Shown: one piece after another, positions 1-64,000 of the stretch
How positions within the stretch are numbered: position 1 is the stretch's first letter
How the letters are laid out: every line of letters starts with the position of its first letter
Source of the DNA: Candidatus Zymogenus saltonus
GTDB taxonomy: Bacteria; Desulfobacterota; Zymogenia; Zymogenales; Zymogenaceae
Assembly (NCBI GenBank): GCA_016929395.1
Contig: JAFGIX010000069.1
Span: 4,986 to 68,985, forward strand
Direction of reading: 5' to 3'
DNA: 64,000 nucleotides
The notes under the pieces: generated by a model
The model's database searches: none
What the model saw: only the letters and a program-made list of their open reading frames with translations
What the model was told of the DNA's origin: nothing
Made by a program: the position numbers and the translations under genes

Positions 1-2
1 CA

Positions 3-119
3 AAATTCACCGGGGTCGTGGAGATAGTCTTGAGAAACAGGAGATCGAGCGTAATTATCACCCCGGAGGATAGAGAGGCCTTCGTGAAATGTGCGAAAGG
101 TTTTCTCTCGAATGGATAG
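3..119 (+). CDS. 3' end of a gene running in from upstream (partial, product unknown)
   Basis: The open frame enters from the window edge and ends at TAG 117-119. No recognisable motif. Confidence 0.2.
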   Translation, partial: KFTGVVEIVLRNRRSSVIITPEDREAFVKCAKGFLSNG

Positions 120-209
120 ATGGTCGTTTGAAGAAGTCTATTGTGTAATCTCGCTTTTTGAGACACAGAGTTTTTTCAGGTCAATCAATCATTTTTTAAG
201 AGGAATGAA

Positions 210-1508
210 ATGAAGGTCGTAAAATATTTTCTCGCGGGGCTGGGGATCATCTTTCTCCTCCCGGTTCTCCTCATCTCCGTTATGCTGATCTACTGGGATC
301 TTCGCTCCCCGCCCCCCTTCGAGATCGATCCGGTCTTAAAGCTTGAAAACAGGGTGGCCGTTCCCCACGGCGATGATCCCAGGACGCTCCACAAGTCCAA
401 CACGGACATGGTCTTCTACAACGGATCGTTTTTCCTTATCCACGCCCGGACGAAGTGGCACCTGGAGGACAAAAACGGGGCCCTCATCGTCCAGAGGTCC
501 AACGATGCCGTAAACTGGGAAGAGGTTGCAAGCATCACCGTCCCGGACACGGACGTAAGGGACCCGAAGTTCGCCGCCATCGATGGCAGGCTCTTCGTCT
601 ACTTTCTACCCAACTTCCTATTCGACCCGGAGCCGATGACCACCTACTGGACGGTCAGCGACGACGGGGTCAACTGGGAGACGCCCAAGGAGCTCGATAC
701 GATAGCTGTGGTTGACCGCCGCGGGGACAGTACGGCGGGGAAGGTCACGTCCGGCGGGTGGAACCTGTGGAGGCCTAAGACCAAAGACGGGAAGAACTGG
801 TATGTGATGGCCAGCGGCAACAAGAAGAGGGCGGAGGTCGGCGTCGGGTACGGCGGGAAGATCGAGGGGGACGATGTGGAGGACGAGGGAACGACGCATA
901 TGATAGTCCTCTTAAGGTCGAGCGACGGTGTCAACTGGGAGGAGGTGTCGGAGGTCTACGTCGCCCGCGGCCTCTTCGAGCCGTGCATGGAGTTTCTGCC
1001 GGACGGCCGGATCATCTCGGCAATCCGATGCAGCAGCCTCGGCACCGGCGGGTACGCCTTCGGCAATCCAACGGCGAACACGATCATCGCCGTATCCTCA
1101 GAGCCGTATAAGGAGTGGAAGTACTCCTACAGCTTCATAACGAGGCTCGACGGCGCCACGCTCTTCCCCGTTAACGGGAGGATATTCGCCGTGGGGAGAA
1201 ACCACATGGGCCCGAGGTTTGACATGGGCAATCACCTGGCGACGAAGAGGACCGCCTTCTACGAGGTGAAGGAGAAGGAGCTGGTATTTCTTTTCGACCT
1301 TCCCAGCAACGGCGACACATCGTACACCGGCGTGGTCAGGAGGGGCGACTACATCTACGCCAGCTACTACACCTGCCCCGTCGACAAGGACTACCCGTGG
1401 GTTGTGGGGGTCTGCTTCTTCCCGAAGACCGAGATTCGGGTGGTCAAGCTCTCCGCCAAGGGATTGCTGGAATACGCCGACAGGGTCGGGGCATCGGGCG
1501 GGAGGTAA
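210..1508 (+). CDS. BNR/Asp-box repeat protein, sialidase-like glycosyl-hydrolase fold, N-terminally membrane anchored
   Basis: 432-aa ORF with an N-terminal hydrophobic anchor (FLAGLGIIFLLPVLLISVMLIYW). Three Asp-box-like motifs S-x-D-x-G-x-x-W are present (SNDAVNWEE, SDDGVNWET, SSDGVNWEE). Periodic codon usage is consistent with coding. The internal ORFs of the other frames are GC-driven artefacts. Confidence 0.7.
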   Translation: MKVVKYFLAGLGIIFLLPVLLISVMLIYWDLRSPPPFEIDPVLKLENRVAVPHGDDPRTLHKSNTDMVFYNGSFFLIHARTKWHLEDKNGALIVQRSNDAVNWEEVASITVPDTDVRDPKFAAIDGRLFVYFLPNFLFDPEPMTTYWTVSDDGVNWETPKELDTIAVVDRRGDSTAGKVTSGGWNLWRPKTKDGKNWYVMASGNKKRAEVGVGYGGKIEGDDVEDEGTTHMIVLLRSSDGVNWEEVSEVYVARGLFEPCMEFLPDGRIISAIRCSSLGTGGYAFGNPTANTIIAVSSEPYKEWKYSYSFITRLDGATLFPVNGRIFAVGRNHMGPRFDMGNHLATKRTAFYEVKEKELVFLFDLPSNGDTSYTGVVRRGDYIYASYYTCPVDKDYPWVVGVCFFPKTEIRVVKLSAKGLLEYADRVGASGGR

Positions 1509-1556
1509 CGCCCTTTTTAAGCTCTCTTATGAGCTGTAAAGAAAGGAGGCTTTAGA

Positions 1557-1670
1557 TATGAAATCGAAGGACAAGATGGCATTTGTCGTGAGAATTCTTA
1601 TTTCTCTCGTTATAGGCTTTCTGGTGGTCTACCCGACGATAGTCTACGGGAGGCACTTTCTCATCAAATA
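1557..1670 (+). CDS. small hydrophobic (single-TM) peptide, 37 aa
   Basis: ATG lies 9 nt after GGAGG (aaagGAGGctttagatATG). It encodes MKSKDKMAFVVRILISLVIGFLVVYPTIVYGRHFLIK and sits immediately downstream of the BNR gene. Confidence 0.4.
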
Positions 1671-1720
1671 AGATTATTTGACCTAAAGACCATTGGAAAT
1701 AGAAAGGGAGTTTTAGATAG

Positions 1721-1831
1721 ATGGAATTTGTCAAATCCAAATTGTGGCTTTCAATAAAAGTCGTCTACTGGACCCTTGTCTTTGCGGCGGCGGGATTCTT
1801 CTACTGGCTGATATTCACCACGCTCCTTTAG
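1721..1831 (+). CDS. small hydrophobic (single-TM) peptide, 36 aa, paralogous context to the previous peptide
   Basis: ATG is preceded by GGGAG and the same 'ttttagata' spacer as the upstream peptide. It encodes MEFVKSKLWLSIKVVYWTLVFAAAGFFYWLIFTTLL. Confidence 0.4.
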   Translation: MEFVKSKLWLSIKVVYWTLVFAAAGFFYWLIFTTLL

Positions 1832-1850
1832 CAGGGGTGGCCGGTATTTA

Positions 1851-2110
1851 TTCGTGACCCCGCTTTTGCTGCAGGGGGGCTGGACAAAGTTTCACTGGTT
1901 TTCCGCTTCCCAAGGGGATGACGCTTTTCCTACAGGAATGATACCTATTCTGCCATTCTTGGTTTGACCGGGAATCCAGAAAAATATCAACTGGATTCCC
2001 GCTTCCGCGGGAATGACAGTATATACACTGTTACCGCAGCAGGGGGGAGCGTAAAAAGCTTCTGGATTTACGCTTTCGCTGGGATGACACGATATTCCCT
2101 GCTGCGTAAA
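1851..2110. repeat. cluster of REP-like hairpin-forming repeats (GGATTCCCG...CGGGAATGACA family), with about three degenerate ~65-90 bp units
   Basis: Units such as 'ctggattcccgcttccgcgggaatgaca', 'ggttttccgcttcccaaggggatgacg' and 'ctggatttacgctttcgctgggatgacacg' each contain a dyad. 'gcagcagggggg' is repeated at the start of units. The same family recurs at 62990-63185. Confidence 0.5.
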
Positions 2111-2340
2111 ACGGTGGTGTGAAACGGGTCTATGTTAGTCTTAGGCTTAGTGGATGGGTTTCTATTTCATTGAAAGGGAGAGAGGTTTTGCCCGCCTTGC
2201 CGCCCTCCCCGAACGGGAGAACGCTGCACTACCATAAGAAAGCGGCCGACAGATTTGCGATCTACTGCGTCACCCGGTAGGCGCCCCGTCATATTTCCAC
2301 AGAAAAATATCGTAAAAATATCAAAAAACTTAAAAAATCC

Positions 2341-2369
2341 TTGACATATTAGAATATATATACTAATAT
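2341..2369 (+). promoter_or_regulatory. sigma70-like promoter of the TetR gene (TTGACA - 17 bp - TAATAT)
   Basis: TTGACA at 2341-2346 and TAATAT at 2364-2369, in an AT-rich tract directly upstream of the ORF. Confidence 0.45.
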
Positions 2370-2383
2370 AATAGTACTATTAT
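2368..2383. promoter_or_regulatory. perfect 16-bp palindrome ATAATAGTACTATTAT, candidate TetR operator overlapping the -10 element and start codon
   Basis: The sequence is self-complementary. It overlaps the ATG at 2382. Confidence 0.5.
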
Positions 2384-2972
2384 GGGAAGAAAGGCGAAAT
2401 TTGGTGGGACCGATTTCCTCGACGCGGCCTTGAAGCTCGTGGCGGAGGGGGGTGTGGGGGCGGCCACGGTGTCCGCCATCGCGGAAGAGCTGAAGGCGCC
2501 GATAGGCTCCGTCTACCACAGGTTCCCCACAAAGGAGATACTCCTTGCCGAGCTCTGGCTCAGGAGTGTGGAATCCTTCCAGCACGGATTCTTGGAGGCG
2601 TTGGGCCGCCTCGACGGGCTTTCGGCGGCGCTCCACACCCCCCGATGGGTCAGGGAAAATCCGATCGAGGGCAAAGTCCTTTTGGTCCACAGGCGGGAGG
2701 AGCTGGTCTCCGGGGATTGGCCCGGGGAGGTCAGGGAAAAAGCGGCGCGCCTCTCCCGGGGGCTGGACGAGGGGATAAGGGATTATGCCCGGCGAACCTT
2801 CGGCGACGTTGCGGAGACGTCCATTTTGAAGACGACTTTCGCGCTGATCGACGTCCCCTATTCGGCGACAAAGAGGTATCTTGTGATGGGAAAGATCCCC
2901 CCGAAAATGTTAGACAAGATGATAGAAAAGACATTTTACGCCGTTATCGGAGGAAGAGATGAAGATCTATAA
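2382..2972 (+). CDS. TetR/AcrR family transcriptional regulator
   Basis: N-terminal HTH typical of TetR (TVSAIAEELKAPIGSVYHRFPTKEILLAELW). Length is 196 aa. Confidence 0.85.
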   Translation: MGRKAKFGGTDFLDAALKLVAEGGVGAATVSAIAEELKAPIGSVYHRFPTKEILLAELWLRSVESFQHGFLEALGRLDGLSAALHTPRWVRENPIEGKVLLVHRREELVSGDWPGEVREKAARLSRGLDEGIRDYARRTFGDVAETSILKTTFALIDVPYSATKRYLVMGKIPPKMLDKMIEKTFYAVIGGRDEDL

Positions 2973-3468
2973 CGTACACGAGCGAAATTTCAGCGCAGAC
3001 CTCGAAAAGGTCGGCGCCCTGTTGAATACCCTGGCGGGAGAAGACGACCGACTCTGGCCGAGGGAAAATTGGCCCCCCATGGAGCTTGACGCCCCAGTCG
3101 GGGAGGGGGTGAGGGGTGGACACGGGCCGATAAGATATTTTGTGACCGAATACGTCCCCGGAAGGAGGGCTACCTTCGATTTCATCGACCAGGGCCTCTC
3201 CGAGGGGCTTAACGGACGCCACCTATTCGAGGTCGTTCCACGCCGGGGGTCGGTACTGCTTCGCCACATCGTTGACGCCGACTGCGACCTGAAGAAATGG
3301 CTTAAATGGCAGGTGTTCATCGGCCCCCTTCACGACGCCCTCATGGAGGACGCCCTTGACAACGCCGAGGTGGAGCTGAGCGAAAATCCTAAAAAGCGGT
3401 CGAGGTGGAGCCTCTGGGTCAGGTTCCTCCGCAGGATGTTGGCACGAAGGCGCCGGACCTCCTCATAG
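2959..3468 (+). CDS. hypothetical protein, possibly a small ligand-binding (SRPBCC-like) protein co-transcribed with the TetR gene
   Basis: 169-aa ORF overlapping the TetR stop by 14 nt. No catalytic motif was recognised. Confidence 0.55.
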   Translation: MKIYNVHERNFSADLEKVGALLNTLAGEDDRLWPRENWPPMELDAPVGEGVRGGHGPIRYFVTEYVPGRRATFDFIDQGLSEGLNGRHLFEVVPRRGSVLLRHIVDADCDLKKWLKWQVFIGPLHDALMEDALDNAEVELSENPKKRSRWSLWVRFLRRMLARRRRTSS

Positions 3469-3502
3469 GCCGCATCGTTAATCTTGTTGTTTAGACGGTT
3501 AC

Positions 3503-3542
3503 GGCAAGGGGGCCGAATAGATAATGAAGAGGCCCCCTTGCC
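3503..3542. other. strong stem-loop (12-bp perfect GC-rich stem, 16-nt loop) without a U-tract
   Basis: ggcaagggggcc ... ggcccccttgcc, 35 nt after the stop of the preceding ORF. Confidence 0.4.
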
Positions 3543-3818
3543 TGTCAACGCAATGTATATACGGCGCATCTCACCACAGGCTGAAGGCGTCTCCTTAAAC
3601 ATCAAATAGCTCCAAATCCCTTCATATCCCGCATACTTTAATCAAAATCGGGCGGAGACCTCCCGAAAATCCGTTCCCCTAAAGACTTCCCATTTGGCGA
3701 TAAGGGTGGTAAAATAATCTGCAAAGAGGATTAATTTACCAAAAAATCGCTAAACTTAAGAACCATATCGAAAAAAATCTGTCTTATCTCTAAAACCAAC
3801 GAAGTGTGGGAGGTAAAC

Positions 3819-6230
3819 ATGAGAAGGATAATTCTGCTTTTTATCATCTCGACTTTTTCATTGTCGATATTGACGTTTTCACCGGTTCAGGCGTTTTCGG
3901 AGGAGGAGACGAAGCTTCCCGAGCTTCCGAACAGCTCCGTATCCGTGCCCTGGTCCGATTTCAAGGACCTGATCAAAAAGCTCCTCGTTCCGCCGGAGGA
4001 GCCGCCGGAGCCCCCCCTGCCCCCGATTGACTACTCGATATCCGAGTCGCACTACGCCGGCAGGTTGGAGGGGGAGAGCGCGGTCTTCGATGCGGAGTTT
4101 GCCGTCGACGTACTTGCCGAGAACAAGTGGATAGAGGTGCCGATACTCTCAAGCAGCCTTGCGGTCTCCGACGTTACCATGGACGGCAAGGGTGTGACGC
4201 TGAGGACGTCGGGGAGCTACTATTATCTGATCATGAACAAACCGGGAAGACACATTCTAAAGCTCACGTTTTACAAGCCGGTGGATAAGGGATCGGGGAA
4301 GGTGGGCGTCAACGTGCCGATACCGATGGCGCCCGTATCCACGCTGGAGTTTTCCGTGCCCAAGCCTGGGATGGATTTCACGATCGATCCAGCAAATTAC
4401 AAGAGGACGACGGGTTTGGAGGGATCGACAAGGCTCGAAGCGGCGCTGCCGGTGACAAGCAGCGTCTCCATCTACTGGAGTCCCGCGGTCCCGGAGGAGA
4501 TATCGGGAGAGCTCAGGGTCATGGCCAAGGTCAATACGCTGATCTCTGTGGGGGAGGGCTTTCTCGGCGGGGTATCGACCATCAACTACGAGATCCTCCA
4601 CAAATCGATATCCACCTTCTCTTTTCTGGTGCCGAAGGATATTGATATTATTGACGTCAAGGCGGAGGGGATCAGGGACTGGGAGATAACCCCCGAAGGG
4701 GAAAAGGTGAAGGTGACCGTCAATATGAGCTTTGAGGTCAGCGGCGACTTCAGCCTGGCGGTAATCTACGAGAAAAACATGGGGGACACCACGGCCCAGG
4801 TGGATGTCCCGGAGATAGAGGTCCTCAATATTGTTAGGGAGCAGGGCTTTATGGCGGTTACAAAATCGACGGAGGTAGAGGTGGTCGAGCTAAAGGCCGA
4901 GAACCTAAGCCCCCTCGACGTTACGGAGCTCCCCGGGGAGCTGATCTCCGCCACCGAAAACTCGATCCTCTACTCATATAAATACCTGAAACACCCGTTC
5001 GGCCTGAGGCTCGACGTCACGAAGAACGAGGACGAGGAGGTTGATACCTGCGTCATCATAAAGGAAGAGCTGACTTCCCTTCTTACCGTCAGGGGGGACC
5101 TGGTCACCAGGGCGCGCTTTACCGTGAGGAACACGACCGAGCAGTTCCTGAAGCTCAAGATAGATGAGATGTTTGCAGAGGAGCCTGCGGGGGAGGATAC
5201 TGCGGATGAAGGATCGGTCGGGGAAGATATGGGAGAGGGAACAACCAAGGTGTGGAGCGCCTTCGTCTCCGATAAGCCGGTAAAGCTTACGAGGGACAGA
5301 TACGGCAGGGTTTTGATCCCGCTGGACAGGTCGGTCAAGACGGACGGCGGGATGACCTCTTTCGTCGTGGAGATGACCTACAGCACAGAGACGAAGCCGT
5401 TCAACAGGATAACGGGCTGGAGGACGTTTTACGCGCCTAAGACCGACTACAGGGTGGGAGAGATGACCTGGACACTATATCTCCCGAAGAAATACGTTTA
5501 CAGAAACCTCGGGAAGGATATGGAGCTGATATCGGCTCCTGTGATTTTTCCCGTATCCAAGCCGGGCTACGACGACACGGGGGATATGGGAATCTCAACG
5601 GGTGAGGGATTTGTGGCCGAAGAAGAGATGTCGATGGAAAAGAAGGAGTATGCCCCCGCCCCGTCGGGGGGGCTCCGGAGCCAGACCGAGATGAACGTAA
5701 TCAGAGACAGTATCGACACCATAGGGGGCAAATCGGGAAGGAAGCGGGGGGTCCTGCCGGTAAGGGTCGATATCCCATTTTCCGGTTATAAGTTGGACTA
5801 CAATAAGACGATCGTAAAGAAGGGGGAGGAGTCCATCGTCAAGTTCAGGTTCCAGGGAATGGACGTTAAGAGATGGATCTCCTATATTGAGATACTGGCG
5901 TGGGCCACTTTTTTCGCCACCCTGCTGTTCGCCGTCAGGTCTGCGAGAAAGAGGAAGAGGCTCTACATAAATAAGGATAAGTCGATAGCCGTCGCCGTTT
6001 CCTTGGGGGTAATAATCCTCTTACACCTTTTTTTCATCCTCGATTTCCACGCGCTCAAGTGGGGTCTGTTTTGGGGGCTGGTTGTCGGGCTTCTCTACTA
6101 TCTGAACGATATCAGGCACGAGGTCAAAAAGAGGCTGGCCGAAATCAGGAAAGACAAAGCAGAGGGCAAGGATGAAAAGTCCGAGAAGGATGAGTCGAAG
6201 AAGAGGCGGACGAAGAAAGATGAAGAATAG
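3819..6230 (+). CDS. large secreted protein with a C-terminal TM anchor and lysine-rich cytoplasmic tail (paralog A)
   Basis: The ORF track starts it at 3804, but ATG 3819 is preceded by GGGAGG (3807-3812). The signal peptide is MRRIILLFIISTFSLSILTFSPVQA. The N-terminal motif VPWSDFKDLIKKL is followed by a Pro-rich linker. A C-terminal hydrophobic helix is followed by a KDKAEGKDEKSEKDESKKRRTKKDEE tail. Confidence 0.8.
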   Translation: MRRIILLFIISTFSLSILTFSPVQAFSEEETKLPELPNSSVSVPWSDFKDLIKKLLVPPEEPPEPPLPPIDYSISESHYAGRLEGESAVFDAEFAVDVLAENKWIEVPILSSSLAVSDVTMDGKGVTLRTSGSYYYLIMNKPGRHILKLTFYKPVDKGSGKVGVNVPIPMAPVSTLEFSVPKPGMDFTIDPANYKRTTGLEGSTRLEAALPVTSSVSIYWSPAVPEEISGELRVMAKVNTLISVGEGFLGGVSTINYEILHKSISTFSFLVPKDIDIIDVKAEGIRDWEITPEGEKVKVTVNMSFEVSGDFSLAVIYEKNMGDTTAQVDVPEIEVLNIVREQGFMAVTKSTEVEVVELKAENLSPLDVTELPGELISATENSILYSYKYLKHPFGLRLDVTKNEDEEVDTCVIIKEELTSLLTVRGDLVTRARFTVRNTTEQFLKLKIDEMFAEEPAGEDTADEGSVGEDMGEGTTKVWSAFVSDKPVKLTRDRYGRVLIPLDRSVKTDGGMTSFVVEMTYSTETKPFNRITGWRTFYAPKTDYRVGEMTWTLYLPKKYVYRNLGKDMELISAPVIFPVSKPGYDDTGDMGISTGEGFVAEEEMSMEKKEYAPAPSGGLRSQTEMNVIRDSIDTIGGKSGRKRGVLPVRVDIPFSGYKLDYNKTIVKKGEESIVKFRFQGMDVKRWISYIEILAWATFFATLLFAVRSARKRKRLYINKDKSIAVAVSLGVIILLHLFFILDFHALKWGLFWGLVVGLLYYLNDIRHEVKKRLAEIRKDKAEGKDEKSEKDESKKRRTKKDEE

Positions 6231-8274
6231 GGCTGTAAAGGCGATAGGCCGTTCGGCGGTCTTGCGTTCGGCGGTTTTGATATCTTTCTTCCTTATCCTG
6301 TCGCTGGCACTGTTTCCCCTTGCCGGCTCGGCGGTCGCCGCCGGGGAAAAGGGGAAGGCGCCCGATATGCCCAACACCGACATCACCATACCGTGGGATG
6401 AGTTCAAGGCGCTGATAGAGAAGTTCTTCGAGGAGGAACCGACCCCGCCCACGCCTCCTCCGGTCGAGCTGTCCGTCAAGGAGGCAAAATACACGGCCGA
6501 TCTCTCGCCAGATCTTATCACCGTAAACGCCGACCTTGACGTTATCACCTTCGGTGAGGGTTGGCGGGAGCTTCGGGTCATCGGGGACGGGGCCTCCCTC
6601 GTCTCGCTTACGGTGGACGGGAAATACGCCCCCACGAAGACGAAGGGCGATTCGGTCTACGTCTATCTGAAGGGGAACGGGGCGGAATCCAAAAGGTACA
6701 ATGTGGGGGCGCGCTTTTATGTCTTTGCACCGAAGACGCCGGGCCCACACAGTGTAACTTTTTCGGTTCCAGAAGCGGCCGTGGGCACGATAGCGATGGG
6801 CTACGACCGCAAGTTAGAGAACGTAGGCATAAACGGGATCGTCACATCGAGGTCGGCTGGAAGGGTAAACGGCGTCTTGAGGGGTGAAGGGGCGATAAAG
6901 ATAGACTACACCGTGTCAGCGCCGACGGAGGAGAGAGAGGCGGTCAGGAAGAGTAAACCCGAAGAATCTATAGTCCTCTCCGAGGTGATGACGGTGATGG
7001 ACGTCGAGGAGGAGGCGCTCTTTGTCGACGCCGTCGTTGACTTCGAGGTTCGGGGCGCCCCGACCACCTCATTTGAGATAGGGTTCCCCGATTATCTGGA
7101 GCTGATCGACGTCACGGGCGAGGGGGTCTCGGGATGGGAGCTCAACGAGAAGAAGAACGGTCTGAAGGTAAGGATCGGCTACGAGGTCGTCGGAAACTAC
7201 TCGCTGACGCTCTCCTTCGAGAAAGATTTTCCCGAGGGCACAAAAGAGATCGAGTTTCCGAAGATCGTGCCCTTAAGCGTCAAGCGGGACGCGGGCTACC
7301 TTGCCGTGGTATCGGGCGGCGGCTTTGAGATATCGGAGGGAAAGTATGCGAAGATCGCCCCCCAGGATCCCTCGGAGCTTCCAAGCAAGCTCTTGAACCT
7401 GAAGGGGCTTTCGCCGGTGCTGTCCTACAGGTACACCAACCCCAACTGGCTGCTGGCGCTTAATGTGGAGAAGGGGGAGCTTCTCCCGGTCCTCTCAGCC
7501 AACGCCGATTCGGCGAACGGCGTGGGCGTTGTCACGGCGGACGGAAAAATGGTGTTGAGGACCCACTTCTATATCCGAAACAGGAACCTACAGTACCTTA
7601 AGATCACGATTCCGGAAGGAGGGGAGTTCTGGTCGGCGAGGTTAAAGGGAAGGCCGCTCAAGGTATCCGTAGACAGCGAAAAGAAGATACTCGTTCCCCT
7701 TCCCCTGACGGTTGAGAGAAATGCCGAGCCATTTTTGGTGGAGACGGTCATCTTCGTCCCCGTGGACGAGTCGGACACCCTGGGAAGGATATTAATCGAG
7801 CTTCCCACGCTCAACATCCCCGTCTCGGAGATGATGCTGACCCTCTACCTCCCGGAAAGAAACGATTACGTTCTCTTCGGCGGCGATATGGAGGAGATCG
7901 AGTACTTTGAGAGGATCCTTGAAGAAAAGGACACCTCCTCGGCATTTTACCAGAAGAACATCAAGCTTAGGAGGGACGTCTACGAGAGGCAACAGATGCT
8001 GGAGGACGTGATCAACAAGGATGAGTCGATCGCCCCCGATTCGTCGACTGGCGAAGACGTTTCGTCCCAGTTTCAGATACCCTTAAGGGGGGAGATCCAC
8101 CGCTTCGTGAAACTCATCGTGATCTCGGAGAAGAGCCACGTCACGGCGAATTATGTGAACGGTCGCCTCATGGGAGGGATAAAGCTGGCAGTCTTTTTAG
8201 CCCTCGCCATCGCGCTTTTTATCGGGGGAAGGAGGTTTGTCAGGGAGATGGGCATCAGGCTTAAAAAGAGCTGA
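6220..8274 (+). CDS. large secreted protein with a C-terminal TM anchor (paralog B of the upstream gene)
   Basis: The ORF track starts it at 6172, but the signal peptide begins at MKNRAVKAIGRSAVLRSAVLISFFLILSLALFPLAGSAVAA (ATG 6220). That start overlaps the upstream stop by 11 nt. It carries the same N-terminal motif (IPWDEFKALIEKF) followed by a Pro-rich linker, and a C-terminal TM (IKLAVFLALAIALFIGG). Confidence 0.8.
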   Translation: MKNRAVKAIGRSAVLRSAVLISFFLILSLALFPLAGSAVAAGEKGKAPDMPNTDITIPWDEFKALIEKFFEEEPTPPTPPPVELSVKEAKYTADLSPDLITVNADLDVITFGEGWRELRVIGDGASLVSLTVDGKYAPTKTKGDSVYVYLKGNGAESKRYNVGARFYVFAPKTPGPHSVTFSVPEAAVGTIAMGYDRKLENVGINGIVTSRSAGRVNGVLRGEGAIKIDYTVSAPTEEREAVRKSKPEESIVLSEVMTVMDVEEEALFVDAVVDFEVRGAPTTSFEIGFPDYLELIDVTGEGVSGWELNEKKNGLKVRIGYEVVGNYSLTLSFEKDFPEGTKEIEFPKIVPLSVKRDAGYLAVVSGGGFEISEGKYAKIAPQDPSELPSKLLNLKGLSPVLSYRYTNPNWLLALNVEKGELLPVLSANADSANGVGVVTADGKMVLRTHFYIRNRNLQYLKITIPEGGEFWSARLKGRPLKVSVDSEKKILVPLPLTVERNAEPFLVETVIFVPVDESDTLGRILIELPTLNIPVSEMMLTLYLPERNDYVLFGGDMEEIEYFERILEEKDTSSAFYQKNIKLRRDVYERQQMLEDVINKDESIAPDSSTGEDVSSQFQIPLRGEIHRFVKLIVISEKSHVTANYVNGRLMGGIKLAVFLALAIALFIGGRRFVREMGIRLKKS

Positions 8275-8836
8275 TATTCTGAGACGTTAAAATATTCCCT
8301 CCTCAAATACGGATCGAATCGGCAAGATATTTAATGGGGGGGTAACGTCTCATTTAAAATTGACTATTGCAGCAATGAAGGGGGGTTTATCTTAGGAGGG
8401 AACGGGGACAGCCACAAATCTCAAAAATGCGAAGCGGGCGGAGGCTTGAAACGGCTGACGCCCGTTGTGTTTTTCAGTTGATACAGTTCCGGTTTTTTAA
8501 GCCGACCGGGTATTGAAAAAATCGGGAGTATAGCTAAGCGACTGAATGATTTAAGACACCTTTTGATATTTAATTGGGGGATGATGGTTTAAGAAAGGAT
8601 GGTGGCCTTTTGCTGGGCTGGGACTCTCAACGCAGATCGAGGCTTTCCCAACCCTCGCCTCATTTTTCGCCGGGCCCCCCTTCCCGCCCCCGGCATAATA
8701 TTCGCCTGCTCTCCTTGAGAAATGGCCCCTAATATAAACTGAGACCCCCCCTCTTTCAATAAAACAACCGACAGCCCAAAAACGGGGGATCAGATAACAT
8801 GGCCAGACCTGCCCACATGGCCCGACCTTCAGGGAC

Positions 8837-9685
8837 TCACTCCGCCGCCGTCACGCACCTAAACCCGACGTTTCCAAAGCGCGCCTTCAGGTTGGCCGGA
8901 TGGGCAAGGGAGACCCCGATTTCATCCTCGCCTGTAAGGTAGCTTCCTCCCATCAATGTTTTCAGGGGGTTGGTCAAAAAGGAGAGGGAGTTTATAAAGG
9001 GGACGAAGGAGAGAAAACCTGTCTTGCTTTCGTCTATTGTCCACTCCCAGGCGTTTCCGACAACGTCGTAGAGGCCGAACTCGTTGGGGGGGTAGCTCCC
9101 CACGGATCTTATCTCCCCCTTTTCTTTTGTGTGGAGCTTTTCGTTGGTGCGGTAGTTGGCCTTTTCGGGATCGATCTCGTCTCCCCAGGGGAATCTTGCA
9201 GTGCTATTGCCCCTTGCGGCGGCCTCCCACTGCTTCATGGTGGGGAGGGACTTCCCCTCCCATTTTGCGTAGGCCATCGCCCCCTCCCAGGAGACGGTGA
9301 CTACCGGGTGGTTTTCGTAGCCCTCGACGACGGAAAAGACGCCCTCCCCGCTGCCTTCGGCACTATTCTTTGTGATCTTGAACTCGGAGCCCTTGTCCGT
9401 ATTCACCCAGAGGAGCCAGCCTTCCTTTACCTCCGGATATACGGCGTTCAGGAAGCGGGCGAATTTCTCATTCGTCACCTCGAAGGTGTCGATGTAGAAG
9501 GGATCGAGCTCGACGATCTTCTCTTTATCGGGATCGCCGCAGCTCATTGTGTAGCTCCCGCCGGGGATCAGCGCCATTGATTCGGCGTCAGGCGCAGGGG
9601 CGGCCGTGTCTTGAAAGGCGAAGGAGTATGAGAAAAGAAGAAGCGGTAAAAATATAAGGCCGAAAATTTTTATATATCTCTCCAT
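8837..9685 (-). CDS. formylglycine-generating enzyme (FGE/SUMF1) family protein, secreted
   Basis: Signal peptide present. FGE-family motifs GNAWEWT and GFRCV are present. Confidence 0.85.
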   Translation of the reverse strand: MERYIKIFGLIFLPLLLFSYSFAFQDTAAPAPDAESMALIPGGSYTMSCGDPDKEKIVELDPFYIDTFEVTNEKFARFLNAVYPEVKEGWLLWVNTDKGSEFKITKNSAEGSGEGVFSVVEGYENHPVVTVSWEGAMAYAKWEGKSLPTMKQWEAAARGNSTARFPWGDEIDPEKANYRTNEKLHTKEKGEIRSVGSYPPNEFGLYDVVGNAWEWTIDESKTGFLSFVPFINSLSFLTNPLKTLMGGSYLTGEDEIGVSLAHPANLKARFGNVGFRCVTAAE

Positions 9686-9794
9686 GGATTCCCTCCTGAA
9701 ATTCGATATTATATATATACAGGTTCCTTTCGGATTTTACAAGCTTTTTCATTTTTTTGTTGACTTATTTACAATCCACCATAAAATCGATGCT

Positions 9795-10547
9795 ATGAAG
9801 GTTCAGGTCTTGGGATCGGGGACGATCGTCCCCTCGGCTTTCCGGTCGGCGGCCGCCTATGCGGTGACGATAGGAGAACGAACGATTCTTCTCGACATGG
9901 GGCCGGGGCTCTTGAGGAGGATGGCCGAGGCGGGGATAGAGATCAACGGTGTGGACATGGTCTTTTTAAGCCACTTCCACCCGGATCATATCGGCGACTT
10001 CGTCCCTTTCGTATTCGCATCGAAATACCAGATCGGCCCGGCGAGGGAGAAAGACCTCACGATCCTGGCGGGCGTCGGGTTCGGCGAATTATACAACGGG
10101 CTGGTCGAGGTGTACGGGAAGTGGATTATTCCGGAGAGCTATGAGATACATATAGAGGAGATGGGGGTGGAGGTAAGGGAGTTCGACCGTTTTTCCGTAT
10201 CGACGACGAGGACGAACCACAATCCTGAAAGCATAGCGGTGAGGATTGATTCGGAGGGGCGGTCCCTCGTCTACACCGGAGACACCGACCTGTCCGAGAG
10301 CCTGATAGAGATCTCCGAGGGGGCGGATCTCCTTATCATCGAAACCTCCTTCCCGGACGGCATGAAGGTGCCGGGGCACCTGACGCCCGGCGAGGCGGCC
10401 GGGATCGCGGCCAGGGCGAAAGTGAAGAGGGTCATGCCGACCCATTTCTACCCGCCGATGGAGGATGTTGATTTGGCAGGCGCCTTCGGCGGGAGCTTTG
10501 AAGGGGAGGTGATCAGGCCCCGAGACCTGATGGTCATAGACATCTGA
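9795..10547 (+). CDS. MBL-fold metallo-hydrolase
   Basis: SHFHPDHIGD (HxHxDH) motif. Start placed at MKVQVLGSG rather than the upstream in-frame extension. Confidence 0.8.
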   Translation: MKVQVLGSGTIVPSAFRSAAAYAVTIGERTILLDMGPGLLRRMAEAGIEINGVDMVFLSHFHPDHIGDFVPFVFASKYQIGPAREKDLTILAGVGFGELYNGLVEVYGKWIIPESYEIHIEEMGVEVREFDRFSVSTTRTNHNPESIAVRIDSEGRSLVYTGDTDLSESLIEISEGADLLIIETSFPDGMKVPGHLTPGEAAGIAARAKVKRVMPTHFYPPMEDVDLAGAFGGSFEGEVIRPRDLMVIDI

Positions 10548-10761
10548 CCTTTATATACTAAGTTTTTAAAACCGATGAAATATCGATTTTGCATATTAAA
10601 TATCCCGGATTTTCCCTTTGGAGCTGCGATTCTCCCCCTTTTTCCACCTTTTCGTCTAAATAGCTTGTCAAGACCTTACTAATTGATATAATAGATACTT
10701 TAAATATTGGATAATGTTGTTTAAGCACCGGTTTTTCCAAGGTTAAAGAGGGGGTCTTTAA

Positions 10762-11682
10762 GTGCTTTTCCTGACGCTTCTCGTCCTTTCCATAGCGCCC
10801 GGGATATCGATACTCTGGTACGTCTACAACAAGGACAAGTACGAGAAGGAACCTAAAAAGCTTGTCGTTAAGACATTCATTTTGGGCGCCTGTTTTACCA
10901 TACCGGCGGGGCTTCTGGAGGTTGCAATCCAGTCGATTACCGGGATAAGGATGGAGGGGAGTCTCGTACAGGGATTTATAGGGGCCTTCTTCTTCGTGGC
11001 TCCCATAGAGGAGTACGCCAAATACCTCGCGATAAGGATAAAGGCGTTTAGGTCAAGCGAGATGAACGAGGTTATGGACGGGATAGTCTACGGGGTCGCG
11101 GCGGCTATGGGATTTGCGACCCTGGAGAATATCGCATACGTGTTTCAGCACGGGATCGGAACGGGGGTGATGAGAGCCTTTCTCTCTGTTCCGGGCCACG
11201 GGATAGAGGGGGCCATCATCGGCTATTACCTCGGTCTGGGGAAGTTCAACCCAAAATCACTGAGAAGAAATACTCTAACCGGCCTGACAATCGCCATTTT
11301 CTTCCACGGGACGTTCGACTTCTTCGCATTTTCCGGGTCCGCCCTGGCGATATTTATAATCCCCCTTATCTTCTTCATGTACCTGTCGTTCAGAAAGAGG
11401 GTCCGTCTCGCCCTGAAGAATTCCCGATTCAGGGACGGCAGGGACACGGAGGAGTTCCCGACGAAGGTGATAAAGATGACCACAAAGGGCGTTGTCAAGA
11501 TTATTTTCGGGATCTTTTTTATATCATTTTCGGCTCTCATCCTGATCGGCTCCATCGCCGCCGCATCCGAGGGGGATTGGGACGCGGCGGAGTACGGCTT
11601 TTCGATATTCTTTACCGTTATCCCCACCGTGGTCGGGACTTTGCTTATTTTTTCCTCGAGGAAGGACAGGGTGGAGGCTTGA
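10762..11682 (+). CDS. PrsW-family intramembrane metalloprotease
   Basis: Multi-TM protein with EEYAKY and FHGTFDF motifs characteristic of PrsW. GTG start. Confidence 0.7.
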   Translation: MLFLTLLVLSIAPGISILWYVYNKDKYEKEPKKLVVKTFILGACFTIPAGLLEVAIQSITGIRMEGSLVQGFIGAFFFVAPIEEYAKYLAIRIKAFRSSEMNEVMDGIVYGVAAAMGFATLENIAYVFQHGIGTGVMRAFLSVPGHGIEGAIIGYYLGLGKFNPKSLRRNTLTGLTIAIFFHGTFDFFAFSGSALAIFIIPLIFFMYLSFRKRVRLALKNSRFRDGRDTEEFPTKVIKMTTKGVVKIIFGIFFISFSALILIGSIAAASEGDWDAAEYGFSIFFTVIPTVVGTLLIFSSRKDRVEA

Positions 11683-11766
11683 GCCGCGGCCGGGGGTCTT
11701 TTAAGCTTTTAGCGCTCCGAACCATTCTGAGATTGTTAAAGAGAAGCGGTTTTTTACAATATAGAT

Positions 11767-12354
11767 TTGTATCATATGAAAAATTTTAAAAAAAATGTAA
11801 ATAGCTCTATGTTAGACGCGCTTTTCAGAACAGGTTTTAAAACGCTATTGATCCTGATTTCGGCCGTCTTTCTGTCCGCCTGCATGGTGCTCCCGGGGCG
11901 GGTTTCTGGAAACGCAATCGTCTCGGAGAGATACGACTTCAGCCTGGATATCCCGGACTGTGACTTCGAGGCGAAATATGCAAAGGATATCCCCCTTATC
12001 TTCATCAATCCCGAGACGGGGGCGACCGTCACCGTCACGGTGTCCGATGACGTTTACGGCGGCAAGATGAGCGGTGATGGAGATTTGGCTCTCGAGTACA
12101 TTGCGAGGGGGCTCTTCCTCTACGTAAAAAATAAAAAGTATATCGAGTCCCGAAAGTCGACCCTGGGGGGGGACGAGGCCTGGCATCTCAAGCTTTCGGG
12201 GGAGTTTAAGGAGGTGCCCCTAATATTTTCAACATACGTTTCAAGGCACAACAAAAAAATATACGACGTGACCCTCTTTTCCTCCCCTGAGGATTTTGAT
12301 AGCTCATACGTTTTATTTACGAAGATTGTAGACAGCTTCAAGTTTAAGGACTGA
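11767..12354 (+). CDS. hypothetical lipoprotein
   Basis: Signal peptide with lipobox (LSAC). No other motif recognised. Confidence 0.55.
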   Translation: MYHMKNFKKNVNSSMLDALFRTGFKTLLILISAVFLSACMVLPGRVSGNAIVSERYDFSLDIPDCDFEAKYAKDIPLIFINPETGATVTVTVSDDVYGGKMSGDGDLALEYIARGLFLYVKNKKYIESRKSTLGGDEAWHLKLSGEFKEVPLIFSTYVSRHNKKIYDVTLFSSPEDFDSSYVLFTKIVDSFKFKD

Positions 12355-12362
12355 AGGGTTAA

Positions 12363-13142
12363 ATGAAGGAATTTTTTGAGACATTGGGAAAGTGGTTCAT
12401 AAAGGCCATGCTCTACCTCGAGGGAACTACAAGGCTCACCTTGGAGGCGGGGAAGGTGCTCTTGACTCCCCCCTTGAATCTCCGCTCGGCCGTCGACCAG
12501 ATCGAATATATAGGGATAAAGTCGATGCTGATCGCCCTCATAACGGCGCTCTTTACGGGGGCGGTAATGGCGCTGCAGATGGCCTTTGCGCTTAAGAGGT
12601 TCGGGGCGGCCGATTTTGCCGCAAACGTCCTGGCCGTGTCGCTGGTCAGGGAGCTGGGTCCCGTCCTCACGGGGCTTTTAGTGGGAGGAAGGGTGGGCGC
12701 CGGGATCACCGCGGAGGTGGGCTCCATGCAGGTGACCGAGCAGATAGACGCGATAAAGGCGCTGGGGGCCGATCCGGTAAGGGAGCTCGTGGTCCCCAAG
12801 ACCTTGGCCTGCATGATAGTCCTTCCCATCCTTACGGTATACGCCGATATCGTGGGAATTCTCTCCGGGATGGTCGTTACCGTAATAGAGCTGGGGGTGG
12901 AGCCGGTCAAGTATCTTGATCAGGTCGTCAATGTGCTGACGATAAGCGACTTTATCGGCGGGCTTGGGAAATCCTTCTTCTTCGGAATAATAATAGGGAT
13001 CGTCGGGTGCTACCGCGGCTTCACAACCACCGGCGGGACCGTGGGAGTCGGAGTTGCCACGACATCTTCGGTCGTAACGATCTCCCTGTCGATACTTGTG
13101 GCGGACTTCTTTCTAACGAAATTATTTATGCTCCTGTTTTAG
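12363..13142 (+). CDS. mlaE: MlaE-family ABC transporter permease
   Basis: Characteristic MlaE TM protein (LVRELGPVLTGLLVGGRVGAGITAEVGSMQVTEQIDA). Confidence 0.9.
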   Translation: MKEFFETLGKWFIKAMLYLEGTTRLTLEAGKVLLTPPLNLRSAVDQIEYIGIKSMLIALITALFTGAVMALQMAFALKRFGAADFAANVLAVSLVRELGPVLTGLLVGGRVGAGITAEVGSMQVTEQIDAIKALGADPVRELVVPKTLACMIVLPILTVYADIVGILSGMVVTVIELGVEPVKYLDQVVNVLTISDFIGGLGKSFFFGIIIGIVGCYRGFTTTGGTVGVGVATTSSVVTISLSILVADFFLTKLFMLLF

Positions 13143-13152
13143 CGGAGAAGAA

Positions 13153-13893
13153 ATGTCGTTTATAGTCTACAGAGGAATAGAGAAGGCGTTCGATGAGAAG
13201 GTTATATACCGGGGGCTCGACCTCTCCATCAACAGAGGGGAAACGATAACCATAATCGGCGGCAGCGGATCGGGCAAGAGCGTGCTGCTCAAGATGATGA
13301 TAGGCCTGATAATGCCGGACAGGGGGGAGATAATTGTCGACAAGACGAACATCGTCGAACTCTCAAAGGAGGAGCTCGTAAAGGTGCGGAGCAGGATAGG
13401 GATGCTATTTCAGGGGGGCGCTCTCTTCGATTCGATAAACGTCGGGGAGAACGTTGCCTACGGCCTAAAGATGCACACGGAGATGTCGGATAAGAAGATA
13501 GAAAAGAAGGTCTCCCGCTGTCTTGAAATGGTGGGGCTTTCCGGAATCGAGGGGATGATGCCGGTAGACCTGTCGGGGGGGATGAAAAAGAGGGTGGCCT
13601 TGGCCCGCGCCATCGCCTACGACCCGGAGATCATCCTCTACGACGAGCCCACGACGGGGCTCGACCCGACAAATGCAAACAGGATCAACAACCTGATAAT
13701 AGAGATGCAAAAACTGCTCAAGGTGACGTCTGTTGTGGTAACCCACGATATGAACTCGGCCTTTTCCGTCTCCGACAGGATGGCCATGCTCTACAGGGGA
13801 AAGATAGAGGTCGTGGGGACGACAAATGAAATCAAAAAGTCGAAAGAACCGCTGGTCAACGACTTTATTCGTGGAAATATTGGAGAGCTCTAA
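13153..13893 (+). CDS. mlaF: MlaF-type ABC transporter ATP-binding protein
   Basis: Walker A GGSGSGKS and ABC signature LSGGMKKRVALARA. Confidence 0.9.
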   Translation: MSFIVYRGIEKAFDEKVIYRGLDLSINRGETITIIGGSGSGKSVLLKMMIGLIMPDRGEIIVDKTNIVELSKEELVKVRSRIGMLFQGGALFDSINVGENVAYGLKMHTEMSDKKIEKKVSRCLEMVGLSGIEGMMPVDLSGGMKKRVALARAIAYDPEIILYDEPTTGLDPTNANRINNLIIEMQKLLKVTSVVVTHDMNSAFSVSDRMAMLYRGKIEVVGTTNEIKKSKEPLVNDFIRGNIGEL

Positions 13894-13905
13894 AGGAGGC
13901 TTCTT

Positions 13906-14769
13906 ATGGCAAAGAAGACTATACAGGAAATAAGGGTGGGTCTGTTTATCTTCGTGGGCCTTGCCCTCGCGTTCATCTTGGTTTTTTCCATCGGGAGCGA
14001 AAAACACCTCTTCGAGGAACAATACACCCTTTACGCCCACTTCAAGGACGTGGGGGGGCTGAGGGCCGGGGCCCCGGTGAGGCTCGCCGGGGTGGATGTG
14101 GGCACCGTTTCGGTGGTGTCGTTTCCGACAGATCTCGAAAAGAAACTGATAGACGTTGAGCTAAAGATAAATACGGACGTGAAAAAGAGGATAAGGGCCG
14201 ACAGCGTGGCCAGCATAAAGACGAAGGGGGTTCTGGGGGATAAATACATCGCTGTTACCATGGGGAGTCCCGCTGAAAAGATGTTGACGAACGGCGAGCG
14301 TCTTGAGTCGGAAGAATCGGTGGAGCTCTTCAACTATCTGGAGCGCGCGGACAAGATCGTAGACAACACGCTTTCCATCACCGAGTCCCTGGACACGTTT
14401 CTCAAACCGATCAAGGACAAGAAATCGGGTGAAAACGTCGCCAGAATACTCAAATCGGCCGATGAAATCGTAACCGAGGTAAAGGAAGGGGAGGGATCGC
14501 TCCACACCATCATATACGGGGGGAAGGAAGAGACGGCCGATACCATAAGCAACCTCGATGCCTCCCTGGTAAGCCTAAGGAGCATACTGGAGAAGGTGGA
14601 CAAGGGTGAGGGGACTCTCGGGGCGCTTGTAAATGACCCGACCGCCTACGAGGATCTGAAGATACTCCTGGGGGGGGCGAACCGGAGCAAGGTGATCAAG
14701 TCCGTTGTGAATTACAGCATTCAGAAGAAGAAAAGGGAAATAGAAAGGGAGGAGAAAAAGGATAAATGA
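13906..14769 (+). CDS. mlaD: MlaD/MCE-domain protein
   Basis: N-terminal TM followed by an MCE domain (RAGAPVRLAGVDVGTV). Confidence 0.85.
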   Translation: MAKKTIQEIRVGLFIFVGLALAFILVFSIGSEKHLFEEQYTLYAHFKDVGGLRAGAPVRLAGVDVGTVSVVSFPTDLEKKLIDVELKINTDVKKRIRADSVASIKTKGVLGDKYIAVTMGSPAEKMLTNGERLESEESVELFNYLERADKIVDNTLSITESLDTFLKPIKDKKSGENVARILKSADEIVTEVKEGEGSLHTIIYGGKEETADTISNLDASLVSLRSILEKVDKGEGTLGALVNDPTAYEDLKILLGGANRSKVIKSVVNYSIQKKKREIEREEKKDK

Positions 14770-15275
14770 CGGCAGATATTTTAAAGGGGAGGGCCTTTGT
14801 GTTCGGTGACGACATCTCCACCGACCACATCGCCCCCGGAAGACATTTCCATTTAAGGTCAAACCTCCCGGAGCTCGCAAAGCACGTTTTGGAGGACGTG
14901 TACCCCGGTTTCCATGAAAAGATCTCCACCGGCGACTTCATCGTTGCCGGAAACAACTTCGGCCTCGGGTCTTCCAGAGAGCACGCCCCGAGGATAATCA
15001 AACTTGCCGGGGTGGGGGCGGTGATCGCCAAGTCGTTTGCCAGGATATTTTTCAGAAACGCCATAAACGTGGGGCTCCCCGTGATTATGGCCGATACGGG
15101 AAACATCAAGGAGGGGGATGAGATCGAGGTGGACCTTAACAGCGGGATCGTAAGGGACATAACGGTCGGTTTCGAGCTCGAGTTCCCGCCCCTTCCCGAT
15201 GTCATGCAGACGATCCTGAGAGACGGCGGGCTGGTCGACCATATAAACAAGCACGGGGATATCAAGACCGGATAG
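14766..15275 (+). CDS. LeuD-family (3-isopropylmalate/homoaconitate dehydratase small subunit-like) protein
   Basis: GLGSSREHAP and FARIFFRNAINVGLP motifs. Overlaps the mlaD stop by 4 nt. No large subunit in the window. Confidence 0.8.
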   Translation: MTADILKGRAFVFGDDISTDHIAPGRHFHLRSNLPELAKHVLEDVYPGFHEKISTGDFIVAGNNFGLGSSREHAPRIIKLAGVGAVIAKSFARIFFRNAINVGLPVIMADTGNIKEGDEIEVDLNSGIVRDITVGFELEFPPLPDVMQTILRDGGLVDHINKHGDIKTG

Positions 15276-15385
15276 GGATAGGATTTTTTGTCGGGCGGGG
15301 TTTGCGATCTTATCCAAGATGGCTGTCGGGTTTCCTGTTTTTATAAATTTAAAAGAACAACGCTGCAGAAAGGACGAAGCACAGT

Positions 15386-16624
15386 ATGTCCAAGACCTAT
15401 TTCAATTTGCCCCCATTGGGAGGCAAAATAGAGATTACTACCGACGGGGACCTTATCGTCCCCGATGACCCGATCATACCTTATATTGAGGGGGACGGCA
15501 TCGGCCCCGACATATGGAAGGCCGCGGTCCTCGTGTTCGACGAGGCGGTGATGCTCGCCTACAAGGGCGACAGGGAGATTAAGTGGTTCGAGGTATTGGC
15601 CGGGGAAAAGGCCAACGAGCACTGCGGGGAGTGGCTGCCGCAGGAGACCTTCGATGCCATAGAGAAGTATCGGGTGGCGATAAAGGGCCCACTGACCACT
15701 CCAATCGGCGGCGGGATAAGGAGCCTTAACGTGACGCTGCGCCAAAAGCTCGACCTCTACGCATGCATCAGGCCGGTCAAGTATATCCCAGGGGTGCCGT
15801 CGCCCGTCAAGGAGCCGGAAAAGGTGGACATGATCATCTTCAGGGAAAATATGGAGGACGTCTACGCCGGGATAGAGTGGAGCGGCTCCTCGGATGAGGC
15901 GAAGAGGCTTATATCGATCCTCGACAAGAGCTTCGGCGTCAAGATCCCGGAAGGCTCCGGCGTAGGGATAAAGCCTATCAGCGAGGGGGGCACCAAACGC
16001 CTTGTGAGAAGGGCCATTAAGTACGCCCTCGAAAATGATAAAGAGAGCGTGACCCTGGTCCACAAGGGGAACATCATGAAGTTCACCGAGGGCGCCTTTC
16101 GGGACTGGGGCTACGAGCTGGCAAAAGAGGAGTTCGACGACGTGACGGTAACAGAGTCGGAGCTCGACGGCGAGCTTCCCCCGGGGAAGGTTCTCATCAA
16201 GGACAGGATAGCGGACGCGATGTTTCAGCAGGTCCTCCTGAGGCCCTCCGAATACTCAGTTATAGCGACCCCGAACCTCAACGGCGACTACCTCTCCGAC
16301 GCCCTGGCGGCCCAGATAGGGGGCCTTGGGATGGCGCCGGGGGGAAACGTGGGCGACCGGTGCGCCCTCTTCGAGGCGACCCACGGAACCGCCCCGAAGT
16401 ACGCAGGCCAGGACAAGGTTAATCCCGGCTCCCTCATCCTGTCGGGCGCTTTAATGCTCGATCATATGGGATGGACGGAGGCGGCCGAGAAGATCCACGC
16501 GGCCATTTCGAAGACGATCTCCCAGAAGAGGGTCACCTACGACCTGGAGAGACAGATGTACGGCGCGACCCTCCATTCCTGCTCCGGCTTTGCGGAGACG
16601 ATCGTAGAGAACATGGCGGAATAG
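15386..16624 (+). CDS. icd: NADP-dependent isocitrate dehydrogenase
   Basis: 412 aa with IDH family signatures throughout. Confidence 0.9.
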
Positions 16625-16802
16625 TAGACTTTTGTCCTTTGGATTGTGTTGTGTATTGCAGCCGGAAAGCGGATGAGAAGAGGGCGGATTACGCCTCGTG
16701 GGAGAAATTATTGAGTCGCCGTCCCGTTTTGGATGCAGGGAGGGACGGGGGAGTGGGAATTTGTAATGGAAAATCTTTATCGTATATAACGGGGAGGACA
16801 AA

Positions 16803-17735
16803 TTGCCTCGAAGACCTAAAATAGCGGTGGTAGGCGCCGGAAACGTGGGGCAGTCGGCCGCCCTCTTCATCGCCGAAAAGGAGCTGGGCGACGTCGTCCT
16901 CGTCGACATCGTCCCCGATATGCCGAGGGGGAAGGCGCTCGATATCCTCGAGGGCGCCCCTGTTGGATATTTCGACGTCGATGTCAGGGGGGAGAGCGAT
17001 ATGGGGGCTATCTCCGGCGCCGATCTTGTGATCGTCACTGCCGGCTCCGCCAGAAAGCCGGGCATGACGAGGGACGACCTCCTGGAGGTCAACGTCAAGG
17101 TGGTCAAGTCGATCGCCGAAAATATCAAAAAACACGCCCCGGAGGCGTTCGTAATCGTGGTGACCAATCCGTTGGATGTCATGGCCTGGGTGACAAAGGA
17201 GGTGACCGGCTTTGACCGGAGACGCGTCGTAGGGATGGCGGGGGTCCTTGACGGTTCGAGGTTCTCCGCCTTTATCGCAGAGGAGCTTAACGTCTCGGTG
17301 AAGGACGTTTCCGCGATGGTGATGGGGGGGCACGGCGACTCGATGGTGCCTATCGTCAGCTGCGCCTCGGTTTCGGGAATCCCAATAACTGAGCTTCTCC
17401 CCAGGGAGAAGATAGATAAGCTGATCGAGCGCACCCGCTTTGCCGGGGGGGAGATAGTGAAGCTTCTGGGGACGGGAAGCGCCTACGTATCCCCTGCCGC
17501 GTCTGCCGTGATGATGGCGGAGGCCTGCCTGAGGGATCAGAGGCGGATCGTCGCCGCCTCGGCCTGCCTCGAGGGTGAGTACGGGATCTCCGGGATATAT
17601 CTCGGCGTTCCGGTAAAGTTGTCAGGTTTGGGTGTCGAGGGCATCATCGAAATAAAGCTGACGGATAAGGAAAGGGAGATGCTTGCCGCCTCCGCCGAAG
17701 CGGTGAGGGACGAGATCAAGAAGGTAAAGCTGTGA
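16803..17735 (+). CDS. mdh: malate dehydrogenase (LDH-like)
   Basis: Rossmann GAGNVG, 310 aa, TTG start. Confidence 0.9.
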   Translation: MPRRPKIAVVGAGNVGQSAALFIAEKELGDVVLVDIVPDMPRGKALDILEGAPVGYFDVDVRGESDMGAISGADLVIVTAGSARKPGMTRDDLLEVNVKVVKSIAENIKKHAPEAFVIVVTNPLDVMAWVTKEVTGFDRRRVVGMAGVLDGSRFSAFIAEELNVSVKDVSAMVMGGHGDSMVPIVSCASVSGIPITELLPREKIDKLIERTRFAGGEIVKLLGTGSAYVSPAASAVMMAEACLRDQRRIVAASACLEGEYGISGIYLGVPVKLSGLGVEGIIEIKLTDKEREMLAASAEAVRDEIKKVKL

Positions 17736-17742
17736 GGGCAAT

Positions 17743-18582
17743 GTGAGGAGCCTGTCATACGATACGGTCGTTGGCGCGGTAAGAGAGCTCGTCGTCTCGG
17801 CGAACAGAAACCTCCCCGAAGACGTGATAAGGGCGGTCAAAAAGGCGCGGGAGATCGAGGAGTCGCCGAGGGGGGTTGAGGTCTTAGATGAGATCATCGA
17901 AAACGCGAGGATCGCAAAGGAGAGGGGGCTTCCCCTCTGTCAGGATACGGGAACGGCGGTTTTTTTCGTCGAGAGGGGGGAGGAGGTAACGGTTACCGGC
18001 CCCGGCCTCGAAAGGGCGATCTTTGAGGGGGTGAGGCTCGGCTACACCGAGGGAAATCTCAGAAAATCCACCGCCCACCCCTTGACGAGGGAGAACGTGG
18101 GGGACAACACTCCCCCAACGATCCACATAACGATAGTACATGGGGATAAACTGAAGCTCTCCTTTCTCGCCAAGGGGGGCGGGGCGGAAAACATGAGCAG
18201 GCTCTTTATGCTGTCGCCATCCGAGGGGGAGGAGGGCCTTATCGGGAGTGTTGTTGAGACGGTGGAGAAGGGAGGCGCGAAGGCCTGCCCGCCACTGATC
18301 GTGGGGGTGGGGCTCGGGGGCACGTTCGATACGGCGCCGATCTTGGCCAAGGGAGCTCTTTTGAGGGAGGTCGGCTCGGCCAACATGGATAAAAAGATCG
18401 CCGAGATGGAGGGGAAGATCCTAAAGGAGATTAACAAGCTGGGCATAGGCCCCATGGGCTACGGCGGTAGGGTCACGGCGCTCGCCGTCCATATCGAACT
18501 CCGCCCATGCCACATCGCGAGCCTGCCGGTGGCGGTGAACCTCCAGTGCCACTCCGCCCGCCACGGTGAGGTGGAGCTGTAA
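17743..18582 (+). CDS. Fe-S hydro-lyase (class I fumarate hydratase / tartrate dehydratase) alpha subunit
   Basis: LPLCQDTGTAVFF motif. GTG start 8 nt after the mdh stop. No beta subunit follows. Confidence 0.8.
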   Translation: MRSLSYDTVVGAVRELVVSANRNLPEDVIRAVKKAREIEESPRGVEVLDEIIENARIAKERGLPLCQDTGTAVFFVERGEEVTVTGPGLERAIFEGVRLGYTEGNLRKSTAHPLTRENVGDNTPPTIHITIVHGDKLKLSFLAKGGGAENMSRLFMLSPSEGEEGLIGSVVETVEKGGAKACPPLIVGVGLGGTFDTAPILAKGALLREVGSANMDKKIAEMEGKILKEINKLGIGPMGYGGRVTALAVHIELRPCHIASLPVAVNLQCHSARHGEVEL

Positions 18583-18595
18583 CCTGTTTTAATAA

Positions 18596-19687
18596 TCAGC
18601 TTGTTATTTTTTTGTTAGTAAGAAGACCCAGCGAGTTTAGTATTTCTTGTAATGATTCCAAGTTATTTATTGCAGATTGTAAATCCTCAACCCTTAAATA
18701 CTCAACCGATTTTCTAAAACCCTCTGATAAAGATGATATTTCATTTCTAAATTTCTCGATCTCCGTATCATTAGATACTATTATTACTTTCTGTATGCTC
18801 GGATCTCTATTTACAATCTTCTGTAAATTTAATATGGCTGAATCACGTCCCCCTCTACGGTGAACTTCAAAAGCATAAGCTATTATTCCCAAATTTGCAA
18901 TTCTACTTTTCCAAATAACATCGATTCTGCTACCGGCTGCTATTTTAATTTCTTTATCTACATCAAAACCAAGTCCGTCACCTAATTTTAAAACCAAGTC
19001 AACTACTTCATCATGATCAAAATCTTCTGAAACTTCTGAAACTAAAACATCACCTTCTTTTTTATCAGGTACATTCATACTAATATAATACAGGAGGAAA
19101 TCTAGATAGAAAAGGTCTTCAAATTCTTTGAATTCATTGATAATTTTATCTTTAACCGCATTTACCAAATCACAAAACAATTTATACTGTTTTCCACTTA
19201 TCGCCGCTGATTTTGGAAGCTCCTTTTCTGAAACACCCAGAGCAATTAAACCTTCTTTTGATCTTCTGTTGTAAATCGGATATTTACTGCTATCACTGTG
19301 GGTTAATATCTCTGAAACAGCGGCTGCCCCCATCATTCTGACATTTTTGATAATTAGATCAAAGCGTTTTTCAATAGGTTCATTGCTAAATAAAAGGTAA
19401 CCAAAGGAATCACGTATTTTTTGTATATCAGATTTGAGCATTTCTTGTAGGAGGTAATCTTTATTAGTCCAACTATTAAAAGCCCATAATTTGTGTATCA
19501 TCTCACGTAGTGTTCCCTCATCAAGTTTCAGTAATCCCTCTTTTGAGAAGTACTTTTTGAAAAATTTATTATTATATGTCCGTTCTTCTTCCCAAATTTT
19601 TCCTTCAGTTTCAATAAATTTCTTGAATTTGGGAATAACTTTTTTAATATACTCGGTATTTACATCAACCATTTTTTTAAATCGCAA
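18596..19687 (-). CDS. hypothetical protein on a strongly AT-rich foreign segment; C-terminal PD-(D/E)xK-like pattern, candidate orphan nuclease / defence gene
   Basis: 363-aa ORF with Lys/Ile/Asn-rich composition, unlike the flanking genes. C-terminal FDVD...IDVIW...AFEVH pattern. The start could be TTG 19687 or ATG 19672. Confidence 0.75.
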   Translation of the reverse strand: MRFKKMVDVNTEYIKKVIPKFKKFIETEGKIWEEERTYNNKFFKKYFSKEGLLKLDEGTLREMIHKLWAFNSWTNKDYLLQEMLKSDIQKIRDSFGYLLFSNEPIEKRFDLIIKNVRMMGAAAVSEILTHSDSSKYPIYNRRSKEGLIALGVSEKELPKSAAISGKQYKLFCDLVNAVKDKIINEFKEFEDLFYLDFLLYYISMNVPDKKEGDVLVSEVSEDFDHDEVVDLVLKLGDGLGFDVDKEIKIAAGSRIDVIWKSRIANLGIIAYAFEVHRRGGRDSAILNLQKIVNRDPSIQKVIIVSNDTEIEKFRNEISSLSEGFRKSVEYLRVEDLQSAINNLESLQEILNSLGLLTNKKITS

Positions 19688-19746
19688 AATTTGTTAATAT
19701 TTATAGACATGATATATAAAATTGCCTAATTAGTCAATTCATATTG

Positions 19747-21171
19747 CTATTTATTTCTAAACTCGCCATACTCGGCGATGTGAAGCGCCGCCCTCCCCGC
19801 CCCGAATATAGTCGGGTGGGTCGACACCCCGTTTGACGTCAAAAATCTCATTGAGTCTATCCACACGTCAAAGGAGTAGTAGAGGGGGAGCACCACCAGC
19901 ATCGTCTTCTTAGATTTCTCGTGAAACTTGACCAGGGCGTCGAGGAGGTACTCGTTGTACTCCTTCCTCGAAAAGAGGTGGGCGAACTCTATGTGGTGCT
20001 GGTAGATTATCGTGTCTGTGTTCTCGTCGTTGTCGATGGCCGTGAGGACCTGCTCGAAGACCCCCGGGAAGCCCCCGACGGCGGCGAAGTCGAGGGGGTT
20101 TTTTATCCCCGTACCGGCGCTGGGGATCAGACCTGCCAGCGTTTCCTGGGTTTTTTTCGTGTACGGCGGGACCTCAAGGCCGATCTTCGGGAGTGTGTCC
20201 GCCGCGATTATTCCCTCTCCGCCGCCCCTGTTCACTATGGCGATCCTCCTCTTGGGAGTTCCCCGCATCTTCGTGAAGGCGGAGATCGTCTCGACAATCT
20301 CGTCGAAAGTCAGGACGGAGATAGCCCCAGCCTGGCGGACGGCCGCGTTCCAGACGGCGGCGTCTCCGGCAAGGATGCCGGTGTGGGACGCCGTGGCCGT
20401 GACCCCGGCCTTTGTCACCCCCGCCTTCAAGATCAGCACCGGCTTTTTCTTCGCCGCCGAGCCAAGGAGCCTTAAAAATCTCTCCCCATCCTTGATCCCC
20501 TCGATGTACATGGCGATTATCTCGATCTTCGGGTCGTGAGCCATGTATTCCAGAAAGTCCTCGACCGTGAGATCCACCGAGTTGCCAAGGCTGACCGCCT
20601 TGTTGTGAAAAAATCCGTAGATATCCCCGCTCCAGGCCAGGGACTGGGCCGTCCCGCCGCTCTGGGAGATGAAGCCGAAGTTTCCCACCTCCTTTGAAAA
20701 TATCCCAGGGGGATAGGCCAGGCCCGTCTCCGGCGAGAAGACGCCCAGGCAGTTGGGGCCGATGATCCTGACGCCGCTCTCGACCCCGGCGGCCTTAAGG
20801 TCCTCCTGAAGCGCCCTCCCCTCTTCCGACTCCAGATCCCCGAAGCCGGCCGAGAAGACGTGGGCGACCTTTAGCCCCTTCGCCCCGAGCATCCTTACGG
20901 CCTCCGGCACTTCGACCGCGGGGACCGCGATGACGGCGTATTCTATCCCGTCCGGGAGGTCGGTGATGGAATCGAAACAGTCAAATTCGTGCCCCCCTCC
21001 GCCGTCCGTAGAGACGACGGAGATCTTGCCCTTGTAGCCGAAGTTTTTCAGGGCGGTGATAAACATCCCCGCCCCCTTGAATCTCTCCGTCTTTCCTATA
21101 ATGCAGACCGACTTCGGGTTAAAGACCGCATCCCAGAACGGCGCCTTTTTGTTGTCAATTTTTCCTGTCAT
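19747..21171 (-). CDS. CoA-binding acyl-CoA synthetase (ADP-forming) alpha-type protein
   Basis: 474 aa with a CoA-binding Rossmann domain and a succinyl-CoA-synthetase-like domain (FISQSGG). Confidence 0.8.
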   Translation of the reverse strand: MTGKIDNKKAPFWDAVFNPKSVCIIGKTERFKGAGMFITALKNFGYKGKISVVSTDGGGGHEFDCFDSITDLPDGIEYAVIAVPAVEVPEAVRMLGAKGLKVAHVFSAGFGDLESEEGRALQEDLKAAGVESGVRIIGPNCLGVFSPETGLAYPPGIFSKEVGNFGFISQSGGTAQSLAWSGDIYGFFHNKAVSLGNSVDLTVEDFLEYMAHDPKIEIIAMYIEGIKDGERFLRLLGSAAKKKPVLILKAGVTKAGVTATASHTGILAGDAAVWNAAVRQAGAISVLTFDEIVETISAFTKMRGTPKRRIAIVNRGGGEGIIAADTLPKIGLEVPPYTKKTQETLAGLIPSAGTGIKNPLDFAAVGGFPGVFEQVLTAIDNDENTDTIIYQHHIEFAHLFSRKEYNEYLLDALVKFHEKSKKTMLVVLPLYYSFDVWIDSMRFLTSNGVSTHPTIFGAGRAALHIAEYGEFRNK

Positions 21172-21548
21172 ATATCTTCCGGTTCCTTAAAAAACTCCCA
21201 ATTCGTTGTAACGGTTTCGGAATAAAGATTACTGCGCTTTAAGCTGGTTTGTCAAGAATTTGCGGATTATTTTTCCATTTTTATTTTTAAAGGGTGTCAT
21301 CTTGGTCTTTCAGGGAAATATCATCAGTCCAACCTTATGCTTATAAATAGAATAGGTTGTTTACAGATTTGATTTAATAATATGGGCGGTCTAAGCTAAA
21401 TGGGAGGAGGGGATGGATAAAACGTTTGCAGTCCCCATTGTCGGCGGACGATATTGTCAGACGTTGTTTCTTTCATTTTGTCGGGCTATCTAACTGGTAT
21501 TCATTGTTGTCGAAGGGTATCTGTTCGGTTAATGCCGCATAAAGACGC

Positions 21549-21591
21549 AAAAAAAGGCGTGGATTGGTCTGAAAACGACTCAATCCACGCC
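21549..21591 (-). terminator. intrinsic terminator of the AraC-type regulator gene
   Basis: 11-bp perfect stem GGCGTGGATTG / CAATCCACGCC with a 14-nt loop. On the + strand it is preceded by A7, which is a T-run on the - strand. Confidence 0.6.
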
Positions 21592-21785
21592 CCCTCGTTA
21601 AATTTGGACATTTTGGAAAGCCACGAACCCGGCTCCTTATTACATTATTTCCTCTTTAAGCTTTCTTCGATGAAATCGATTGACAACAGGCCCCGGGAGC
21701 TGTGCCGATGGACCGTAACTGATGCGTAAAGTCGACGCCCGGAGGTCTCATCGGCCCTAAACGGCGGCCGTATGGTTGCCCTGCT

Positions 21786-22472
21786 TTACATGTCCCCGTT
21801 TCTTCGCATCTCCGTGGAGGTGAGATCGAAGTTCTTTTTAAACTCCCTGCAGAAATACCCGAAGTGGTTGTATCCGACCGCCTCGGCTATTTTGTGGACG
21901 GGGAGCCGGGAATGCATCAGGAGCTCTCTTGCCTTATCCATCTTGATGTCCCTCAAAAAGGACTTGATTCCCTTGCCGTATCTCTTCTTGAAGTGATAGA
22001 ATAGTTTTTGTCTGCTGATATCCACGGCGTCACAGAGGTCGTTTACCTGAATCCTGTTCATGTAGTTTTCAAGGAGGTAGAACCTTACCTTCTCGATCGG
22101 ATCCATCTCCACCTTTGGATCCCCTGAAATCATGTTTACCGCATTTGTTATCTCGTCGAGCTTTATCGGCTCTTTGATGTAGTAGCATGCTCCGGAGTTC
22201 AATGCCTCGATGGCAAGATCCTCCGAACTGACCGGGGCAACGGCTATTGTAGGAATGGCCCACTTCTTGGCCTCTTTGATTACCGAGATGCAACCGTCTC
22301 CCTCTAGGGAGAGGTTTATAACGATCACATCCGTCTTAAGGGAACGTATCGTGTCTATGGCGTTTATGGAATCCTTTATCCAGAGAAGGTCGAACTTATT
22401 CCCAACGGCCGAATCGAGCGATTTGACAAATTGATCGTTATTGTCACATACTAAAAGTCTTTTTTTTGTCAT
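21786..22472 (-). CDS. response-regulator receiver domain fused to an AraC-type HTH; the receiver appears degenerate
   Basis: N-terminal CheY-like fold (LLVCDNND...VIVINLSLEGDG) with Asn where the phospho-acceptor Asp is expected. C-terminal AraC HTH. Confidence 0.75.
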   Translation of the reverse strand: MTKKRLLVCDNNDQFVKSLDSAVGNKFDLLWIKDSINAIDTIRSLKTDVIVINLSLEGDGCISVIKEAKKWAIPTIAVAPVSSEDLAIEALNSGACYYIKEPIKLDEITNAVNMISGDPKVEMDPIEKVRFYLLENYMNRIQVNDLCDAVDISRQKLFYHFKKRYGKGIKSFLRDIKMDKARELLMHSRLPVHKIAEAVGYNHFGYFCREFKKNFDLTSTEMRRNGDM

Positions 22473-22963
22473 GATGTTTCCTCTTCATTACGGTTTTTAG
22501 AATTTATTTGTGTTCTTAAATGGTTTCAAAAATTTTAATAAAGATCAAACTAATTAAATATCTTAAATTTTCTCAATTGGACTACTAAGGTTTTGAAAAC
22601 AACCGTTATATAAATTGAAGAATTTTCCCCACCTATGACATATAAAATAAGCAATATATATGCCAAATTACTAAATTTCAGCCATATAAATAGTACAGTA
22701 ATTACAACAATTTACGGCCTTATTGCAGTAATGGAGGGGAAGGGAGAAACAAGTGAAATAATCATTTTTCTACACCTTCTTTGTTGTGTGGTGAAAAACT
22801 TAATGTTATTAGATAGTTACAGGGAGTTGCACAATTGTAGGATATTCTCTAAAATCTGTTCAAATTGATGAAATTTTATATGCACGAAATAAATCATGAT
22901 GAAAATATCCAACGCCTGTTTAAAGGAAAGGATTACTTTCGGATGGAATGGTCCCGTTGTTTC

Positions 22964-22992
22964 TTGACATATATTTACCTTCCCATTATAAT
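22964..22992 (+). promoter_or_regulatory. consensus sigma70 promoter upstream of rph (TTGACA - 17 bp - TATAAT)
   Basis: TTGACA at 22964-22969 and TATAAT at 22987-22992. Confidence 0.65.
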
Positions 22993-23087
22993 GATTTCCC
23001 GAAATGGAGTCATAAGGAAAAGATGGGGGATTAATTATGGATTATAGACATATCAAGGTCGACAAGAAGCCCAAGGATTCCCATTGG

Positions 23088-23819
23088 ATGAGGGCGGACG
23101 GCCGCCAGCCGAATGTAATCCGGCCGATAAGTATAGTGAGAAACTACATATCTTATGCCGAGGGAAGCGCCTTGATAGAGATGGGCAATACGAGGATTGT
23201 GACCACCGCATCGGTGGAGGAAAAGGTCCCCCAATTTTTGAAGGGCAAGGGGGGGGGATGGGTGACCGCCGAGTACGGGATGTTGCCTCGCTCCACCGAT
23301 ATCAGGATGACCAGAGAGACGACCCAAGGTAGGGCCGGCGGAAGAACGCTGGAGATACAGCGGCTTATAGGGAGGGCGCTCAGAGCCGTGGTCGATCTCA
23401 GGGCGCTGGGGGAGAGAACCATCTGGATTGACTGCGACGTGATCACGGCGGACGGGGGCACCCGCACCGCATCGATCACGGGTGGATTCGTCGCGTTGGC
23501 TGAGGCCATCATCAAGCTGAAAAGAGAGGGGGCGATAAAGCGGTTCCCGATAAAGGACTACGTCGCCGCGGTCAGCACGGGGGTCATCGACGGAAAGAGC
23601 ATGATAGACCTCGACTACAAGGAGGACTCGAGGGCCGATGTGGATATGAACTTCGTAATGACGGGAAACGGGCTCTTCGTGGAAATCCAGGGCACCGCTG
23701 AGGAGCACCCGTTCAGCAAAGACCTCTTTGACGAGATGGCGGGTCTTGCGGAGGAGGGAATTAAAACCTTGATCGAGAAACAGAGGGAGGTGCTGGGGGG
23801 ACTCCTTGAAAAAATGTGA
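23088..23819 (+). CDS. rph: ribonuclease PH
   Basis: [14 protein letters not shown]... is a typical RNase PH N-terminus, with conserved synteny with rdgB. Start placed at the internal Met 51 nt into the tracked ORF. Confidence 0.9.
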
Positions 23820-24426
23820 AGTCTTAATCGCAACGAAAAACGAAGGGAAGGTAAGGGAGTTTATTCAGATATTTGATGAAATCGGCATTGGGGGCGGGAT
23901 TGTGGTCAAGTCCCTTTTGGACTTTGGGGACACGCCGAAGATAGAGGAGACGGGAAGGACGTTTTCGGAAAACGCCCTGATAAAGGCGAGGGCGGTGGCA
24001 AGGATGGAGAGGATCAGGGGGAGCGTTGTAATAGCGGACGACTCGGGGGTCGAGGTCGAGGCGTTGGGGGGGAGGCCGGGGGTAAACTCCGCCAGGTACG
24101 CTGGCCCGAACGCCACCGACGAGGAGAACAACGAAAAGCTCTTAAGGGAGCTTTCGGGGGTCGCCGAAGGGGAGAGAGGGGCGTCCTTTACGATTGCGAT
24201 CGCAATAGTCGGGAGGGGTGGAAAGGAGGGCGTGGTTATGGGGCGCTGCCCCGGAGTTATAATAACAGTTCCAAGGGGAAAGGGTGGCTTCGGGTACGAC
24301 CCGATCTTCTTCTATCCTCCTCTGAACAAGACGTTTTCCGAGATGGACGATTCGGAGAAAAACGGGATAAGTCACAGGAGGATCGGCATAGAAAGGCTCG
24401 CCGAGATCCTGCCAGATTATCTATAA
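23806..24426 (+). CDS. rdgB: non-canonical purine NTP pyrophosphatase (RdgB/HAM1)
   Basis: Family motifs ([25 protein letters not shown]). Confidence 0.9.
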
Positions 24427-24607
24427 ATCGCGGCACACCGCCGAGCTGAAGGGGGGTGAGGGGACGGTCTTTTAATCATCTCACCTAAAATACGATTGTC
24501 TCTTTATATCATTTCCGATAATTGTTTGAATTCCCGCCTCTTGCATTTTTAAGACGATTTTGATATGGATTACCGGCTCAAAAAAAACCGAAACGTTTTT
24601 GTAAAGT

Positions 24608-24642
24608 AAAAAAAAGAAAATTAGCTTATTGCAAAAATAAGC
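24608..24642 (-). terminator. candidate intrinsic terminator downstream of the RNase J-like gene
   Basis: GCTTATT gcaaaa AATAAGC hairpin followed on the - strand by a T-rich run. Confidence 0.4.
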
Positions 24643-24761
24643 GTGAGCTCCCGCCGCTTACGCCTCTTTATACCACCGAAACAAGGCTGACAGTTTCAAC
24701 AAGAAAAAATTCTGCCGATCTATTGATCCCCCGAATATCGTATCGAGTCCCCACCAAAAGA

Positions 24762-26363
24762 TCAGGACCGCTCCTCTTCGAGCTCCATCAGGAGATCCTT
24801 TATCTTTTTGATCTTTTGATACACCGCCTCTTCCCGGGCCGGGACTTCTTCGGCCTCGATCTCGCCGATCCTCTTTTTGATGTAGTGGAGGTCCTTGAAC
24901 ATACGTGACCCCTTGAGCTCCACCATCTCCCCCGCTTCCGTAATCGAGACGCTCTGAAACTCCTTGTTCGTTTTGAGCTCCACCGTTTCTCCCCAGTGGG
25001 GTACGTAGGAGGTGAGGGAAAGCTCCGACTCCAGGGCCCGGGCGAAGGAGAGAGACGCCCTTTCCTCCCCGTGGACAACGAAGACCGTCGGGGAGTCTCC
25101 GCGGAAGTGGGACGCCCAATCCAAAAGGCCGTTTCTGTCTGCGTGGGCGGAAAATCCGCCGATGGAAAAGATCTTCGCGTTTACCTTTACCTCCTCGCCC
25201 ATGATCCTGACCTCGTCCGCGCCTGTTACTATCATCCTTCCCAGGGTTCCCTCCGCCTGAAATCCCACAAATATCACAGAAGCCTCCGGGCGCCAGAGGT
25301 TGTGCCTCAGGTGGTGTTTTATCCTCCCCGCGTCGCACATCCCGCTGGCGGAGATGATTATCGCGCCCCCCGCCATCTGGTTTATCTCTATCGATTCCCT
25401 GGTTGACTGGGTGAACGTGAGGGTCGGGATATTCAGGGGGGTCTCCCCGGAGCTCAGGAGGGCGTGGGTTTCCTCGTCGAAGCACTGGGGATTTTCCTTG
25501 ATGATCTCGGTGGCGGAGGTGGCCATGGGGCTGTCAACGAAGATCGGAACATCATTCAGGTATCCGTCCCGGTAAAGCTCTGAGAGGTAAAATATTAGCT
25601 CCTGAGTCCGCCCCACGGCGAAGGAGGGGATTATTACCTTTCCGCCCCCATTTACGGTCGTGAGGATAGCCTCCTTGAGCTCCTCCTTGCTCTCTTCGAG
25701 GCTTTTATGGAGCCTGTTTCCGTATGTGGACTCGATAAAGAGGAAGTCCGCCCCGGTTATAATGCTCGGGTCCCTGATGATCGGCTGGTCCGGCACCCCC
25801 ACGTCGCCCGAGAAGACCAGCCTCGTCTCTCTCCCCTCGTCCTTAACGAACAGCTCCACCATTGCCGATCCGATGATATGGCCGGCGTCCCTGAAAACCG
25901 CCCTGATGCCCGTCGCCGCCTCGAACTCCTGATCGTAAAAGACCCTCTGGAAGTGCTTCAGGGATTTCACGGCGTCGTCCGTCGTGTAGAGGGGGGGCAC
26001 CTCGCTGAGGCCCCTCCTGAGGTTCTTGTTGCTTTTCCAGCTCGACTCCATCTCCTGGATGTGGGCGCTGTCTAAAAGCATGAGCTCGCAGAGGTCTGCG
26101 GTCGCCTTTGTGGAGAATATCTTTCCCCGAAAGCCGGACTTGACAAGCTTCGGGATAAGCCCGCTGTGGTCGATGTGGGCGTGGGTCAGGATCACCGCGT
26201 CTATCTCGGAGGGATCGTAGATGTACTCCAGTTGATTTCTCCTGGTGAGCTCCCTTCGCCCCTGGAACATGCCCGAGTCCACAAGGATGTTTGCAAGGTC
26301 GGTGCTTATCAGAAAGGACGACCCGGTAACGGTCCTGGCTCCGCCGATAAATGTAACTCTCAT
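24762..26363 (-). CDS. beta-CASP family MBL ribonuclease (RNase J / CPSF-like)
   Basis: HAHIDHSG motif with beta-CASP and RNA-specificity regions, 533 aa. Confidence 0.85.
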   Translation of the reverse strand: MRVTFIGGARTVTGSSFLISTDLANILVDSGMFQGRRELTRRNQLEYIYDPSEIDAVILTHAHIDHSGLIPKLVKSGFRGKIFSTKATADLCELMLLDSAHIQEMESSWKSNKNLRRGLSEVPPLYTTDDAVKSLKHFQRVFYDQEFEAATGIRAVFRDAGHIIGSAMVELFVKDEGRETRLVFSGDVGVPDQPIIRDPSIITGADFLFIESTYGNRLHKSLEESKEELKEAILTTVNGGGKVIIPSFAVGRTQELIFYLSELYRDGYLNDVPIFVDSPMATSATEIIKENPQCFDEETHALLSSGETPLNIPTLTFTQSTRESIEINQMAGGAIIISASGMCDAGRIKHHLRHNLWRPEASVIFVGFQAEGTLGRMIVTGADEVRIMGEEVKVNAKIFSIGGFSAHADRNGLLDWASHFRGDSPTVFVVHGEERASLSFARALESELSLTSYVPHWGETVELKTNKEFQSVSITEAGEMVELKGSRMFKDLHYIKKRIGEIEAEEVPAREEAVYQKIKKIKDLLMELEEERS

Positions 26364-26594
26364 TTTATATCCCGATTTGATATTATATAAGACTGTATCA
26401 TATCAGATAGAGGCAGAGCTTTCAAGGAGTTAGACGTATAAAAAACTTTTTCCCCATACCATCTCTCTTTCCCCTCTGAATCCGTCCATTCCTTTTGACT
26501 TGACCTTGAGATTGATATATGATAGTAAAGTCCCTTGTTTTATGCGTACTCGATCCCGGCGTAATATTTTACTGTAGTCTTTAGGGGAGATGAG

Positions 26595-27848
26595 ATGCCT
26601 CTTTTAGATTACCCCATGTTGAGAAATGTGGAGGTTATTCCTGTAGACCTAAAGGGCAAACCGGGCGTTGCCCTAAGGGACCCCCTTTGCTATGCCGAGG
26701 AGATGATAGCCCTCCCCAGCGATGCGCTGGCGGTTCTCCAGTTTTTCGACGGGAAGAGGAGCATCGACGACATCTTGAAGGAGATTCACGTTCAATACGG
26801 CGGAGAGGGCGTAATCAATATAGAGGATATAGAGACCCTGGCGGTAAGCCTCGATGATCACCTCTTTCTGGTAAGCGAGAGATTCTTGAGGGAGAAGCGC
26901 AGGATCGATCAGGAGTTCTACCGCTCCGATATACGCCATTCGGTTCATGCGGGTCTGAGCTATAACAGCGATCCCGAAGGGCTGGTTGGGGAGCTGAGCT
27001 CCTACTTCTCGAAGGCGGCGCCGGTCTCTCAGGAAATCGCTGGAACGGGGGACGGCCTCAGGGCCGTGATAGCGCCTCATATCAGTATAGCGTCCGGGGG
27101 AGAGTGTTTCGCCCACTCCTACAGCGTGGTAAAGGCGTCGCGCAAGGCCGACCTCTACGTCATCCTCGGGATCGGCCACGCCGGCCTCGAAAACCTCTTT
27201 GCGGGGACGAAGAAGGACTTCGAGACCCCCCTTGGAACGGTAAAGACAGATACCGAGTTTATGGATAGACTGAGCGTGGGATTCGGCGGTGAAAACGGCG
27301 GCAGGCTCTTTTCGGGGGAGGCGCTCCACAGGACGGAGCATACCATCGAGTTTCAGGCGGTCCTTCTGAAGTATATCTTCGGAGAGGAGCCCTTTGTCAT
27401 CGCCCCTATCCTCACCTCCTTTCCCTACCAGCTTGTCGTCGAGGACAGGTTCAAAGACGATAAAGAGCTGATAGAGCAATTCATCTCGGCGCTGAGGAGC
27501 GAGATCGGGTCGTATTCGGGAAGGGTCGTTATTATCTCCTCGGTCGATTTCGCCCACGTCGGCGTCAAGTACGGGGCCGAAAAGCCGTTAACGGCCGAAG
27601 AGCTCGAAGACGTAAAGAGGCGCGATGACGAGATGATCGAGATCATCTGTGAAGGCGATGCGGAGAGATTCGCCTCACACGTAGGCGAGGATGACGACAA
27701 GCGGAACATATGCGGGTTTTCGTCGATATATATAATGTTGAGGGTCATCGAGGGATTGAAGGGAAGGCTTTTGAGATACGACAAGACGATCATGGACAAC
27801 CAGAACTCCACCGTTACGTTTGCGGGGATGGCGTTTACGGATAATTGA
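26595..27848 (+). CDS. MEMO1-family protein (AmmeMemoRadiSam system protein B-like) with a ~100-aa N-terminal extension
   Basis: Memo-family core with His/Asp/Cys motifs (GIGHAG, DFAHVG). Confidence 0.75.
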   Translation: MPLLDYPMLRNVEVIPVDLKGKPGVALRDPLCYAEEMIALPSDALAVLQFFDGKRSIDDILKEIHVQYGGEGVINIEDIETLAVSLDDHLFLVSERFLREKRRIDQEFYRSDIRHSVHAGLSYNSDPEGLVGELSSYFSKAAPVSQEIAGTGDGLRAVIAPHISIASGGECFAHSYSVVKASRKADLYVILGIGHAGLENLFAGTKKDFETPLGTVKTDTEFMDRLSVGFGGENGGRLFSGEALHRTEHTIEFQAVLLKYIFGEEPFVIAPILTSFPYQLVVEDRFKDDKELIEQFISALRSEIGSYSGRVVIISSVDFAHVGVKYGAEKPLTAEELEDVKRRDDEMIEIICEGDAERFASHVGEDDDKRNICGFSSIYIMLRVIEGLKGRLLRYDKTIMDNQNSTVTFAGMAFTDN

Positions 27849-28164
27849 GCCGGGGTCGTCGCCGGGTTTAAGGGGTGTTTACATTATGCTTGGGTGTTTT
27901 TTTCGCCGTGGGGGGGTGGAAGGTATTGTTCATATGTCGTAATATCACAAATGAGATATACGATAGAGGTTTTACCCGCTAGATATTAAATGGGGCATTC
28001 AGGGGTCGGAAGGGCGGATTTTATAAGATAGCACCGGAGGTTTTAGTTTCACCTTTTCAAGCTGGGGAAGCGCGTTTTGCGGGCGCTTGAGGATGATTGC
28101 CCCCGGCGCCGCTTGGACAGTGGGGATCATCCAACAAAACGAGATTTAAGGAAGAAAAGAAGAT

Positions 28165-29337
28165 ATGGCAAAGAAAACGGCTCTGATACTCCCGGAGGGT
28201 TTCGACGATTTCAACTTCGGCCCGGGTCACCCCATGCAGTGGGAGCGTGTCCTCTATGCCATGGAGTTGATAGAGGCCTACGGACTCGATTCCATAAAGA
28301 ACGCCTCCTACATGGCTCCAGTCAGGGCGGCGGAAGAGGAGGCCTACCCCTTTCACGACAAGGATTATATCTCGATCCTCAAGTCGGCCAACGACGGCAA
28401 CTACGAGAAAGAGTATTCCAAGTACGGTATAGGCCCGGGCGACAATCCGGTGTTCCCGGGACTATTCGATTTCGCCCTGACGGTCCTTGGCTGCACCATG
28501 ACCGCGGCAAGGTTGATAGGGGACAAGGAGGCCTCCTTCGTCTTCAACATAGCGGGGGGGATGCACCACGCGATGAGGAACAGGGCGTCCGGCTTCTGTT
28601 ACATAAACGACATCGCCGTCGCCATCAACTACCTTTTGGAGAGAAAGATGAGGGTCATGTACGTCGACATCGACTCCCACCACGGCGACGGCGTTCAGGC
28701 CGCCTTTTACGACACGGACAAGGTACTCACACTCTCCTTTCACGAAAACGGGCAGACCCTGTTTCCCGGCACGGGGTTTCCGAACGAGATGGGCCGCGAG
28801 AAGGGAAGAGGATACGCAGTGAACGTCCCCTTGAAACACGGGAGCGACGACGCCACCTTCATCAAGGCCTTCGATCAGATATTCCTGCCCCTCTATGATA
28901 AGTTCAATCCCGATATTCTCGTAAGCCAGGTAGGCTGCGACATGATGTTGACCGATCCCCTGACCAACCTCGCCCTGACCAGCAACGGCTACGTCCACGC
29001 CGTAAAGGAGATGAAAAAGAGGGCCAAGAAATGGCTCGCCCTGGGGGGAGGGGGATACAATCCCTTCAACACGTCGAGGCTCTGGACGCTGGTCTGGGCT
29101 ATAATGAACGATCTGGAGCTCTCGGACACGCTCCCGGAATCCTTTGCGAAGAGGGCCCTGGATGTGGGATATACGCTTTCTGGACTTCACGACGCCCCCT
29201 ACAGCCTCGACGAGTGGAGCAGGCATGAGGTTATTAGCGAGGTTCAGAGGAATATAAGAGAGATCGAGAGGGATATCTTCCCGATTTTCAAGATAAAGGT
29301 GAAAAAGAGGTTCTTGGACGATTACTTCTTTATTTGA
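28165..29337 (+). CDS. histone deacetylase-family amidohydrolase (AcuC / acetylpolyamine aminohydrolase-like)
   Basis: DIDSHHGDG motif with HDAC family signatures. Confidence 0.85.
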   Translation: MAKKTALILPEGFDDFNFGPGHPMQWERVLYAMELIEAYGLDSIKNASYMAPVRAAEEEAYPFHDKDYISILKSANDGNYEKEYSKYGIGPGDNPVFPGLFDFALTVLGCTMTAARLIGDKEASFVFNIAGGMHHAMRNRASGFCYINDIAVAINYLLERKMRVMYVDIDSHHGDGVQAAFYDTDKVLTLSFHENGQTLFPGTGFPNEMGREKGRGYAVNVPLKHGSDDATFIKAFDQIFLPLYDKFNPDILVSQVGCDMMLTDPLTNLALTSNGYVHAVKEMKKRAKKWLALGGGGYNPFNTSRLWTLVWAIMNDLELSDTLPESFAKRALDVGYTLSGLHDAPYSLDEWSRHEVISEVQRNIREIERDIFPIFKIKVKKRFLDDYFFI

Positions 29338-29474
29338 GGACGCTCCTTCTGTCAAAGCCGTTTCTATTCGGATAAATGAGAGGGGCATTTTGGTTTGATC
29401 GATGTCTCGATGTAGAGTTTCATTGCTGACGAAACCGGGACCTTTGCTCCTTATAAAAACGGTGATCTTGCCCA

Positions 29475-31076
29475 ATGGAATCCATAGTTAAAATAATTGA
29501 CGGGTTGAAGAGACCGTCGGCCTACGGAAATCGCCACAAGGTGGATGAGGTCAAGGTCGTTCAGACCCACATCTCCGTTGTCTTTCTCGCCGGGGATTTT
29601 GTCTACAAGGTCAAAAAGCCGGTGGACTTCGGCTTTTTGGACTTCTCCACGCTTGAAAAGAGGAAACATTATTGCAACGAGGAGGTGAGGCTCAACAGGC
29701 GGCTCTGTCCCGATATCTACCTCGACGTGGCGACCGTAAACGACCACAATGGGGAGATCGCGGTCGGGGGCGCCGGGAAGGTCATTGATTATGCAGTCGT
29801 CATGAAGAGGATGCCCGAGTCGGGGATGATGGACCTGATGCTCGAAAGGGGCGAGGTCACCAAGGATCATATCACGATGATCGCCGAGGTGCTGGCCCGG
29901 TTTTACGAACGCGCAAAGACGGGGGAGGGCGTTGACGAGTTTGGAACCGCCGAGGCGATAACGGTAAACACCGCCGAGAACTTCGACCAGACGTACAAGT
30001 ATATCGGGGAGACGATCGATCGGGATACCTACGACGACATAAAGAATTTCACAGACAACTTCTATCTTAAGAAGGCCGACCTGATCAAAAGCAGGATCGA
30101 TGAGGGCTTCATCAGGGAGGGACACGGCGACCTCCACTCGAAAAACATCTGTATCGCCAAAGGCGGCGTGTACATCTACGACTGCATCGAGTTCAACGAG
30201 AGGTTCAGGATCGGGGACGTTGCCAACGACATCGCCTTTCTGGCCATGGATCTCGACTTTCACCTCCACCCCGGTCTTTCAACCCACTTCGTCAACGAGT
30301 ACATCCGCCTGACGGGGGACACCAGGCTTTTTGATATGCTCAAATTTTACGCCTGCTATCGGGCCTTCGTCAGGGGGAAGGTTCTGAGCTTCCAGCTTGA
30401 CGGCGCCGAGATTTCAGACGAGGGGAAGGAGCGGGCGAAAAGCGAGGCGCGGCTCTACTTCGCCCTCTCCCATTACTATGCCGTCTCCGAGAAGAGACCC
30501 TTTCTGGCGATCACCTTCGGGTTCTCCGGGACGGGAAAGAGCGGCCTGACCCGTATCGTGGCGGAGGAGACAGGCGCCGAGTTAATAAGCTCCGACGTCG
30601 TGAGAAAAAGCCTTTTCGGCATCAAGCCTGATGAGCACGTATACGAGGCCCCGGGGGAGGGGATATATTCATCGGATGTCTCGAAGAGGACTTACGACGA
30701 GATTTTCGGACTGGCAAGGGAGACCCTCGCCGGGGGGCGTCCGGTGATTCTGGACGCCACGTTTCTCAAAGAAAAGGGAAGAAGGGACGCCAAAGAGTTC
30801 GCTCAAGAGACGGGGTCACGGTTTTTTGTTATTGAGACGACCTGTCCCGAGGAGGTCGCAAAAAAGCGGATAGTCAAGAGGATGGAGAAGGGAAGCTACT
30901 CCGATGCCACGGTCGACGTCTACGAAAGGCAGCTCGAGGAGATGGAGCCCCTCTCGGTCGATGAAAGGGAGTTTGCGATTTCGGTTGACACGACGGCGCC
31001 CAAGGGGGTGAACGTCAGGACCGTTTTGAGATACATTTTATTAAACGACAAAGGCAAAGATGGCGGTCGGCGTTGA
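29475..31076 (+). CDS. bifunctional aminoglycoside-phosphotransferase-like kinase / P-loop ATP-binding protein
   Basis: N-terminal HGDLHSKN (Brenner motif) kinase fold. C-terminal GFSGTGKSGL Walker A domain. Confidence 0.75.
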   Translation: MESIVKIIDGLKRPSAYGNRHKVDEVKVVQTHISVVFLAGDFVYKVKKPVDFGFLDFSTLEKRKHYCNEEVRLNRRLCPDIYLDVATVNDHNGEIAVGGAGKVIDYAVVMKRMPESGMMDLMLERGEVTKDHITMIAEVLARFYERAKTGEGVDEFGTAEAITVNTAENFDQTYKYIGETIDRDTYDDIKNFTDNFYLKKADLIKSRIDEGFIREGHGDLHSKNICIAKGGVYIYDCIEFNERFRIGDVANDIAFLAMDLDFHLHPGLSTHFVNEYIRLTGDTRLFDMLKFYACYRAFVRGKVLSFQLDGAEISDEGKERAKSEARLYFALSHYYAVSEKRPFLAITFGFSGTGKSGLTRIVAEETGAELISSDVVRKSLFGIKPDEHVYEAPGEGIYSSDVSKRTYDEIFGLARETLAGGRPVILDATFLKEKGRRDAKEFAQETGSRFFVIETTCPEEVAKKRIVKRMEKGSYSDATVDVYERQLEEMEPLSVDEREFAISVDTTAPKGVNVRTVLRYILLNDKGKDGGRR

Positions 31077-31226
31077 ATCGCTGAAGATACGTGGGGAACG
31101 GCGGAAGGCAGATTTCGTTGTAAAATGGTTTTTAATACAATTAAGGTGCAAAAGACCTTGAGACGTCGGCTTCCTCTATCTTCGGGGCCGAGGTTTAAAT
31201 TAACTTAATATCTACGGAGGATATTA

Positions 31227-31937
31227 ATGAAAAAGACAAGATTAAAAAAGAGTGTTGCCGCCGCGGTTGCGGCCCTGGCCATAAGCGCGCTTTTTCTTCT
31301 GCCTTCAATGGCACAAATCAAGGATATCTCGATGTGGCTGGAGAAGACCACCTTCAGCCCCGGCGAGAGGATAGTGCTGCACTTCAAGGCGCCGGCGTCC
31401 TTTCCCACAAGCGCATGGATAGGTATAATTCCGTCCAACATCCCCCACGGGAGCGAGGCGACAAACGACCAGAACGACATCGAGTATAAGTACCTTCAGG
31501 GGATGACCTCCGGGACCCTCTACTTCACCGCCCCCAGAATAGCCGGCACCTACGACTTTCGGATGCACGACAGTGACAACAACGGTTCGGAGGTGGGATC
31601 GATGCCTTTCTATGTGGTTTCATCGTCCGGGGGGGGCGTTTCTCTGAGCATAGACAAACGCTCTTACCGCCCCGGCGAGCAGATCAGGGTTACGTTCACC
31701 GCCCCGGCGACCTATCCGAGTAACGCCTGGATAGGGATCATCCCGTCCAATATCCCCCACGGGAGCGAGGCGACAAACGACCAGCACGACGTGGCTTACC
31801 AGTACCTCAAGGGGATGACCTCCGGGACCCTCTATTTCACGGCGCCCGGCAATCCCGGCTCCTACGATATGAGGATGCATGACAGCGACTCCAACGGTAC
31901 CGAGGTCTCCTCGGTAAGCTTTAACGTATCCTACTGA
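31227..31937 (+). CDS. secreted protein made of two tandem ~105-aa repeats of an unrecognised domain
   Basis: Signal peptide present. Two near-identical repeats (AWIGIIPSNIPHGSEATNDQ...GMTSGTLYFTAP...RMHDSD), also visible as a DNA-level duplication. Confidence 0.7.
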   Translation: MKKTRLKKSVAAAVAALAISALFLLPSMAQIKDISMWLEKTTFSPGERIVLHFKAPASFPTSAWIGIIPSNIPHGSEATNDQNDIEYKYLQGMTSGTLYFTAPRIAGTYDFRMHDSDNNGSEVGSMPFYVVSSSGGGVSLSIDKRSYRPGEQIRVTFTAPATYPSNAWIGIIPSNIPHGSEATNDQHDVAYQYLKGMTSGTLYFTAPGNPGSYDMRMHDSDSNGTEVSSVSFNVSY

Positions 31938-32117
31938 TAGGAATTGGGGGAGGTTTTTCAAAAATAGAAAAAACGGCTCATTGATTTCACTTTCGGGGGG
32001 TCAGTATTGGCCCCCCTCTTTTTAGATACGACAAGGGAATATCGAGCGGCGGCCTTATCTTTAAGGCCGCCATCGGCGGCGCCGATAATGAAGAGGAGGA
32101 TGAAAATCGACTGAAAG

Positions 32118-33278
32118 ATGACACAGAACGAATATGAAAATAATGCCGAGGATCACAGGATAGTAAAGCTGATCCCCCTCTTCGTTGCCATCTCCGTATT
32201 GGGGCTGACCCTGGGCCTTACGCTTCCGGTTCTCTCCCTTGCCATGGACAGGGTGGGGGCGTCCGTCACCCTTATCGGGCTGAATACGCTCTTTGCAAAC
32301 CTTGCGGCGCTCATAACGGCGTCGCTGACGCCTGTGGTCATAACAAAGGTGGGCGGCAAGCGCCTTATAGCCTGGGGCCTGATATTTGCCGGACTCACGC
32401 TCACCCTCTTCGCGTTCTCCACTGACATCCCCTCGTTCTTCGTGTTCAGGATCGCGAACGGCTTCAGCTTCGGGTTCATCTTCGTCGCCACAGAGACCTT
32501 TGTAATTTCCATGAGCAGCCCGGAGAGGCGGGCGCGAAATATGGGCATCTACGGCATGGCCATGGCGACGGGGGGGGCCTTCGGTCCGGCCATAGGCTTT
32601 ACGCTATTTGAGAAAAGCCCGGGACTACCCTTCCTGACGGGCGGAGCGATATGCCTTGTGTCGATCATAATATTTCTTTTGCTCTTCAGGCCGACCGAGA
32701 CCCTGAAGCAAAGCCCGAAAGGCGTCCTCTCGCCCGCGAAGATTGCCATTCCCCTGGGGGCCGCCGTCGCCTTCGGATTTATCCTGGAGGGGGTCTCCGC
32801 CCTGATACCGCTGTATCTTAAGGAGATAAAATTCCCGCCGAAGAGCATGGGATACATAGTCACCGCCTTTCAGCTTGGGGCTATACCCCTCCAGTATCCA
32901 CTATGTTTCATCGCGGACAAGTTCGGGAAAAGGCGTTACCTGGCCACGATATACATACTGATCGGAATCGGCTTCTTTACGATCCCCCTGTTCTCGGCGA
33001 TGAAAATCTTTTTGGTGCTCTCCTTTCTAATCGGCGGGGCTATCAGCTCCATCCATCCGGTCGGGATGGCCATCGCGGGAGACGACGTTAAAAAGGACGA
33101 ATATTCCCAGGCGGCGGCCTATATGTCTATAGGGTTTTCTATGGGCGCGATATTCGGCCCATATATCCTCTCCCTTGCGATGGACACCTTCGGATACGAG
33201 TACCTCTTTTACACATCGGGGACGGTGCTCGTCCTCCTCTCGCTCCAGCCGATAGTGAGCGTTCTGAACAGATCTTAA
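32118..33278 (+). CDS. MFS transporter
   Basis: 12-TM-like hydrophobicity pattern and MFS motifs. Confidence 0.85.
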   Translation: MTQNEYENNAEDHRIVKLIPLFVAISVLGLTLGLTLPVLSLAMDRVGASVTLIGLNTLFANLAALITASLTPVVITKVGGKRLIAWGLIFAGLTLTLFAFSTDIPSFFVFRIANGFSFGFIFVATETFVISMSSPERRARNMGIYGMAMATGGAFGPAIGFTLFEKSPGLPFLTGGAICLVSIIIFLLLFRPTETLKQSPKGVLSPAKIAIPLGAAVAFGFILEGVSALIPLYLKEIKFPPKSMGYIVTAFQLGAIPLQYPLCFIADKFGKRRYLATIYILIGIGFFTIPLFSAMKIFLVLSFLIGGAISSIHPVGMAIAGDDVKKDEYSQAAAYMSIGFSMGAIFGPYILSLAMDTFGYEYLFYTSGTVLVLLSLQPIVSVLNRS

Positions 33279-33385
33279 GATTAAGGCTTCATCCGAAAGG
33301 TCTTTTTCAAGGCCGGTGTCGACAACAGAGTCAAGACCTCCGGCCGATGAAGAGCAGCCGCGGGTTCCTCGACAAACAGGTCTGA

Positions 33386-34528
33386 TCATTTCCGACAGAC
33401 GAGAAACGGGAGGTCCCTCAGTCTTATAAGGAGCTTTATGTCGAAGCCCTCCTTTGTCTTGAGGTGGGCTTTGAGGATATTTCCCTTTGCGGAGATATGC
33501 CTCACCGAAAAGAGCTCGGAAAAGGGCGTAAGCCCGGAGAGGCCCCTCCCCCTCCTCAACCCGTCCTTGAGGAGGTCCTCGTCCCTCTCGGCCGATTCTT
33601 CGTCCGGATAGTAGATGACCAGGATTATGTCCTGCTCCTTTCCCGTCTCGGCAGGGCGGATGCCGAAGGCGAAATAGGTATAGGGCGAGAGGTGATAATC
33701 GGGAAGCCCCCATTCATCCGGGCTTCTGCTCATCAGGGAGTTTTCCCCGTAGAGTTCCGTTGCCGTCACCGCCGAAGAGATGTAGAGGGATGTCACGTCT
33801 CCCGCCTCCTCGACTATCGTCGAGATCTCCTTGTCGCCGGAGAGTATTCCGTTGTCGAAGCCGTCTATGTAGTCCTTCAGGAGGTCGATCGTCGGCGCGT
33901 GGGCTATGGTGTTCCTGTTTACGAAGGTGAGGTTTGAAAAGGTGAGGGGAAGCCCGCCCATCATGAGGGCATTGGTCAGGGGGAGCGAGTAGAGGGTGTG
34001 GCCCCGGTAATCCTCCGCGCGATAATGGTATTCGATCAGGCGTTTCGTTATCGCCTTTCGGTCAAAGTCCCCAGTAACGACCATCACCGAGTGGGCATCC
34101 GTCCTTGCCACAATCTTTGTCGCGAAGCCGCTTGGGTCAAAGCCCAGGGAGGCGTTTTCCGAGAGGAGGAAGGACATCTCCCCCATGGAAAAAATGAAGC
34201 TGTCCACCTCGGAAAAAAAAGCGATCTTGTCTCTCATGGGTGATGAGTGACGGACCTCGTTAAGACCGAGGAGCGTTTTCGCCCTAATCAGGTTTGAATA
34301 CTCGATGGATTGGTATTTCCTCATCGGGACGGCCGAAAAGGGATTTAAGACCTTTTCTTTCGGGGGAGTGCAGGATACGGCGAATATTGAGGTAAGAAGG
34401 AGGGCGGCACATAAGCCGATATGGTATCTGGGTCGATACGGCGTGAAGCGGGTCGCCTCTCCCGCTTCGCTCGATGCCGCACCCCTTCTCTTTGACCACA
34501 GCCGTTGCAAAAAGCCGCTCTGTTGCAT
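33386..34528 (-). CDS. hypothetical lipoprotein / exported protein
   Basis: Signal peptide with lipobox-like AVSC. No other motif. Confidence 0.55.
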   Translation of the reverse strand: MQQSGFLQRLWSKRRGAASSEAGEATRFTPYRPRYHIGLCAALLLTSIFAVSCTPPKEKVLNPFSAVPMRKYQSIEYSNLIRAKTLLGLNEVRHSSPMRDKIAFFSEVDSFIFSMGEMSFLLSENASLGFDPSGFATKIVARTDAHSVMVVTGDFDRKAITKRLIEYHYRAEDYRGHTLYSLPLTNALMMGGLPLTFSNLTFVNRNTIAHAPTIDLLKDYIDGFDNGILSGDKEISTIVEEAGDVTSLYISSAVTATELYGENSLMSRSPDEWGLPDYHLSPYTYFAFGIRPAETGKEQDIILVIYYPDEESAERDEDLLKDGLRRGRGLSGLTPFSELFSVRHISAKGNILKAHLKTKEGFDIKLLIRLRDLPFLVCRK

Positions 34529-34827
34529 GGGCGTGTCCTCTTCGTAGTCGATCTTTATGTAAATATACCGACTGCTTCCGAGGGGAGACCGCTCAGTATC
34601 GGGTTTTTGGGAGGCGGATGGATCTTTATAAATTCCCCCCTCGACTTATATATATGCTACCATTGGAAGCGTCTTTTAGTCAACGTTTTATATGAGGGTT
34701 TTGAATAGATATTATATCGCTCAAAAAACGCCCCTCCGTTTCGTTGACGACTTATTGGCAAAATATTTTTTGACAACTCGGCCCAATAGAGATAACATGT
34801 TAGGCCGATTCTTTGGGTTAAGGGAAA

Positions 34828-35628
34828 TTGACGATTTTACAGAAGACCGAGAAGGCCCTCGATTCCCATGTGGGCAAGGCGATTATCAAATACGGGATGA
34901 TAAGGCCCAATGACGTTATTATGGTGGCTTTCTCGGGGGGGAAGGACAGCTGGGCCCTCTTGTTTACGCTCAGGCGGCTTATGGAGAAGGCGCCGGTAAA
35001 GTTCTCCATCAAGGCGGTTCACGTCGACGTAGGATTCCCGGGGACGGACACGGCGCCTATCGAGGAGTATCTCGACTATCACAAATTCGACTACGAGATA
35101 TTGAGGACGGGGATCTACAAACTCACAAAGATGAAATTGAGCCCCGACCAGAATCCGTGCCCCTTTTGCGCAAGGATGAGGCGCGGGGCGCTTTATGGTA
35201 GAGCGAATGGGGGCGGCTTTACGACGATAGCCTTAGGTCACCACCGGGAAGACCTTCTCGAAACGCTCCTGATGAACCTCTTTTTCAACGGGCTTCTTCG
35301 GGCGATGGCCCCCAGGTACGTCGCCAAAGATTACGGTTACGCGGTTATCCGCCCGATGGTGTTCGTAGAGGAACGGCTGATCTCCCGCTACGCGAGGCTG
35401 ATGGATTTTCCGATTGTCGATATTTGCCCTCACAAGGCGAAGGCTGTGGGCAAGCGCTCGGAGATGAAGGAGCTGATCTCAAACCTCGAGAGGAAGTACC
35501 CGAAGATAAAGAAGATAATGTTCAGGGCGCTGGGCAATGTCGATGCGGATCATCTCATGGACGAAACCCTTTACGGGTTTAAATCCTTGGGAGACGGGAT
35601 AGACGTAAATGAAGACAGTAGATGTTAA
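34828..35628 (+). CDS. ttcA: tRNA 2-thiocytidine biosynthesis protein TtcA (PP-loop ATPase)
   Basis: SGGKDS PP-loop and CPFC Cys motif. TTG start. Confidence 0.85.
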   Translation: MTILQKTEKALDSHVGKAIIKYGMIRPNDVIMVAFSGGKDSWALLFTLRRLMEKAPVKFSIKAVHVDVGFPGTDTAPIEEYLDYHKFDYEILRTGIYKLTKMKLSPDQNPCPFCARMRRGALYGRANGGGFTTIALGHHREDLLETLLMNLFFNGLLRAMAPRYVAKDYGYAVIRPMVFVEERLISRYARLMDFPIVDICPHKAKAVGKRSEMKELISNLERKYPKIKKIMFRALGNVDADHLMDETLYGFKSLGDGIDVNEDSRC

Positions 35629-36226
35629 AACCGATACGGACCGGGCCGTCTCCCTCGCCGTCGAGGCGCTGAGGCGGGGGGAGGTGTTGATCTATCCCAC
35701 CGATACCCTCTACGGGCTCGGCGCGGACGCGAGAAACAAAAGGGCGATATCGAGGCTTATGGAGATAAAGGGTCGGTCCGCTGGCCTCGTCTTTTCGGTG
35801 ATGCTCGGGGACGTGAGCGAGCTTGTAAAGCTGGTCAAGGTCAGGGGCGGATTAAGGCCGGTCCTCAAGATGCTCCCGGGGCCGTATACGTTTGTCTTTC
35901 CCTCGAAGGAGAAGCTCCCGGATGGAGTCATAGGGTCGGGGGTGGGGATAGGGGTCAGAATCCCGGACCACCCGGTGGCCCTCAAGATCGCTATGGAGTT
36001 CAAGGCACCGATAATCACGACCAGCGTAAACAGGACGGGGGAGCCGCCGCTGACGAAATCGAGGGAGATCGTCGAGATGTTCAACGACGAGGTGGACCTC
36101 TTCCTCGATTCGGGGGATATAGCCGGCGTGCCCTCCACGGTAATATCGTTTGTGTCCCATCCGCCGAAGGTCTTGAGGGTGGGCGCCGGTGATACGGCTT
36201 TCTTGAGCGAAATTGAAACTCTATAA
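35609..36226 (+). CDS. tsaC: L-threonylcarbamoyladenylate synthase (TsaC/YrdC family)
   Basis: YPTDTLYGLGADA motif. Confidence 0.85.
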   Translation: MKTVDVKTDTDRAVSLAVEALRRGEVLIYPTDTLYGLGADARNKRAISRLMEIKGRSAGLVFSVMLGDVSELVKLVKVRGGLRPVLKMLPGPYTFVFPSKEKLPDGVIGSGVGIGVRIPDHPVALKIAMEFKAPIITTSVNRTGEPPLTKSREIVEMFNDEVDLFLDSGDIAGVPSTVISFVSHPPKVLRVGAGDTAFLSEIETL

Positions 36227-36287
36227 GGGGAGCTTCTTGGCTCAAAGACCGGGAGTCGTCTCGTACTGAGATATTTGGGGATTTGAC

Positions 36288-37724
36288 ATGGCTTTTGACT
36301 TTGACCTCGATGAGATGTTCGGTTGGGCGCGGGATCACTACAGCCTCGGCTTTAAGAGGCCGGGGACCCATGAGGGAATGAGGGCGGAGGAGTATATCTA
36401 CGGCCTTTTCAAGGGATTCGGGCTTCCCAAAGTTGCGATCGAGGACGTCCCCTTTTTCGGCTGGTTTCACGAGAAGGCTCACATTATCGTTCACGGCGCG
36501 GCGGCGGGTTCAAAGAGCTTTCCCTGCGAGCCTATCGTCTACACCGCCTTTACGGCTCCTTCGGGGATCACGGCCCCGATAATCGATGTGGGGTTTGGGG
36601 CGAAGGAGGACTTCGATAGGATTGATCTCAAAGGCAAGATCGCCCTCGTGACTTACGCCCACGGCCGCCTTCCTTACGACGTCATGTACGAGATAGGCTA
36701 CTACGTCCACGACCCGGAAGGCAGCATGGCAGGGAAAGACCAGGTGATGTCGTGGATTGCCGAGGAGGAGCAGAGGGTCTATGAGGCCGCTGTGGATGCG
36801 GGGGCGGCGGGTTTTATCGGGGTGTATCCCCTTGACATCACCCCTTACCTCTGCTTTGAGGGAGGGGACGCCTTTACCGGAACTGTTGGCTCGATTCCGG
36901 GGGTGGGGTTAAAAAAATCTGACGGGGAGCTTCTTAGGGAGCTGGTTTTAAAGGATGATATTTCGGCCACAATCGTTCTCACAGGCGAGATGAGAAGGAG
37001 CGTCACCCGAAACATAGTCGGGATTATTCCGGGGGAGTCGGAGCGGGTAATCCAGGTCACATCCCACCACGACTCGATGTGGCTGGGCGCCACCGAAGAC
37101 GCCTCCGGCGTCAGCGTGGTGTTGGCGTTGGCCAAGGCGTATGCGGATAGATACAGGGACAAGAGGCCGAAGAAGACCCTGGTCTTTCTGCTGGAGGCGG
37201 CGGAGTGCCTCTTCGTGATCGGCTCCAGGGGCTACATATCGAGGCACAGGGAAGATTTGATAAGAAACCTCGTGTGCGACCTCCACGCCGAGCACCTCGC
37301 CCTGGAGTTTGCCGAGGGTGATAACGGCGTGCTCGTTCCGACCGGCGACATCATGCCGAGGGCGCTGTTCGTAACTGACGCCGGCCCCCTTGTGGAGATC
37401 GTGAAGGGGGCGGTGGTGAAAAACAACCTCAGGAGGACGGCGATGATACCTGCCGATACTCCCTTCGGCGTCCCCACGGACGCAACGGCGTACAACAGGT
37501 CGGGGATTCCGGTCGTCAGCTTCATCTCACCCCCGCTCTACTGGAACGGGATCGAGGACACCTGGGACAAGCTCGCCGTCGACGAGCTTATCCCGACGGC
37601 AAGGGCGTTTTCGGACATGGTCGAGGCCCTTCTCGAGGCCGATCCCGACACGATCAGAAAACCGGCCCCCCCGACCGGCGGGTACATCACATACGGCAGT
37701 CGGGTGAAGGATAAAAAGGGGTGA
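36288..37724 (+). CDS. M28-family Zn peptidase with PA domain
   Basis: HHDSMWLGATEDASGVSVVLALAKA motif. Confidence 0.8.
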   Translation: MAFDFDLDEMFGWARDHYSLGFKRPGTHEGMRAEEYIYGLFKGFGLPKVAIEDVPFFGWFHEKAHIIVHGAAAGSKSFPCEPIVYTAFTAPSGITAPIIDVGFGAKEDFDRIDLKGKIALVTYAHGRLPYDVMYEIGYYVHDPEGSMAGKDQVMSWIAEEEQRVYEAAVDAGAAGFIGVYPLDITPYLCFEGGDAFTGTVGSIPGVGLKKSDGELLRELVLKDDISATIVLTGEMRRSVTRNIVGIIPGESERVIQVTSHHDSMWLGATEDASGVSVVLALAKAYADRYRDKRPKKTLVFLLEAAECLFVIGSRGYISRHREDLIRNLVCDLHAEHLALEFAEGDNGVLVPTGDIMPRALFVTDAGPLVEIVKGAVVKNNLRRTAMIPADTPFGVPTDATAYNRSGIPVVSFISPPLYWNGIEDTWDKLAVDELIPTARAFSDMVEALLEADPDTIRKPAPPTGGYITYGSRVKDKKG

Positions 37725-37865
37725 GCCGCTCGTCACAAGGGCGAACACATATCCCAAATCCCCATGCTTTTCGGCGGTCAGGCTTTTTTATAAGGTTGCC
37801 CCATCGACTCCTTTCAATGCTGCCCAATCGTCATTTTGTGTGGGGAAATGATGGGTCGGAGAACT

Positions 37866-38069
37866 CTATAGATCCACGAGATCCCCGTTCGGCATCAAGT
37901 CGTCTTCAGGCGGCGAGCCGGTCTCGTTGAAGATCTTCTTCCTCACACAGGTTTCCGATTTTTTCTTGTTATTACAGTACTCGTCGATCAACGAAGCGCA
38001 GGTTTTTTTATAGGAATCCCGGTATTTCTTCAAGAATCCGCAATCCTCGAACTTCTCACACATATCCAT
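37866..38069 (-). CDS. small Cys-rich protein (67 aa), hypothetical
   Basis: Five Cys residues. Purine-rich RBS-like GAGAGAGAAG upstream. Confidence 0.3.
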   Translation of the reverse strand: MDMCEKFEDCGFLKKYRDSYKKTCASLIDEYCNNKKKSETCVRKKIFNETGSPPEDDLMPNGDLVDL

Positions 38070-38248
38070 TTTTTCTTCTCTCTCAAGTGGTTTTTCTTAA
38101 AGCAGATTGTCAACAGTAAAAATCGCTATTTACCGTGCATCCGTTTACAAAGCACCGATTGGGGATTGAATATGAGATTACCCCGTCTCTCATCAGTCCT
38201 TTTTCGGCGCAGAAAGTACTTCATTCGTTTTAAATCGGATTTATGCTC

Positions 38249-38271
38249 AAAAAAAAGCGGCTTTCGGCCGC
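38249..38271 (-). terminator. candidate intrinsic terminator (GCGGC tttcg GCCGC + T8 on the - strand)
   Basis: Short GC stem followed by an 8-nt T-run on the minus strand. Confidence 0.45.
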
Positions 38272-38329
38272 CTCACTCTAAACCCAGATTTTGAGATTTG
38301 CTTTTTCCATAATCGGTCAAAAAAATCGT

Positions 38330-38560
38330 CCCTATCCCAACATGCCTTTTCCGCCCCCACCCCCCCCCTCAGCTCGACTTTCCCACCTCCCCTAACTCAA
38401 CTTTCCCACTCCTGTCTCAATTTCCCTGTCTCCCCGACTCAACTCTCCCCACCCCAACTTGCCTTCCCCCCCTAATTCAACTTTCCCACTCCCCACCCGA
38501 CTCAAGTTGCCCGACCCTCGACACAATTAACTTCCTCTACCCCTTCTTGAATCCTACTGA
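38330..38560. repeat. degenerate tandem repeat, ~22-bp unit (CTCAACTTTCCCACTCCCC-like); pyrimidine-rich on + and purine-rich on -
   Basis: About six to eight imperfect copies (cagctcgactttcccacctcccc, taactcaactttcccactcc, ccgactcaactctccccacccc, taattcaactttcccactcccc, ...). Confidence 0.6.
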
Positions 38561-38642
38561 CCCGTTACCTAAAAATCCCTGCCCCCCTTTTAAATCCTCT
38601 CGGCATTTTGTATAAACCTATTCTGCCCTTTCTTTATTGGGA

Positions 38643-38906
38643 CTAATCAGAATACTTGATATCGAAGTCCGATTCCATCTCGTCTATAAATTCCAGGGTC
38701 GCCTTGAAGTATTCCAGGGTGCCGTGCTCCGTTCCCTTCATCGCTTCAAGTTTCTTGACCTGGTTTTCCTCTGTGGCCTCCGGTGAGGTTATATGGAGGT
38801 ATATCCTGTCCCTCAACGATGAGTCGTCACAGGAGATCGACAGGGAGCCTTCGGAAAACGAGATCTCACCTATTTTTGTTCCGCTTTTTATAATGTCAGC
38901 TTTCAT
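38643..38906 (-). CDS. hypothetical protein (87 aa)
   Basis: ORF with coding-like composition. No motif. Confidence 0.45.
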   Translation of the reverse strand: MKADIIKSGTKIGEISFSEGSLSISCDDSSLRDRIYLHITSPEATEENQVKKLEAMKGTEHGTLEYFKATLEFIDEMESDFDIKYSD

Positions 38907-39130
38907 ATTAAATTCCTATTTGGGAATTATAGCATAAGTGACAGATGAGAGACAAGAAAAAATAGACTTTTTCGAGAGGAGCACAGAGTTTTTATTTTTT
39001 CCTCTTTTTATCGGAGAGGACGATTCCGGATCCGCTTTTCGAATATTTTATTGTGTCTGGACTGTTTTGGAAGTTTGCCTGCCAATATTGTCGACCGTAA
39101 TTACTCCTTTATCTTGGTAAAGTTTTTCTA

Positions 39131-39466
39131 TCAATTCAGGAACCTAACATTGCAGTAGGACTCCCGCTCTTCGATCTGGCGGATGATCTCCCTCTTTACT
39201 TCCCAGTCGTCCTCTATCGGCTCGACGCTGGAGACCTGCTGTCCCTTATCGTTCACCGCATATTTATATTTTACTATATATCCCGGCACCACGGCGAAGC
39301 GTCCGCCTCCCATCCCGCAGCAGGAGGTATCCACGACTCCGAAGCCGATTATGGCAAGGACTTCTCTGTCGTTGAGGGCGATTTTCAGCTCCTTCTCCGG
39401 CGTGTAAGACCCCGCAATGGCGGTGACCTCTTCTTCGAGGTTTGGGTGTACGTAGTCTTTTGTCAT
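39131..39466 (-). CDS. hypothetical protein with GFGVVDTSCCGMGGG motif (111 aa)
   Basis: ORF with a conserved-looking Cys-Cys-Gly-rich core. Confidence 0.5.
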   Translation of the reverse strand: MTKDYVHPNLEEEVTAIAGSYTPEKELKIALNDREVLAIIGFGVVDTSCCGMGGGRFAVVPGYIVKYKYAVNDKGQQVSSVEPIEDDWEVKREIIRQIEERESYCNVRFLN

Positions 39467-39646
39467 CTATATCCCCTTTTCGGATTTACAATATTTCTTT
39501 GTTTGATATTTTACGCTTTTAATATAGCAAAGATGTGCGTTTTTGTCAAGGTGTTGGGAGTTGCATTGTGTCGGCATGACCTTCGGGATATTTAGCGTGA
39601 TCATCTTTCCGTTCGGCATGTTGATAAAAAAGGTGATGAAAAAAAG

Positions 39647-39655
39647 AGTGCTATA
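39647..39655 (+). promoter_or_regulatory. extended -10 promoter element (TGcTATAAT) upstream of the substrate-binding-protein gene
   Basis: TG at 39647-39648 and TATAAT at 39650-39655, 44 nt upstream of ATG 39699 with its own RBS. Confidence 0.45.
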
Positions 39656-39698
39656 ATGTAGAATATGTCTTTATCAGATCTGTTTATGGGGGGATGAG

Positions 39699-40686
39699 AT
39701 GAGGTATATAAAAATTTTAACGGTCTTTGTTTTATTGATCTTAATCGCCGTTCCCGCCGCTGAGCCGCAGGAACGCCATCCGATGGTGATTGCAATTTCG
39801 CCCTGGATAGGGTACGGGCCGCTTTACGTCGCTAAGGAGAAGAGGTTTTTTGATGACCTCGATGTGGAGATAAAGATAATCAAGGAGCAGGACAAGCGGA
39901 TAGCCCAGCTGATGGGGAGGTACGCCCAGATAGTCGCGTGTCCGGCCGGGGCTATGGTCAGAAACAGCAGGAAGGAGGTCGAGTTCAGGGCGTTTTTGGT
40001 GATCGACGAGTCGAGGGGGGGGCGACGGACTCGTGGCCATGAGGGGGATTTACGATATACGCGACCTTGCGGGGAGGAAGGTCTCGATGGCCCTTTACAC
40101 CCCCAGCGAGTTCTGGTTCGATATGCTCTTGGAGAGAAGGGACCTGGAGGATCTCAAGGAGGAGATAAGTTTTGTAAACTTCGAGGGATTGGAGGCCCTT
40201 TCCGCCCTTAGAAGGGGGGACGTTGACGCAATGGTCGGCAGGGAGCCGTTTTTGTCCTCGGCCGTGAGGGAGTTTAAGGGAAACGTCATAGCCACAAGCA
40301 GCGAGACCCCCGGTCTCGTGGTGGACGTCCTCTTCTCCCAGAGGGAGACGATCGAGAGGAGGCACGGCGACTTCGAGAAGGTGGTGAGGGGCGTTTACAG
40401 GGCCGTAGACTGGATGGAGAGAAATCCCGGCGCGGCGAAGGGGATTATCAAGAAATATCTTGGGGAGAACTACAGGGTCGCCTCCGATTTCGACAACACA
40501 TTTTCCGCGGTATCCTTTTACGACAGGAATATGAACCTGCGCTATTTCGGCACGGAGGACCATCCGGGGGACTTCGAGGATACATTGGACGAGATTATCG
40601 ATTACTGGAGAGACAAGGGCGAGCTCTCGTGGAAGCCGGACCCCGAGGATTTTATCGAGTATTCACTGGTGCCGACGTACGAGTGA
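39699..40686 (+). pseudogene. NMT1/THI5-like ABC-type substrate-binding protein, interrupted by a frameshift in a G6 homopolymer
   Basis: Two ORFs (39699-40211 and 40033-40686) in different frames. Together they make one continuous SBP if a single G is removed from or added to the run at 40017-40022. Confidence 0.7.
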
Positions 40687-40725
40687 TTTTATCAATCTCA
40701 TTTTTACTAAATTTCAGAGTTGTCG

Positions 40726-42483
40726 ATGAGCCGAAAAAGGTCAAAAGAGGTCGAGTTTCAGGGCTTGGGCGTTTCTCCCGGAGTGGCGATCGGTAGGGCG
40801 GAGCTTTACCTGAACGAGGTTGAAGAGACGGCCGTAATACAGATTCCGCCCGATGGCAGGGAGGATGAGGTCAAGCGTTACTTCGACGCCCTATCAAGCG
40901 TCAAGGAGCATCTTGCCGGGGACGCCCGTATCGTGTCGAAGATGATCGGGCGGCCGGAGGCGGCGATCTATATTGCCCAGCTGGAGATGCTTAAAGGCAC
41001 GCTTTTTCAGAAGGCGATTCCGGAAGGGATAATGGAAAAGGGGATAAACGCCGAGGCGGTGGTTTTGGACAGGCTCAAGTCTTTCGAGAGGATGGAAGAG
41101 GGGCTGTCCGGCTCTCACTCGGAGATGAGAGAGAAGCACAAGATGGACATCAGGGACCTCAAGCGGCACATCATCGGGCGCCTGATGAAGAAGAATCCCC
41201 AGTGTCTTCTCTTCTTTGACGATGTGATCCTTGTGGCGCCGGAGCTTCTGCCCTCGGACATTACCCTTTTTTCCCAGAGGCAGGTCTTGGGGATCGTCAC
41301 CGAGACGGGGGGGAGAAACAGTCACGCCGCCATTCTGGCGAGATCCCAGGGGATACCCGCTGTGATGGGGATAAATAGGTTCACAAGGAAGGTCGGGATG
41401 GGGGATGGTCTCATCATCGACGGCTCTTCCGGGAGCGTTTACCTCAATCCGAAGCAGAAGACCCGGAAGAGGTATCTTGAGAAGAGGGACCGTGAAATTT
41501 CGGCCAGGCAGGAGATGGAGAGGCTGATCGATCTCCCTTCGGTGACGACGGACGGGGTCCATGTCTCGATTATGGCCAACATCGGGAGGAGCGAGGACGC
41601 GTCCCTAGCTAAGAAGTACGGTGCCCAGGGTATAGGCCTTTTCAGGACGGAGCTGCCGTTTCTGATGGGGGAGCACTTCGTCTCGGAGGACGAGCAGTAC
41701 GAGCTTTACAGGGAAGTCATATCGATGATGGACGATCTGCCGGTAACCATAAGGACGCTCGACCTGGGGGGGGACAAGTTTTTCGCCCATGACCTGATAG
41801 ACAGGGAGGACAATCCCTTTCTCGGCTTGAGGTCTATCCGATTTTCAATGAAATACGCCGACATCTTTTTGACGCAGTTGAGGGCCATCCTTCGGGCGTC
41901 TGCCCACGGCAGGGTCAAGATAATGTTTCCGATGGTTACATCGATAGTCGAGATAGAAGAGATACTCAAGATCTACGAGGCTGCGAAAAAGGATGTGATA
42001 GCCAAGGGAATAAAGCCGAAGCACGAGCCGGCGCTCGGAATCATGATAGAGGTTCCCTCGGCGGCGCTGATGGCGGGGGAGTTCCTTAGACACTTCGAAT
42101 TTGCCAGCATAGGGACAAACGACCTGATTCAGTACACGCTCGCCGTGGATCGCGGAAACAGGGCGGTATCCGGGCTGTATACGCCCTACGAGCCCTCGGT
42201 GCTGAAGCTGATAGCGATGGTTGCTAAGGCGGGAAAGGCCTGTGGAAAGGAAGTAAACGTCTGCGGGGAGATGGCGTCAAATCCCCTTCTGGCGTCCCTC
42301 CTCGTGGGTCTCGGCATAAGGGTCCTCTCGATGGAGCCGAGGAGCATATTGAGGGCCAAGAGCGCCCTCCTCTCGACGGACGCAAAGAGGGCGGAGGCCG
42401 TGGCAAGGAGGGTCCTTGGGATGGCCACACCGCTGGAGGTCGAGAATTTTCTGAGAAACGAGCTCCATGTGAACGGTATATAG
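40726..42483 (+). CDS. ptsI: phosphoenolpyruvate-protein phosphotransferase (Enzyme I-like)
   Basis: GGRNSHAAILARSQGIPAV phospho-His motif and C-terminal PEP-utilising domain. No HPr gene adjacent. Confidence 0.8.
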   Translation: MSRKRSKEVEFQGLGVSPGVAIGRAELYLNEVEETAVIQIPPDGREDEVKRYFDALSSVKEHLAGDARIVSKMIGRPEAAIYIAQLEMLKGTLFQKAIPEGIMEKGINAEAVVLDRLKSFERMEEGLSGSHSEMREKHKMDIRDLKRHIIGRLMKKNPQCLLFFDDVILVAPELLPSDITLFSQRQVLGIVTETGGRNSHAAILARSQGIPAVMGINRFTRKVGMGDGLIIDGSSGSVYLNPKQKTRKRYLEKRDREISARQEMERLIDLPSVTTDGVHVSIMANIGRSEDASLAKKYGAQGIGLFRTELPFLMGEHFVSEDEQYELYREVISMMDDLPVTIRTLDLGGDKFFAHDLIDREDNPFLGLRSIRFSMKYADIFLTQLRAILRASAHGRVKIMFPMVTSIVEIEEILKIYEAAKKDVIAKGIKPKHEPALGIMIEVPSAALMAGEFLRHFEFASIGTNDLIQYTLAVDRGNRAVSGLYTPYEPSVLKLIAMVAKAGKACGKEVNVCGEMASNPLLASLLVGLGIRVLSMEPRSILRAKSALLSTDAKRAEAVARRVLGMATPLEVENFLRNELHVNGI

Positions 42484-42550
42484 GAGGGCGAAATAGCCTT
42501 ATATTGTTTTGGGTGCGGATTTCTAAATCGGAATTGTCTTGCCGGTTTGA

Positions 42551-43342
42551 TTAAAACTCCATCCTCTTTCCGATTTTGACTTCCGGGGAATCCCCTGGGA
42601 AATTCCCGAAGGGGCGGTCGTGGCCGGGGACTACTATCCCCGGGATGGAGAGGATTTTCCTGACGCTCTCCCTGTGGGCGGCGAGGTCTATATGAGGCTC
42701 GTCGAATATGTCGGAGTCGGATGCTATCATCCTTCGGCTGACGGCGTCCCCTGCTATGATGAGGTTGGTTACATCTCCTTTTACGATATAGGAGGTGTGG
42801 TGTTTTGTGTGGCCGGGGGTCTCTATGGGGGTAACGCACCTCGGAATATCGGTTCCCTCCTCTATCCAGAGGTATCCGTCCCCCTTTGCGCTTAATCCCC
42901 CCTCTATGGAGCGCCACTTTTCAAGAACCCTCCCGCTGTGCTCCATAAGCGCGTCGCGCCTGTCGATAATGATAGAGTCGTCGAGGTATGGGAAGTAACC
43001 CTTCATATAGTCGAATTTGTCCTCGGCCTCGGTGAAGTCGATGAGCCATTTCAGGGAAAAGCGAAAATCTTTTAGGCTCGCGATCTTGGGCGCCTTTTGA
43101 AAAAGCTCGTTTCCGCCGGAGTGATCTCCGTGGAAGTGGGTGTTGAAGACGTGGGTTACGTCATCAGCCGAAAAGCCGAGCTTTTTTAGGGCGGACAGGA
43201 GATCGTCCCGGCCGTAGAGGCCCGTGTCGAACAGCATAAGGTTCTCCCCGTCGTCGACCAGCGTGCTTACGCAGGGAAGGCGGGAGGTCTTGCCAAAGGC
43301 CTTTACGGGCATCGAGGTCAATATGATATGTGCTACCGGCAT
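42551..43342 (-). CDS. MBL-fold metallo-hydrolase
   Basis: HFHGDHSGG motif. Confidence 0.8.
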   Translation of the reverse strand: MPVAHIILTSMPVKAFGKTSRLPCVSTLVDDGENLMLFDTGLYGRDDLLSALKKLGFSADDVTHVFNTHFHGDHSGGNELFQKAPKIASLKDFRFSLKWLIDFTEAEDKFDYMKGYFPYLDDSIIIDRRDALMEHSGRVLEKWRSIEGGLSAKGDGYLWIEEGTDIPRCVTPIETPGHTKHHTSYIVKGDVTNLIIAGDAVSRRMIASDSDIFDEPHIDLAAHRESVRKILSIPGIVVPGHDRPFGNFPGDSPEVKIGKRMEF

Positions 43343-43393
43343 AACTTGATATGATATAATATTGCGTCGGCGCAGTAAAGTAAAAAATTAGTT

Positions 43394-43927
43394 TTGCAGA
43401 TCAGGGTTGTTTTGGAAAATCGTCAGGAGTTTATTTTTTTGAAGGCACAGTCCGTTACAATAAGGCCCTACAAGACCGGGGACGCGAGGGCGGTCATCGG
43501 GATCATGCGGGAGGTATTCATCGATGAGTATGGGTGGACAACGGCCTTTTTGAGAGAGGCGGTAAGGACGTTGAGGAAGATGCTGATGACGATGATCCCG
43601 GTAAGCGAGCTGTTTCTTGTCTGTGAGTCAAGGGAAGGGCTTTGCGGGGTGATGTTTCTTAAGGTGGGGGAAGAGGACTCCGCCTTTATCCGATGGCTTG
43701 CGGTAAAGAGGGGTTACCGCGGGCGGGGGATCGGGAGGATTTTGCTAGAGGCGGCCCTTGAATTTTCCAGGGAGGCGGGATACGAGAGCGTGAAGCTCAT
43801 CACGGTCGGCCAGTTGCATGAGGCGATGGAGTTATACAGGTGTGCCGGGTTCATCGAGGTCGGTCAAAAGGAGACGGTCTTATGGGATATGGAGATGAAC
43901 GTCCATTATATGGAGATTCGTCTATAA
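43394..43927 (+). CDS. GNAT family N-acetyltransferase
   Basis: RGYRGRGIGRILLEAA acetyl-CoA-binding motif. Confidence 0.75.
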   Translation: MQIRVVLENRQEFIFLKAQSVTIRPYKTGDARAVIGIMREVFIDEYGWTTAFLREAVRTLRKMLMTMIPVSELFLVCESREGLCGVMFLKVGEEDSAFIRWLAVKRGYRGRGIGRILLEAALEFSREAGYESVKLITVGQLHEAMELYRCAGFIEVGQKETVLWDMEMNVHYMEIRL

Positions 43928-44050
43928 ATTTTTGCCTAACATGTCGACCGTCTATTGACAAAGCCTTTAAAATCCTATATGAATAGTGAACGGTAAGTCA
44001 AAAAAGCACTTTATATTGTAAAATAACTTAAGCTGTTTGAGGAGGAAGCG

Positions 44051-45916
44051 ATGAGCAATTACGTTGTTGATGAGCGGGACCAAAAGTTTGTCTTGTACGA
44101 ACAGTTGGACATAGAGAAGCTCACGGGGTATCAGAGATACTCGGATTTTTCAAAGGATGTCTTCGATATGGTAATCGAAGAGGCCCGCAAGTTTACCGTG
44201 GATATCTTGGAGCCCACGGTCGAGGAGGGGGAGAAAGAGGGGTGCAGCCTCAAGGACGGCGTGGTATCCGTCCCGAAGTGCTTCCACGAGCCTTACAAGA
44301 CATTCTGCGAGGGGGGCTGGCTGAGCATGGTTCACAGTCCCGAGGTCGGCGGACAGGGAATGCCCCAGATTTTGGGGACGGCGGCCAGGGAATATTTTAA
44401 CGTCAACTTTTCATTCTTGGCCTACGTGGGGTTGACCGAGGGGGCCGCCCACCTGATTCATAATTTCGGCACCGAGGAGCAGAAAAACAAGTATTTGTAC
44501 AAGATGTTCTCCGGCGAGTGGGGTGGATCGATGGTCCTTACGGAGCCTGGGGCCGGAACGGACGTGGGGTCGCTTAAGACCTCCGCCAAGAAGAACCCTG
44601 ACGGCACCTACTCGATCACCGGGACGAAGATGTTCATAACCGGAGCCGATCAGGACCTGGTTCCGAACATCGTACACCCGGTTCTCGCCAGGGTCGAGGG
44701 TGCGCCCGCCGGAACCAAGGGTATATCAATCTTCCTCGTTCCCAAGTACCTCGTGAAAGACGACGGCAGCCTGGGCGAGAGGAACGACTGGAACGTCTCA
44801 AACATCGAGAAGAAGATGGGGATCAAGGCCTCGGCCACCTGCGTTGTGAACTTCGGCGACAACGGCAAGTGCTACGCAGAGATCCTGGGCGAAGAGGGCC
44901 AGGGGATGAAGATCATGTTCGTCCTCATGAACGAGGCGAGGATAGGTGTCGGAATACAGGGGCTTACCGCCGCCTCCAGGGCCTATCTCTACTCGGTCAA
45001 GTACGCAAAGGAGAGGCTCCAGGGGTCCGACCTCGCAAATTTCAGGAACCCGGACGCCCCGAGGGTCCCCATCATCAACCACCCGGACGTGAGAAGGATG
45101 CTCCTCTGGATGAAGTCCCACACAGAGGCGTTGAGGTCGCTGGTCTACTACACCTCCTGGTGCTCCGATATGGCGGTAGTGGCGGAGAGTGAAGAGGAGA
45201 GGGAGAAGTGGCACGGGATTCTCGAGGTCTTGACGCCGATCCTCAAGGCGTACGGGTCAGACACCGGCTTCAAGGTGGCAGACCAGGGGATCATGGTTCA
45301 CGGGGGATACGGCTACACCTCCGATTACCCGGTGGAGCAGATACTGAGGGACGTGAAGATCGCCGCCATCTACGAGGGGACGAACGGCATCCAGTCCCTC
45401 GACCTCGTGGGGAGGAAGCTGGGCCAGAAGAAGGGGCAGAACTTCATGAGCCTAATGGGCGAGATATACGGCTTTATATCCAGACAGGAGAAAAATGAGA
45501 AGATAAAAGACCTCGTAGCCAAGCTGAAGGAGGGGGTCGATACCCTGGGCGAAATGGCCGGCTTCTTTGCGAAATGCGGCAAAGAGGGCAAGTTCCTCGT
45601 GCCGGTCGGTAACGCCTACCCGTTTCTGAACCTCATGGCCACGGTTCTTTCCGCCTGGATGCTCGTCTGGCAGGCCTCCATCGCCTCGGAGAAGCTCGAC
45701 GCGATGGCGAAAGAGAAGGGGGCCGATCCCTCCGACTGGGGGAAGTGGGCCGAGTTCATAAAGGACAACGCCGACGCCGCTTACTACTCCGGAAAGGTGG
45801 CCGCCGCCAAATATTACGTCAACAACGTCCTTCCGGGGATAGACTCCATCGCCAAGGCGATCAAGACGGAAGACCTCTCGATCATGGAGATCGCGGAGGA
45901 GTCGTTCGCCTTTTAG
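44051..45916 (+). CDS. long-form acyl-CoA dehydrogenase
   Basis: 621 aa with ACAD N-terminal, middle (TEPGAGTD) and C-terminal domains plus a C-terminal extension. Confidence 0.85.
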   Translation: MSNYVVDERDQKFVLYEQLDIEKLTGYQRYSDFSKDVFDMVIEEARKFTVDILEPTVEEGEKEGCSLKDGVVSVPKCFHEPYKTFCEGGWLSMVHSPEVGGQGMPQILGTAAREYFNVNFSFLAYVGLTEGAAHLIHNFGTEEQKNKYLYKMFSGEWGGSMVLTEPGAGTDVGSLKTSAKKNPDGTYSITGTKMFITGADQDLVPNIVHPVLARVEGAPAGTKGISIFLVPKYLVKDDGSLGERNDWNVSNIEKKMGIKASATCVVNFGDNGKCYAEILGEEGQGMKIMFVLMNEARIGVGIQGLTAASRAYLYSVKYAKERLQGSDLANFRNPDAPRVPIINHPDVRRMLLWMKSHTEALRSLVYYTSWCSDMAVVAESEEEREKWHGILEVLTPILKAYGSDTGFKVADQGIMVHGGYGYTSDYPVEQILRDVKIAAIYEGTNGIQSLDLVGRKLGQKKGQNFMSLMGEIYGFISRQEKNEKIKDLVAKLKEGVDTLGEMAGFFAKCGKEGKFLVPVGNAYPFLNLMATVLSAWMLVWQASIASEKLDAMAKEKGADPSDWGKWAEFIKDNADAAYYSGKVAAAKYYVNNVLPGIDSIAKAIKTEDLSIMEIAEESFAF

Positions 45917-46191
45917 TGTCGGGGAGGGTCGGTCGGCTTTTTAGAATGGGTCGGGATTGTTTTATGACTTATGATTTAAGGGTAAGGGTTAGGGGGATCA
46001 TAGATAATTATTTTGACGTGTGAAAACTGAAAGGGGGGGCCCATGTTACGTATTAGTATTAATATCGGCCCCCCTTGTGATTCAAGCGTGCGGGGAAAAC
46101 GGTTTTTAGTGGAACTGGTTTAGGGGGGGAGATCAATCGGTTTGTCGGCACGGTCGGGGGGGTCGCGGCAATTATCTTGACATGTGAAATC

Positions 46192-46218
46192 TCAGGGGGG
46201 AGGGCTGTCGTCCCCCCT
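46192..46218 (+). terminator. intrinsic terminator (GGGGGGA...TCCCCCC + TTTT)
   Basis: ggggggagggctgtcgtccccccTTTT. Confidence 0.5.
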
Positions 46219-46374
46219 TTTATTGTTGGATATCGGGTTTTTAAATTTGGCTGGAGAGCCTTGACCGATGAAGTTCGGCCTCTCCATGTGCGGTAAAATC
46301 GAAAGAGACCTTTATTAAAAAGAAAGGTTTATCAACAAGCAGACTTCCTCCTATCGATTGATTCAGTCTAATCC

Positions 46375-47181
46375 CTATCGGTTGAGAACGTCGTCCTTTT
46401 TGCCTCTTTTCTCCTCCTCGTGTTTTGTAAGTATCTCCTGGGCAAGGGCGAGGTATGCCATGGCGCCCTTCGAGTTTATATCGGAGAGGATGACCGGCTT
46501 TTTCATCATCGGGGCCTCGGCGAGCCTTACTGTCCTCGGGATGATCGTCGAGAAGACCTTTTCCCCCATCGCCTTTTTTATATCCTCGGCCACCTTCTTG
46601 CCGAGATTCGTCCTGAAGTCGACCATGGTCAGAAGAACGCCCTCTATCGTGAGGGACGGGTTGTAGGTCCTTGCCACCTCCCGGGCGGTTTGAAGGAGCC
46701 TTCCAAGGCTCTCCTTGGAGAAGTACTCTCCCTGAACCGGGATGAGGATCGAGTCCGCCGCAATCATCGTGGCTATGGAGATCGACCCGAGGGAGGGAGG
46801 ACAGTCGAGGATTATATAGTCATAAAACTTGTCGACCTCTGCGAACATCTGCTTGAGCTTGAACTTGTCCTTCTTCATAATCTGGTTGAGAATGTCCTCC
46901 TCGCTGGATGATTTGACATTTGACCCGATTACGTCAAGGAACTTTATCTCCGTGTGAAAGATGGCCTCTACGATCGAGACATCGTGGTAGAGGAGATCGT
47001 ACAGGCCGTACTTGTTTCCCTTCTTGTCATGTTCGAAGGAGGACGAGACACCGCACTGGGGATCGATGCCGACAAGCAGCGTCCTTACTTCAAGGGCCGC
47101 TACGCTCGCGGCGAGGTTGACGGCGGTCGTGGTCTTGCCCACGCCCCCCTTCTGGCTTACTACGGCTAAAACTCTGGCCAT
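46375..47181 (-). CDS. ParA/MinD-family P-loop ATPase
   Basis: Deviant Walker A KGGVGKTT, 268 aa. Confidence 0.85.
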   Translation of the reverse strand: MARVLAVVSQKGGVGKTTTAVNLAASVAALEVRTLLVGIDPQCGVSSSFEHDKKGNKYGLYDLLYHDVSIVEAIFHTEIKFLDVIGSNVKSSSEEDILNQIMKKDKFKLKQMFAEVDKFYDYIILDCPPSLGSISIATMIAADSILIPVQGEYFSKESLGRLLQTAREVARTYNPSLTIEGVLLTMVDFRTNLGKKVAEDIKKAMGEKVFSTIIPRTVRLAEAPMMKKPVILSDINSKGAMAYLALAQEILTKHEEEKRGKKDDVLNR

Positions 47182-47687
47182 ACGGTGAATTACACTCCTT
47201 AAGAGAAATCTATAATTGCGGCTGTAATGAACTCAAATAAAAGAGCTTCGCACCCCTTGACGGCTTGACCTAAGTATCGGGACACTCTTTCTGCAATGGT
47301 TAAACAGCCTCAAAAAACTATTCTCATCGCGGGAACGTAAAGACGAAAAAACTGTTTTTTTCCATTATCTCTGATTCCCACTCGTTTTTCAAATGCCTTC
47401 AACGACAATTTGAGATTTTCGGTCGATACGAAAAATCCCTTTATTACGAGAGCGCTTCGATTCTTGCGCGGGTTCTCTTTCAGCCTTTGTTACCATGATA
47501 AACCGCCGGGTCGATCGCCGATATCGATCAACCCCTCAATCAATATCTCTATCGGATTCTCATATCTCAATGCCCTGAACATCGACCCAAGCATCAGCCA
47601 ATCGGCTTAATCTTAATTACGGACCTCTATTCCGACCGGCCCCTCTCATATTTGCATGCTCTCAGACCTCAAACACTCCAACGAGGA

Positions 47688-48911
47688 TCACCCCTCATCA
47701 TTTTCTTGAGGTTTTGCAAGGGAGCCGGCCATCTTGTTCAGCAGGTCGGAGTCTTCCTTGAACTTCCTCAAATCCTCATCGTCTATTTTGCCCTTGTCCG
47801 AGACCTTTTTTAGGATTCCGCCCATGTCGGCGTAGAGCCTCTGGATATCGTCAAGGTGTTTTTTTGTGGCTTGGGATTCTTCCGCCAGGATTTCCCCTTC
47901 GGCTGTTTCCGGCTTTTTTACGGACTCCAAAAAACCCATCAGTTTTTTGAGGCCGTATTCCAGGCCGCTTTGGGCCTGTTTTATCGCGTAAATCGATTTA
48001 TCGGAAAGCTCCACCTCTCCCGAGGCGATCTCCTTTGATACCTCGGCGATGTTTGAGAGCTCCGATTCGATAAGGTCGAGGCCCATGTAACGGGTTGCGC
48101 TCATGAGGGACAGAGACGCTTCTTCGAGATCGAGGACGGCCTCTTTTTGGGGCGAGGATGTGGAGATGGAATCGAGGATCTTGGAGATATTCGCTGTAAA
48201 CTCCTTCAATCGAGAAATGTAGTACTCCAACAGCTCCGGGTCGTCTTCGTATATATCCTCCTCGAAGTAATCTTCCGGCGCTTCTTCGTCGGCGGCCGGT
48301 ATGGCTGAGAAAGATATCTCCTCCGAGAGTCGAGGCGTCTTCAGGATCCTCGGCAGTATCTCGATCCCGACCAGGCGGTTCGGATCGAGAAAATCCTTTA
48401 TATCCTTTGCAAGGGAGAGGGATATCCCCCTGACCGTGATAATCTTTGCCAGGGGAGCGTTGGCGATATCCTCTATATTTTCAAATCCATTCTCGATGAG
48501 TGCCGTGGCCTTTTCTCTGCCGATTCCGGGGATCATCAATAATTTTTCAATCTTCGATTCATCGACGGGCTTATCTCGTTTTTCATAGACGACTTCTGTC
48601 ACCTCCGGCTCGGCCACCTCAGGCGGTATGACTTTCTCGAGCTCTTTAAATCTACCCTTGAATTTGACCAGGTTTTCGCCTATCTCTCCGGGACTGTCGA
48701 GGATGTCGGTTAAGTCTATAAGGGAATCCTCGATTTCCTCGATGCCGGTCATCCTGACGGCCCAGATAAACTCGTTGACCTCGGTTCTGAGCCCCATTAC
48801 GTTTTTTGGCGATGGATCTTCTATTGCGCCTTCAAGCTTTGTCTTTACGTCGGCCATGAACCTGGGGGACATTTTGCCGGTTATAGTTTCCAGCTCATCT
48901 ATAAGAGACAT
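47688..48911 (-). CDS. hypothetical protein with a tandem helix-hairpin-helix (HhH)2 DNA-binding module
   Basis: LLMIPGIGREKATALIENGF and IITVRGISLSLAKDI HhH motifs. Acidic coiled-coil-like N- and C-terminal regions. 24 nt downstream of the CheB-like gene. Confidence 0.65.
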   Translation of the reverse strand: MSLIDELETITGKMSPRFMADVKTKLEGAIEDPSPKNVMGLRTEVNEFIWAVRMTGIEEIEDSLIDLTDILDSPGEIGENLVKFKGRFKELEKVIPPEVAEPEVTEVVYEKRDKPVDESKIEKLLMIPGIGREKATALIENGFENIEDIANAPLAKIITVRGISLSLAKDIKDFLDPNRLVGIEILPRILKTPRLSEEISFSAIPAADEEAPEDYFEEDIYEDDPELLEYYISRLKEFTANISKILDSISTSSPQKEAVLDLEEASLSLMSATRYMGLDLIESELSNIAEVSKEIASGEVELSDKSIYAIKQAQSGLEYGLKKLMGFLESVKKPETAEGEILAEESQATKKHLDDIQRLYADMGGILKKVSDKGKIDDEDLRKFKEDSDLLNKMAGSLAKPQENDEG

Positions 48912-48935
48912 AAGAATAGATCCTTATACACGTTT

Positions 48936-50012
48936 TCAAGAGACATTAATAAGGCCGTTTAGATTGACCATGTCATAGACGTCTCCCATGAGGTATTCGA
49001 GAATCCTCGGCAGATTATCTATGTCCGCCATAAGATCCACGGCGCCTTCCCTTACCGCGTTTTCCCCGACTATCGGAAGCACTCCCCCGCCCTCGCTGAT
49101 GGCTATTGTGGTGCCCCCCCGATCCTTTATCGCCTTGAGGCCCTGAATTCCGTCGTTGCCGATTCCCTCCACGAGGATTCCCATGACCAGATCCCCGAAG
49201 GCCTCGGCCGTGCTCTTCATCATCGTATCGATGGTCCCGGTTTTGTAAGGCAGCGAGACCAGCTTGCCGCCGCCGTCGACGGTGCCCTTAATCCCGAAAG
49301 AATCCCCCAAAGACGTCGTGTAACAGACCCCCCCGACAATATTCTCCCCCGCTACGGCGCCCTTGATCGACCATTGGGTGTACCTGTCAAATTTCGATAT
49401 GAATTTCTCAATAATCTCCTTGGGAAGGGGTAGTGACAGAAAGAGGGCCGTATCGTTTCTCCTCGGGAGCGTCGAGGCCAGCTTCAGGGCCGAGGAGATA
49501 CCGACCCTGGGCACCCCCAATACCAGAAAATAGGTCGGCTTGTCTTTACAGCTTTCCCAGCCCGGCTTTTCGTACAGGGTGAGCTTTACCCTTTTCAGCC
49601 TCGTGATGTCGGCTTTGGAAATGGTGTCGATCGATTTTATGAACTCCTTTAGGAGGTTGTCTGAGGGATTTCTTATTTCATCGGCCGAAAGGGAGATGAA
49701 GTCGAGTAGTCCGAGGCGAAATGCGTCAAACATGCTCGAGGCAGTATCAGAGGTGTTCCCGACCCCAAGGACCTTGTAAGGACCGTGGAGCTGAACGAGC
49801 TTGAGCTGTCTCATAGTGGCCTTGTGATCGCCGGAGAATCCGAGGACGACCACAACATTCCCCCGCTTCTCGAGCTCCGTTGTCGCCTCCTCCACATCGG
49901 AAAAGATCCCTATGACCTGGGCCGAGTCGTTAACCCTGAGGAGGGTCTCGACGGCTCCCCTTAGCTTCTCGTCCGAAATTATTATCGCAACCCAAGTTTT
50001 CATATGATTCAT
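48936..50012 (-). CDS. CheB-like protein (receiver + methylesterase fold) with degenerate catalytic residues
   Basis: Aligns along its whole length to CheB, including the GIGNDG block. The phospho-acceptor Asp is replaced by Gly (VVVLGFSG). The esterase Ser (GASTGG replaced by GVPRVG) and His (QHMP replaced by SLPLP) are substituted. Confidence 0.7.
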   Translation of the reverse strand: MNHMKTWVAIIISDEKLRGAVETLLRVNDSAQVIGIFSDVEEATTELEKRGNVVVVLGFSGDHKATMRQLKLVQLHGPYKVLGVGNTSDTASSMFDAFRLGLLDFISLSADEIRNPSDNLLKEFIKSIDTISKADITRLKRVKLTLYEKPGWESCKDKPTYFLVLGVPRVGISSALKLASTLPRRNDTALFLSLPLPKEIIEKFISKFDRYTQWSIKGAVAGENIVGGVCYTTSLGDSFGIKGTVDGGGKLVSLPYKTGTIDTMMKSTAEAFGDLVMGILVEGIGNDGIQGLKAIKDRGGTTIAISEGGGVLPIVGENAVREGAVDLMADIDNLPRILEYLMGDVYDMVNLNGLINVS

Positions 50013-50203
50013 TAAGTCCCTTTATGTAAAATACCGCTTTATAATGATTCTAATGCTGTTTTTTTTACTTAATTCTTTTTATAAACTTAAAAAGCAAAAA
50101 ATTCAAGTCTTTTTTTTGTACTGCTGTTCCGGTGTATTTTGGGGAGGTGAGGTGGTGGAAAAAGTTAAAGTACAAATCACAATATTATACAAATAATAAA
50201 TCC

Positions 50204-50233
50204 AAAAAAGGGTCAATTGTACAGTCTTGACCC
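50204..50233 (-). terminator. intrinsic terminator of the Zn-ADH gene
   Basis: GGGTCAA ttgtacagtc TTGACCC stem-loop with a T-run on the - strand. Confidence 0.5.
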
Positions 50234-50327
50234 GCACCCGACTTTCTTAAATATCCGCCGTCCTCCGGTCGAGGTTATCGTAAAAAAACGGGGCTATAGA
50301 AATGTGAGGCCGATTCCTGTAAACAGG

Positions 50328-51551
50328 CTAATCGAAGACGAAGGCGGTCTTTACGGCCCCGTACCTCTCCTTGAACACGTTTACCTTTATCGCCTCCCTG
50401 TAGTCCTTCAGGGGGAATTTGTGCGTAACATATTTTTCGAGGTCTATCTTCTTTTCCCTTATCAGGTCCAGGGCCACATCCCAAGTATAGACGCTCTTTC
50501 CCTTGTAGTCCTGCATCCCGTATCCGAGGGATCCGGTCATGGTGATCTCCTTGAACCAGATGGGGGTCAGGTCAACCTTTTCCGTTGCGGCAAGGCCGAT
50601 GAGCCCGTAGAATCCCCCTGTCCTGATGAGCCTCAGCGACATCTGCATTGTCGCGGCGTGGCCGACCGTGTCGAATATTTTGTCAACGCCCCCCATCAGT
50701 ATCTGATCGCCTAAAATCGGCTTGTAGACCCTTGCGCCTGTCATCTCTGCTATTATCTCGTATATCGTCCTTTTCTCGCGGCCCGGGTAGATGACTATAT
50801 CGGCCCCCGCCTCTTTCGCTATCCCGCCGCTGAAGGGCGATTCTTCGATCACGACGATCTTGGCCTTTCCGCCGAGTCCCCTTATGGCAGCGACCGCGGA
50901 GAGCCCAAGCGGCCCCGCCCCTATCACGATTACGGTGTCGCTGTCGTCCGGGAAGTTATTCATGACGGGGTGGAGGGACGAGCAGAAGGCGTCGATCATC
51001 ACAGCTGTCTCGTCGCTTATGCCGTCGAGCCTGTAGATCTGGGATTTATGGGCGAGAAAATATTTGCTCCAGCCGCCCCCGGTCTCATTTGAGTAGCCGG
51101 TGTTCGCCCCCCTGGCGATTTTCCCCTCGGCCGAGTTTTCGCAGACGGAAGGCTCCCCCCGGGCGCAGCTTGGGCAAATCTCATCCATCCCCCTCGCCTC
51201 GCACGACAGGGCCGGGTTTACGACCACCCTGTCGCCTGCTGAAAATCCCCTGACGCCGCTTCCCACCTCGGCCAGGGTGCCGGCGTTTTCGTGTCCCGGT
51301 ATGAAGGGGAACGAGGCGAACGGGCTCAGGGTGGGGCTGTCGGCCATCTTTATGGCGCTCATGTCTGAGGCGCATATCCCTGAGAGCTTCGTCTTGACGA
51401 CCGCCCAGTCCTCGTTGGGGAGGGTCGGCTCCTCGACTTCGGCAAGCCTTATCGGCGAGATCGGGCTCCACATTACGCTTTTTGTTATCATCCCCCCAAG
51501 CGTCATTCCGAGGAACCTAAGAATACTGAAATTATAGACAATTGCTTTCAT
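50328..51551 (-). CDS. zinc-dependent alcohol dehydrogenase family (MDR) protein
   Basis: GHENAG catalytic-zinc motif and structural-zinc Cys cluster. Start set at MKAIVYN, preceded by GGAGG. Confidence 0.8.
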   Translation of the reverse strand: MKAIVYNFSILRFLGMTLGGMITKSVMWSPISPIRLAEVEEPTLPNEDWAVVKTKLSGICASDMSAIKMADSPTLSPFASFPFIPGHENAGTLAEVGSGVRGFSAGDRVVVNPALSCEARGMDEICPSCARGEPSVCENSAEGKIARGANTGYSNETGGGWSKYFLAHKSQIYRLDGISDETAVMIDAFCSSLHPVMNNFPDDSDTVIVIGAGPLGLSAVAAIRGLGGKAKIVVIEESPFSGGIAKEAGADIVIYPGREKRTIYEIIAEMTGARVYKPILGDQILMGGVDKIFDTVGHAATMQMSLRLIRTGGFYGLIGLAATEKVDLTPIWFKEITMTGSLGYGMQDYKGKSVYTWDVALDLIREKKIDLEKYVTHKFPLKDYREAIKVNVFKERYGAVKTAFVFD

Positions 51552-51618
51552 AATGCCTCCGGTTAAAAAGATATAATCTTGATAAAGTATCAAACGATAA
51601 ATATCAAATGATAACACG

Positions 51619-52458
51619 TCAAAACTTCGGGGAAAAGTAGGTCTCGATTCTAACCGGCTCTCCCAGCCTTCCCCTTATGTCTGTGTCCTTCCAGTAAAGC
51701 TCAGCCATCTTCACACCCTCCCTCATATGCCCCTCGATCTCGACTCGTATCTCCTCAATCTTCTCGTCGTCAGCGTTTTTCGGGACGTAGAATGGTCCAG
51801 TAAAAATATATACGATCTTGGAAAGTGGCGCCGGCATCCACATCCCGTCCCAGGTGGGAAGGGTGAAGTGTGGCCTTGCCGCGGCGCTCATAACCAAAAT
51901 CGGAGATCCCGACTCCCTGGCGAGGTGAACGAGACCCTTCTTCAAAACGAGGGCGGGCCCGGAGGGGCCGTCGACCGTAAGCCCGGCGTGGAAACCCTCG
52001 TCTTTGATGAGCTTGATCATGGCGTCGAGGGCCTCCTTGCCCTTCATGTCCTTTATCCTGCCGCCCTTCTTCACCTTTTTTGGTGCGCCCCTGACCGTTA
52101 GTATCCCCACCGATTTCATCGTCCGGGCGCCCACCTCGCCGCTGTCCTTGTGGCTGCTCATTATCACGTGGCGTTTGTGGCTTGCGTACATGAAATAATA
52201 CTGGGCGTATCTGTGCCAGTGGGCATAGATGATCCCCTTCCCTTTTGAGAGAAGCTCATCTTCGAGGGGCTTTCCTATCACGTACACCTTGGAGGACTTG
52301 TAAAAGGAGCCGATTATCAGCATCATTGACGGTATCCCGGTTTTGAACATGAGCCGCCGGGTCGGCTTGAAACGACTGTCGTCATAGGGGCCGAAGTGAA
52401 CCCCGTATTGCTCGGGATTTTTTATGTCCCATGGGAAATCGTTGTTTTTTTTCTTCAT
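51619..52458 (-). CDS. DUF374-like / lysophospholipid-acyltransferase-like protein
   Basis: TVDGPSGP motif. Confidence 0.5.
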   Translation of the reverse strand: MKKKNNDFPWDIKNPEQYGVHFGPYDDSRFKPTRRLMFKTGIPSMMLIIGSFYKSSKVYVIGKPLEDELLSKGKGIIYAHWHRYAQYYFMYASHKRHVIMSSHKDSGEVGARTMKSVGILTVRGAPKKVKKGGRIKDMKGKEALDAMIKLIKDEGFHAGLTVDGPSGPALVLKKGLVHLARESGSPILVMSAAARPHFTLPTWDGMWMPAPLSKIVYIFTGPFYVPKNADDEKIEEIRVEIEGHMREGVKMAELYWKDTDIRGRLGEPVRIETYFSPKF

Positions 52459-52596
52459 ATCAATTTGGGCAATTGTTTTTTACCGTTTAAGACATCATGA
52501 TAACAGAAAAATCGTACCCGTCCAAATAAAACGAGAGGGAGGCTTGAGATGGCGGAAGGATCGCCCACGATGTGTCGGGGAGTTTAAAATCGCCCT

Positions 52597-53399
52597 TTAT
52601 TTCTTCCGTCCCCCGAGGTAGTACTCCCTCACCATGTTGTTTCCCCTCAAGTTTTCGGCCGTGCCCTCGAGCACGATCCTCCCGGTCTCCATGACGTAGC
52701 CGAAATCGGCGACCTCAAGGGCCATCCTGGCGTTTTGCTCGACGATCAGAACGGTCACCCCCTCCCTGTTTATCTCCCTTATTATGCCGAAAATATCCTT
52801 GACCAGCATCGGGGCGAGGCCCAAGGACGGCTCGTCCAGCATCAACAATCTGGGCCTCGACATCAATCCCCTGGCGACGGCGAGCATCTGCTGCTCCCCG
52901 CCGGAGAGGGTCGACGTGATCTGCTTCTTGCGATCCTTCAGTACAGGGAAATATCCGTTTACCCTTTCGAGGTCTTCCTTTATCCCGGCCCTCTCCCTTC
53001 TGATATATGATCCCATCTTGAGGTTTTCCGATACGGTGAGATCGCCGAAGAGCTCGCGCCCCTCGGGGACGCAGGATATCCCCGCCCTGACAATATGCTC
53101 CGGCCTCATGGAGTCTATGGGACGGCCGTCAAAGAGGATCGTCCCTTCATCTCTGCGGCCACGGATCAATCCGGAGATCCTTTTTAAGACGCTGCTCTTT
53201 CCCGCCCCGTTCGCTCCGAGGAGGGCGACCACGCTCCCCTCCTCGACGCTCATGGATAGATCGGAGACGACGGCAGACGCGTCGTAGCGGACCTCCACCC
53301 CCGTCAGCTCAAGAAGGCTTTTGCGGCCCCCTTTTTCGGGCGAGACGCCTTTAGATACGCCTCTCCCTCTTTTTTTCTCTCCCATCTTCAAATCCAGAA

Positions 53400-53403
<4 letters not shown>
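52597..53403 (-). CDS. livF: branched-chain amino-acid ABC transporter ATP-binding protein
   Basis: Walker A GANGAGKS and ABC signature. Confidence 0.9.
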
Positions 53404-54182
<779 letters not shown>

Positions 54183-55151
54183 CTAAACGCCCCTCTTTAT
54201 CCGCGTCGAAAGGAGTCCCTCGGGCCTTATTATCAGAACGACGATGATCACTATGAATGCGAAAGGGGTCTTGTATCCCATGGATATGTAGCTCCCGAAG
54301 AGGTTCTCGGAGACGCCGAGCATCCACCCCCCGATGATGACCCCAGGGAGGCTCCCCAGCCCCCCGAGGACCGCCGCCGAGAAGGCCTTGAGAAACGGAA
54401 ACAGTATAACCGTGTTGTCGAGGTTGAGCTTGGCCGCAGTCAGTATTCCTGCTGTGGCGGCCAAAACCGAGCTTATCCCCCAAGTGACGGCGAAGATGGT
54501 CCTGGTGCCTATCCCCATGAGGCCCGCCGCCTCCCTGTTCTGAAAGGTCGCCCGCATCGCTATCCCCAGCCTCGTGAATCTGAAAAAGAGGTAGAGGACG
54601 ACGATAATGCAGCTGGTTATCCCAAGGATAATCAGATCGAGCTGGTCTATTGGGATTTTTCCCAGCTTAAACAGTTTGAAGTCGCTCAGGGGCGGCGGCA
54701 TGGCGTAGACCTCCGTCCCGAAGAGCCCGATTATGGTGCCGTCCAGTATCTGCCAGAGGCCTATGGTTATGACGATGAGTCCCAGGTGGCTCGGCTCTTT
54801 CGCGGGCCTCAAGAAGACGACCTCGAGGATCACGCCGAAGAAAAAGGCGAAGACGGCCGTAAGGACGGCTATGAGGGCAAACGCTAAGATGGAGAAGTTA
54901 TCCACGTTAAGCCCGCCGAGGATGCCGATACGGCAGGCCCAATCGAAAAGGTGGGCCGATATGGGGCCCGTATATTTTGTCATCATCATGTATATTAAAA
55001 ACGTGGAGAAGAGCCCCATGTTGCCGTGGGCGAAGTTCAGCACATCGTTCGTCTTGTAGATCATGACGACTCCCAAGGCAATCATCCCGTAGAGGCTTCC
55101 GGTGGCGAGCCCCTGGATCGTGAGGTATGCCATGGTCTCCGGGGTATTCAT
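54183..55151 (-). CDS. livH: branched-chain amino-acid ABC transporter permease
   Basis: LivH-type N-terminus (YGMIALGVVMIY...NFAHG). Confidence 0.9.
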   Translation of the reverse strand: MNTPETMAYLTIQGLATGSLYGMIALGVVMIYKTNDVLNFAHGNMGLFSTFLIYMMMTKYTGPISAHLFDWACRIGILGGLNVDNFSILAFALIAVLTAVFAFFFGVILEVVFLRPAKEPSHLGLIVITIGLWQILDGTIIGLFGTEVYAMPPPLSDFKLFKLGKIPIDQLDLIILGITSCIIVVLYLFFRFTRLGIAMRATFQNREAAGLMGIGTRTIFAVTWGISSVLAATAGILTAAKLNLDNTVILFPFLKAFSAAVLGGLGSLPGVIIGGWMLGVSENLFGSYISMGYKTPFAFIVIIVVLIIRPEGLLSTRIKRGV

Positions 55152-56284
55152 CTTACTCTCTTCCCCCTGTATAATCTTCCGCCCTTTATCTTGAGCGCCA
55201 GTTGAGACAGCATCCCGCTCAGTCCTCTCGGCTGAAAGATAACGATGACGATCATTATGGCACCTGAGATGATTGCGCTGGCAAAACTGTACTTCGCAAA
55301 AAGGAGGGGGATGACCGTCAGAAGTCCCGCCCCCAGTATCGAGCCGAAAATTGAGCCGAGCCCTCCCACCACGATCATGGCGATCATGTCGATGTTGATC
55401 ATGATTCCGTACTGGGAAGGCTCGATGAAGTCCATCATGTTCGCGTGGAGGGCGCCGGCGACCCCCACATAAAACGCTGACACGGCAAAGGCCATGGTCC
55501 TGTAGCGGGTGACGTTGATCCCCAGGGCGCCAGACGCCGCCTCGCTATCGCCTACGGCGATAAAGGCCCTACCCACCTTAGATCTCACGATCTTGAGCGC
55601 AAAGAGAATCAACAAGAGCGCGGCCAAAAGTATTATGAAGTAGACCTGATTTTCGCTTGAGAGCTTTTGACTGAAGATCGAGACCTCATCGGTTACCGAG
55701 TGGCCGAAGAGGCTGATGGCGGGGGTGCGAAGCCCGCTCCTTCCCCCCGTTATCGACTCGGTCAGGACGAGGGACTGCTCCACGAATATGCCGAAGCCGA
55801 GGGTCACTATGGCAAGATAGGGACCCTTTGTCCTCAGGGCGATGAATCCGAGCACCAAACCGATGACCGATGCCACGAAACCCGAAAGGATGACGGCGGC
55901 GATAAACGGCGTTTCGATGTTGAAGGGAAGCTTGAGATGGATAAGAGTCATGACCGAAAAATATGCCCCCACCGCCATGAAGCCGGAGTGTCCCAATGAT
56001 ATCTGCCCCGTGTACCCCACGAGGAGGTTCAGCCCCACCGCCACGATGATGTTTATCAGGATGAGGTTTGCGACGTAAACGAAATATTTCCCGGCGAAGA
56101 TCGGGAACATGAGGAGAAGGACTATAAGCAGAATAACGCCGACGGCAGAGCGGACGCTCTTTATAAGCCTGATGTCGTTGTAGTAATCGTGCCTTTTATT
56201 CATGGAATTCACATTGTATGGATGAGCTTCCTCATCTGTATGAAAAGCTAAAAAAACGATTTTAAGAGATTTTTTTTGAGACAA
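55148..56284 (-). CDS. livM: branched-chain amino-acid ABC transporter permease
   Basis: LivM-type motif GYTGQISLGHSGFMAVGAY. Confidence 0.85.
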   Translation of the reverse strand: MSQKKSLKIVFLAFHTDEEAHPYNVNSMNKRHDYYNDIRLIKSVRSAVGVILLIVLLLMFPIFAGKYFVYVANLILINIIVAVGLNLLVGYTGQISLGHSGFMAVGAYFSVMTLIHLKLPFNIETPFIAAVILSGFVASVIGLVLGFIALRTKGPYLAIVTLGFGIFVEQSLVLTESITGGRSGLRTPAISLFGHSVTDEVSIFSQKLSSENQVYFIILLAALLLILFALKIVRSKVGRAFIAVGDSEAASGALGINVTRYRTMAFAVSAFYVGVAGALHANMMDFIEPSQYGIMINIDMIAMIVVGGLGSIFGSILGAGLLTVIPLLFAKYSFASAIISGAIMIVIVIFQPRGLSGMLSQLALKIKGGRLYRGKRVR

Positions 56285-56566
56285 CGGGGATTCTTTATCG
56301 TTTTCGCCCCTTTATGTTTTTAGAGCCGGTCATCTTTTCCCACTCCCAGTCTTTTCGGGTCCCGGGATTAGTCCGTTACTGTATAACAAAAGATTTTGAT
56401 AAATTCAAGATTTTCTTTGACATTACGCTTTATTCTTATATAAAATTAGCTACACATTCGGATTTATGCATATCTTTTTGAATATCACCTTTACGGTATG
56501 ATTTATTCCGGAGGAAGATTGACCAAATATATAGTTAATAATTGAAATTATATTAAGGAGGAGATC

Positions 56567-58270
56567 ATGGCAAAGAAGAAGACCGAAGCAAAAACATCTA
56601 AGAAGCCGTGGGTGGAGTTTTACCCCGAGGGGGTTCCCGAGACTATCGAGTTTGAAGATACGACGATCGTCGAGGCGATGGAGCGGACGGTGAAGAGGTT
56701 TCCGAACAACCCCTCCGCGTACTTCATGGGCAAGACGATCACGTTCGGGGAGTTCGGGGATATTGTCAAGCGCTTTGCGACCGCAATGGCTGGGATGGGC
56801 GTGAAGAAGGGGAGCAGGGTTGCCACCCTCCTCCCGAATATCCCCCAGATGGCCATCGCCTACTACGGTGCCATGATGGCCGGCGCCACCCTCGTTCTCA
56901 ACAATCCCCTCTACACCGACCACGAGCTTGAGTATCAACTGAACGACTCGGAATCGGAATATCTTGTCACCCTCGACCTGTTGGCGCCCAGGATGATAGC
57001 TTTGAGGCCCAAGACCAAGTTAAAGAAGATAATCGTCTGCCACATAAACGACTACCTTCCCTTTCCGAAAAAACAGCTCTTTCCCCACGTCAAGAAGGCG
57101 ATGTTCAGAAAGATCGAAAAAACCCAGGATGTCTTCGAGTTTTTGGACCTCATAAGGAAGAACAAGCCGAATCCCCCGAAGGTCAAGTTCACCTTCGATG
57201 ATATGGGGACGATCCAGTACACGGGGGGGACGACCGGCGTCTCCAAGGGAGTCGTGTTGAGCCACGGGAACCTTAGCAAAAACGTCCAGCAGATCTCCGC
57301 CTGGTACCCGAGCTTCGTTCAGGGGGAGGAGTCGGCCGTTGCGTGCCTCCCATTCTTCCACTCCTTCGGGATGACGTGCGTTATGAACTTCGGCATATGG
57401 AACGGCTGGGCGGGGGCGTATATCCCCAGGCCGGAGCCCCAGCCGATCCTCGAGGCGATAGACAAGCACAAGCTCTCCTTTCTCCCAGCCGTCCCGACGA
57501 TGTTCATCGGGATGCTCAGGCATCCGGATTTCAACAAGTACGACCTGAGCTCGCTGAAGGGATGCTTCTCCGGCGCCGCCCCCCTGCCCCTGGAGGTCAT
57601 CAAGGAGTTCGAGGAGGCCACCGGCTCCCAGATATGCGAGGGGTACGGGCTTTCGGAGACGACGCCGGTGACCCACATCAATCCCTTCGGCGGAAAGACA
57701 AAGGTTGGAAGCATCGGGCTGCCCGTGCCTAATACCGAGGTCAAGATTGTAGACATCGATACGGGCAAGAAGGAGGTTGCAATCGGAGAGCCGGGGGAGG
57801 TTATTATCAAGGGTCCCCAGGTCACGGAAGGGTATTACAAAAAACCGGAGGAGACGAAAAAGGCGATAAAGGACGGCTGGCTATACACCGGCGACATTGG
57901 GACCATGGACGAGGAGGGTTATTTCTACATCGTGGATCGGAAGAAGGACATGATAATCGCCGGCGGTTACAACATCTACCCCAGAGACATCGACGAGGTC
58001 CTCTTTGAGCATCCGAAGGTGGTGGAGGCCTGCACCATCGGCGTGCCCCACGAATACCGGGGGGAGACCGTCAAGGCCTACGTAGTCCTCAAGGAGGGGG
58101 AGACCGCGACAGAGGAGGAGATGATCGACTACTGCAAGGAGAAGCTCGCCAAATACAAGGTCCCGAAGCTGATCGAGTTTACTGACAGCCTACCCAAGAG
58201 CGCCGTCGGAAAGATATTGAGAAAGGAGCTCAGGGCCATGGAGCTCGAAAAGATAGATAAGAAGAAATAG
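56567..58270 (+). CDS. long-chain fatty acid--CoA ligase (AMP-binding)
   Basis: YTGGTTGVSKGVVLSHGN AMP-binding motif, 567 aa. Confidence 0.9.
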   Translation: MAKKKTEAKTSKKPWVEFYPEGVPETIEFEDTTIVEAMERTVKRFPNNPSAYFMGKTITFGEFGDIVKRFATAMAGMGVKKGSRVATLLPNIPQMAIAYYGAMMAGATLVLNNPLYTDHELEYQLNDSESEYLVTLDLLAPRMIALRPKTKLKKIIVCHINDYLPFPKKQLFPHVKKAMFRKIEKTQDVFEFLDLIRKNKPNPPKVKFTFDDMGTIQYTGGTTGVSKGVVLSHGNLSKNVQQISAWYPSFVQGEESAVACLPFFHSFGMTCVMNFGIWNGWAGAYIPRPEPQPILEAIDKHKLSFLPAVPTMFIGMLRHPDFNKYDLSSLKGCFSGAAPLPLEVIKEFEEATGSQICEGYGLSETTPVTHINPFGGKTKVGSIGLPVPNTEVKIVDIDTGKKEVAIGEPGEVIIKGPQVTEGYYKKPEETKKAIKDGWLYTGDIGTMDEEGYFYIVDRKKDMIIAGGYNIYPRDIDEVLFEHPKVVEACTIGVPHEYRGETVKAYVVLKEGETATEEEMIDYCKEKLAKYKVPKLIEFTDSLPKSAVGKILRKELRAMELEKIDKKK

Positions 58271-58301
58271 CGACGGGAGGGATCATTTGGTGGTCTAAAG
58301 G

Positions 58302-58330
58302 GGGCCCCGGAAAATTCGGGGCCCTCTTTG
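58302..58330. terminator. convergent-gene terminator hairpin (GGGCCCCG gaaaatt CGGGGCCC + tctttg)
   Basis: 8-bp GC stem between the fatty-acid ligase and the C45-like gene. Confidence 0.5.
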
Positions 58331-58356
58331 CTTGTCGGCCTGTTGACTTCTATTAA

Positions 58357-60246
58357 CTATTCCAACCCCGCCTGGAGGCTGAAGGCTATGGGGATGTCCT
58401 TTAGGATCATCTCCCTTGAGAACGGTCTTTCGAGGCACTTCTCGGCGTAGGCAGTAAGAAATCCGTTTAATCCGCTCAGATGATCGTCCTTTGCCTCTTC
58501 CTTAAGAGCAATTACCTCTTTATATTTCAAGACCGCCTCGTCCCGCTTCCCCATGAGGTCAAGGGCCTGCCCCGAGAGGAGACAGGCCAGGCCCCTCTCG
58601 TTTAGCGTCTGGGGTAGCTCGAGGGAGTCTTGAAGGAGCTTTTCCGCCCCCTCGTAGTCGCCCATGACGATCAGGAGCCTCGCCAGCATCCGGTAGTAGG
58701 CGGGCTCTTCAGTGTCCTGCGCCATGGCCCCCTCCAGCATCGCCAGCGCCTCGCGGATTCTCCTGAAGTCGTCTTCATAGGCAATGTATGCGTCCATGTA
58801 TGAGGAAAATCCGTCCCTCTTGGCGCTGCTCTTCCACCGGTAGCTGGAAAGAATCTTCGGGTAGACCCTTGAGGGCTTTTCCTCGAACTCCGCCCAGAAG
58901 TCGAATCCGATGTATTCGTTTGCGCAGGCGGGCTCTTTCCCCGCCGCGGTCCAGAAGAAGCCGTCCGCCGGCAAAAATATTACCGAGGTCACGTTGTTTG
59001 CGCCGCAGACGGTGTGCCCGAAGCTCCTCTCGGCGTTCAAGATCGGGTCGATGTGGTCGCTCATGAACTCAGCGGCCAGGGCCGGCGTGATCCTCCCGTA
59101 ATTTTCCTCTATCAGCCGGGTGAGCCTCACGTACCTCCCCATCAGGTTCCTCATGACAAGGCTGTATCTCGCCATAAGATCTACTTTTTCAAGCTCTTTA
59201 GTCGTGGCGAAGTTGGTCAGGGCTATGGAGTCTCTCTCCATTTTCCTTATCCCCAAAAGGTCTGGGCTCGATTCAAAGACGACGGCTTCCTTCGTCTTAC
59301 CGTCGGCTACGAGAAACCCGAAGGCGCCGCCCCTTTTGTTCTCCCTCAGGATCTCGGCCGCACCGTCGATGTCCTTTGCCCCCCTCATGATCATGTTCTC
59401 AAATATTGTAAAGGAGACACCAGCGGGGTCTGCCCCGTCGTATCCCATGAAGTGCCCTCCGATCACCATTCCCATCTCGTTCATGGCGGAGTTGCACTTT
59501 ATAAGCCCCGCCGTGGAGACCCTCACGTAGCGATAGCCGTCCTCCGGCTCGCAGAAGAAGATCGTTTGGTTAGGCCCCCAGAGACCCTGTCCCGAATAGT
59601 CGGTGTTTCTCCCGAAGACGAGCTTTCCCCCCGCGGTCGCCCTTCCCGCCGCGGCGAAGCTGGAGCACCCCCCGGCGTCTTTGACGAGCCCGAAGTCGAT
59701 CGCCTTTTTACCGATCACCCCCGGAACCATGGCCATGGAGAGGTCGGAGTAGAAGTTGGCGATAAAGACGTCCCGGTAGTCGAGGCCGGCCCCGTCCGCT
59801 ATCCCCTTTATCTCTTCGAGGTATTCTCCGGGGGTGTTAGCCTCAATCGGAGCAAAGATCTTTATCTCGAGGTACTTCATTAGGAGCCACCTCATCCACG
59901 CCGGCTTCTCGGCGTACTGGACGTTTTTGGAGATCGGATCGGAAAAGAGGGGAACACAACCCTCCCTGATCTCATCGGCCAAGAGTTTTCCATGCTGATA
60001 GCCCATCTCGTAGGGCGTCCCCTTGAGCTTGATTATGTTGTTTCCCCCCTCCCTTCTCAAGGAGGCGTCGCCGAATTTCGAAACGCCGTCCTCATCGGCT
60101 ATTTCAAGCATCTTTAGGGAATCGATTACCTTTGCCTCGGGCATAAAGTTTGATCCATCGCTCACCGAGTTTATCCTGACGAAGTAGAGACAAAAAACCA
60201 CCAGGACAAAAATCAGTGCGAGGATCGTAAACGCTGCCTTTTTCAT
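58357..60246 (-). CDS. C45-family Ntn-hydrolase (acyl-CoA:6-aminopenicillanic acid acyltransferase-like) with an N-terminal TM anchor and C-terminal TPR-like region
   Basis: GGCSSF autoproteolytic/nucleophile Cys motif. N-terminal hydrophobic helix. C-terminal repeat region. Confidence 0.7.
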   Translation of the reverse strand: MKKAAFTILALIFVLVVFCLYFVRINSVSDGSNFMPEAKVIDSLKMLEIADEDGVSKFGDASLRREGGNNIIKLKGTPYEMGYQHGKLLADEIREGCVPLFSDPISKNVQYAEKPAWMRWLLMKYLEIKIFAPIEANTPGEYLEEIKGIADGAGLDYRDVFIANFYSDLSMAMVPGVIGKKAIDFGLVKDAGGCSSFAAAGRATAGGKLVFGRNTDYSGQGLWGPNQTIFFCEPEDGYRYVRVSTAGLIKCNSAMNEMGMVIGGHFMGYDGADPAGVSFTIFENMIMRGAKDIDGAAEILRENKRGGAFGFLVADGKTKEAVVFESSPDLLGIRKMERDSIALTNFATTKELEKVDLMARYSLVMRNLMGRYVRLTRLIEENYGRITPALAAEFMSDHIDPILNAERSFGHTVCGANNVTSVIFLPADGFFWTAAGKEPACANEYIGFDFWAEFEEKPSRVYPKILSSYRWKSSAKRDGFSSYMDAYIAYEDDFRRIREALAMLEGAMAQDTEEPAYYRMLARLLIVMGDYEGAEKLLQDSLELPQTLNERGLACLLSGQALDLMGKRDEAVLKYKEVIALKEEAKDDHLSGLNGFLTAYAEKCLERPFSREMILKDIPIAFSLQAGLE

Positions 60247-60311
60247 AAAAACCTCTTTTTAGTTAAAGTTCTATTTTGATATTCGATCTATTTTAATTGA
60301 AAAAACCGCCC

Positions 60312-61058
60312 TTAAAAATCGTCCCTCACTCCCATATACCGGGCGAGGCCTTCGGCGAGCCTTACGAAAACCTCCACATCGGCGGAGCTCTTGAAAAGGG
60401 GGGTGATCTCCACGATAAGGCCTCCCGGTAAAAACAAGATGTTGTAATAGGTGTGGGGGAGCCGGGCCATGAGGATCGCGACCACGTCGGCGGTGAGGAT
60501 TACGTCAAAGGCATCCTCGCTGTTTACGGCAAAGATTGTGTGGGTCTTGGCGAACTCCGGGAACCGCTCCTCAATATCGAGGGCCTTCTTGCCCCCCGGC
60601 CCGGGAACTATCGATATCGCGAGTAGAAACATCTTTTTTAAAAGATTCCCCTTTACCTCGGAGTGGGAAAAGAGAAAAACGGGCCCCAATATGGGAATCT
60701 CCATAAATACAGTGATGAAATACTTCAGGTTCTCGTCGCTGGCCCCCTTTTTCGAGCCGCTCTCGACCCCCTTGTACCCGCTGTAGAAATAACCCTCCCC
60801 CTCGGACAGCGGAAGCCTGATGATGTCCCCGTACACCCCTCCCGGTGGAACGCTGAGCCTATCCTCCAGCATCTTACCAAAGGCGTTGTCTTCGTCCTTC
60901 TCGGCGACCGAAAGCCCCCTCGACTTGGCGTAAGAGGAGACCGCCCTTTTCAGTCTCCTGACGTTATAAACAATATAGTGAAAGACGGAGTAGAAGACAA
61001 CAACGAGAATTATAACAATGATGATGTTTTCGGTTTTAGACACCGAAAGCCCCTTCAA
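60312..61058 (-). CDS. membrane-anchored hypothetical protein (paralog 1)
   Basis: N-terminal TM. Shares LPLSEGEGYFY and IEERFPEFAK...ILTADV blocks with the next gene. Confidence 0.6.
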   Translation of the reverse strand: MKGLSVSKTENIIIVIILVVVFYSVFHYIVYNVRRLKRAVSSYAKSRGLSVAEKDEDNAFGKMLEDRLSVPPGGVYGDIIRLPLSEGEGYFYSGYKGVESGSKKGASDENLKYFITVFMEIPILGPVFLFSHSEVKGNLLKKMFLLAISIVPGPGGKKALDIEERFPEFAKTHTIFAVNSEDAFDVILTADVVAILMARLPHTYYNILFLPGGLIVEITPLFKSSADVEVFVRLAEGLARYMGVRDDF

Positions 61059-61159
61059 ATTTGTCGATTTGATGTAAAATTAAAGGTACCGTTAAGTGTC
61101 CGTCTAAAGTGCTTCATAAGAGCGAAATCAATAACCTGAAATGCGACGGCTTTATAAGT

Positions 61160-61951
61160 TTAAAATTTACCCATATCGCTTAAGGCCCGGGCGAGGGTTT
61201 CCGACCAAGTGACGTAACGCTCTATCTCCTCTGCGCGCTTCATCTTCGTCTCGATGACTATACCGAATCCCGAAGGGGCAAAGCATACGTTTGCTGGCTT
61301 ATTCCCAGGGTGCGTCATAAGTACCAACATTACGTCGGCCGTGAGTATCGCCCTTTCCGCGCCCTCCACATCCTCGGTGAAGACGTTGTATACCTTGGCA
61401 AAATCGGGGAAGCGCTCCTCTATCTCCATAAGCTCGACGTTTCCCGCCCCAAAGACCTTGTTCAGTACCAAATTGATCACGGCCTTGGCGAGCCTCCCCT
61501 TTAGGGGGATGTGCTGAACCACGAAGGTCCGCTCGGCTATCGGTATATCGGTGAACACGACGATATACTGGCTTTCGGATACCGATGCCGTCTCGGATGA
61601 AGAATCACTCGTCTCCTGGAAACGGGTGTAAAGATAGCCCTCCCCGTTGGAGAGGGGAATTTTGACAATGTCCTCGATATTTCCCATATCCGGAAGACCG
61701 AAGCTCTGTGTGATCCTCGCATTTAGGTCGCCGCTCCGGTCGTCCGGAATGATCGTGAGCCCCCTCGTCTGGGCAAAGGCTATCAACGCCTTCTTCGCCC
61801 TGCCGGTAAAGAGGCCGACCTTGGCCTGTCCCGGATAGAGTGGTTGGGCCTTCATCTTTGCCCGCCTCGATCGATAGATGATAAAGACGAGGACGATGAA
61901 AAAGATGGTGGATGCAACATATCCGGTTATTACTAATGTCATGTCATGCAT
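61160..61951 (-). CDS. membrane-anchored hypothetical protein (paralog 2)
   Basis: N-terminal TM. Carries IPLSNGEGYLY and IEERFPDFAK...ILTADV blocks. Confidence 0.6.
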   Translation of the reverse strand: MHDMTLVITGYVASTIFFIVLVFIIYRSRRAKMKAQPLYPGQAKVGLFTGRAKKALIAFAQTRGLTIIPDDRSGDLNARITQSFGLPDMGNIEDIVKIPLSNGEGYLYTRFQETSDSSSETASVSESQYIVVFTDIPIAERTFVVQHIPLKGRLAKAVINLVLNKVFGAGNVELMEIEERFPDFAKVYNVFTEDVEGAERAILTADVMLVLMTHPGNKPANVCFAPSGFGIVIETKMKRAEEIERYVTWSETLARALSDMGKF

Positions 61952-62071
61952 AATGTGTAACTTGACAAAAAATTTGAACCCTATTTATGGTCATGGTCTT
62001 CGTCAAATCCACGATTTAACATGGATTGTCGGAGTCGCCTCAAACCTCGAATGCCCGTTGCGAAGTTTCCC

Positions 62072-62941
62072 TTACTTCGCCACCTCGGCCCAGGCGTCCT
62101 TGATTACCACGTCCCCCCTGTTGACCGCGGCCTCGAGGCCGACTATTTTGGTATCACCCTTGTCCTCGGTGAGCCAACCCTTGGTGATTACCGTGTCTCC
62201 CGGCAGGACGTTCCTCGAGAATCTAACCTTGAGCTTCTTCAGCTTCGTAGGGTCGCCGCCGCAGGCGTTGTCCACAACCGCCTTCTGGACGAAGGCCATG
62301 GTGCAGAGCCCCTGGAGGATTATGCCGGGAAGCCCCACCTTTACCGCGAAGTCGGGATCGACGTGTATCAGGTTGTGGTCGCCCGAGGGCTCCGCGTAGA
62401 TGTAGGTCTGCCCCAGCTTGACCTTCATCTCTTCCGTGAAGAGGATATTCGGTTCCTCCGCCTTCTCCTCGACGGCCGGCTTTTTCTCCCTCTTGGCATC
62501 CGGCCACCGCTCGAAAAAGCCGATAACCAAACTCATCACGAGATCGCCCGCCTCGTCCACCGAGTCCACCTTTACCTCTAAAAGCTCGCCGGTTCCCTTG
62601 TCGATGACGTCCTTTACGGTCGCCGTGGTCTTGAGCTTCGTCCCTGGGATAAGGGGCTTGGGCCACTCGAAGTACTGCTCCCCGTGGACGACGTACGCCC
62701 AGTTGATCCCGAGGGTCGGCTCCTTCAGCACTTCCATTATCCCCTTGGCCCCGATGTCCTTGCTGACGGCATAGAGGGGAGGGGCCACGGTTCCCCCTTC
62801 TCTCGCCCCGTTGATATAGGCCTCGTTGTAGTCGTTGGTCGCCAGGGCGTAGTAGATCGCCTCCCTGTTTACGACCTCCCCGTCCACCGGCCCGAACGTC
62901 TTTCCGATAAGATCACGATTAATAGCCATTTTAGGCCTCAC
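62072..62941 (-). CDS. MaoC-like (R)-specific enoyl-CoA hydratase / dehydratase with a double hot-dog fold
   Basis: 289 aa. The C-terminal hot-dog carries DHNLIHVDPDFA. The N-terminal half is a second, degenerate hot-dog. Confidence 0.8.
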   Translation of the reverse strand: MRPKMAINRDLIGKTFGPVDGEVVNREAIYYALATNDYNEAYINGAREGGTVAPPLYAVSKDIGAKGIMEVLKEPTLGINWAYVVHGEQYFEWPKPLIPGTKLKTTATVKDVIDKGTGELLEVKVDSVDEAGDLVMSLVIGFFERWPDAKREKKPAVEEKAEEPNILFTEEMKVKLGQTYIYAEPSGDHNLIHVDPDFAVKVGLPGIILQGLCTMAFVQKAVVDNACGGDPTKLKKLKVRFSRNVLPGDTVITKGWLTEDKGDTKIVGLEAAVNRGDVVIKDAWAEVAK

Positions 62942-62989
62942 GAAAAAGGTGTATGAAAAAGAACACTACTTGTTTTCTATTCCCCGTTT

Positions 62990-63185
62990 GACAAGGGGAA
63001 CGATTATTTCGTAATTCCCGACTCGATCGGGGATCAAATATCCTGTCATTCCCAACTCTATTGGTAATCCATTATTCTGTCATTCCCGACTTGATCGGGA
63101 ATCCAGATAGATATTCATCCCTACATACGCAGGGACAGGCTGGATTCCCGCTTCCCAAGGGAATGACATATAATGTTACTCCCTT
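62990..63185. repeat. second cluster of the REP-like hairpin repeat family (TGTCATTCCCGACTTGATCGGGAATCC / GGATTCCCGCTTCCCAAGGGAATGACA)
   Basis: Three units with internal dyads. Same family as 1851-2110. Confidence 0.5.
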
Positions 63186-63362
63186 GTTTTTGCTCCCAAA
63201 TAGATATGGAATCCATTAAAGATGTTAGACAAAAAAATACCAGAAAAAGGGGCGTGTGTCAAGAAAGGGGTGAAACGACTTTTAGTAAAACCGCCGCCGA
63301 AATTGACACCAAAAAGTATCTGTGATACATTTAGTCAATTAAAAAATATCTTGGGGGTCTTT

Positions 63363-63839
63363 ATGAGCGTCAAAACATTATCCGACAAAGCCAATCTCTA
63401 CAAGATTGTCGCGTTTCTCATTCTTGTAGCGGCGGCCCTTGCCCTTGCCACCTGCGGCAAGGAGCCCACCGACGAGGAGAAGATCGAGGCGTTGATCAGG
63501 GACGCAGCGGAGAAGGCGGAGGCCAAGGATATCAGGGGCGTGTTGAAACACGTTTCCGAGTCGTACAAGGACAGGGAAGGGAACGACAGGAACCAGATCA
63601 AGGGGCTATTGTTTGTCTACTTTCAGGGGTACGAAAAAATCGGGATTTTCATTCGGGATATTAAGGTCGAAGTAAAGGGAGACGATGCTATGGCCGTTGT
63701 CAAGCTGGTATTCACCGGTGGCGCCGAGATCATCCCGGAGTCCGGGAGCGGCTACGTCCTCGATCTGAAGCTGAAGCGGGAGGAGGGCGACTGGCGGGTG
63801 GTGCGCGCCGGCTGGACCGAGTCGAAGGTGCTGTTCTAA
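63363..63839 (+). CDS. hypothetical lipoprotein
   Basis: Signal peptide with lipobox LATC (MSVKTLSDKANLYKIVAFLILVAAALALATC). Confidence 0.55.
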   Translation: MSVKTLSDKANLYKIVAFLILVAAALALATCGKEPTDEEKIEALIRDAAEKAEAKDIRGVLKHVSESYKDREGNDRNQIKGLLFVYFQGYEKIGIFIRDIKVEVKGDDAMAVVKLVFTGGAEIIPESGSGYVLDLKLKREEGDWRVVRAGWTESKVLF

Positions 63840-63877
63840 CTCGTTGTCTCCATTTTCACTGTTTCCTTGGAGGGCAG

Positions 63878-64000
63878 ATGAAGATCTATAAATCCCTGCT
63901 GCTCCTGTTTGCGGCGGGCGTCGTCTTGGCGGCGCTTGTTCTGGGGTGCGCTAAAAACCCCGAATACTGGTTCAACAGGGGTCTTAAAGAGAATGACCTC
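63878..64000 (+). CDS. lipoprotein, partial (runs off the window end), possibly TPR-containing
   Basis: MKIYKSLLLLFAAGVVLAALVLGCAKNPEYWFNRG, with a signal peptide and lipobox. Confidence 0.5.
   Translation, partial: MKIYKSLLLLFAAGVVLAALVLGCAKNPEYWFNRGLKENDL

Follow-up and report, generated by a model that had tools for sequence, protein, structure and literature searches.

Three-gene locus on the minus strand of a window of 64 kb, the whole stretch of DNA analysed, from Candidatus Zymogenus saltonus. In order, the genes encode a CheB-like protein of 358 aa (48936–50012), a helix-hairpin-helix (HhH) protein of 407 aa (47688–48911) and a Soj-type ParA ATPase of 268 aa (46375–47181). An earlier note had placed these three ORFs here, with spacers of 24 nt and about 500 bp; the ORFs are confirmed, and the spacers measure 24 and 506 nt. 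The ADH gene upstream of the CheB-like gene ends at 50328; the 315 nt between them (50013–50327, minus strand) are intergenic and AT-rich and, on reading of the sequence, are the presumed promoter region of the operon.

The spacer of 24 nt (48912–48935) holds a ribosome-binding site, AAGGA, 9 nt upstream of the second gene's start codon, ATG. Spacers of 16–25 nt separate the same two genes in orthologous loci, and tight coupling of the pair is supported. The spacer of 506 nt before parA (47182–47687) is non-coding: no ORF >35 aa is present on the minus strand and no Rfam family matches. Sigma70-like promoter sites are predicted at 47392–47364 and 47570–47542. Alignment with a relative of 86% identity (L009), in which the spacer is 469 nt long, shows partial conservation. 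In most other lineages parA follows on the same strand after 47–117 nt. Behind its 506-nt spacer in the window, parA is probably transcribed from a promoter of its own. On its other side, no ORF >40 aa lies within the 458 nt downstream.

CheA, CheW, CheR, MCP and ParB were not found by Pfam scans of 46 ORFs, which include every gene-like ORF of 150 aa or more in the window; the absence of the four chemotaxis genes agrees with the earlier note. For three further ORFs, precomputed Pfam results on matching contigs were used (Hist_deacetyl, AAA_33, DUF374), and the last six take their names from similarity to neighbours or from the annotation of those neighbours. No che gene occurs in the window or in the flanks of related loci, and no ParB_N or HTH_ParB domain in the window or in the fetched flanks of those loci.

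CheB-like protein

Two-domain protein of the CheB fold, numbered here from M1; orthologues begin at M4 (position 50003). The receiver-like (pseudo-REC) domain, residues ~5–132 (49617–50000), is supported by the (beta-alpha)5 pattern of the AF2 model, by alignments with CheB and by a match to the CheB receiver 3t8y. The CheB_methylest-fold domain, residues 165–336 (49005–49520), is supported by Pfam PF01339 and by PDB and family alignments. The C-terminal helix, residues 337–358 (48939–49004), is specific to the family, bears a conserved D..N.N motif, is modelled at 345–357 and is lacking in the aligned CheBs. PF01339 matches at 68.5 bits (E=8e-19; cut-off 24). NCBIfam CheB models cover residues 10–336, although at ~80 bits against cut-offs of 293 and 342. 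The AF2 model (pLDDT 79, pTM 0.78) preserves the overall fold and domain packing of CheB and is matched by Foldseek to full-length CheB (6ymz, 1a2o; E~1e-19, TM 0.78–0.84). Homology to CheB is far beyond chance and runs from end to end, as had been proposed. Homology to other enzyme families was not found in Pfam, NCBIfam or structure searches.

The protein retains the GxGxDG loop of CheB, the acidic pair of the receiver (D14-E15) and the triad Asp286, as D287 in GIGNDG. Otherwise it differs from CheB at the functional positions. The phospho-acceptor Asp56 is replaced by Gly58, as the earlier note had read it, the receiver Thr/Ser by Gly85 and Lys109 by Leu108. In the esterase domain, Ser164 is replaced by Pro168 (GVPRVG) and His190 by Pro195, within SLPLP. 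The triad that the earlier note took to be lost is thus lost at Ser and His but not at Asp, and the His position holds Pro rather than the Leu it had named. Phospho-acceptor, Ser164 and His190 are absent in every member of the family, and the replacing residues are themselves conserved (GVP or GAP; LP; G.DG). To judge from the alignments, loss of both phosphorylation and esterase chemistry is supported.

HhH protein and ParA ATPase

Acidic multidomain protein, pI 4.5, net charge −37, composed of an N-terminal helical bundle, an (HhH)2 domain, an acidic linker, a CheA-P1-like bundle and a two-helix tail. The AF2 model is of low overall confidence (pLDDT 61). The N-terminal four-helix domain, residues 1–100 (48612–48911), has its helices at 16–94, and most of its 10-residue blocks reach pLDDT 75–89. 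By hhalign it matches the C-terminal domain of the same protein at P=1e-3 and CheA P1 at P=0.058; in two orthologues (L030 and L031) it is tandemly duplicated. It is possibly a second, shorter Hpt-like bundle.

The (HhH)2 domain, residues 118–177 (48381–48560), contains the hairpins IPGIG and VRGIS. It is matched by HHH_5 at residues 122–175 (E=7e-11, 42.9 bits) and by HHH_2 (29.7 bits), each with a cut-off of 27, and by PDB profiles of UvrC, Hjm, RadA and XPF. Its net charge is −5 to +3. DNA binding by the protein can only be inferred, and the strong acidity argues against avid binding. Acidic HhH2 modules, e.g. the AR domains of NusA, bind proteins. The linker that follows, residues 181–224 (48240–48371), has a net charge of −11 and is predicted to be disordered, with pLDDT <50 at residues 191–223.

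The earlier note was right in naming this an HhH protein but missed the CheA-P1/Hpt-like helical bundle, residues 225–335 (47907–48239). In structural comparison the best matches of this bundle are CheA P1 (Hpt) domains without exception. A P1-like domain is supported, in a single register, by two ways of comparing structures and by one profile-profile comparison. Support from sequence is modest: hhalign against nine CheA P1 sequences reaches Prob 63% (P=7e-5) across 119 columns, and the Pfam scan of the protein gives no match to Hpt. In that register the phospho-His48 position is Leu267 in the window and H, Q, T, Y or V in orthologues, two of which (L012 and L016) have a vestigial His at the exact position. 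Neither the His48 nor the Lys51 position is conserved. Conservation in the bundle is highest near the former phospho-site, in helix B and the B-C loop (LEE.S.SL...RYMG). In the model, the bundle shares the fold of four or five helices of CheA P1/Hpt domains (1TQG, 1I5N, 3KYJ); unlike CheA, the protein has no kinase core (P3–P5), and the bundle is fused to (HhH)2 and to the second helical bundle. A further comparison is with pseudo-Hpt proteins such as Arabidopsis AHP6. The C-terminal tail, residues 336–407 (47691–47906), consists of two helices according to AF2 and alignment and is missing from a truncated orthologue (L007).

ParA/MinD-type ATPase, located about 500 bp further on as the earlier note had it. 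AAA_31 matches with 162 bits (E=2e-47) and CbiA with 84 bits. The deviant Walker A motif KGGVGKTT is intact and an Arg equivalent to Soj R189 is present (TMVDFRTNLG). By these motifs, the third gene apparently encodes an active Soj-type ParA. The match to Myxococcus xanthus ParA (8RAY) scores 206 bits, whereas the NCBIfam equivalog ParA_partition is missed (93.5 bits, cut-off 180). Compared with chromosomal ParABS systems (Soj/Spo0J; 8RAY), the protein is 45–51% identical, with Walker A and the DNA-binding Arg intact, but has no adjacent ParB, lies outside the mnmE-gidAB-parAB context and belongs to a separate clade. Within this clade identity is 61–89%; to canonical parAB-linked ParAs it is ≤51%.

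Distribution, selection and proposed role

The locus is confined to Candidatus Zymogenaceae, a rare, uncultured bacterial family. The order CheB-like, P1/HhH, ParA is found in 8/8 GTDB species genomes, in 4/11 metagenome loci and in L007; the remaining 7/11 metagenome loci end before reaching ParA, so the order is kept wherever the locus is long enough. Purifying selection acts on each of the three genes. Values of dN/dS are 0.12 for the CheB-like gene (against L009), 0.19 for the HhH/P1 gene and 0.12 for parA, similar to that of the ADH neighbour (0.13), and indicate that the genes are not decaying. In L002/L013 both the HhH gene and the ParA gene are split, and in L007 the HhH gene is truncated; outside these loci the ORFs are intact in every genome despite identities of only 28–45%.

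The finding of a His-less CheA-P1/Hpt-like bundle in the second protein turns the picture into one of a paired pseudo-Hpt and pseudo-receiver. Tentatively, and at somewhat less than an even chance, the locus is regarded as a chromosomal module, specific to the lineage Candidatus Zymogenaceae and made from disabled chemosensory parts, in which a fossil Hpt-receiver pair has found new use as an adaptor or regulator that needs no phosphorylation and plausibly works with ParA. The P1-like bundle of the second protein would dock on the receiver-like domain of the first through the ancestral Hpt-receiver interface, and this contact would be permanent and independent of phosphorylation. The former esterase domain would serve as a binding or scaffold surface, not as an enzyme. 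The HhH2 domain would anchor the complex, on DNA or on another protein, and towards the neighbouring nucleoid-binding ParA the complex could act as adaptor, regulator or cargo. A possible parallel is ParC/ParP, where chemosensory arrays are linked to a ParA-like ATPase by an adaptor derived from CheW.

Taken singly, both pseudo-receivers and pseudo-Hpt proteins are already known. Aspartate-less pseudo-receivers keep the receiver fold without the phospho-acceptor and presumably act through protein-protein contacts; the one described here differs in that its output domain is a dead CheB domain and its co-encoded partner is Hpt-like and His-less. No case of a dead CheB or receiver co-encoded with a His-less Hpt-like partner was found in the literature searched. 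A conserved, co-encoded pair in which both phospho-sites of the Hpt-receiver couple are lost while purifying selection persists would be a clean example from nature of how a signalling interface can become a permanent scaffold. The significance is limited by the confinement of the family to a rare, uncultured lineage.

ParA linkage and alternative readings

Genes for A/D ATPases usually adjoin the genes of their partners or cargoes (PMC10241942), and in ParP a che-derived domain serves as the adaptor that partners a ParA-like ATPase (PMC5706961, PMC10241942). The locus resembles the array-positioning systems ParC/ParP of Vibrio and Pseudomonas and PpfA/TlpT of Rhodobacter, in which ParA-like ATPases have che-derived adaptors, in that an ATPase of the ParA/MinD family is encoded beside chemotaxis-derived proteins. 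It differs from ParC/ParP in having no CheW-like domain and no che cluster, arrays, MCPs or CheA nearby, in having CheB-like and P1-like parts that are chemically dead, and in having an ATPase that resembles chromosomal Soj/ParA. Partners of ParA typically contact the ATPase through a disordered, positively charged peptide at their N-terminus (PMC10241942). Neither protein encoded upstream of parA has a basic disordered N-terminus; in the CheB-like protein this end forms strand beta1 of the receiver.

The housekeeping neighbours (DUF374, ADH, acyl-CoA dehydrogenase, GNAT, MBL) are arranged identically in all loci. The conserved three-gene order that the earlier note looked for is thus present within the family, but the flanks are equally syntenic. 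Since the same genes always flank the three, the link to ParA is inseparable from inherited synteny and may simply be inherited. Conserved in one family only, it does not prove a functional tie. The reading of the earlier note, a repurposed non-chemotactic system, is borne out as regards the dead CheB, the tight coupling to the HhH gene, the ParA gene that follows and the lack of che genes in the neighbourhood, but not as regards proof of the tie to ParA.

Somewhat unlikely, though with a real share of the probability, is that the functional unit is the two-gene operon only and ParA an unrelated syntenic neighbour, either the chromosomal Soj of the lineage or another orphan ParA. The syntenic metabolic flanks, the long spacer with its promoter-like sites in the window (long also in L009) and the missing basic peptide all point this way, as does the resemblance of the ATPase to chromosomal ParAs: besides the match to 8RAY, its nearest relative outside the clade (P0199) lies in mnmE-gidA-gidB-parA-parB. 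This sits poorly, however, with the short same-strand distance to parA in most lineages, with the absence of ParB from the window and every fetched flank, and with a ParA clade found in precisely those genomes that have the CheB-like/HhH pair and in no others.

A stronger form of the preferred reading, namely a new ParA-driven positioning or segregation system, is rather improbable. Its adaptor would be a His-less CheA P1 locked onto an Asp-less CheB receiver and tethered through HhH2, and it might take the place of ParB in Zymogenia, act in addition to ParB, or position a cargo on the nucleoid. If ParA is truly part of the system, the ParA/MinD positioning family would gain a new type of partner, one without the usual basic N-terminal peptide, and a second route, independent of ParP, by which chemotaxis parts are recruited to a positioning ATPase.

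Quite unlikely is that the CheB-like protein has been re-tooled, as an enzyme or as a sensor of small molecules or peptides, around newly conserved pocket residues (invariant Cys230, D287, W214, GGG loop); it may then act on, or be regulated by, its helical, Glu-rich partner protein. Many glycine-rich pocket loops are conserved in the family, and C230, W214, P183, D287 and G309-G310 are newly invariant at 40% overall identity; purifying selection matches that on a metabolic enzyme in strength, and the fold and domain packing of CheB are kept. Nucleophile and general base are nevertheless both Pro, incapable of catalysis, and the searches brought up no other enzyme family.

That the protein is an ordinary auxiliary CheB of a complete che system elsewhere in the genome is very improbable and is effectively refuted by the residue losses, which extend to all family members. 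Database annotations do name the protein CheB. Its NCBIfam scores are nevertheless far below the cut-offs, a sharp gap separates the family (383–613 bits) from real CheBs (≤156 bits), che genes are absent from the window and all flanks, and the description of Zymogenia mentions neither chemotaxis nor motility for the class. That the three genes are decaying, functionless remnants of a lost chemotaxis operon, as the lost catalytic and phosphorylation sites and the split or truncated genes might suggest, is scarcely credible, being contradicted by the dN/dS values, by the intact ORFs of all other genomes, by the conservation of the substituted positions and by the occurrence of the splits in long-read MAGs with a likewise split acyl-CoA dehydrogenase neighbour, which suggests indel errors.

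The nearest CheB-like relatives found outside the family are P0029–P0031 (139–156 bits) and P0035 (127 bits). They too are without His190, with Asp or Glu in its place, and some are without Ser164; unlike the family, they keep the receiver Asp. They occur among several REC-CheB paralogues with CheR, CheW and MCP genes or hybrid kinases and have no HhH/P1-like or ParA neighbour. Their position in such clusters is consistent with a chemosensory origin of the family.

Gene layout and the CheB-like protein

Three ORFs, arranged head to tail on the minus strand, encode a 358-aa CheB-like protein (48936-50012; MBN1574202), a 407-aa HhH/P1-like protein (47688-48911; MBN1574201) and a 268-aa ParA (46375-47181; MBN1574200). 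A 315-nt AT-rich region lies directly upstream of the CheB-like gene. The spacings read in the earlier note, 24 nt between the first two genes and about 500 bp before the ATPase gene, are measured as 24 nt, with an AAGGA ribosome-binding site, and 506 nt (47182-47687). The longer spacer has two sigma70-like sites; on its minus strand no ORF of more than 35 aa and no terminator-like site is present, and an Rfam scan gives no match. Across all loci the first spacer measures 16-25 nt. The second is 47-117 nt in most lineages and reaches 449-506 nt only in the window, in its 86%-identity relative (L009/L025) and in locus L007. A counterpart of the 506-nt spacer is found only in the closest relative, L009 (469 nt), with a few well-conserved blocks, e.g. 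CAAGAATCGAAGCG, TATCGACCGA.AATCTCAA and GTTCCCGCGATGA.

On its sequence, the first protein is a genuine but chemically dead CheB homologue. Pfam CheB_methylest covers residues 165-336 (E=8e-19, 68.5 bits, cut-off 24), and two NCBIfam CheB models span residues 10-336 at about 80 bits, their cut-offs being 293 and 342. The AF2 model, computed from 14 family sequences (pLDDT 79, pTM 0.78), places a (beta-alpha)5 receiver ahead of the esterase fold, and full-length CheB (6ymz, 1a2o) superposes on it with E~1e-19, TM 0.78-0.84 and 18% identity. The end-to-end homology claimed in the earlier note is borne out by Pfam, NCBIfam and the modelled structure.

Equivalences to canonical CheB residues were read from residue-level alignments. 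In the receiver, the acidic pair Asp10-Asp11 is retained as D14-E15. The phospho-acceptor Asp56 is Gly58, as the earlier note had it, the receiver Thr/Ser is Gly85 and Lys109 is Leu108. In the esterase, the nucleophile Ser164 is Pro168 (GVPRVG) and the base His190 is Pro195 (SLPLP), so that the proposed loss of Ser and His stands, but the Leu assigned to the His position was one residue off. Only the triad Asp286 is retained (D287, GIGNDG). By fold the protein belongs to the CheB superfamily, but it lacks what defines a CheB functionally, a complete triad and a phospho-Asp. The substitutes are themselves kept across the family (GVP or GAP; LP; G.DG), which also carries new invariant residues (W214, C230, a GGG loop) and a C-terminal helix of its own.

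The family is tiny: clustering at 90% identity leaves 15 clusters. When 1.8 billion representatives are searched exhaustively by HMM, only five full-length members (383-613 bits) and two fragments emerge; three intermediates (139-156 bits) come next, and ordinary CheBs score no more than about 130 bits. The nearest proteins outside the family (P0029-P0031, P0035) keep the receiver Asp, but His190 is Asp or Glu, and in some of them Ser164 is missing. Several tandem REC-CheB paralogues occur in this group, including REC-PatA_N-REC-CheB fusions (L037:1894-8065, P0030 contig). P0030 adjoins CheR, CheW and MCP genes, and P0029 adjoins a hybrid histidine kinase gene; these neighbourhoods are consistent with a chemosensory ancestry of the family.

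The HhH/P1-like protein

The two helix-hairpin-helix motifs noticed previously correspond to the (HhH)2 domain that Pfam HHH_5 places at residues 122-175 (7e-11). A further domain, overlooked in the earlier note, is a bundle resembling CheA P1, the phosphotransfer (Hpt) domain of CheA. The AF2 model has a low overall pLDDT of 61, with most helical blocks at about 65-89. It comprises an N-terminal four-helix unit (residues 16-94), the HhH2 domain, an acidic disordered linker (191-223), a C-terminal bundle (225-332) and, beyond the bundle, two more helices. Comparison of this predicted structure with solved ones points to CheA P1; the 'BRIC' proteins interleaved among the matches are engineered from CheA P1. 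With 104 residues aligned, the part matched is the C-terminal bundle, the only one long enough. Foldseek independently ranks P1 and P1-derived chains top, at weak E-values.

Pfam Hpt gives no match in the protein as a whole, nor in its N- and C-terminal helical segments scanned separately with an E limit of 10, and the HhH family profile matches only HhH2 among PDB sequences. An hhalign comparison of the 8-sequence family profile with E. coli P1 alone was insignificant, with the register already right. Because Pfam Hpt was not matched, both sides were enriched, to 14 family members, some of them translated from related loci, and nine CheA P1 domains, taken from E. coli and from cheA genes on plasmids. 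Only then did the comparison become informative: residues 225-350 align to P1 residues 6-124 (Prob 63%, P=7e-5).

In this register the column of the phospho-His, His48, holds Leu267 in the window protein and Gln, Thr, Tyr or Val in most orthologues; the phospho-site is therefore not conserved. The domain is of the Hpt superfamily by fold but without the defining phospho-His. Its best-conserved stretch is helix B with the B-C loop (LEE.S.SL...RYMG[LF]). In two divergent orthologues, from loci L012 and L016, His stands exactly at the CheA His48 position (EEITHELVK and EEITHGLVK, respectively); it may be vestigial, or may still be functional in those species.

Another Hpt-like bundle, shorter than the first, is possibly formed by the N-terminal unit: compared with the C-terminal domain it gives P=1e-3 and compared with P1 P=0.058, both in one register. 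In one sublineage (L030:8082-9683, L031:1332-2963) a tandem duplication of this unit brings the protein to 533-543 aa; the repeats bear an Hpt-like 'SG.GMLGL' loop. In another relative (L007:2680-3720) the ORF ends at 346 aa, without the two-helix tail. The window protein is strongly acidic (pI 4.5, net charge -37), the HhH2 domain ranging from -5 to +3 across orthologues. Given its canonical hairpins, DNA binding by this domain is plausible.

ParA, distribution and linkage of the three genes

The ParA/MinD-type ATPase recognised beyond the HhH gene is a Soj-type ParA. It looks like an active ATPase, since the deviant Walker A motif is intact (KGGVGKTT) and the arginine equivalent to Soj R189 is present. 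The best solved relative is 8RAY (206 bits), the chromosomal ParA of Myxococcus xanthus (10.1101/2025.03.14.642875). In a database of 5.8 billion proteins, orthologues at 64-89% identity occur only in the lineage bearing the trio; beyond it identity falls to 51% or less, among ordinary chromosomal ParAs of many phyla, one of which (P0199) lies within mnmE-gidA-gidB-parA-parB. No ParB is present in the window or in any flank fetched from related loci. The protein is of the ParA superfamily by fold but, unlike that of ParABS, has no adjacent ParB.

The HhH/P1 family forms 8 clusters. A scan of one genome per GTDB species gives 8 positive genomes, each labelled Zymogenus, Zymogenaceae, or else uncultured Thermodesulfobacteriota or delta proteobacterium, and a metagenome scan adds 11 loci. 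Gene order is identical, on one strand, in all loci long enough. Identity to the window proteins is 61-89% for ParA, 40-86% for the CheB-like and 28-77% for the HhH/P1-like protein. Compared with L009, dN/dS is 0.12 (CheB-like), 0.19 (HhH/P1) and 0.12 (ParA), and 0.13 for the neighbouring ADH; such low values indicate genes that are maintained, not relics.

Linkage of the three genes, for which the earlier note proposed a co-occurrence check, is conserved, but within one family only, and the flanks (DUF374 and ADH upstream; acyl-CoA dehydrogenase, GNAT and MBL downstream) are as syntenic as the trio. Linkage therefore cannot separate function from inheritance. That housekeeping genes share this synteny speaks for a chromosomal location. 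As to a defence or phage origin, PADLOC finds nothing relevant, and PHROGs only a generic ParA match and a weak match of unknown function.

In some relatives parA and the acyl-CoA dehydrogenase gene are separated by a gene for a V4R-domain protein (L001:13679-14227), and in locus L002 by a 1346-aa IAT_beta (intimin/invasin-type) gene; these differing inserts mark the downstream boundary of the trio as a variable spot. In long-read 'MFD' MAGs, the HhH and ParA genes (L002/L013) and the acyl-CoA dehydrogenase gene (L001/L012, L013) are split, probably by indel errors rather than as pseudogenes.

Interpretation and window context

The pseudo-CheB and the pseudo-P1/HhH2 protein are paired and selectively maintained, with an intact Soj-type ParA downstream, and the whole is restricted to one lineage. 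The P1-like bundle may still bind the receiver-like domain by way of the interface inherited from Hpt-receiver pairs, an idea that fits the conservation both of helix B with its surroundings and of the receiver active-site loops. Such contact would give a phosphorylation-independent complex, which would be tethered through the HhH2 domain and have the adjacent ParA as its partner or target. ParA/MinD ATPase genes usually adjoin the genes of their partners or cargo (PMC10241942), and ParP exemplifies a che-derived domain able to serve as a ParA-partner adaptor (PMC5706961). This combined reading, scaffold plus ParA, is offered tentatively, at a little under an even chance.

Against the ParA link stand the block synteny of the trio with its flanking genes, the length of the spacer before parA in the window, the acidity of the HhH protein, and the fact that neither upstream protein begins with the basic, disordered peptide usual in ParA partners. 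That the CheB-like and HhH/P1 genes form a two-gene module working independently of ParA is the next most likely reading, though less likely than not. A re-tooled enzyme or sensor is an improbable role for the CheB-like protein, and an ordinary CheB or decaying genes, taken together, retain almost no probability.

By fold, all proteins of the trio belong to known superfamilies (CheB, Hpt, HhH2, ParA). In the literature searched, a pairing of a dead CheB with a His-less P1 domain is not described, whether ParA is present or not. The locus is a neat example of a fossil phosphotransfer pair and possibly provides a new ParA partner; its significance is tempered by its confinement to a rare uncultured family.

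Pfam scans covered 46 window ORFs, including all gene-like ones at least 150 aa long; precomputed Pfam on matching contigs covered three more, and six others were named by neighbour similarity or annotation. The scanned ORFs encode TCA-cycle and fermentation enzymes, Mla and Liv transporters and the like. As previously stated for CheA, CheW, CheR and MCP, none of these domains, nor ParB, is present among the 46 scanned and three annotated ORFs. The sole other receiver domain in the window is in an AraC-type regulator (21786-22472). The main text of the published description of the class Zymogenia mentions neither motility or flagella nor chemotaxis for the class. No tRNA and no Rfam family is found anywhere in the window.

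Large plus-strand ORFs of 432, 808 and 700 aa (210-1508, 3804-6230, 6172-8274) lack any Pfam match; a TetR-family regulator gene (2382-2972) and a 169-aa ORF, also without a Pfam match, precede the second and third of them. Only short ORFs occur at 37725-39700, between the M28 peptidase and NMT1-like genes (GC 0.46 at 38-40 kb). A second low-GC stretch (GC 0.43 at 18-20 kb) surrounds a 363-aa ORF on the minus strand (18596-19687) without Pfam match, whose third-position GC is 0.25 against 0.7-0.8 in its neighbours; this ORF, which lies between the genes for fumarase and a succinyl-CoA-ligase-like protein, may have been inserted from a foreign source.

Follow-up and report, generated by a model that had tools for sequence, protein, structure and literature searches.

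A putative envelope lipid-processing cassette pairing a C45-TPR enzyme with predicted TtfA-fold proteins in Candidatus Zymogenus saltonus

A gene cassette of the Candidatus Zymogenus saltonus MAG, combining a putative C45 amidase, one or two proteins of predicted TtfA-like fold, a lipoprotein and usually a MaoC-type hydratase, looks like an undescribed envelope lipid-processing unit, judging from gene order and structural models. Within the window analysed here (64,000 nucleotides of this genome), the original prediction had described four co-oriented minus-strand genes and named their products, and both ORFs and HMMs confirmed these identities. The features, with coordinates and lengths of the longest ORFs for the minus-strand genes, are as follows:

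63363-63839, plus strand: small lipoprotein, 158 aa from MSVKTL (longest ORF from 63222), divergent to the cluster
62942-63220, no strand assigned: intergenic region between the lipoprotein gene and MaoC, with tandem palindromic units; candidate operator or leader element
62072-62941, minus strand: MaoC double hot-dog hydratase/dehydratase, 289 aa, by Pfam and best solved relative (1s9c)
61160-61951, minus strand: paralog 1 (P1), 263 aa, an N-terminal TM helix plus a domain of predicted TtfA-like fold
60312-61058, minus strand: paralog 2 (P2), 248 aa, same architecture as P1
58357-60246, minus strand: C45-TPR Ntn cysteine proenzyme, 629 aa, by NCBIfam C45_proenzyme, Pfam AAT and TPR_19
56567-58270, plus strand: FadD-type long-chain fatty-acid--CoA ligase, convergent, by Pfam AMP-binding

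MaoC (MAINRD, 62929) and P2 (MSKTEN, 61043, 243 aa) probably start a few codons downstream of their longest-ORF starts, and the annotated length of P1 is 260 aa. Gaps between the cassette genes measure 65-120 bp, and no terminator-like sites were found in the gaps among the four minus-strand genes. The divergent NTF2-like lipoprotein gene had been overlooked in the original prediction.

Conservation of the cassette

The order lipoprotein / [MaoC] - P1 - [P2] - C45-TPR recurs in six species-level genome loci and several metagenome contigs, with C45 identity down to 52% and P1 identity down to 38% across the conserved loci. Linkage in other genomes was thus borne out: MaoC, the paralog(s) and C45-TPR stay together while their flanks change. 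The proposed four-gene unit was not, as the fixed set consists of the divergent lipoprotein, P1 and C45-TPR, with MaoC and P2 variable. MaoC adjoins the cassette in five of the six P-bearing genome loci and is missing in the L008, L009, L011 and L016 lineages; P2 is missing in L005 and L012. The lipoprotein gene is the most constant neighbour: every one of the six P-bearing genome loci has it in divergent orientation, as do L001, L003, L008 and L011.

Among the genomes scanned, only one Desulfobacterota clade has the P-bearing cassette. Most C45-TPR orthologs (Spirochaetota, Leptospirales, SAR324, Desulfomonilia and Abyssubacteria) have neither a paralog nor a MaoC neighbour, so the enzyme needs neither in general; most also lack a lipoprotein neighbour, and no recurrent C45-TPR neighbours were found across phyla beyond lineage-specific sets. 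Other periplasmic Ntn amidases lie near some C45-TPR genes outside this window, namely a penicillin-amidase family member (L012/L013) and a gamma-glutamyltranspeptidase (L017).

An alternative is that the genes form no functional module: a stand-alone periplasmic C45-TPR, a beta-oxidation MaoC and FadD, and unrelated P membrane proteins would share an order inherited as narrow-clade synteny. The restriction to a single clade, the coming and going of MaoC and P2, the adjacency of FadD only in close relatives, the unrelated neighbours of C45-TPR elsewhere and gaps of a size that leaves room for separate promoters all speak for this explanation. Against it, both flanks are wholly replaced between the window and L012, L018, L022 and L024, but lipoprotein / MaoC - P - C45 keep this order at 52-56% C45 identity, and scans of genome and metagenome collections found P1-type genes (at least 38% identity to P1) only in this cassette. 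We consider mere inherited synteny unlikely, though a serious contender.

The C45 proenzyme, its membrane anchor and its TPR tail

The C45 protein with a GGCSSF motif, membrane anchor and C-terminal repeats was confirmed by HMMs, TM prediction and TPR_19. It scores 168.2 bits against NCBIfam C45_proenzyme (NF040521; cut-off 85) and matches Pfam AAT (PF03417; 1.6e-11, 44.8 bits versus 23.2). The motif reads GGC194SSF, and none of the 33 orthologs departs from C194, taken as the N-terminal nucleophile, or from the presumed catalytic set R213, D216, N345 and R371; we assign these roles from the counterparts in PVA, BSH and IAT. The structural model has an IAT-like alpha-beta-beta-alpha Ntn fold with a pro-region, a disordered linker at residues 180-191 and C194 at the beginning of strand 195-199, and the predicted self-cleavage site is Gly193|Cys194. 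The C-terminal TPR domain (residues ~474-617) appears rigidly docked, as the model's very high overall confidence (pTM 0.91) indicates. PADLOC returned only a generic TPR match, and an anti-phage defence system was rejected.

The N-terminus, MKK and then ~20 hydrophobic residues, carries a TM helix at residues 5-23 of signal-anchor type, and nearly all 33 orthologs have an N-terminus typical of a signal-anchor or signal peptide. The catalytic domain is predicted to face the periplasm, a topology call less clear-cut than that for the P proteins given the roughly neutral flank after the helix. Weak TPR matches are to periplasmic proteins such as PorW/SprE, LpoP and YbgF.

The proenzyme fold resembles that of IAT/AAT (MEROPS C45; PDB 2x1c) at 20% identity, but C45-TPR is bacterial and is extended by a membrane anchor at its N-terminus and by ~150 residues of TPR at its C-terminus. 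Unlike fungal IAT, it also has a predicted location in the periplasm, a compartment that offers no acyl-CoA. This predicted location makes an IAT-like acyl-CoA-dependent acyltransferase reaction unlikely, and amide hydrolysis or transacylation is the more plausible chemistry. The nearest structural relatives after IAT are the Ntn cysteine lipid amidases NAAA and acid ceramidase, which differ in belonging to MEROPS C89 and in being eukaryotic and lysosomal, with no TM anchor and no TPR.

Taken literally, the IAT analogy would instead make C45-TPR a cytoplasmic acyl-CoA-dependent N-acyltransferase that uses enoyl- or 3-hydroxyacyl-CoA from FadD and MaoC to N-acylate an amine, yielding a membrane aminolipid, with P1 and P2 as cytoplasmic scaffolds. 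This is opposed by the signal-anchor or signal-peptide N-termini of the orthologs, by the periplasmic character of the weak TPR matches and by the periplasmic Ntn hydrolase neighbours in other lineages, and we regard it as very improbable.

Two paralogs with a predicted TtfA-like fold

The two middle genes are clear paralogs, as originally described: P1 and P2 share 35% identity over 208 residues (BLASTP, E 2e-41) and the literal motifs PLSNGEGYLY / PLSEGEGYFY and IEERFPDFAK...ILTADV / IEERFPEFAK...ILTADV. A single hydrophobic helix lies at the N-terminus of both (P1 residues 7-25; P2 ~7-25 counted from MSKTEN) and of nearly all family members, and in P1 a domain of ~210 aa follows. The statement that they have no recognised domain also held: neither matched above threshold in Pfam, NCBIfam, PADLOC or PDB sequence profiles, the only signal being sub-threshold DUF3137 (PF11335). 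P1 scores 15.6 bits against this Pfam model (gathering cut-off 26.1), and P2 gives no match at E<=0.1. In 6 of 15 family members the model matches the C-terminal half of the domain below threshold (best E 0.0028), and the distant member P0145 has the best score of the wider family, 21.7 bits (1.9e-4), still below 26.1. No family member thus reaches the DUF3137 gathering threshold; the UniRef label of P2 is 'DUF3137 domain-containing', and the literature searched held nothing functional on DUF3137.

The paralogs form a real, very rare family that lacks sequence-level annotation. Word-indexed searches returned 12 clusters of homologs for P1 and five for P2, an exhaustive profile search 10 representatives, and a metagenome profile scan with P alignment A1 three loci, all already known. 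In a neighbour-joining tree the gene-2 copies fall outside the clade of gene-1 copies and gene order is preserved; by this sequence evidence P1 and P2 stem from an old duplication, with P2 later lost in some lineages. P1 is the constant member of the pair.

TtfA, or trehalose monomycolate transport factor A, is a mycobacterial protein on which Mycobacterium tuberculosis depends for viability, and it acts together with the drug target MmpL3. The predicted fold of P1 and P2 matches this lipid-export accessory factor (PDB 6t84) at a structural-alignment identity of 9-12%, whereas a PDB sequence search with a profile of 15 P-family sequences did not find 6t84 even at E<=10. Structural modelling of the paralogs thus fits the envelope-lipid theme of the original prediction. 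The predicted topology is consistent with this: in 13 of 15 members the N-flank of the TM helix has a charge of at most 0 and the C-flank +2 to +5, which by the positive-inside rule would place the soluble domain in the cytoplasm. In TtfA the TM helix spans residues 2-24, and the fluorescence of mCitrine fused to the C-terminus points to a cytoplasmic location of the domain (PMC6593404).

P1 and P2 share with TtfA (MSMEG_0736 / Rv0383c) a single N-terminal TM helix and the predicted core fold, and their predicted topology is consistent with that of TtfA. They differ in having no detectable sequence similarity to it and no disordered C-terminal tail, and in their host, a Gram-negative-type member of the Desulfobacterota without mycolic acids. 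The P gene is also duplicated and lies beside a C45 enzyme, a neighbour not reported for ttfA. Pfam gave no match to MmpL3-like MMPL/RND transporters among the window genes scanned.

A second alternative assigns P1 and P2 no lipid role. They would be biogenesis chaperones or regulators dedicated to C45-TPR, with a cytoplasmic domain, resembling a type III secretion chaperone or CCDC47, that binds the newly made C45 pre-protein, or the TM helix of this protein, and assists or gates its insertion into the membrane, its export or its autoprocessing; MaoC would travel along as a passenger. We think a dedicated chaperone role unlikely.

Only two columns are invariant across the wider P family, neither of a catalytic-type residue. 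Distant P members exist that have no C45 neighbour. Their gene context is known from P0142, which adjoins lptCAB-like genes on a contig with no C45, MaoC or lipoprotein homolog, a single case that carries no weight; the P0143 and P0145 contigs are too short to inform.

MaoC, the lipoprotein and flanking genes

MaoC matches Pfam MaoC_dehydratas (PF01575; 4.7e-26, 91.2 bits versus 27), FAS1_DH_region (PF13452; 5.9e-17, 62.5 versus 22) and MFE-2_hydrat-2_N (1.1e-12). Among solved structures it comes closest to human MFE-2 hydratase 2 (1s9c; E 2.5e-28 over residues 12-288), and its SGDHNLIHVD aligns to the human SGDWNPLHID with Asp and His retained. By sequence it is a cytoplasmic (R)-specific enoyl-CoA hydratase / 3-hydroxyacyl dehydratase. 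Like MFE-2 hydratase 2, mycobacterial HadAB and HtdX-type enzymes, it is a double hot-dog protein with a non-catalytic N-half and a catalytic C-half; unlike them it stands alone at 285-289 aa, and it falls far under the NCBIfam HadA/HadB equivalog cut-offs (60.6 bits versus 350).

In the lipoprotein a hydrophobic stretch (residues 12-30) leads to a conserved Cys (..LALATC; LTSC, IVSC and VVSC in orthologs). Its HMM matches all lie below cut-off (NCBIfam Rv0361_Cterm, 1.5e-4; SnoaL_4 in orthologs, 4.5e-4 and 8.4e-4), and it is probably a periplasmic NTF2/SnoaL-like protein.

Between the lipoprotein gene and MaoC, repeat and inverted-repeat searches found three tandem ~34 bp units, each with the palindrome ATTCCCGA-N5-TCGGGAAT, and two further TTCCC..GGGAA hairpins. 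The palindrome pattern has six matches across the window, three of them inside 62942-63220. L015 and L001 retain one copy upstream of MaoC, in which CCCGA..TCGGG has become CCCAA..TTGGG, a compensatory change. Rfam gave no structured-RNA match in this region, and the palindromes are candidates for an operator or leader element.

FadD matches Pfam AMP-binding (2.9e-93) and NCBIfam long-chain-fatty-acid--CoA ligase models (to 3e-179, below equivalog cut-offs). Its convergent position, part of the original prediction, holds in the window and in L001-L005 and L015; the linkage does not extend beyond close relatives, as FadD is not adjacent in L012, L018, L022 and L024. FadD and LivHMGF were rejected as core members on this ground, leaving FadD a possible partner outside the core. 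A long acyl-CoA dehydrogenase (44051-45916), described as near the cluster, lies 12 kb away behind ADH-, CheB-, HHH- and ParA-type genes, is absent from related loci and is not conserved with the cluster; this link was discarded.

A possible envelope lipid module

Our tentative reading, one we hold to be quite possible, is a clade-specific inner-membrane envelope module that joins a periplasmic C45 enzyme, TtfA-fold adaptors and a lipoprotein to acyl processing by MaoC and FadD. Beyond the identities of the genes, it draws on one-clade synteny, predicted structures and the positive-inside rule. In its favour are the gene order retained between changing flanks, the old P1/P2 duplication with its fixed order, the TtfA-like architecture, the four genes being free of terminator-like sites in their gaps, the docked TPR domain of the C45 model and the Ntn amidases near C45-TPR genes elsewhere. 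Against it count the negative MmpL/RND result among the scanned window genes, the many C45-TPR orthologs with no P, MaoC or lipoprotein neighbour, the distant P members lacking C45 and the less clear-cut C45 topology. C45-TPR would self-cleave, its TM-anchored alpha chain (1-193) tethering the catalytic beta chain with the docked TPR domain at the periplasmic face, and would act on an amide-linked, lipid-like substrate, either exogenous or from the envelope, by cleaving or transferring its acyl group. P1, joined by P2 in cassettes that have it, would serve as non-enzymatic, TM-anchored adaptors with a cytoplasmic domain, as in TtfA, probably binding through their TM helices to the C45 enzyme or to a membrane transporter and thereby linking the periplasmic reaction with cytoplasmic acyl metabolism. 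The NTF2-like lipoprotein may act as a periplasmic ligand-handling partner. Where present, MaoC, together with FadD in this genome, would process the acyl chain, for example by exchanging (R)-3-hydroxyacyl or enoyl intermediates with the acyl-CoA pool; the absence of MaoC from some cassettes weakens this acyl-CoA link. Gene linkage and the predicted TtfA fold lend partial support to the envelope acyl-transfer or lipid-remodelling idea first put forward; acyl-CoA-dependent transfer became unlikely, and the four-gene unit and the acyl-CoA dehydrogenase link fell away.

If the synteny is merely inherited, the re-annotation still holds: TtfA-like fold proteins, a predicted periplasmic C45 amidase and an R-specific hydratase. 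The analysis also defines a widespread, unstudied class of TM-anchored, probably periplasmic bacterial C45 enzymes with TPR tails, comprising ~100 clusters; the literature searched held no functional report on bacterial C45-TPR proteins and no member with a known substrate. Two 'hypothetical' proteins gain a predicted fold and a testable context, and a TtfA-matching family in an unrelated phylum, fixed beside a defined enzyme, would offer an independent route to the role of this fold. A bolder joint reading, which we judge improbable, is that P1 and P2 are the first TtfA-type factors outside mycolate bacteria and, with C45-TPR and the lipoprotein, form a new trans-inner-membrane machine in Desulfobacterota that couples MaoC/FadD acyl-CoA chemistry to the remodelling or export of an N-acylated envelope lipid. 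If so, the TtfA fold would be ancient and of general use as an adaptor in the handling of membrane lipids rather than a mycobacterial speciality.

A four-gene cluster conserved in one Desulfobacterota clade

The ORF positions bear out the original prediction of four co-oriented minus-strand genes, with a fatty-acid-CoA ligase gene convergent to them:

62072-62941, minus strand: MaoC double hot-dog protein (gene A; Pfam MaoC_dehydratas, 4.7e-26, and FAS1_DH_region, 5.9e-17)
61160-61951, minus strand: P1 (gene B), TM-anchored paralogue of P2
60312-61058, minus strand: P2 (gene C), TM-anchored paralogue of P1
58357-60246, minus strand: C45-TPR (gene D), C45-family Ntn proenzyme (NCBIfam C45_proenzyme, 168 bits against a cut-off of 85)
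56567-58270, convergent to the four genes: FadD, fatty-acid-CoA ligase

Matching records are MBN1574210-12 of the Candidatus Zymogenus saltonus MAG. No terminator-like sites were found in the three intergenic gaps (65-120 bp) between the four genes. The profile matches confirm the predicted MaoC dehydratase and C45 enzyme with a TPR tail, and the two middle genes are paralogous as proposed (35% identity across 208 residues, E 2e-41), both carrying the sequence blocks quoted in that prediction. An acyl-CoA dehydrogenase gene said to be near the cluster in fact lies 12 kb away, with unrelated genes between.

ORFs were called in 96 loci and searched with an HMM of the P family (P1, P2 and homologues) and with the window proteins. 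Among these loci, P genes adjoin C45-TPR in a single Desulfobacterota clade, comprising genome loci L012, L015, L016, L018, L022 and L024 and metagenome contigs L001-L011. A divergent gene for a lipoprotein of 157-163 aa (Lipo; weak NTF2/SnoaL-like matches), missing from the original description, precedes the cassette wherever the locus sequence covers the upstream region.

Gene order in the clade (a slash separates Lipo from the cassette)
Lipo / MaoC-P1-P2-C45: window, L001, L015, L018, L022, L024
Lipo / MaoC-P1-C45: L012
MaoC-P1-C45: L005 (upstream side lost at contig end)
Lipo / P1-P2-C45: L016
Lipo / P1-P2: L011 (contig stops inside P2)
Lipo / P1-C45: L008, L009

The predicted four-gene linkage is kept in part of this clade; MaoC and P2 are missing from some loci. 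Between the window and L012, L018, L022 and L024, identity is 52-56% for C45 and ~38-42% for P1, and the flanks are wholly different on either side. Inherited synteny of genes without functional coupling is a less likely alternative to the module reading set out below.

Among solved structures, MaoC is best matched over its full length by human MFE-2 hydratase 2 (E 2.5e-28), and the Asp/His of the hydratase-2 motif are kept, so MaoC is plausible by sequence as an (R)-specific enoyl-CoA hydratase / 3-hydroxyacyl dehydratase. FadD adjoins the cassette in close relatives only. Just past FadD, at 51619-56284, are genes for two permeases and two ATPases of a LivHMGF-type ABC transporter, with no binding-protein gene seen there, together with a gene of the lysophospholipid-acyltransferase-like DUF374 family; this block also comes after FadD in L001 and L002.

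The Lipo-MaoC intergenic region (62942-63220) contains three tandem ~34-bp units, each with the palindrome ATTCCCGA-N5-TCGGGAAT, and a further two TTCCC..GGGAA hairpins. One palindrome copy upstream of MaoC is kept in L015 and L001, where a compensatory change preserves it. These repeats, for which Rfam gave no match, could be an operator array or leader hairpin. Elsewhere in the window, three large ORFs went unmatched in Pfam at E<=1e-5 (210-1508, 432 aa; 3804-6230, 808 aa; 6172-8274, 700 aa), the latter two overlapping by ~60 bp in different frames. An MlaE-MlaF-MlaD phospholipid-transport operon (12363-14769) lies 45 kb from the cluster, with no linkage implied.

C45-TPR is a predicted periplasmic Ntn hydrolase

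C45-TPR has the site GGC194SSF, TPR matches at residues 495-585, and residues C194, R213, D216, N345 and R371 invariant in a 33-sequence alignment. Its AlphaFold2 model is confident (pLDDT 91.3, pTM 0.91); the sole disordered stretch, residues 180-191, immediately precedes C194, which starts a beta strand, and in the model this is the expected appearance of an Ntn proenzyme linker. In structural comparison, the model scored 38.6 against the Penicillium IAT precursor (332/355 residues aligned), 29.9 against the lipid amidase NAAA and 28.5 against the lipid amidase acid ceramidase.

The N-terminus reads MKK followed by ~20 hydrophobic residues, and almost all orthologues have a signal-anchor; the catalytic domain is therefore predicted to be periplasmic and tethered by its alpha chain after self-cleavage. 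Whereas fungal IAT uses acyl-CoA chemistry, such chemistry would be unlikely in the periplasm, which favours amide hydrolysis or transacylation. An acyl-CoA-dependent cytoplasmic N-acyltransferase pathway is improbable.

Full-length C45-TPR is widespread, with ~100 clusters at >=35% identity across Desulfobacterota, Spirochaetota, Leptospirales, SAR324, Abyssubacteria and others. Its neighbours in other phyla are unrelated and lineage-specific, sometimes including another periplasmic Ntn hydrolase. Penicillin-amidase-family genes lie 4-6 kb downstream of C45-TPR in two delta-proteobacterial loci (L012, 13857-16337; L013, 13832-16226), and a gamma-glutamyltranspeptidase gene is immediately upstream of two tandem C45-TPR paralogues in a Leptospirales MAG (L017, 5571-7454). 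In a Desulfomonilia MAG (L014/L027, 5616-7855), the genes before C45-TPR encode a LemA protein, a TPM_phosphatase-domain protein and a product of 252 aa that Pfam does not match. Small membrane-anchored proteins of another kind thus take the place that P1/P2 have in the window.

P1 and P2 belong to a tiny family with a predicted TtfA-like fold

HMM annotation agreed that the paralogues have no recognised domain: Pfam, NCBIfam and PADLOC gave no match at threshold. The sole profile signal, also sub-threshold, is DUF3137 (6/15 P-family members, best E 0.0028; a distant member reaches 21.7 bits, the cut-off being 26.1). Very few relatives exist: 5.8 billion proteins yielded 12 homologue clusters for P1 and 5 for P2, an exhaustive HMMER profile search through 1.84 billion proteins gave 10 representatives, and JGI metagenomes added three loci, every one known beforehand. 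In a neighbour-joining tree all P1 copies form one clade with the P2 copies outside it, so the duplication is old and some lineages have lost P2 secondarily. The wider family has two invariant columns, neither catalytic-type, which favours a binding or scaffold role over an enzymatic one.

The AlphaFold2 model of P1 (15-sequence alignment, pLDDT 77.7, pTM 0.71) had one Foldseek match at E<=0.001, the mycobacterial TtfA crystal structure 6t84 (E 8.1e-6, probability 1.00, target-normalised TM-score 0.66). The P-family sequence profile did not find 6t84, so the likeness to TtfA is confined to the fold. TtfA is essential, has an N-terminal TM anchor and a cytoplasmic C-terminal domain, and complexes with the RND lipid exporter MmpL3 (PMC6593404); no lipid pocket was seen in its crystal structure, and how it works is not understood (PMC7458404). 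P1 and P2 likewise have one N-terminal TM helix (residues 7-25); its acidic N-flank and the net charge of +2 to +5 past it predict an N-out, C-in topology.

P1 and P2 might instead be chaperones or regulators dedicated to the C45 protein beside which they are encoded; we regard this as unlikely. Distant P-family members occur without C45. One such member, P0142 (profile E 5.9e-23; L096, 3627-6646), is divergent to a lipoprotein gene and to lpt-like genes, namely an LptC-like ORF, an LptA gene with an LptD_N domain, and a gene for an ABC ATPase resembling LptB; the contig, 13 kb long, has no homologue of C45, MaoC or the NTF2-lipoprotein. Being one case, it gives no more than a hint of a context in envelope lipid transport.

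A possible inner-membrane module

The best, though tentative, reading is a clade-specific inner-membrane module. C45-TPR would be its TM-tethered periplasmic enzyme, carrying a TPR platform and acting as a transacylase or an acyl-amidase; P1, or P1 and P2, would be TtfA-fold adaptors facing the cytoplasm, and the NTF2-like lipoprotein would supply a periplasmic part; MaoC and FadD may be optional cytoplasmic acyl-CoA enzymes. The analysis shows the gene identities, folds and synteny; the topology, any complex formation, the substrate class and the direction of acyl flow are deduced. The envelope acyl-transfer or lipid-remodelling module originally proposed is partly supported and refined, its function resting on one-clade synteny and predicted structures. 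No description of this gene combination was found in the literature searched. MaoC and C45-TPR add new members to enzyme families already known. The P family is new and tiny; its fold, though known, is rare, and neither the phylum nor the gene context in which it occurs here was expected. Its modelled TtfA-fold link is a real, testable lead.
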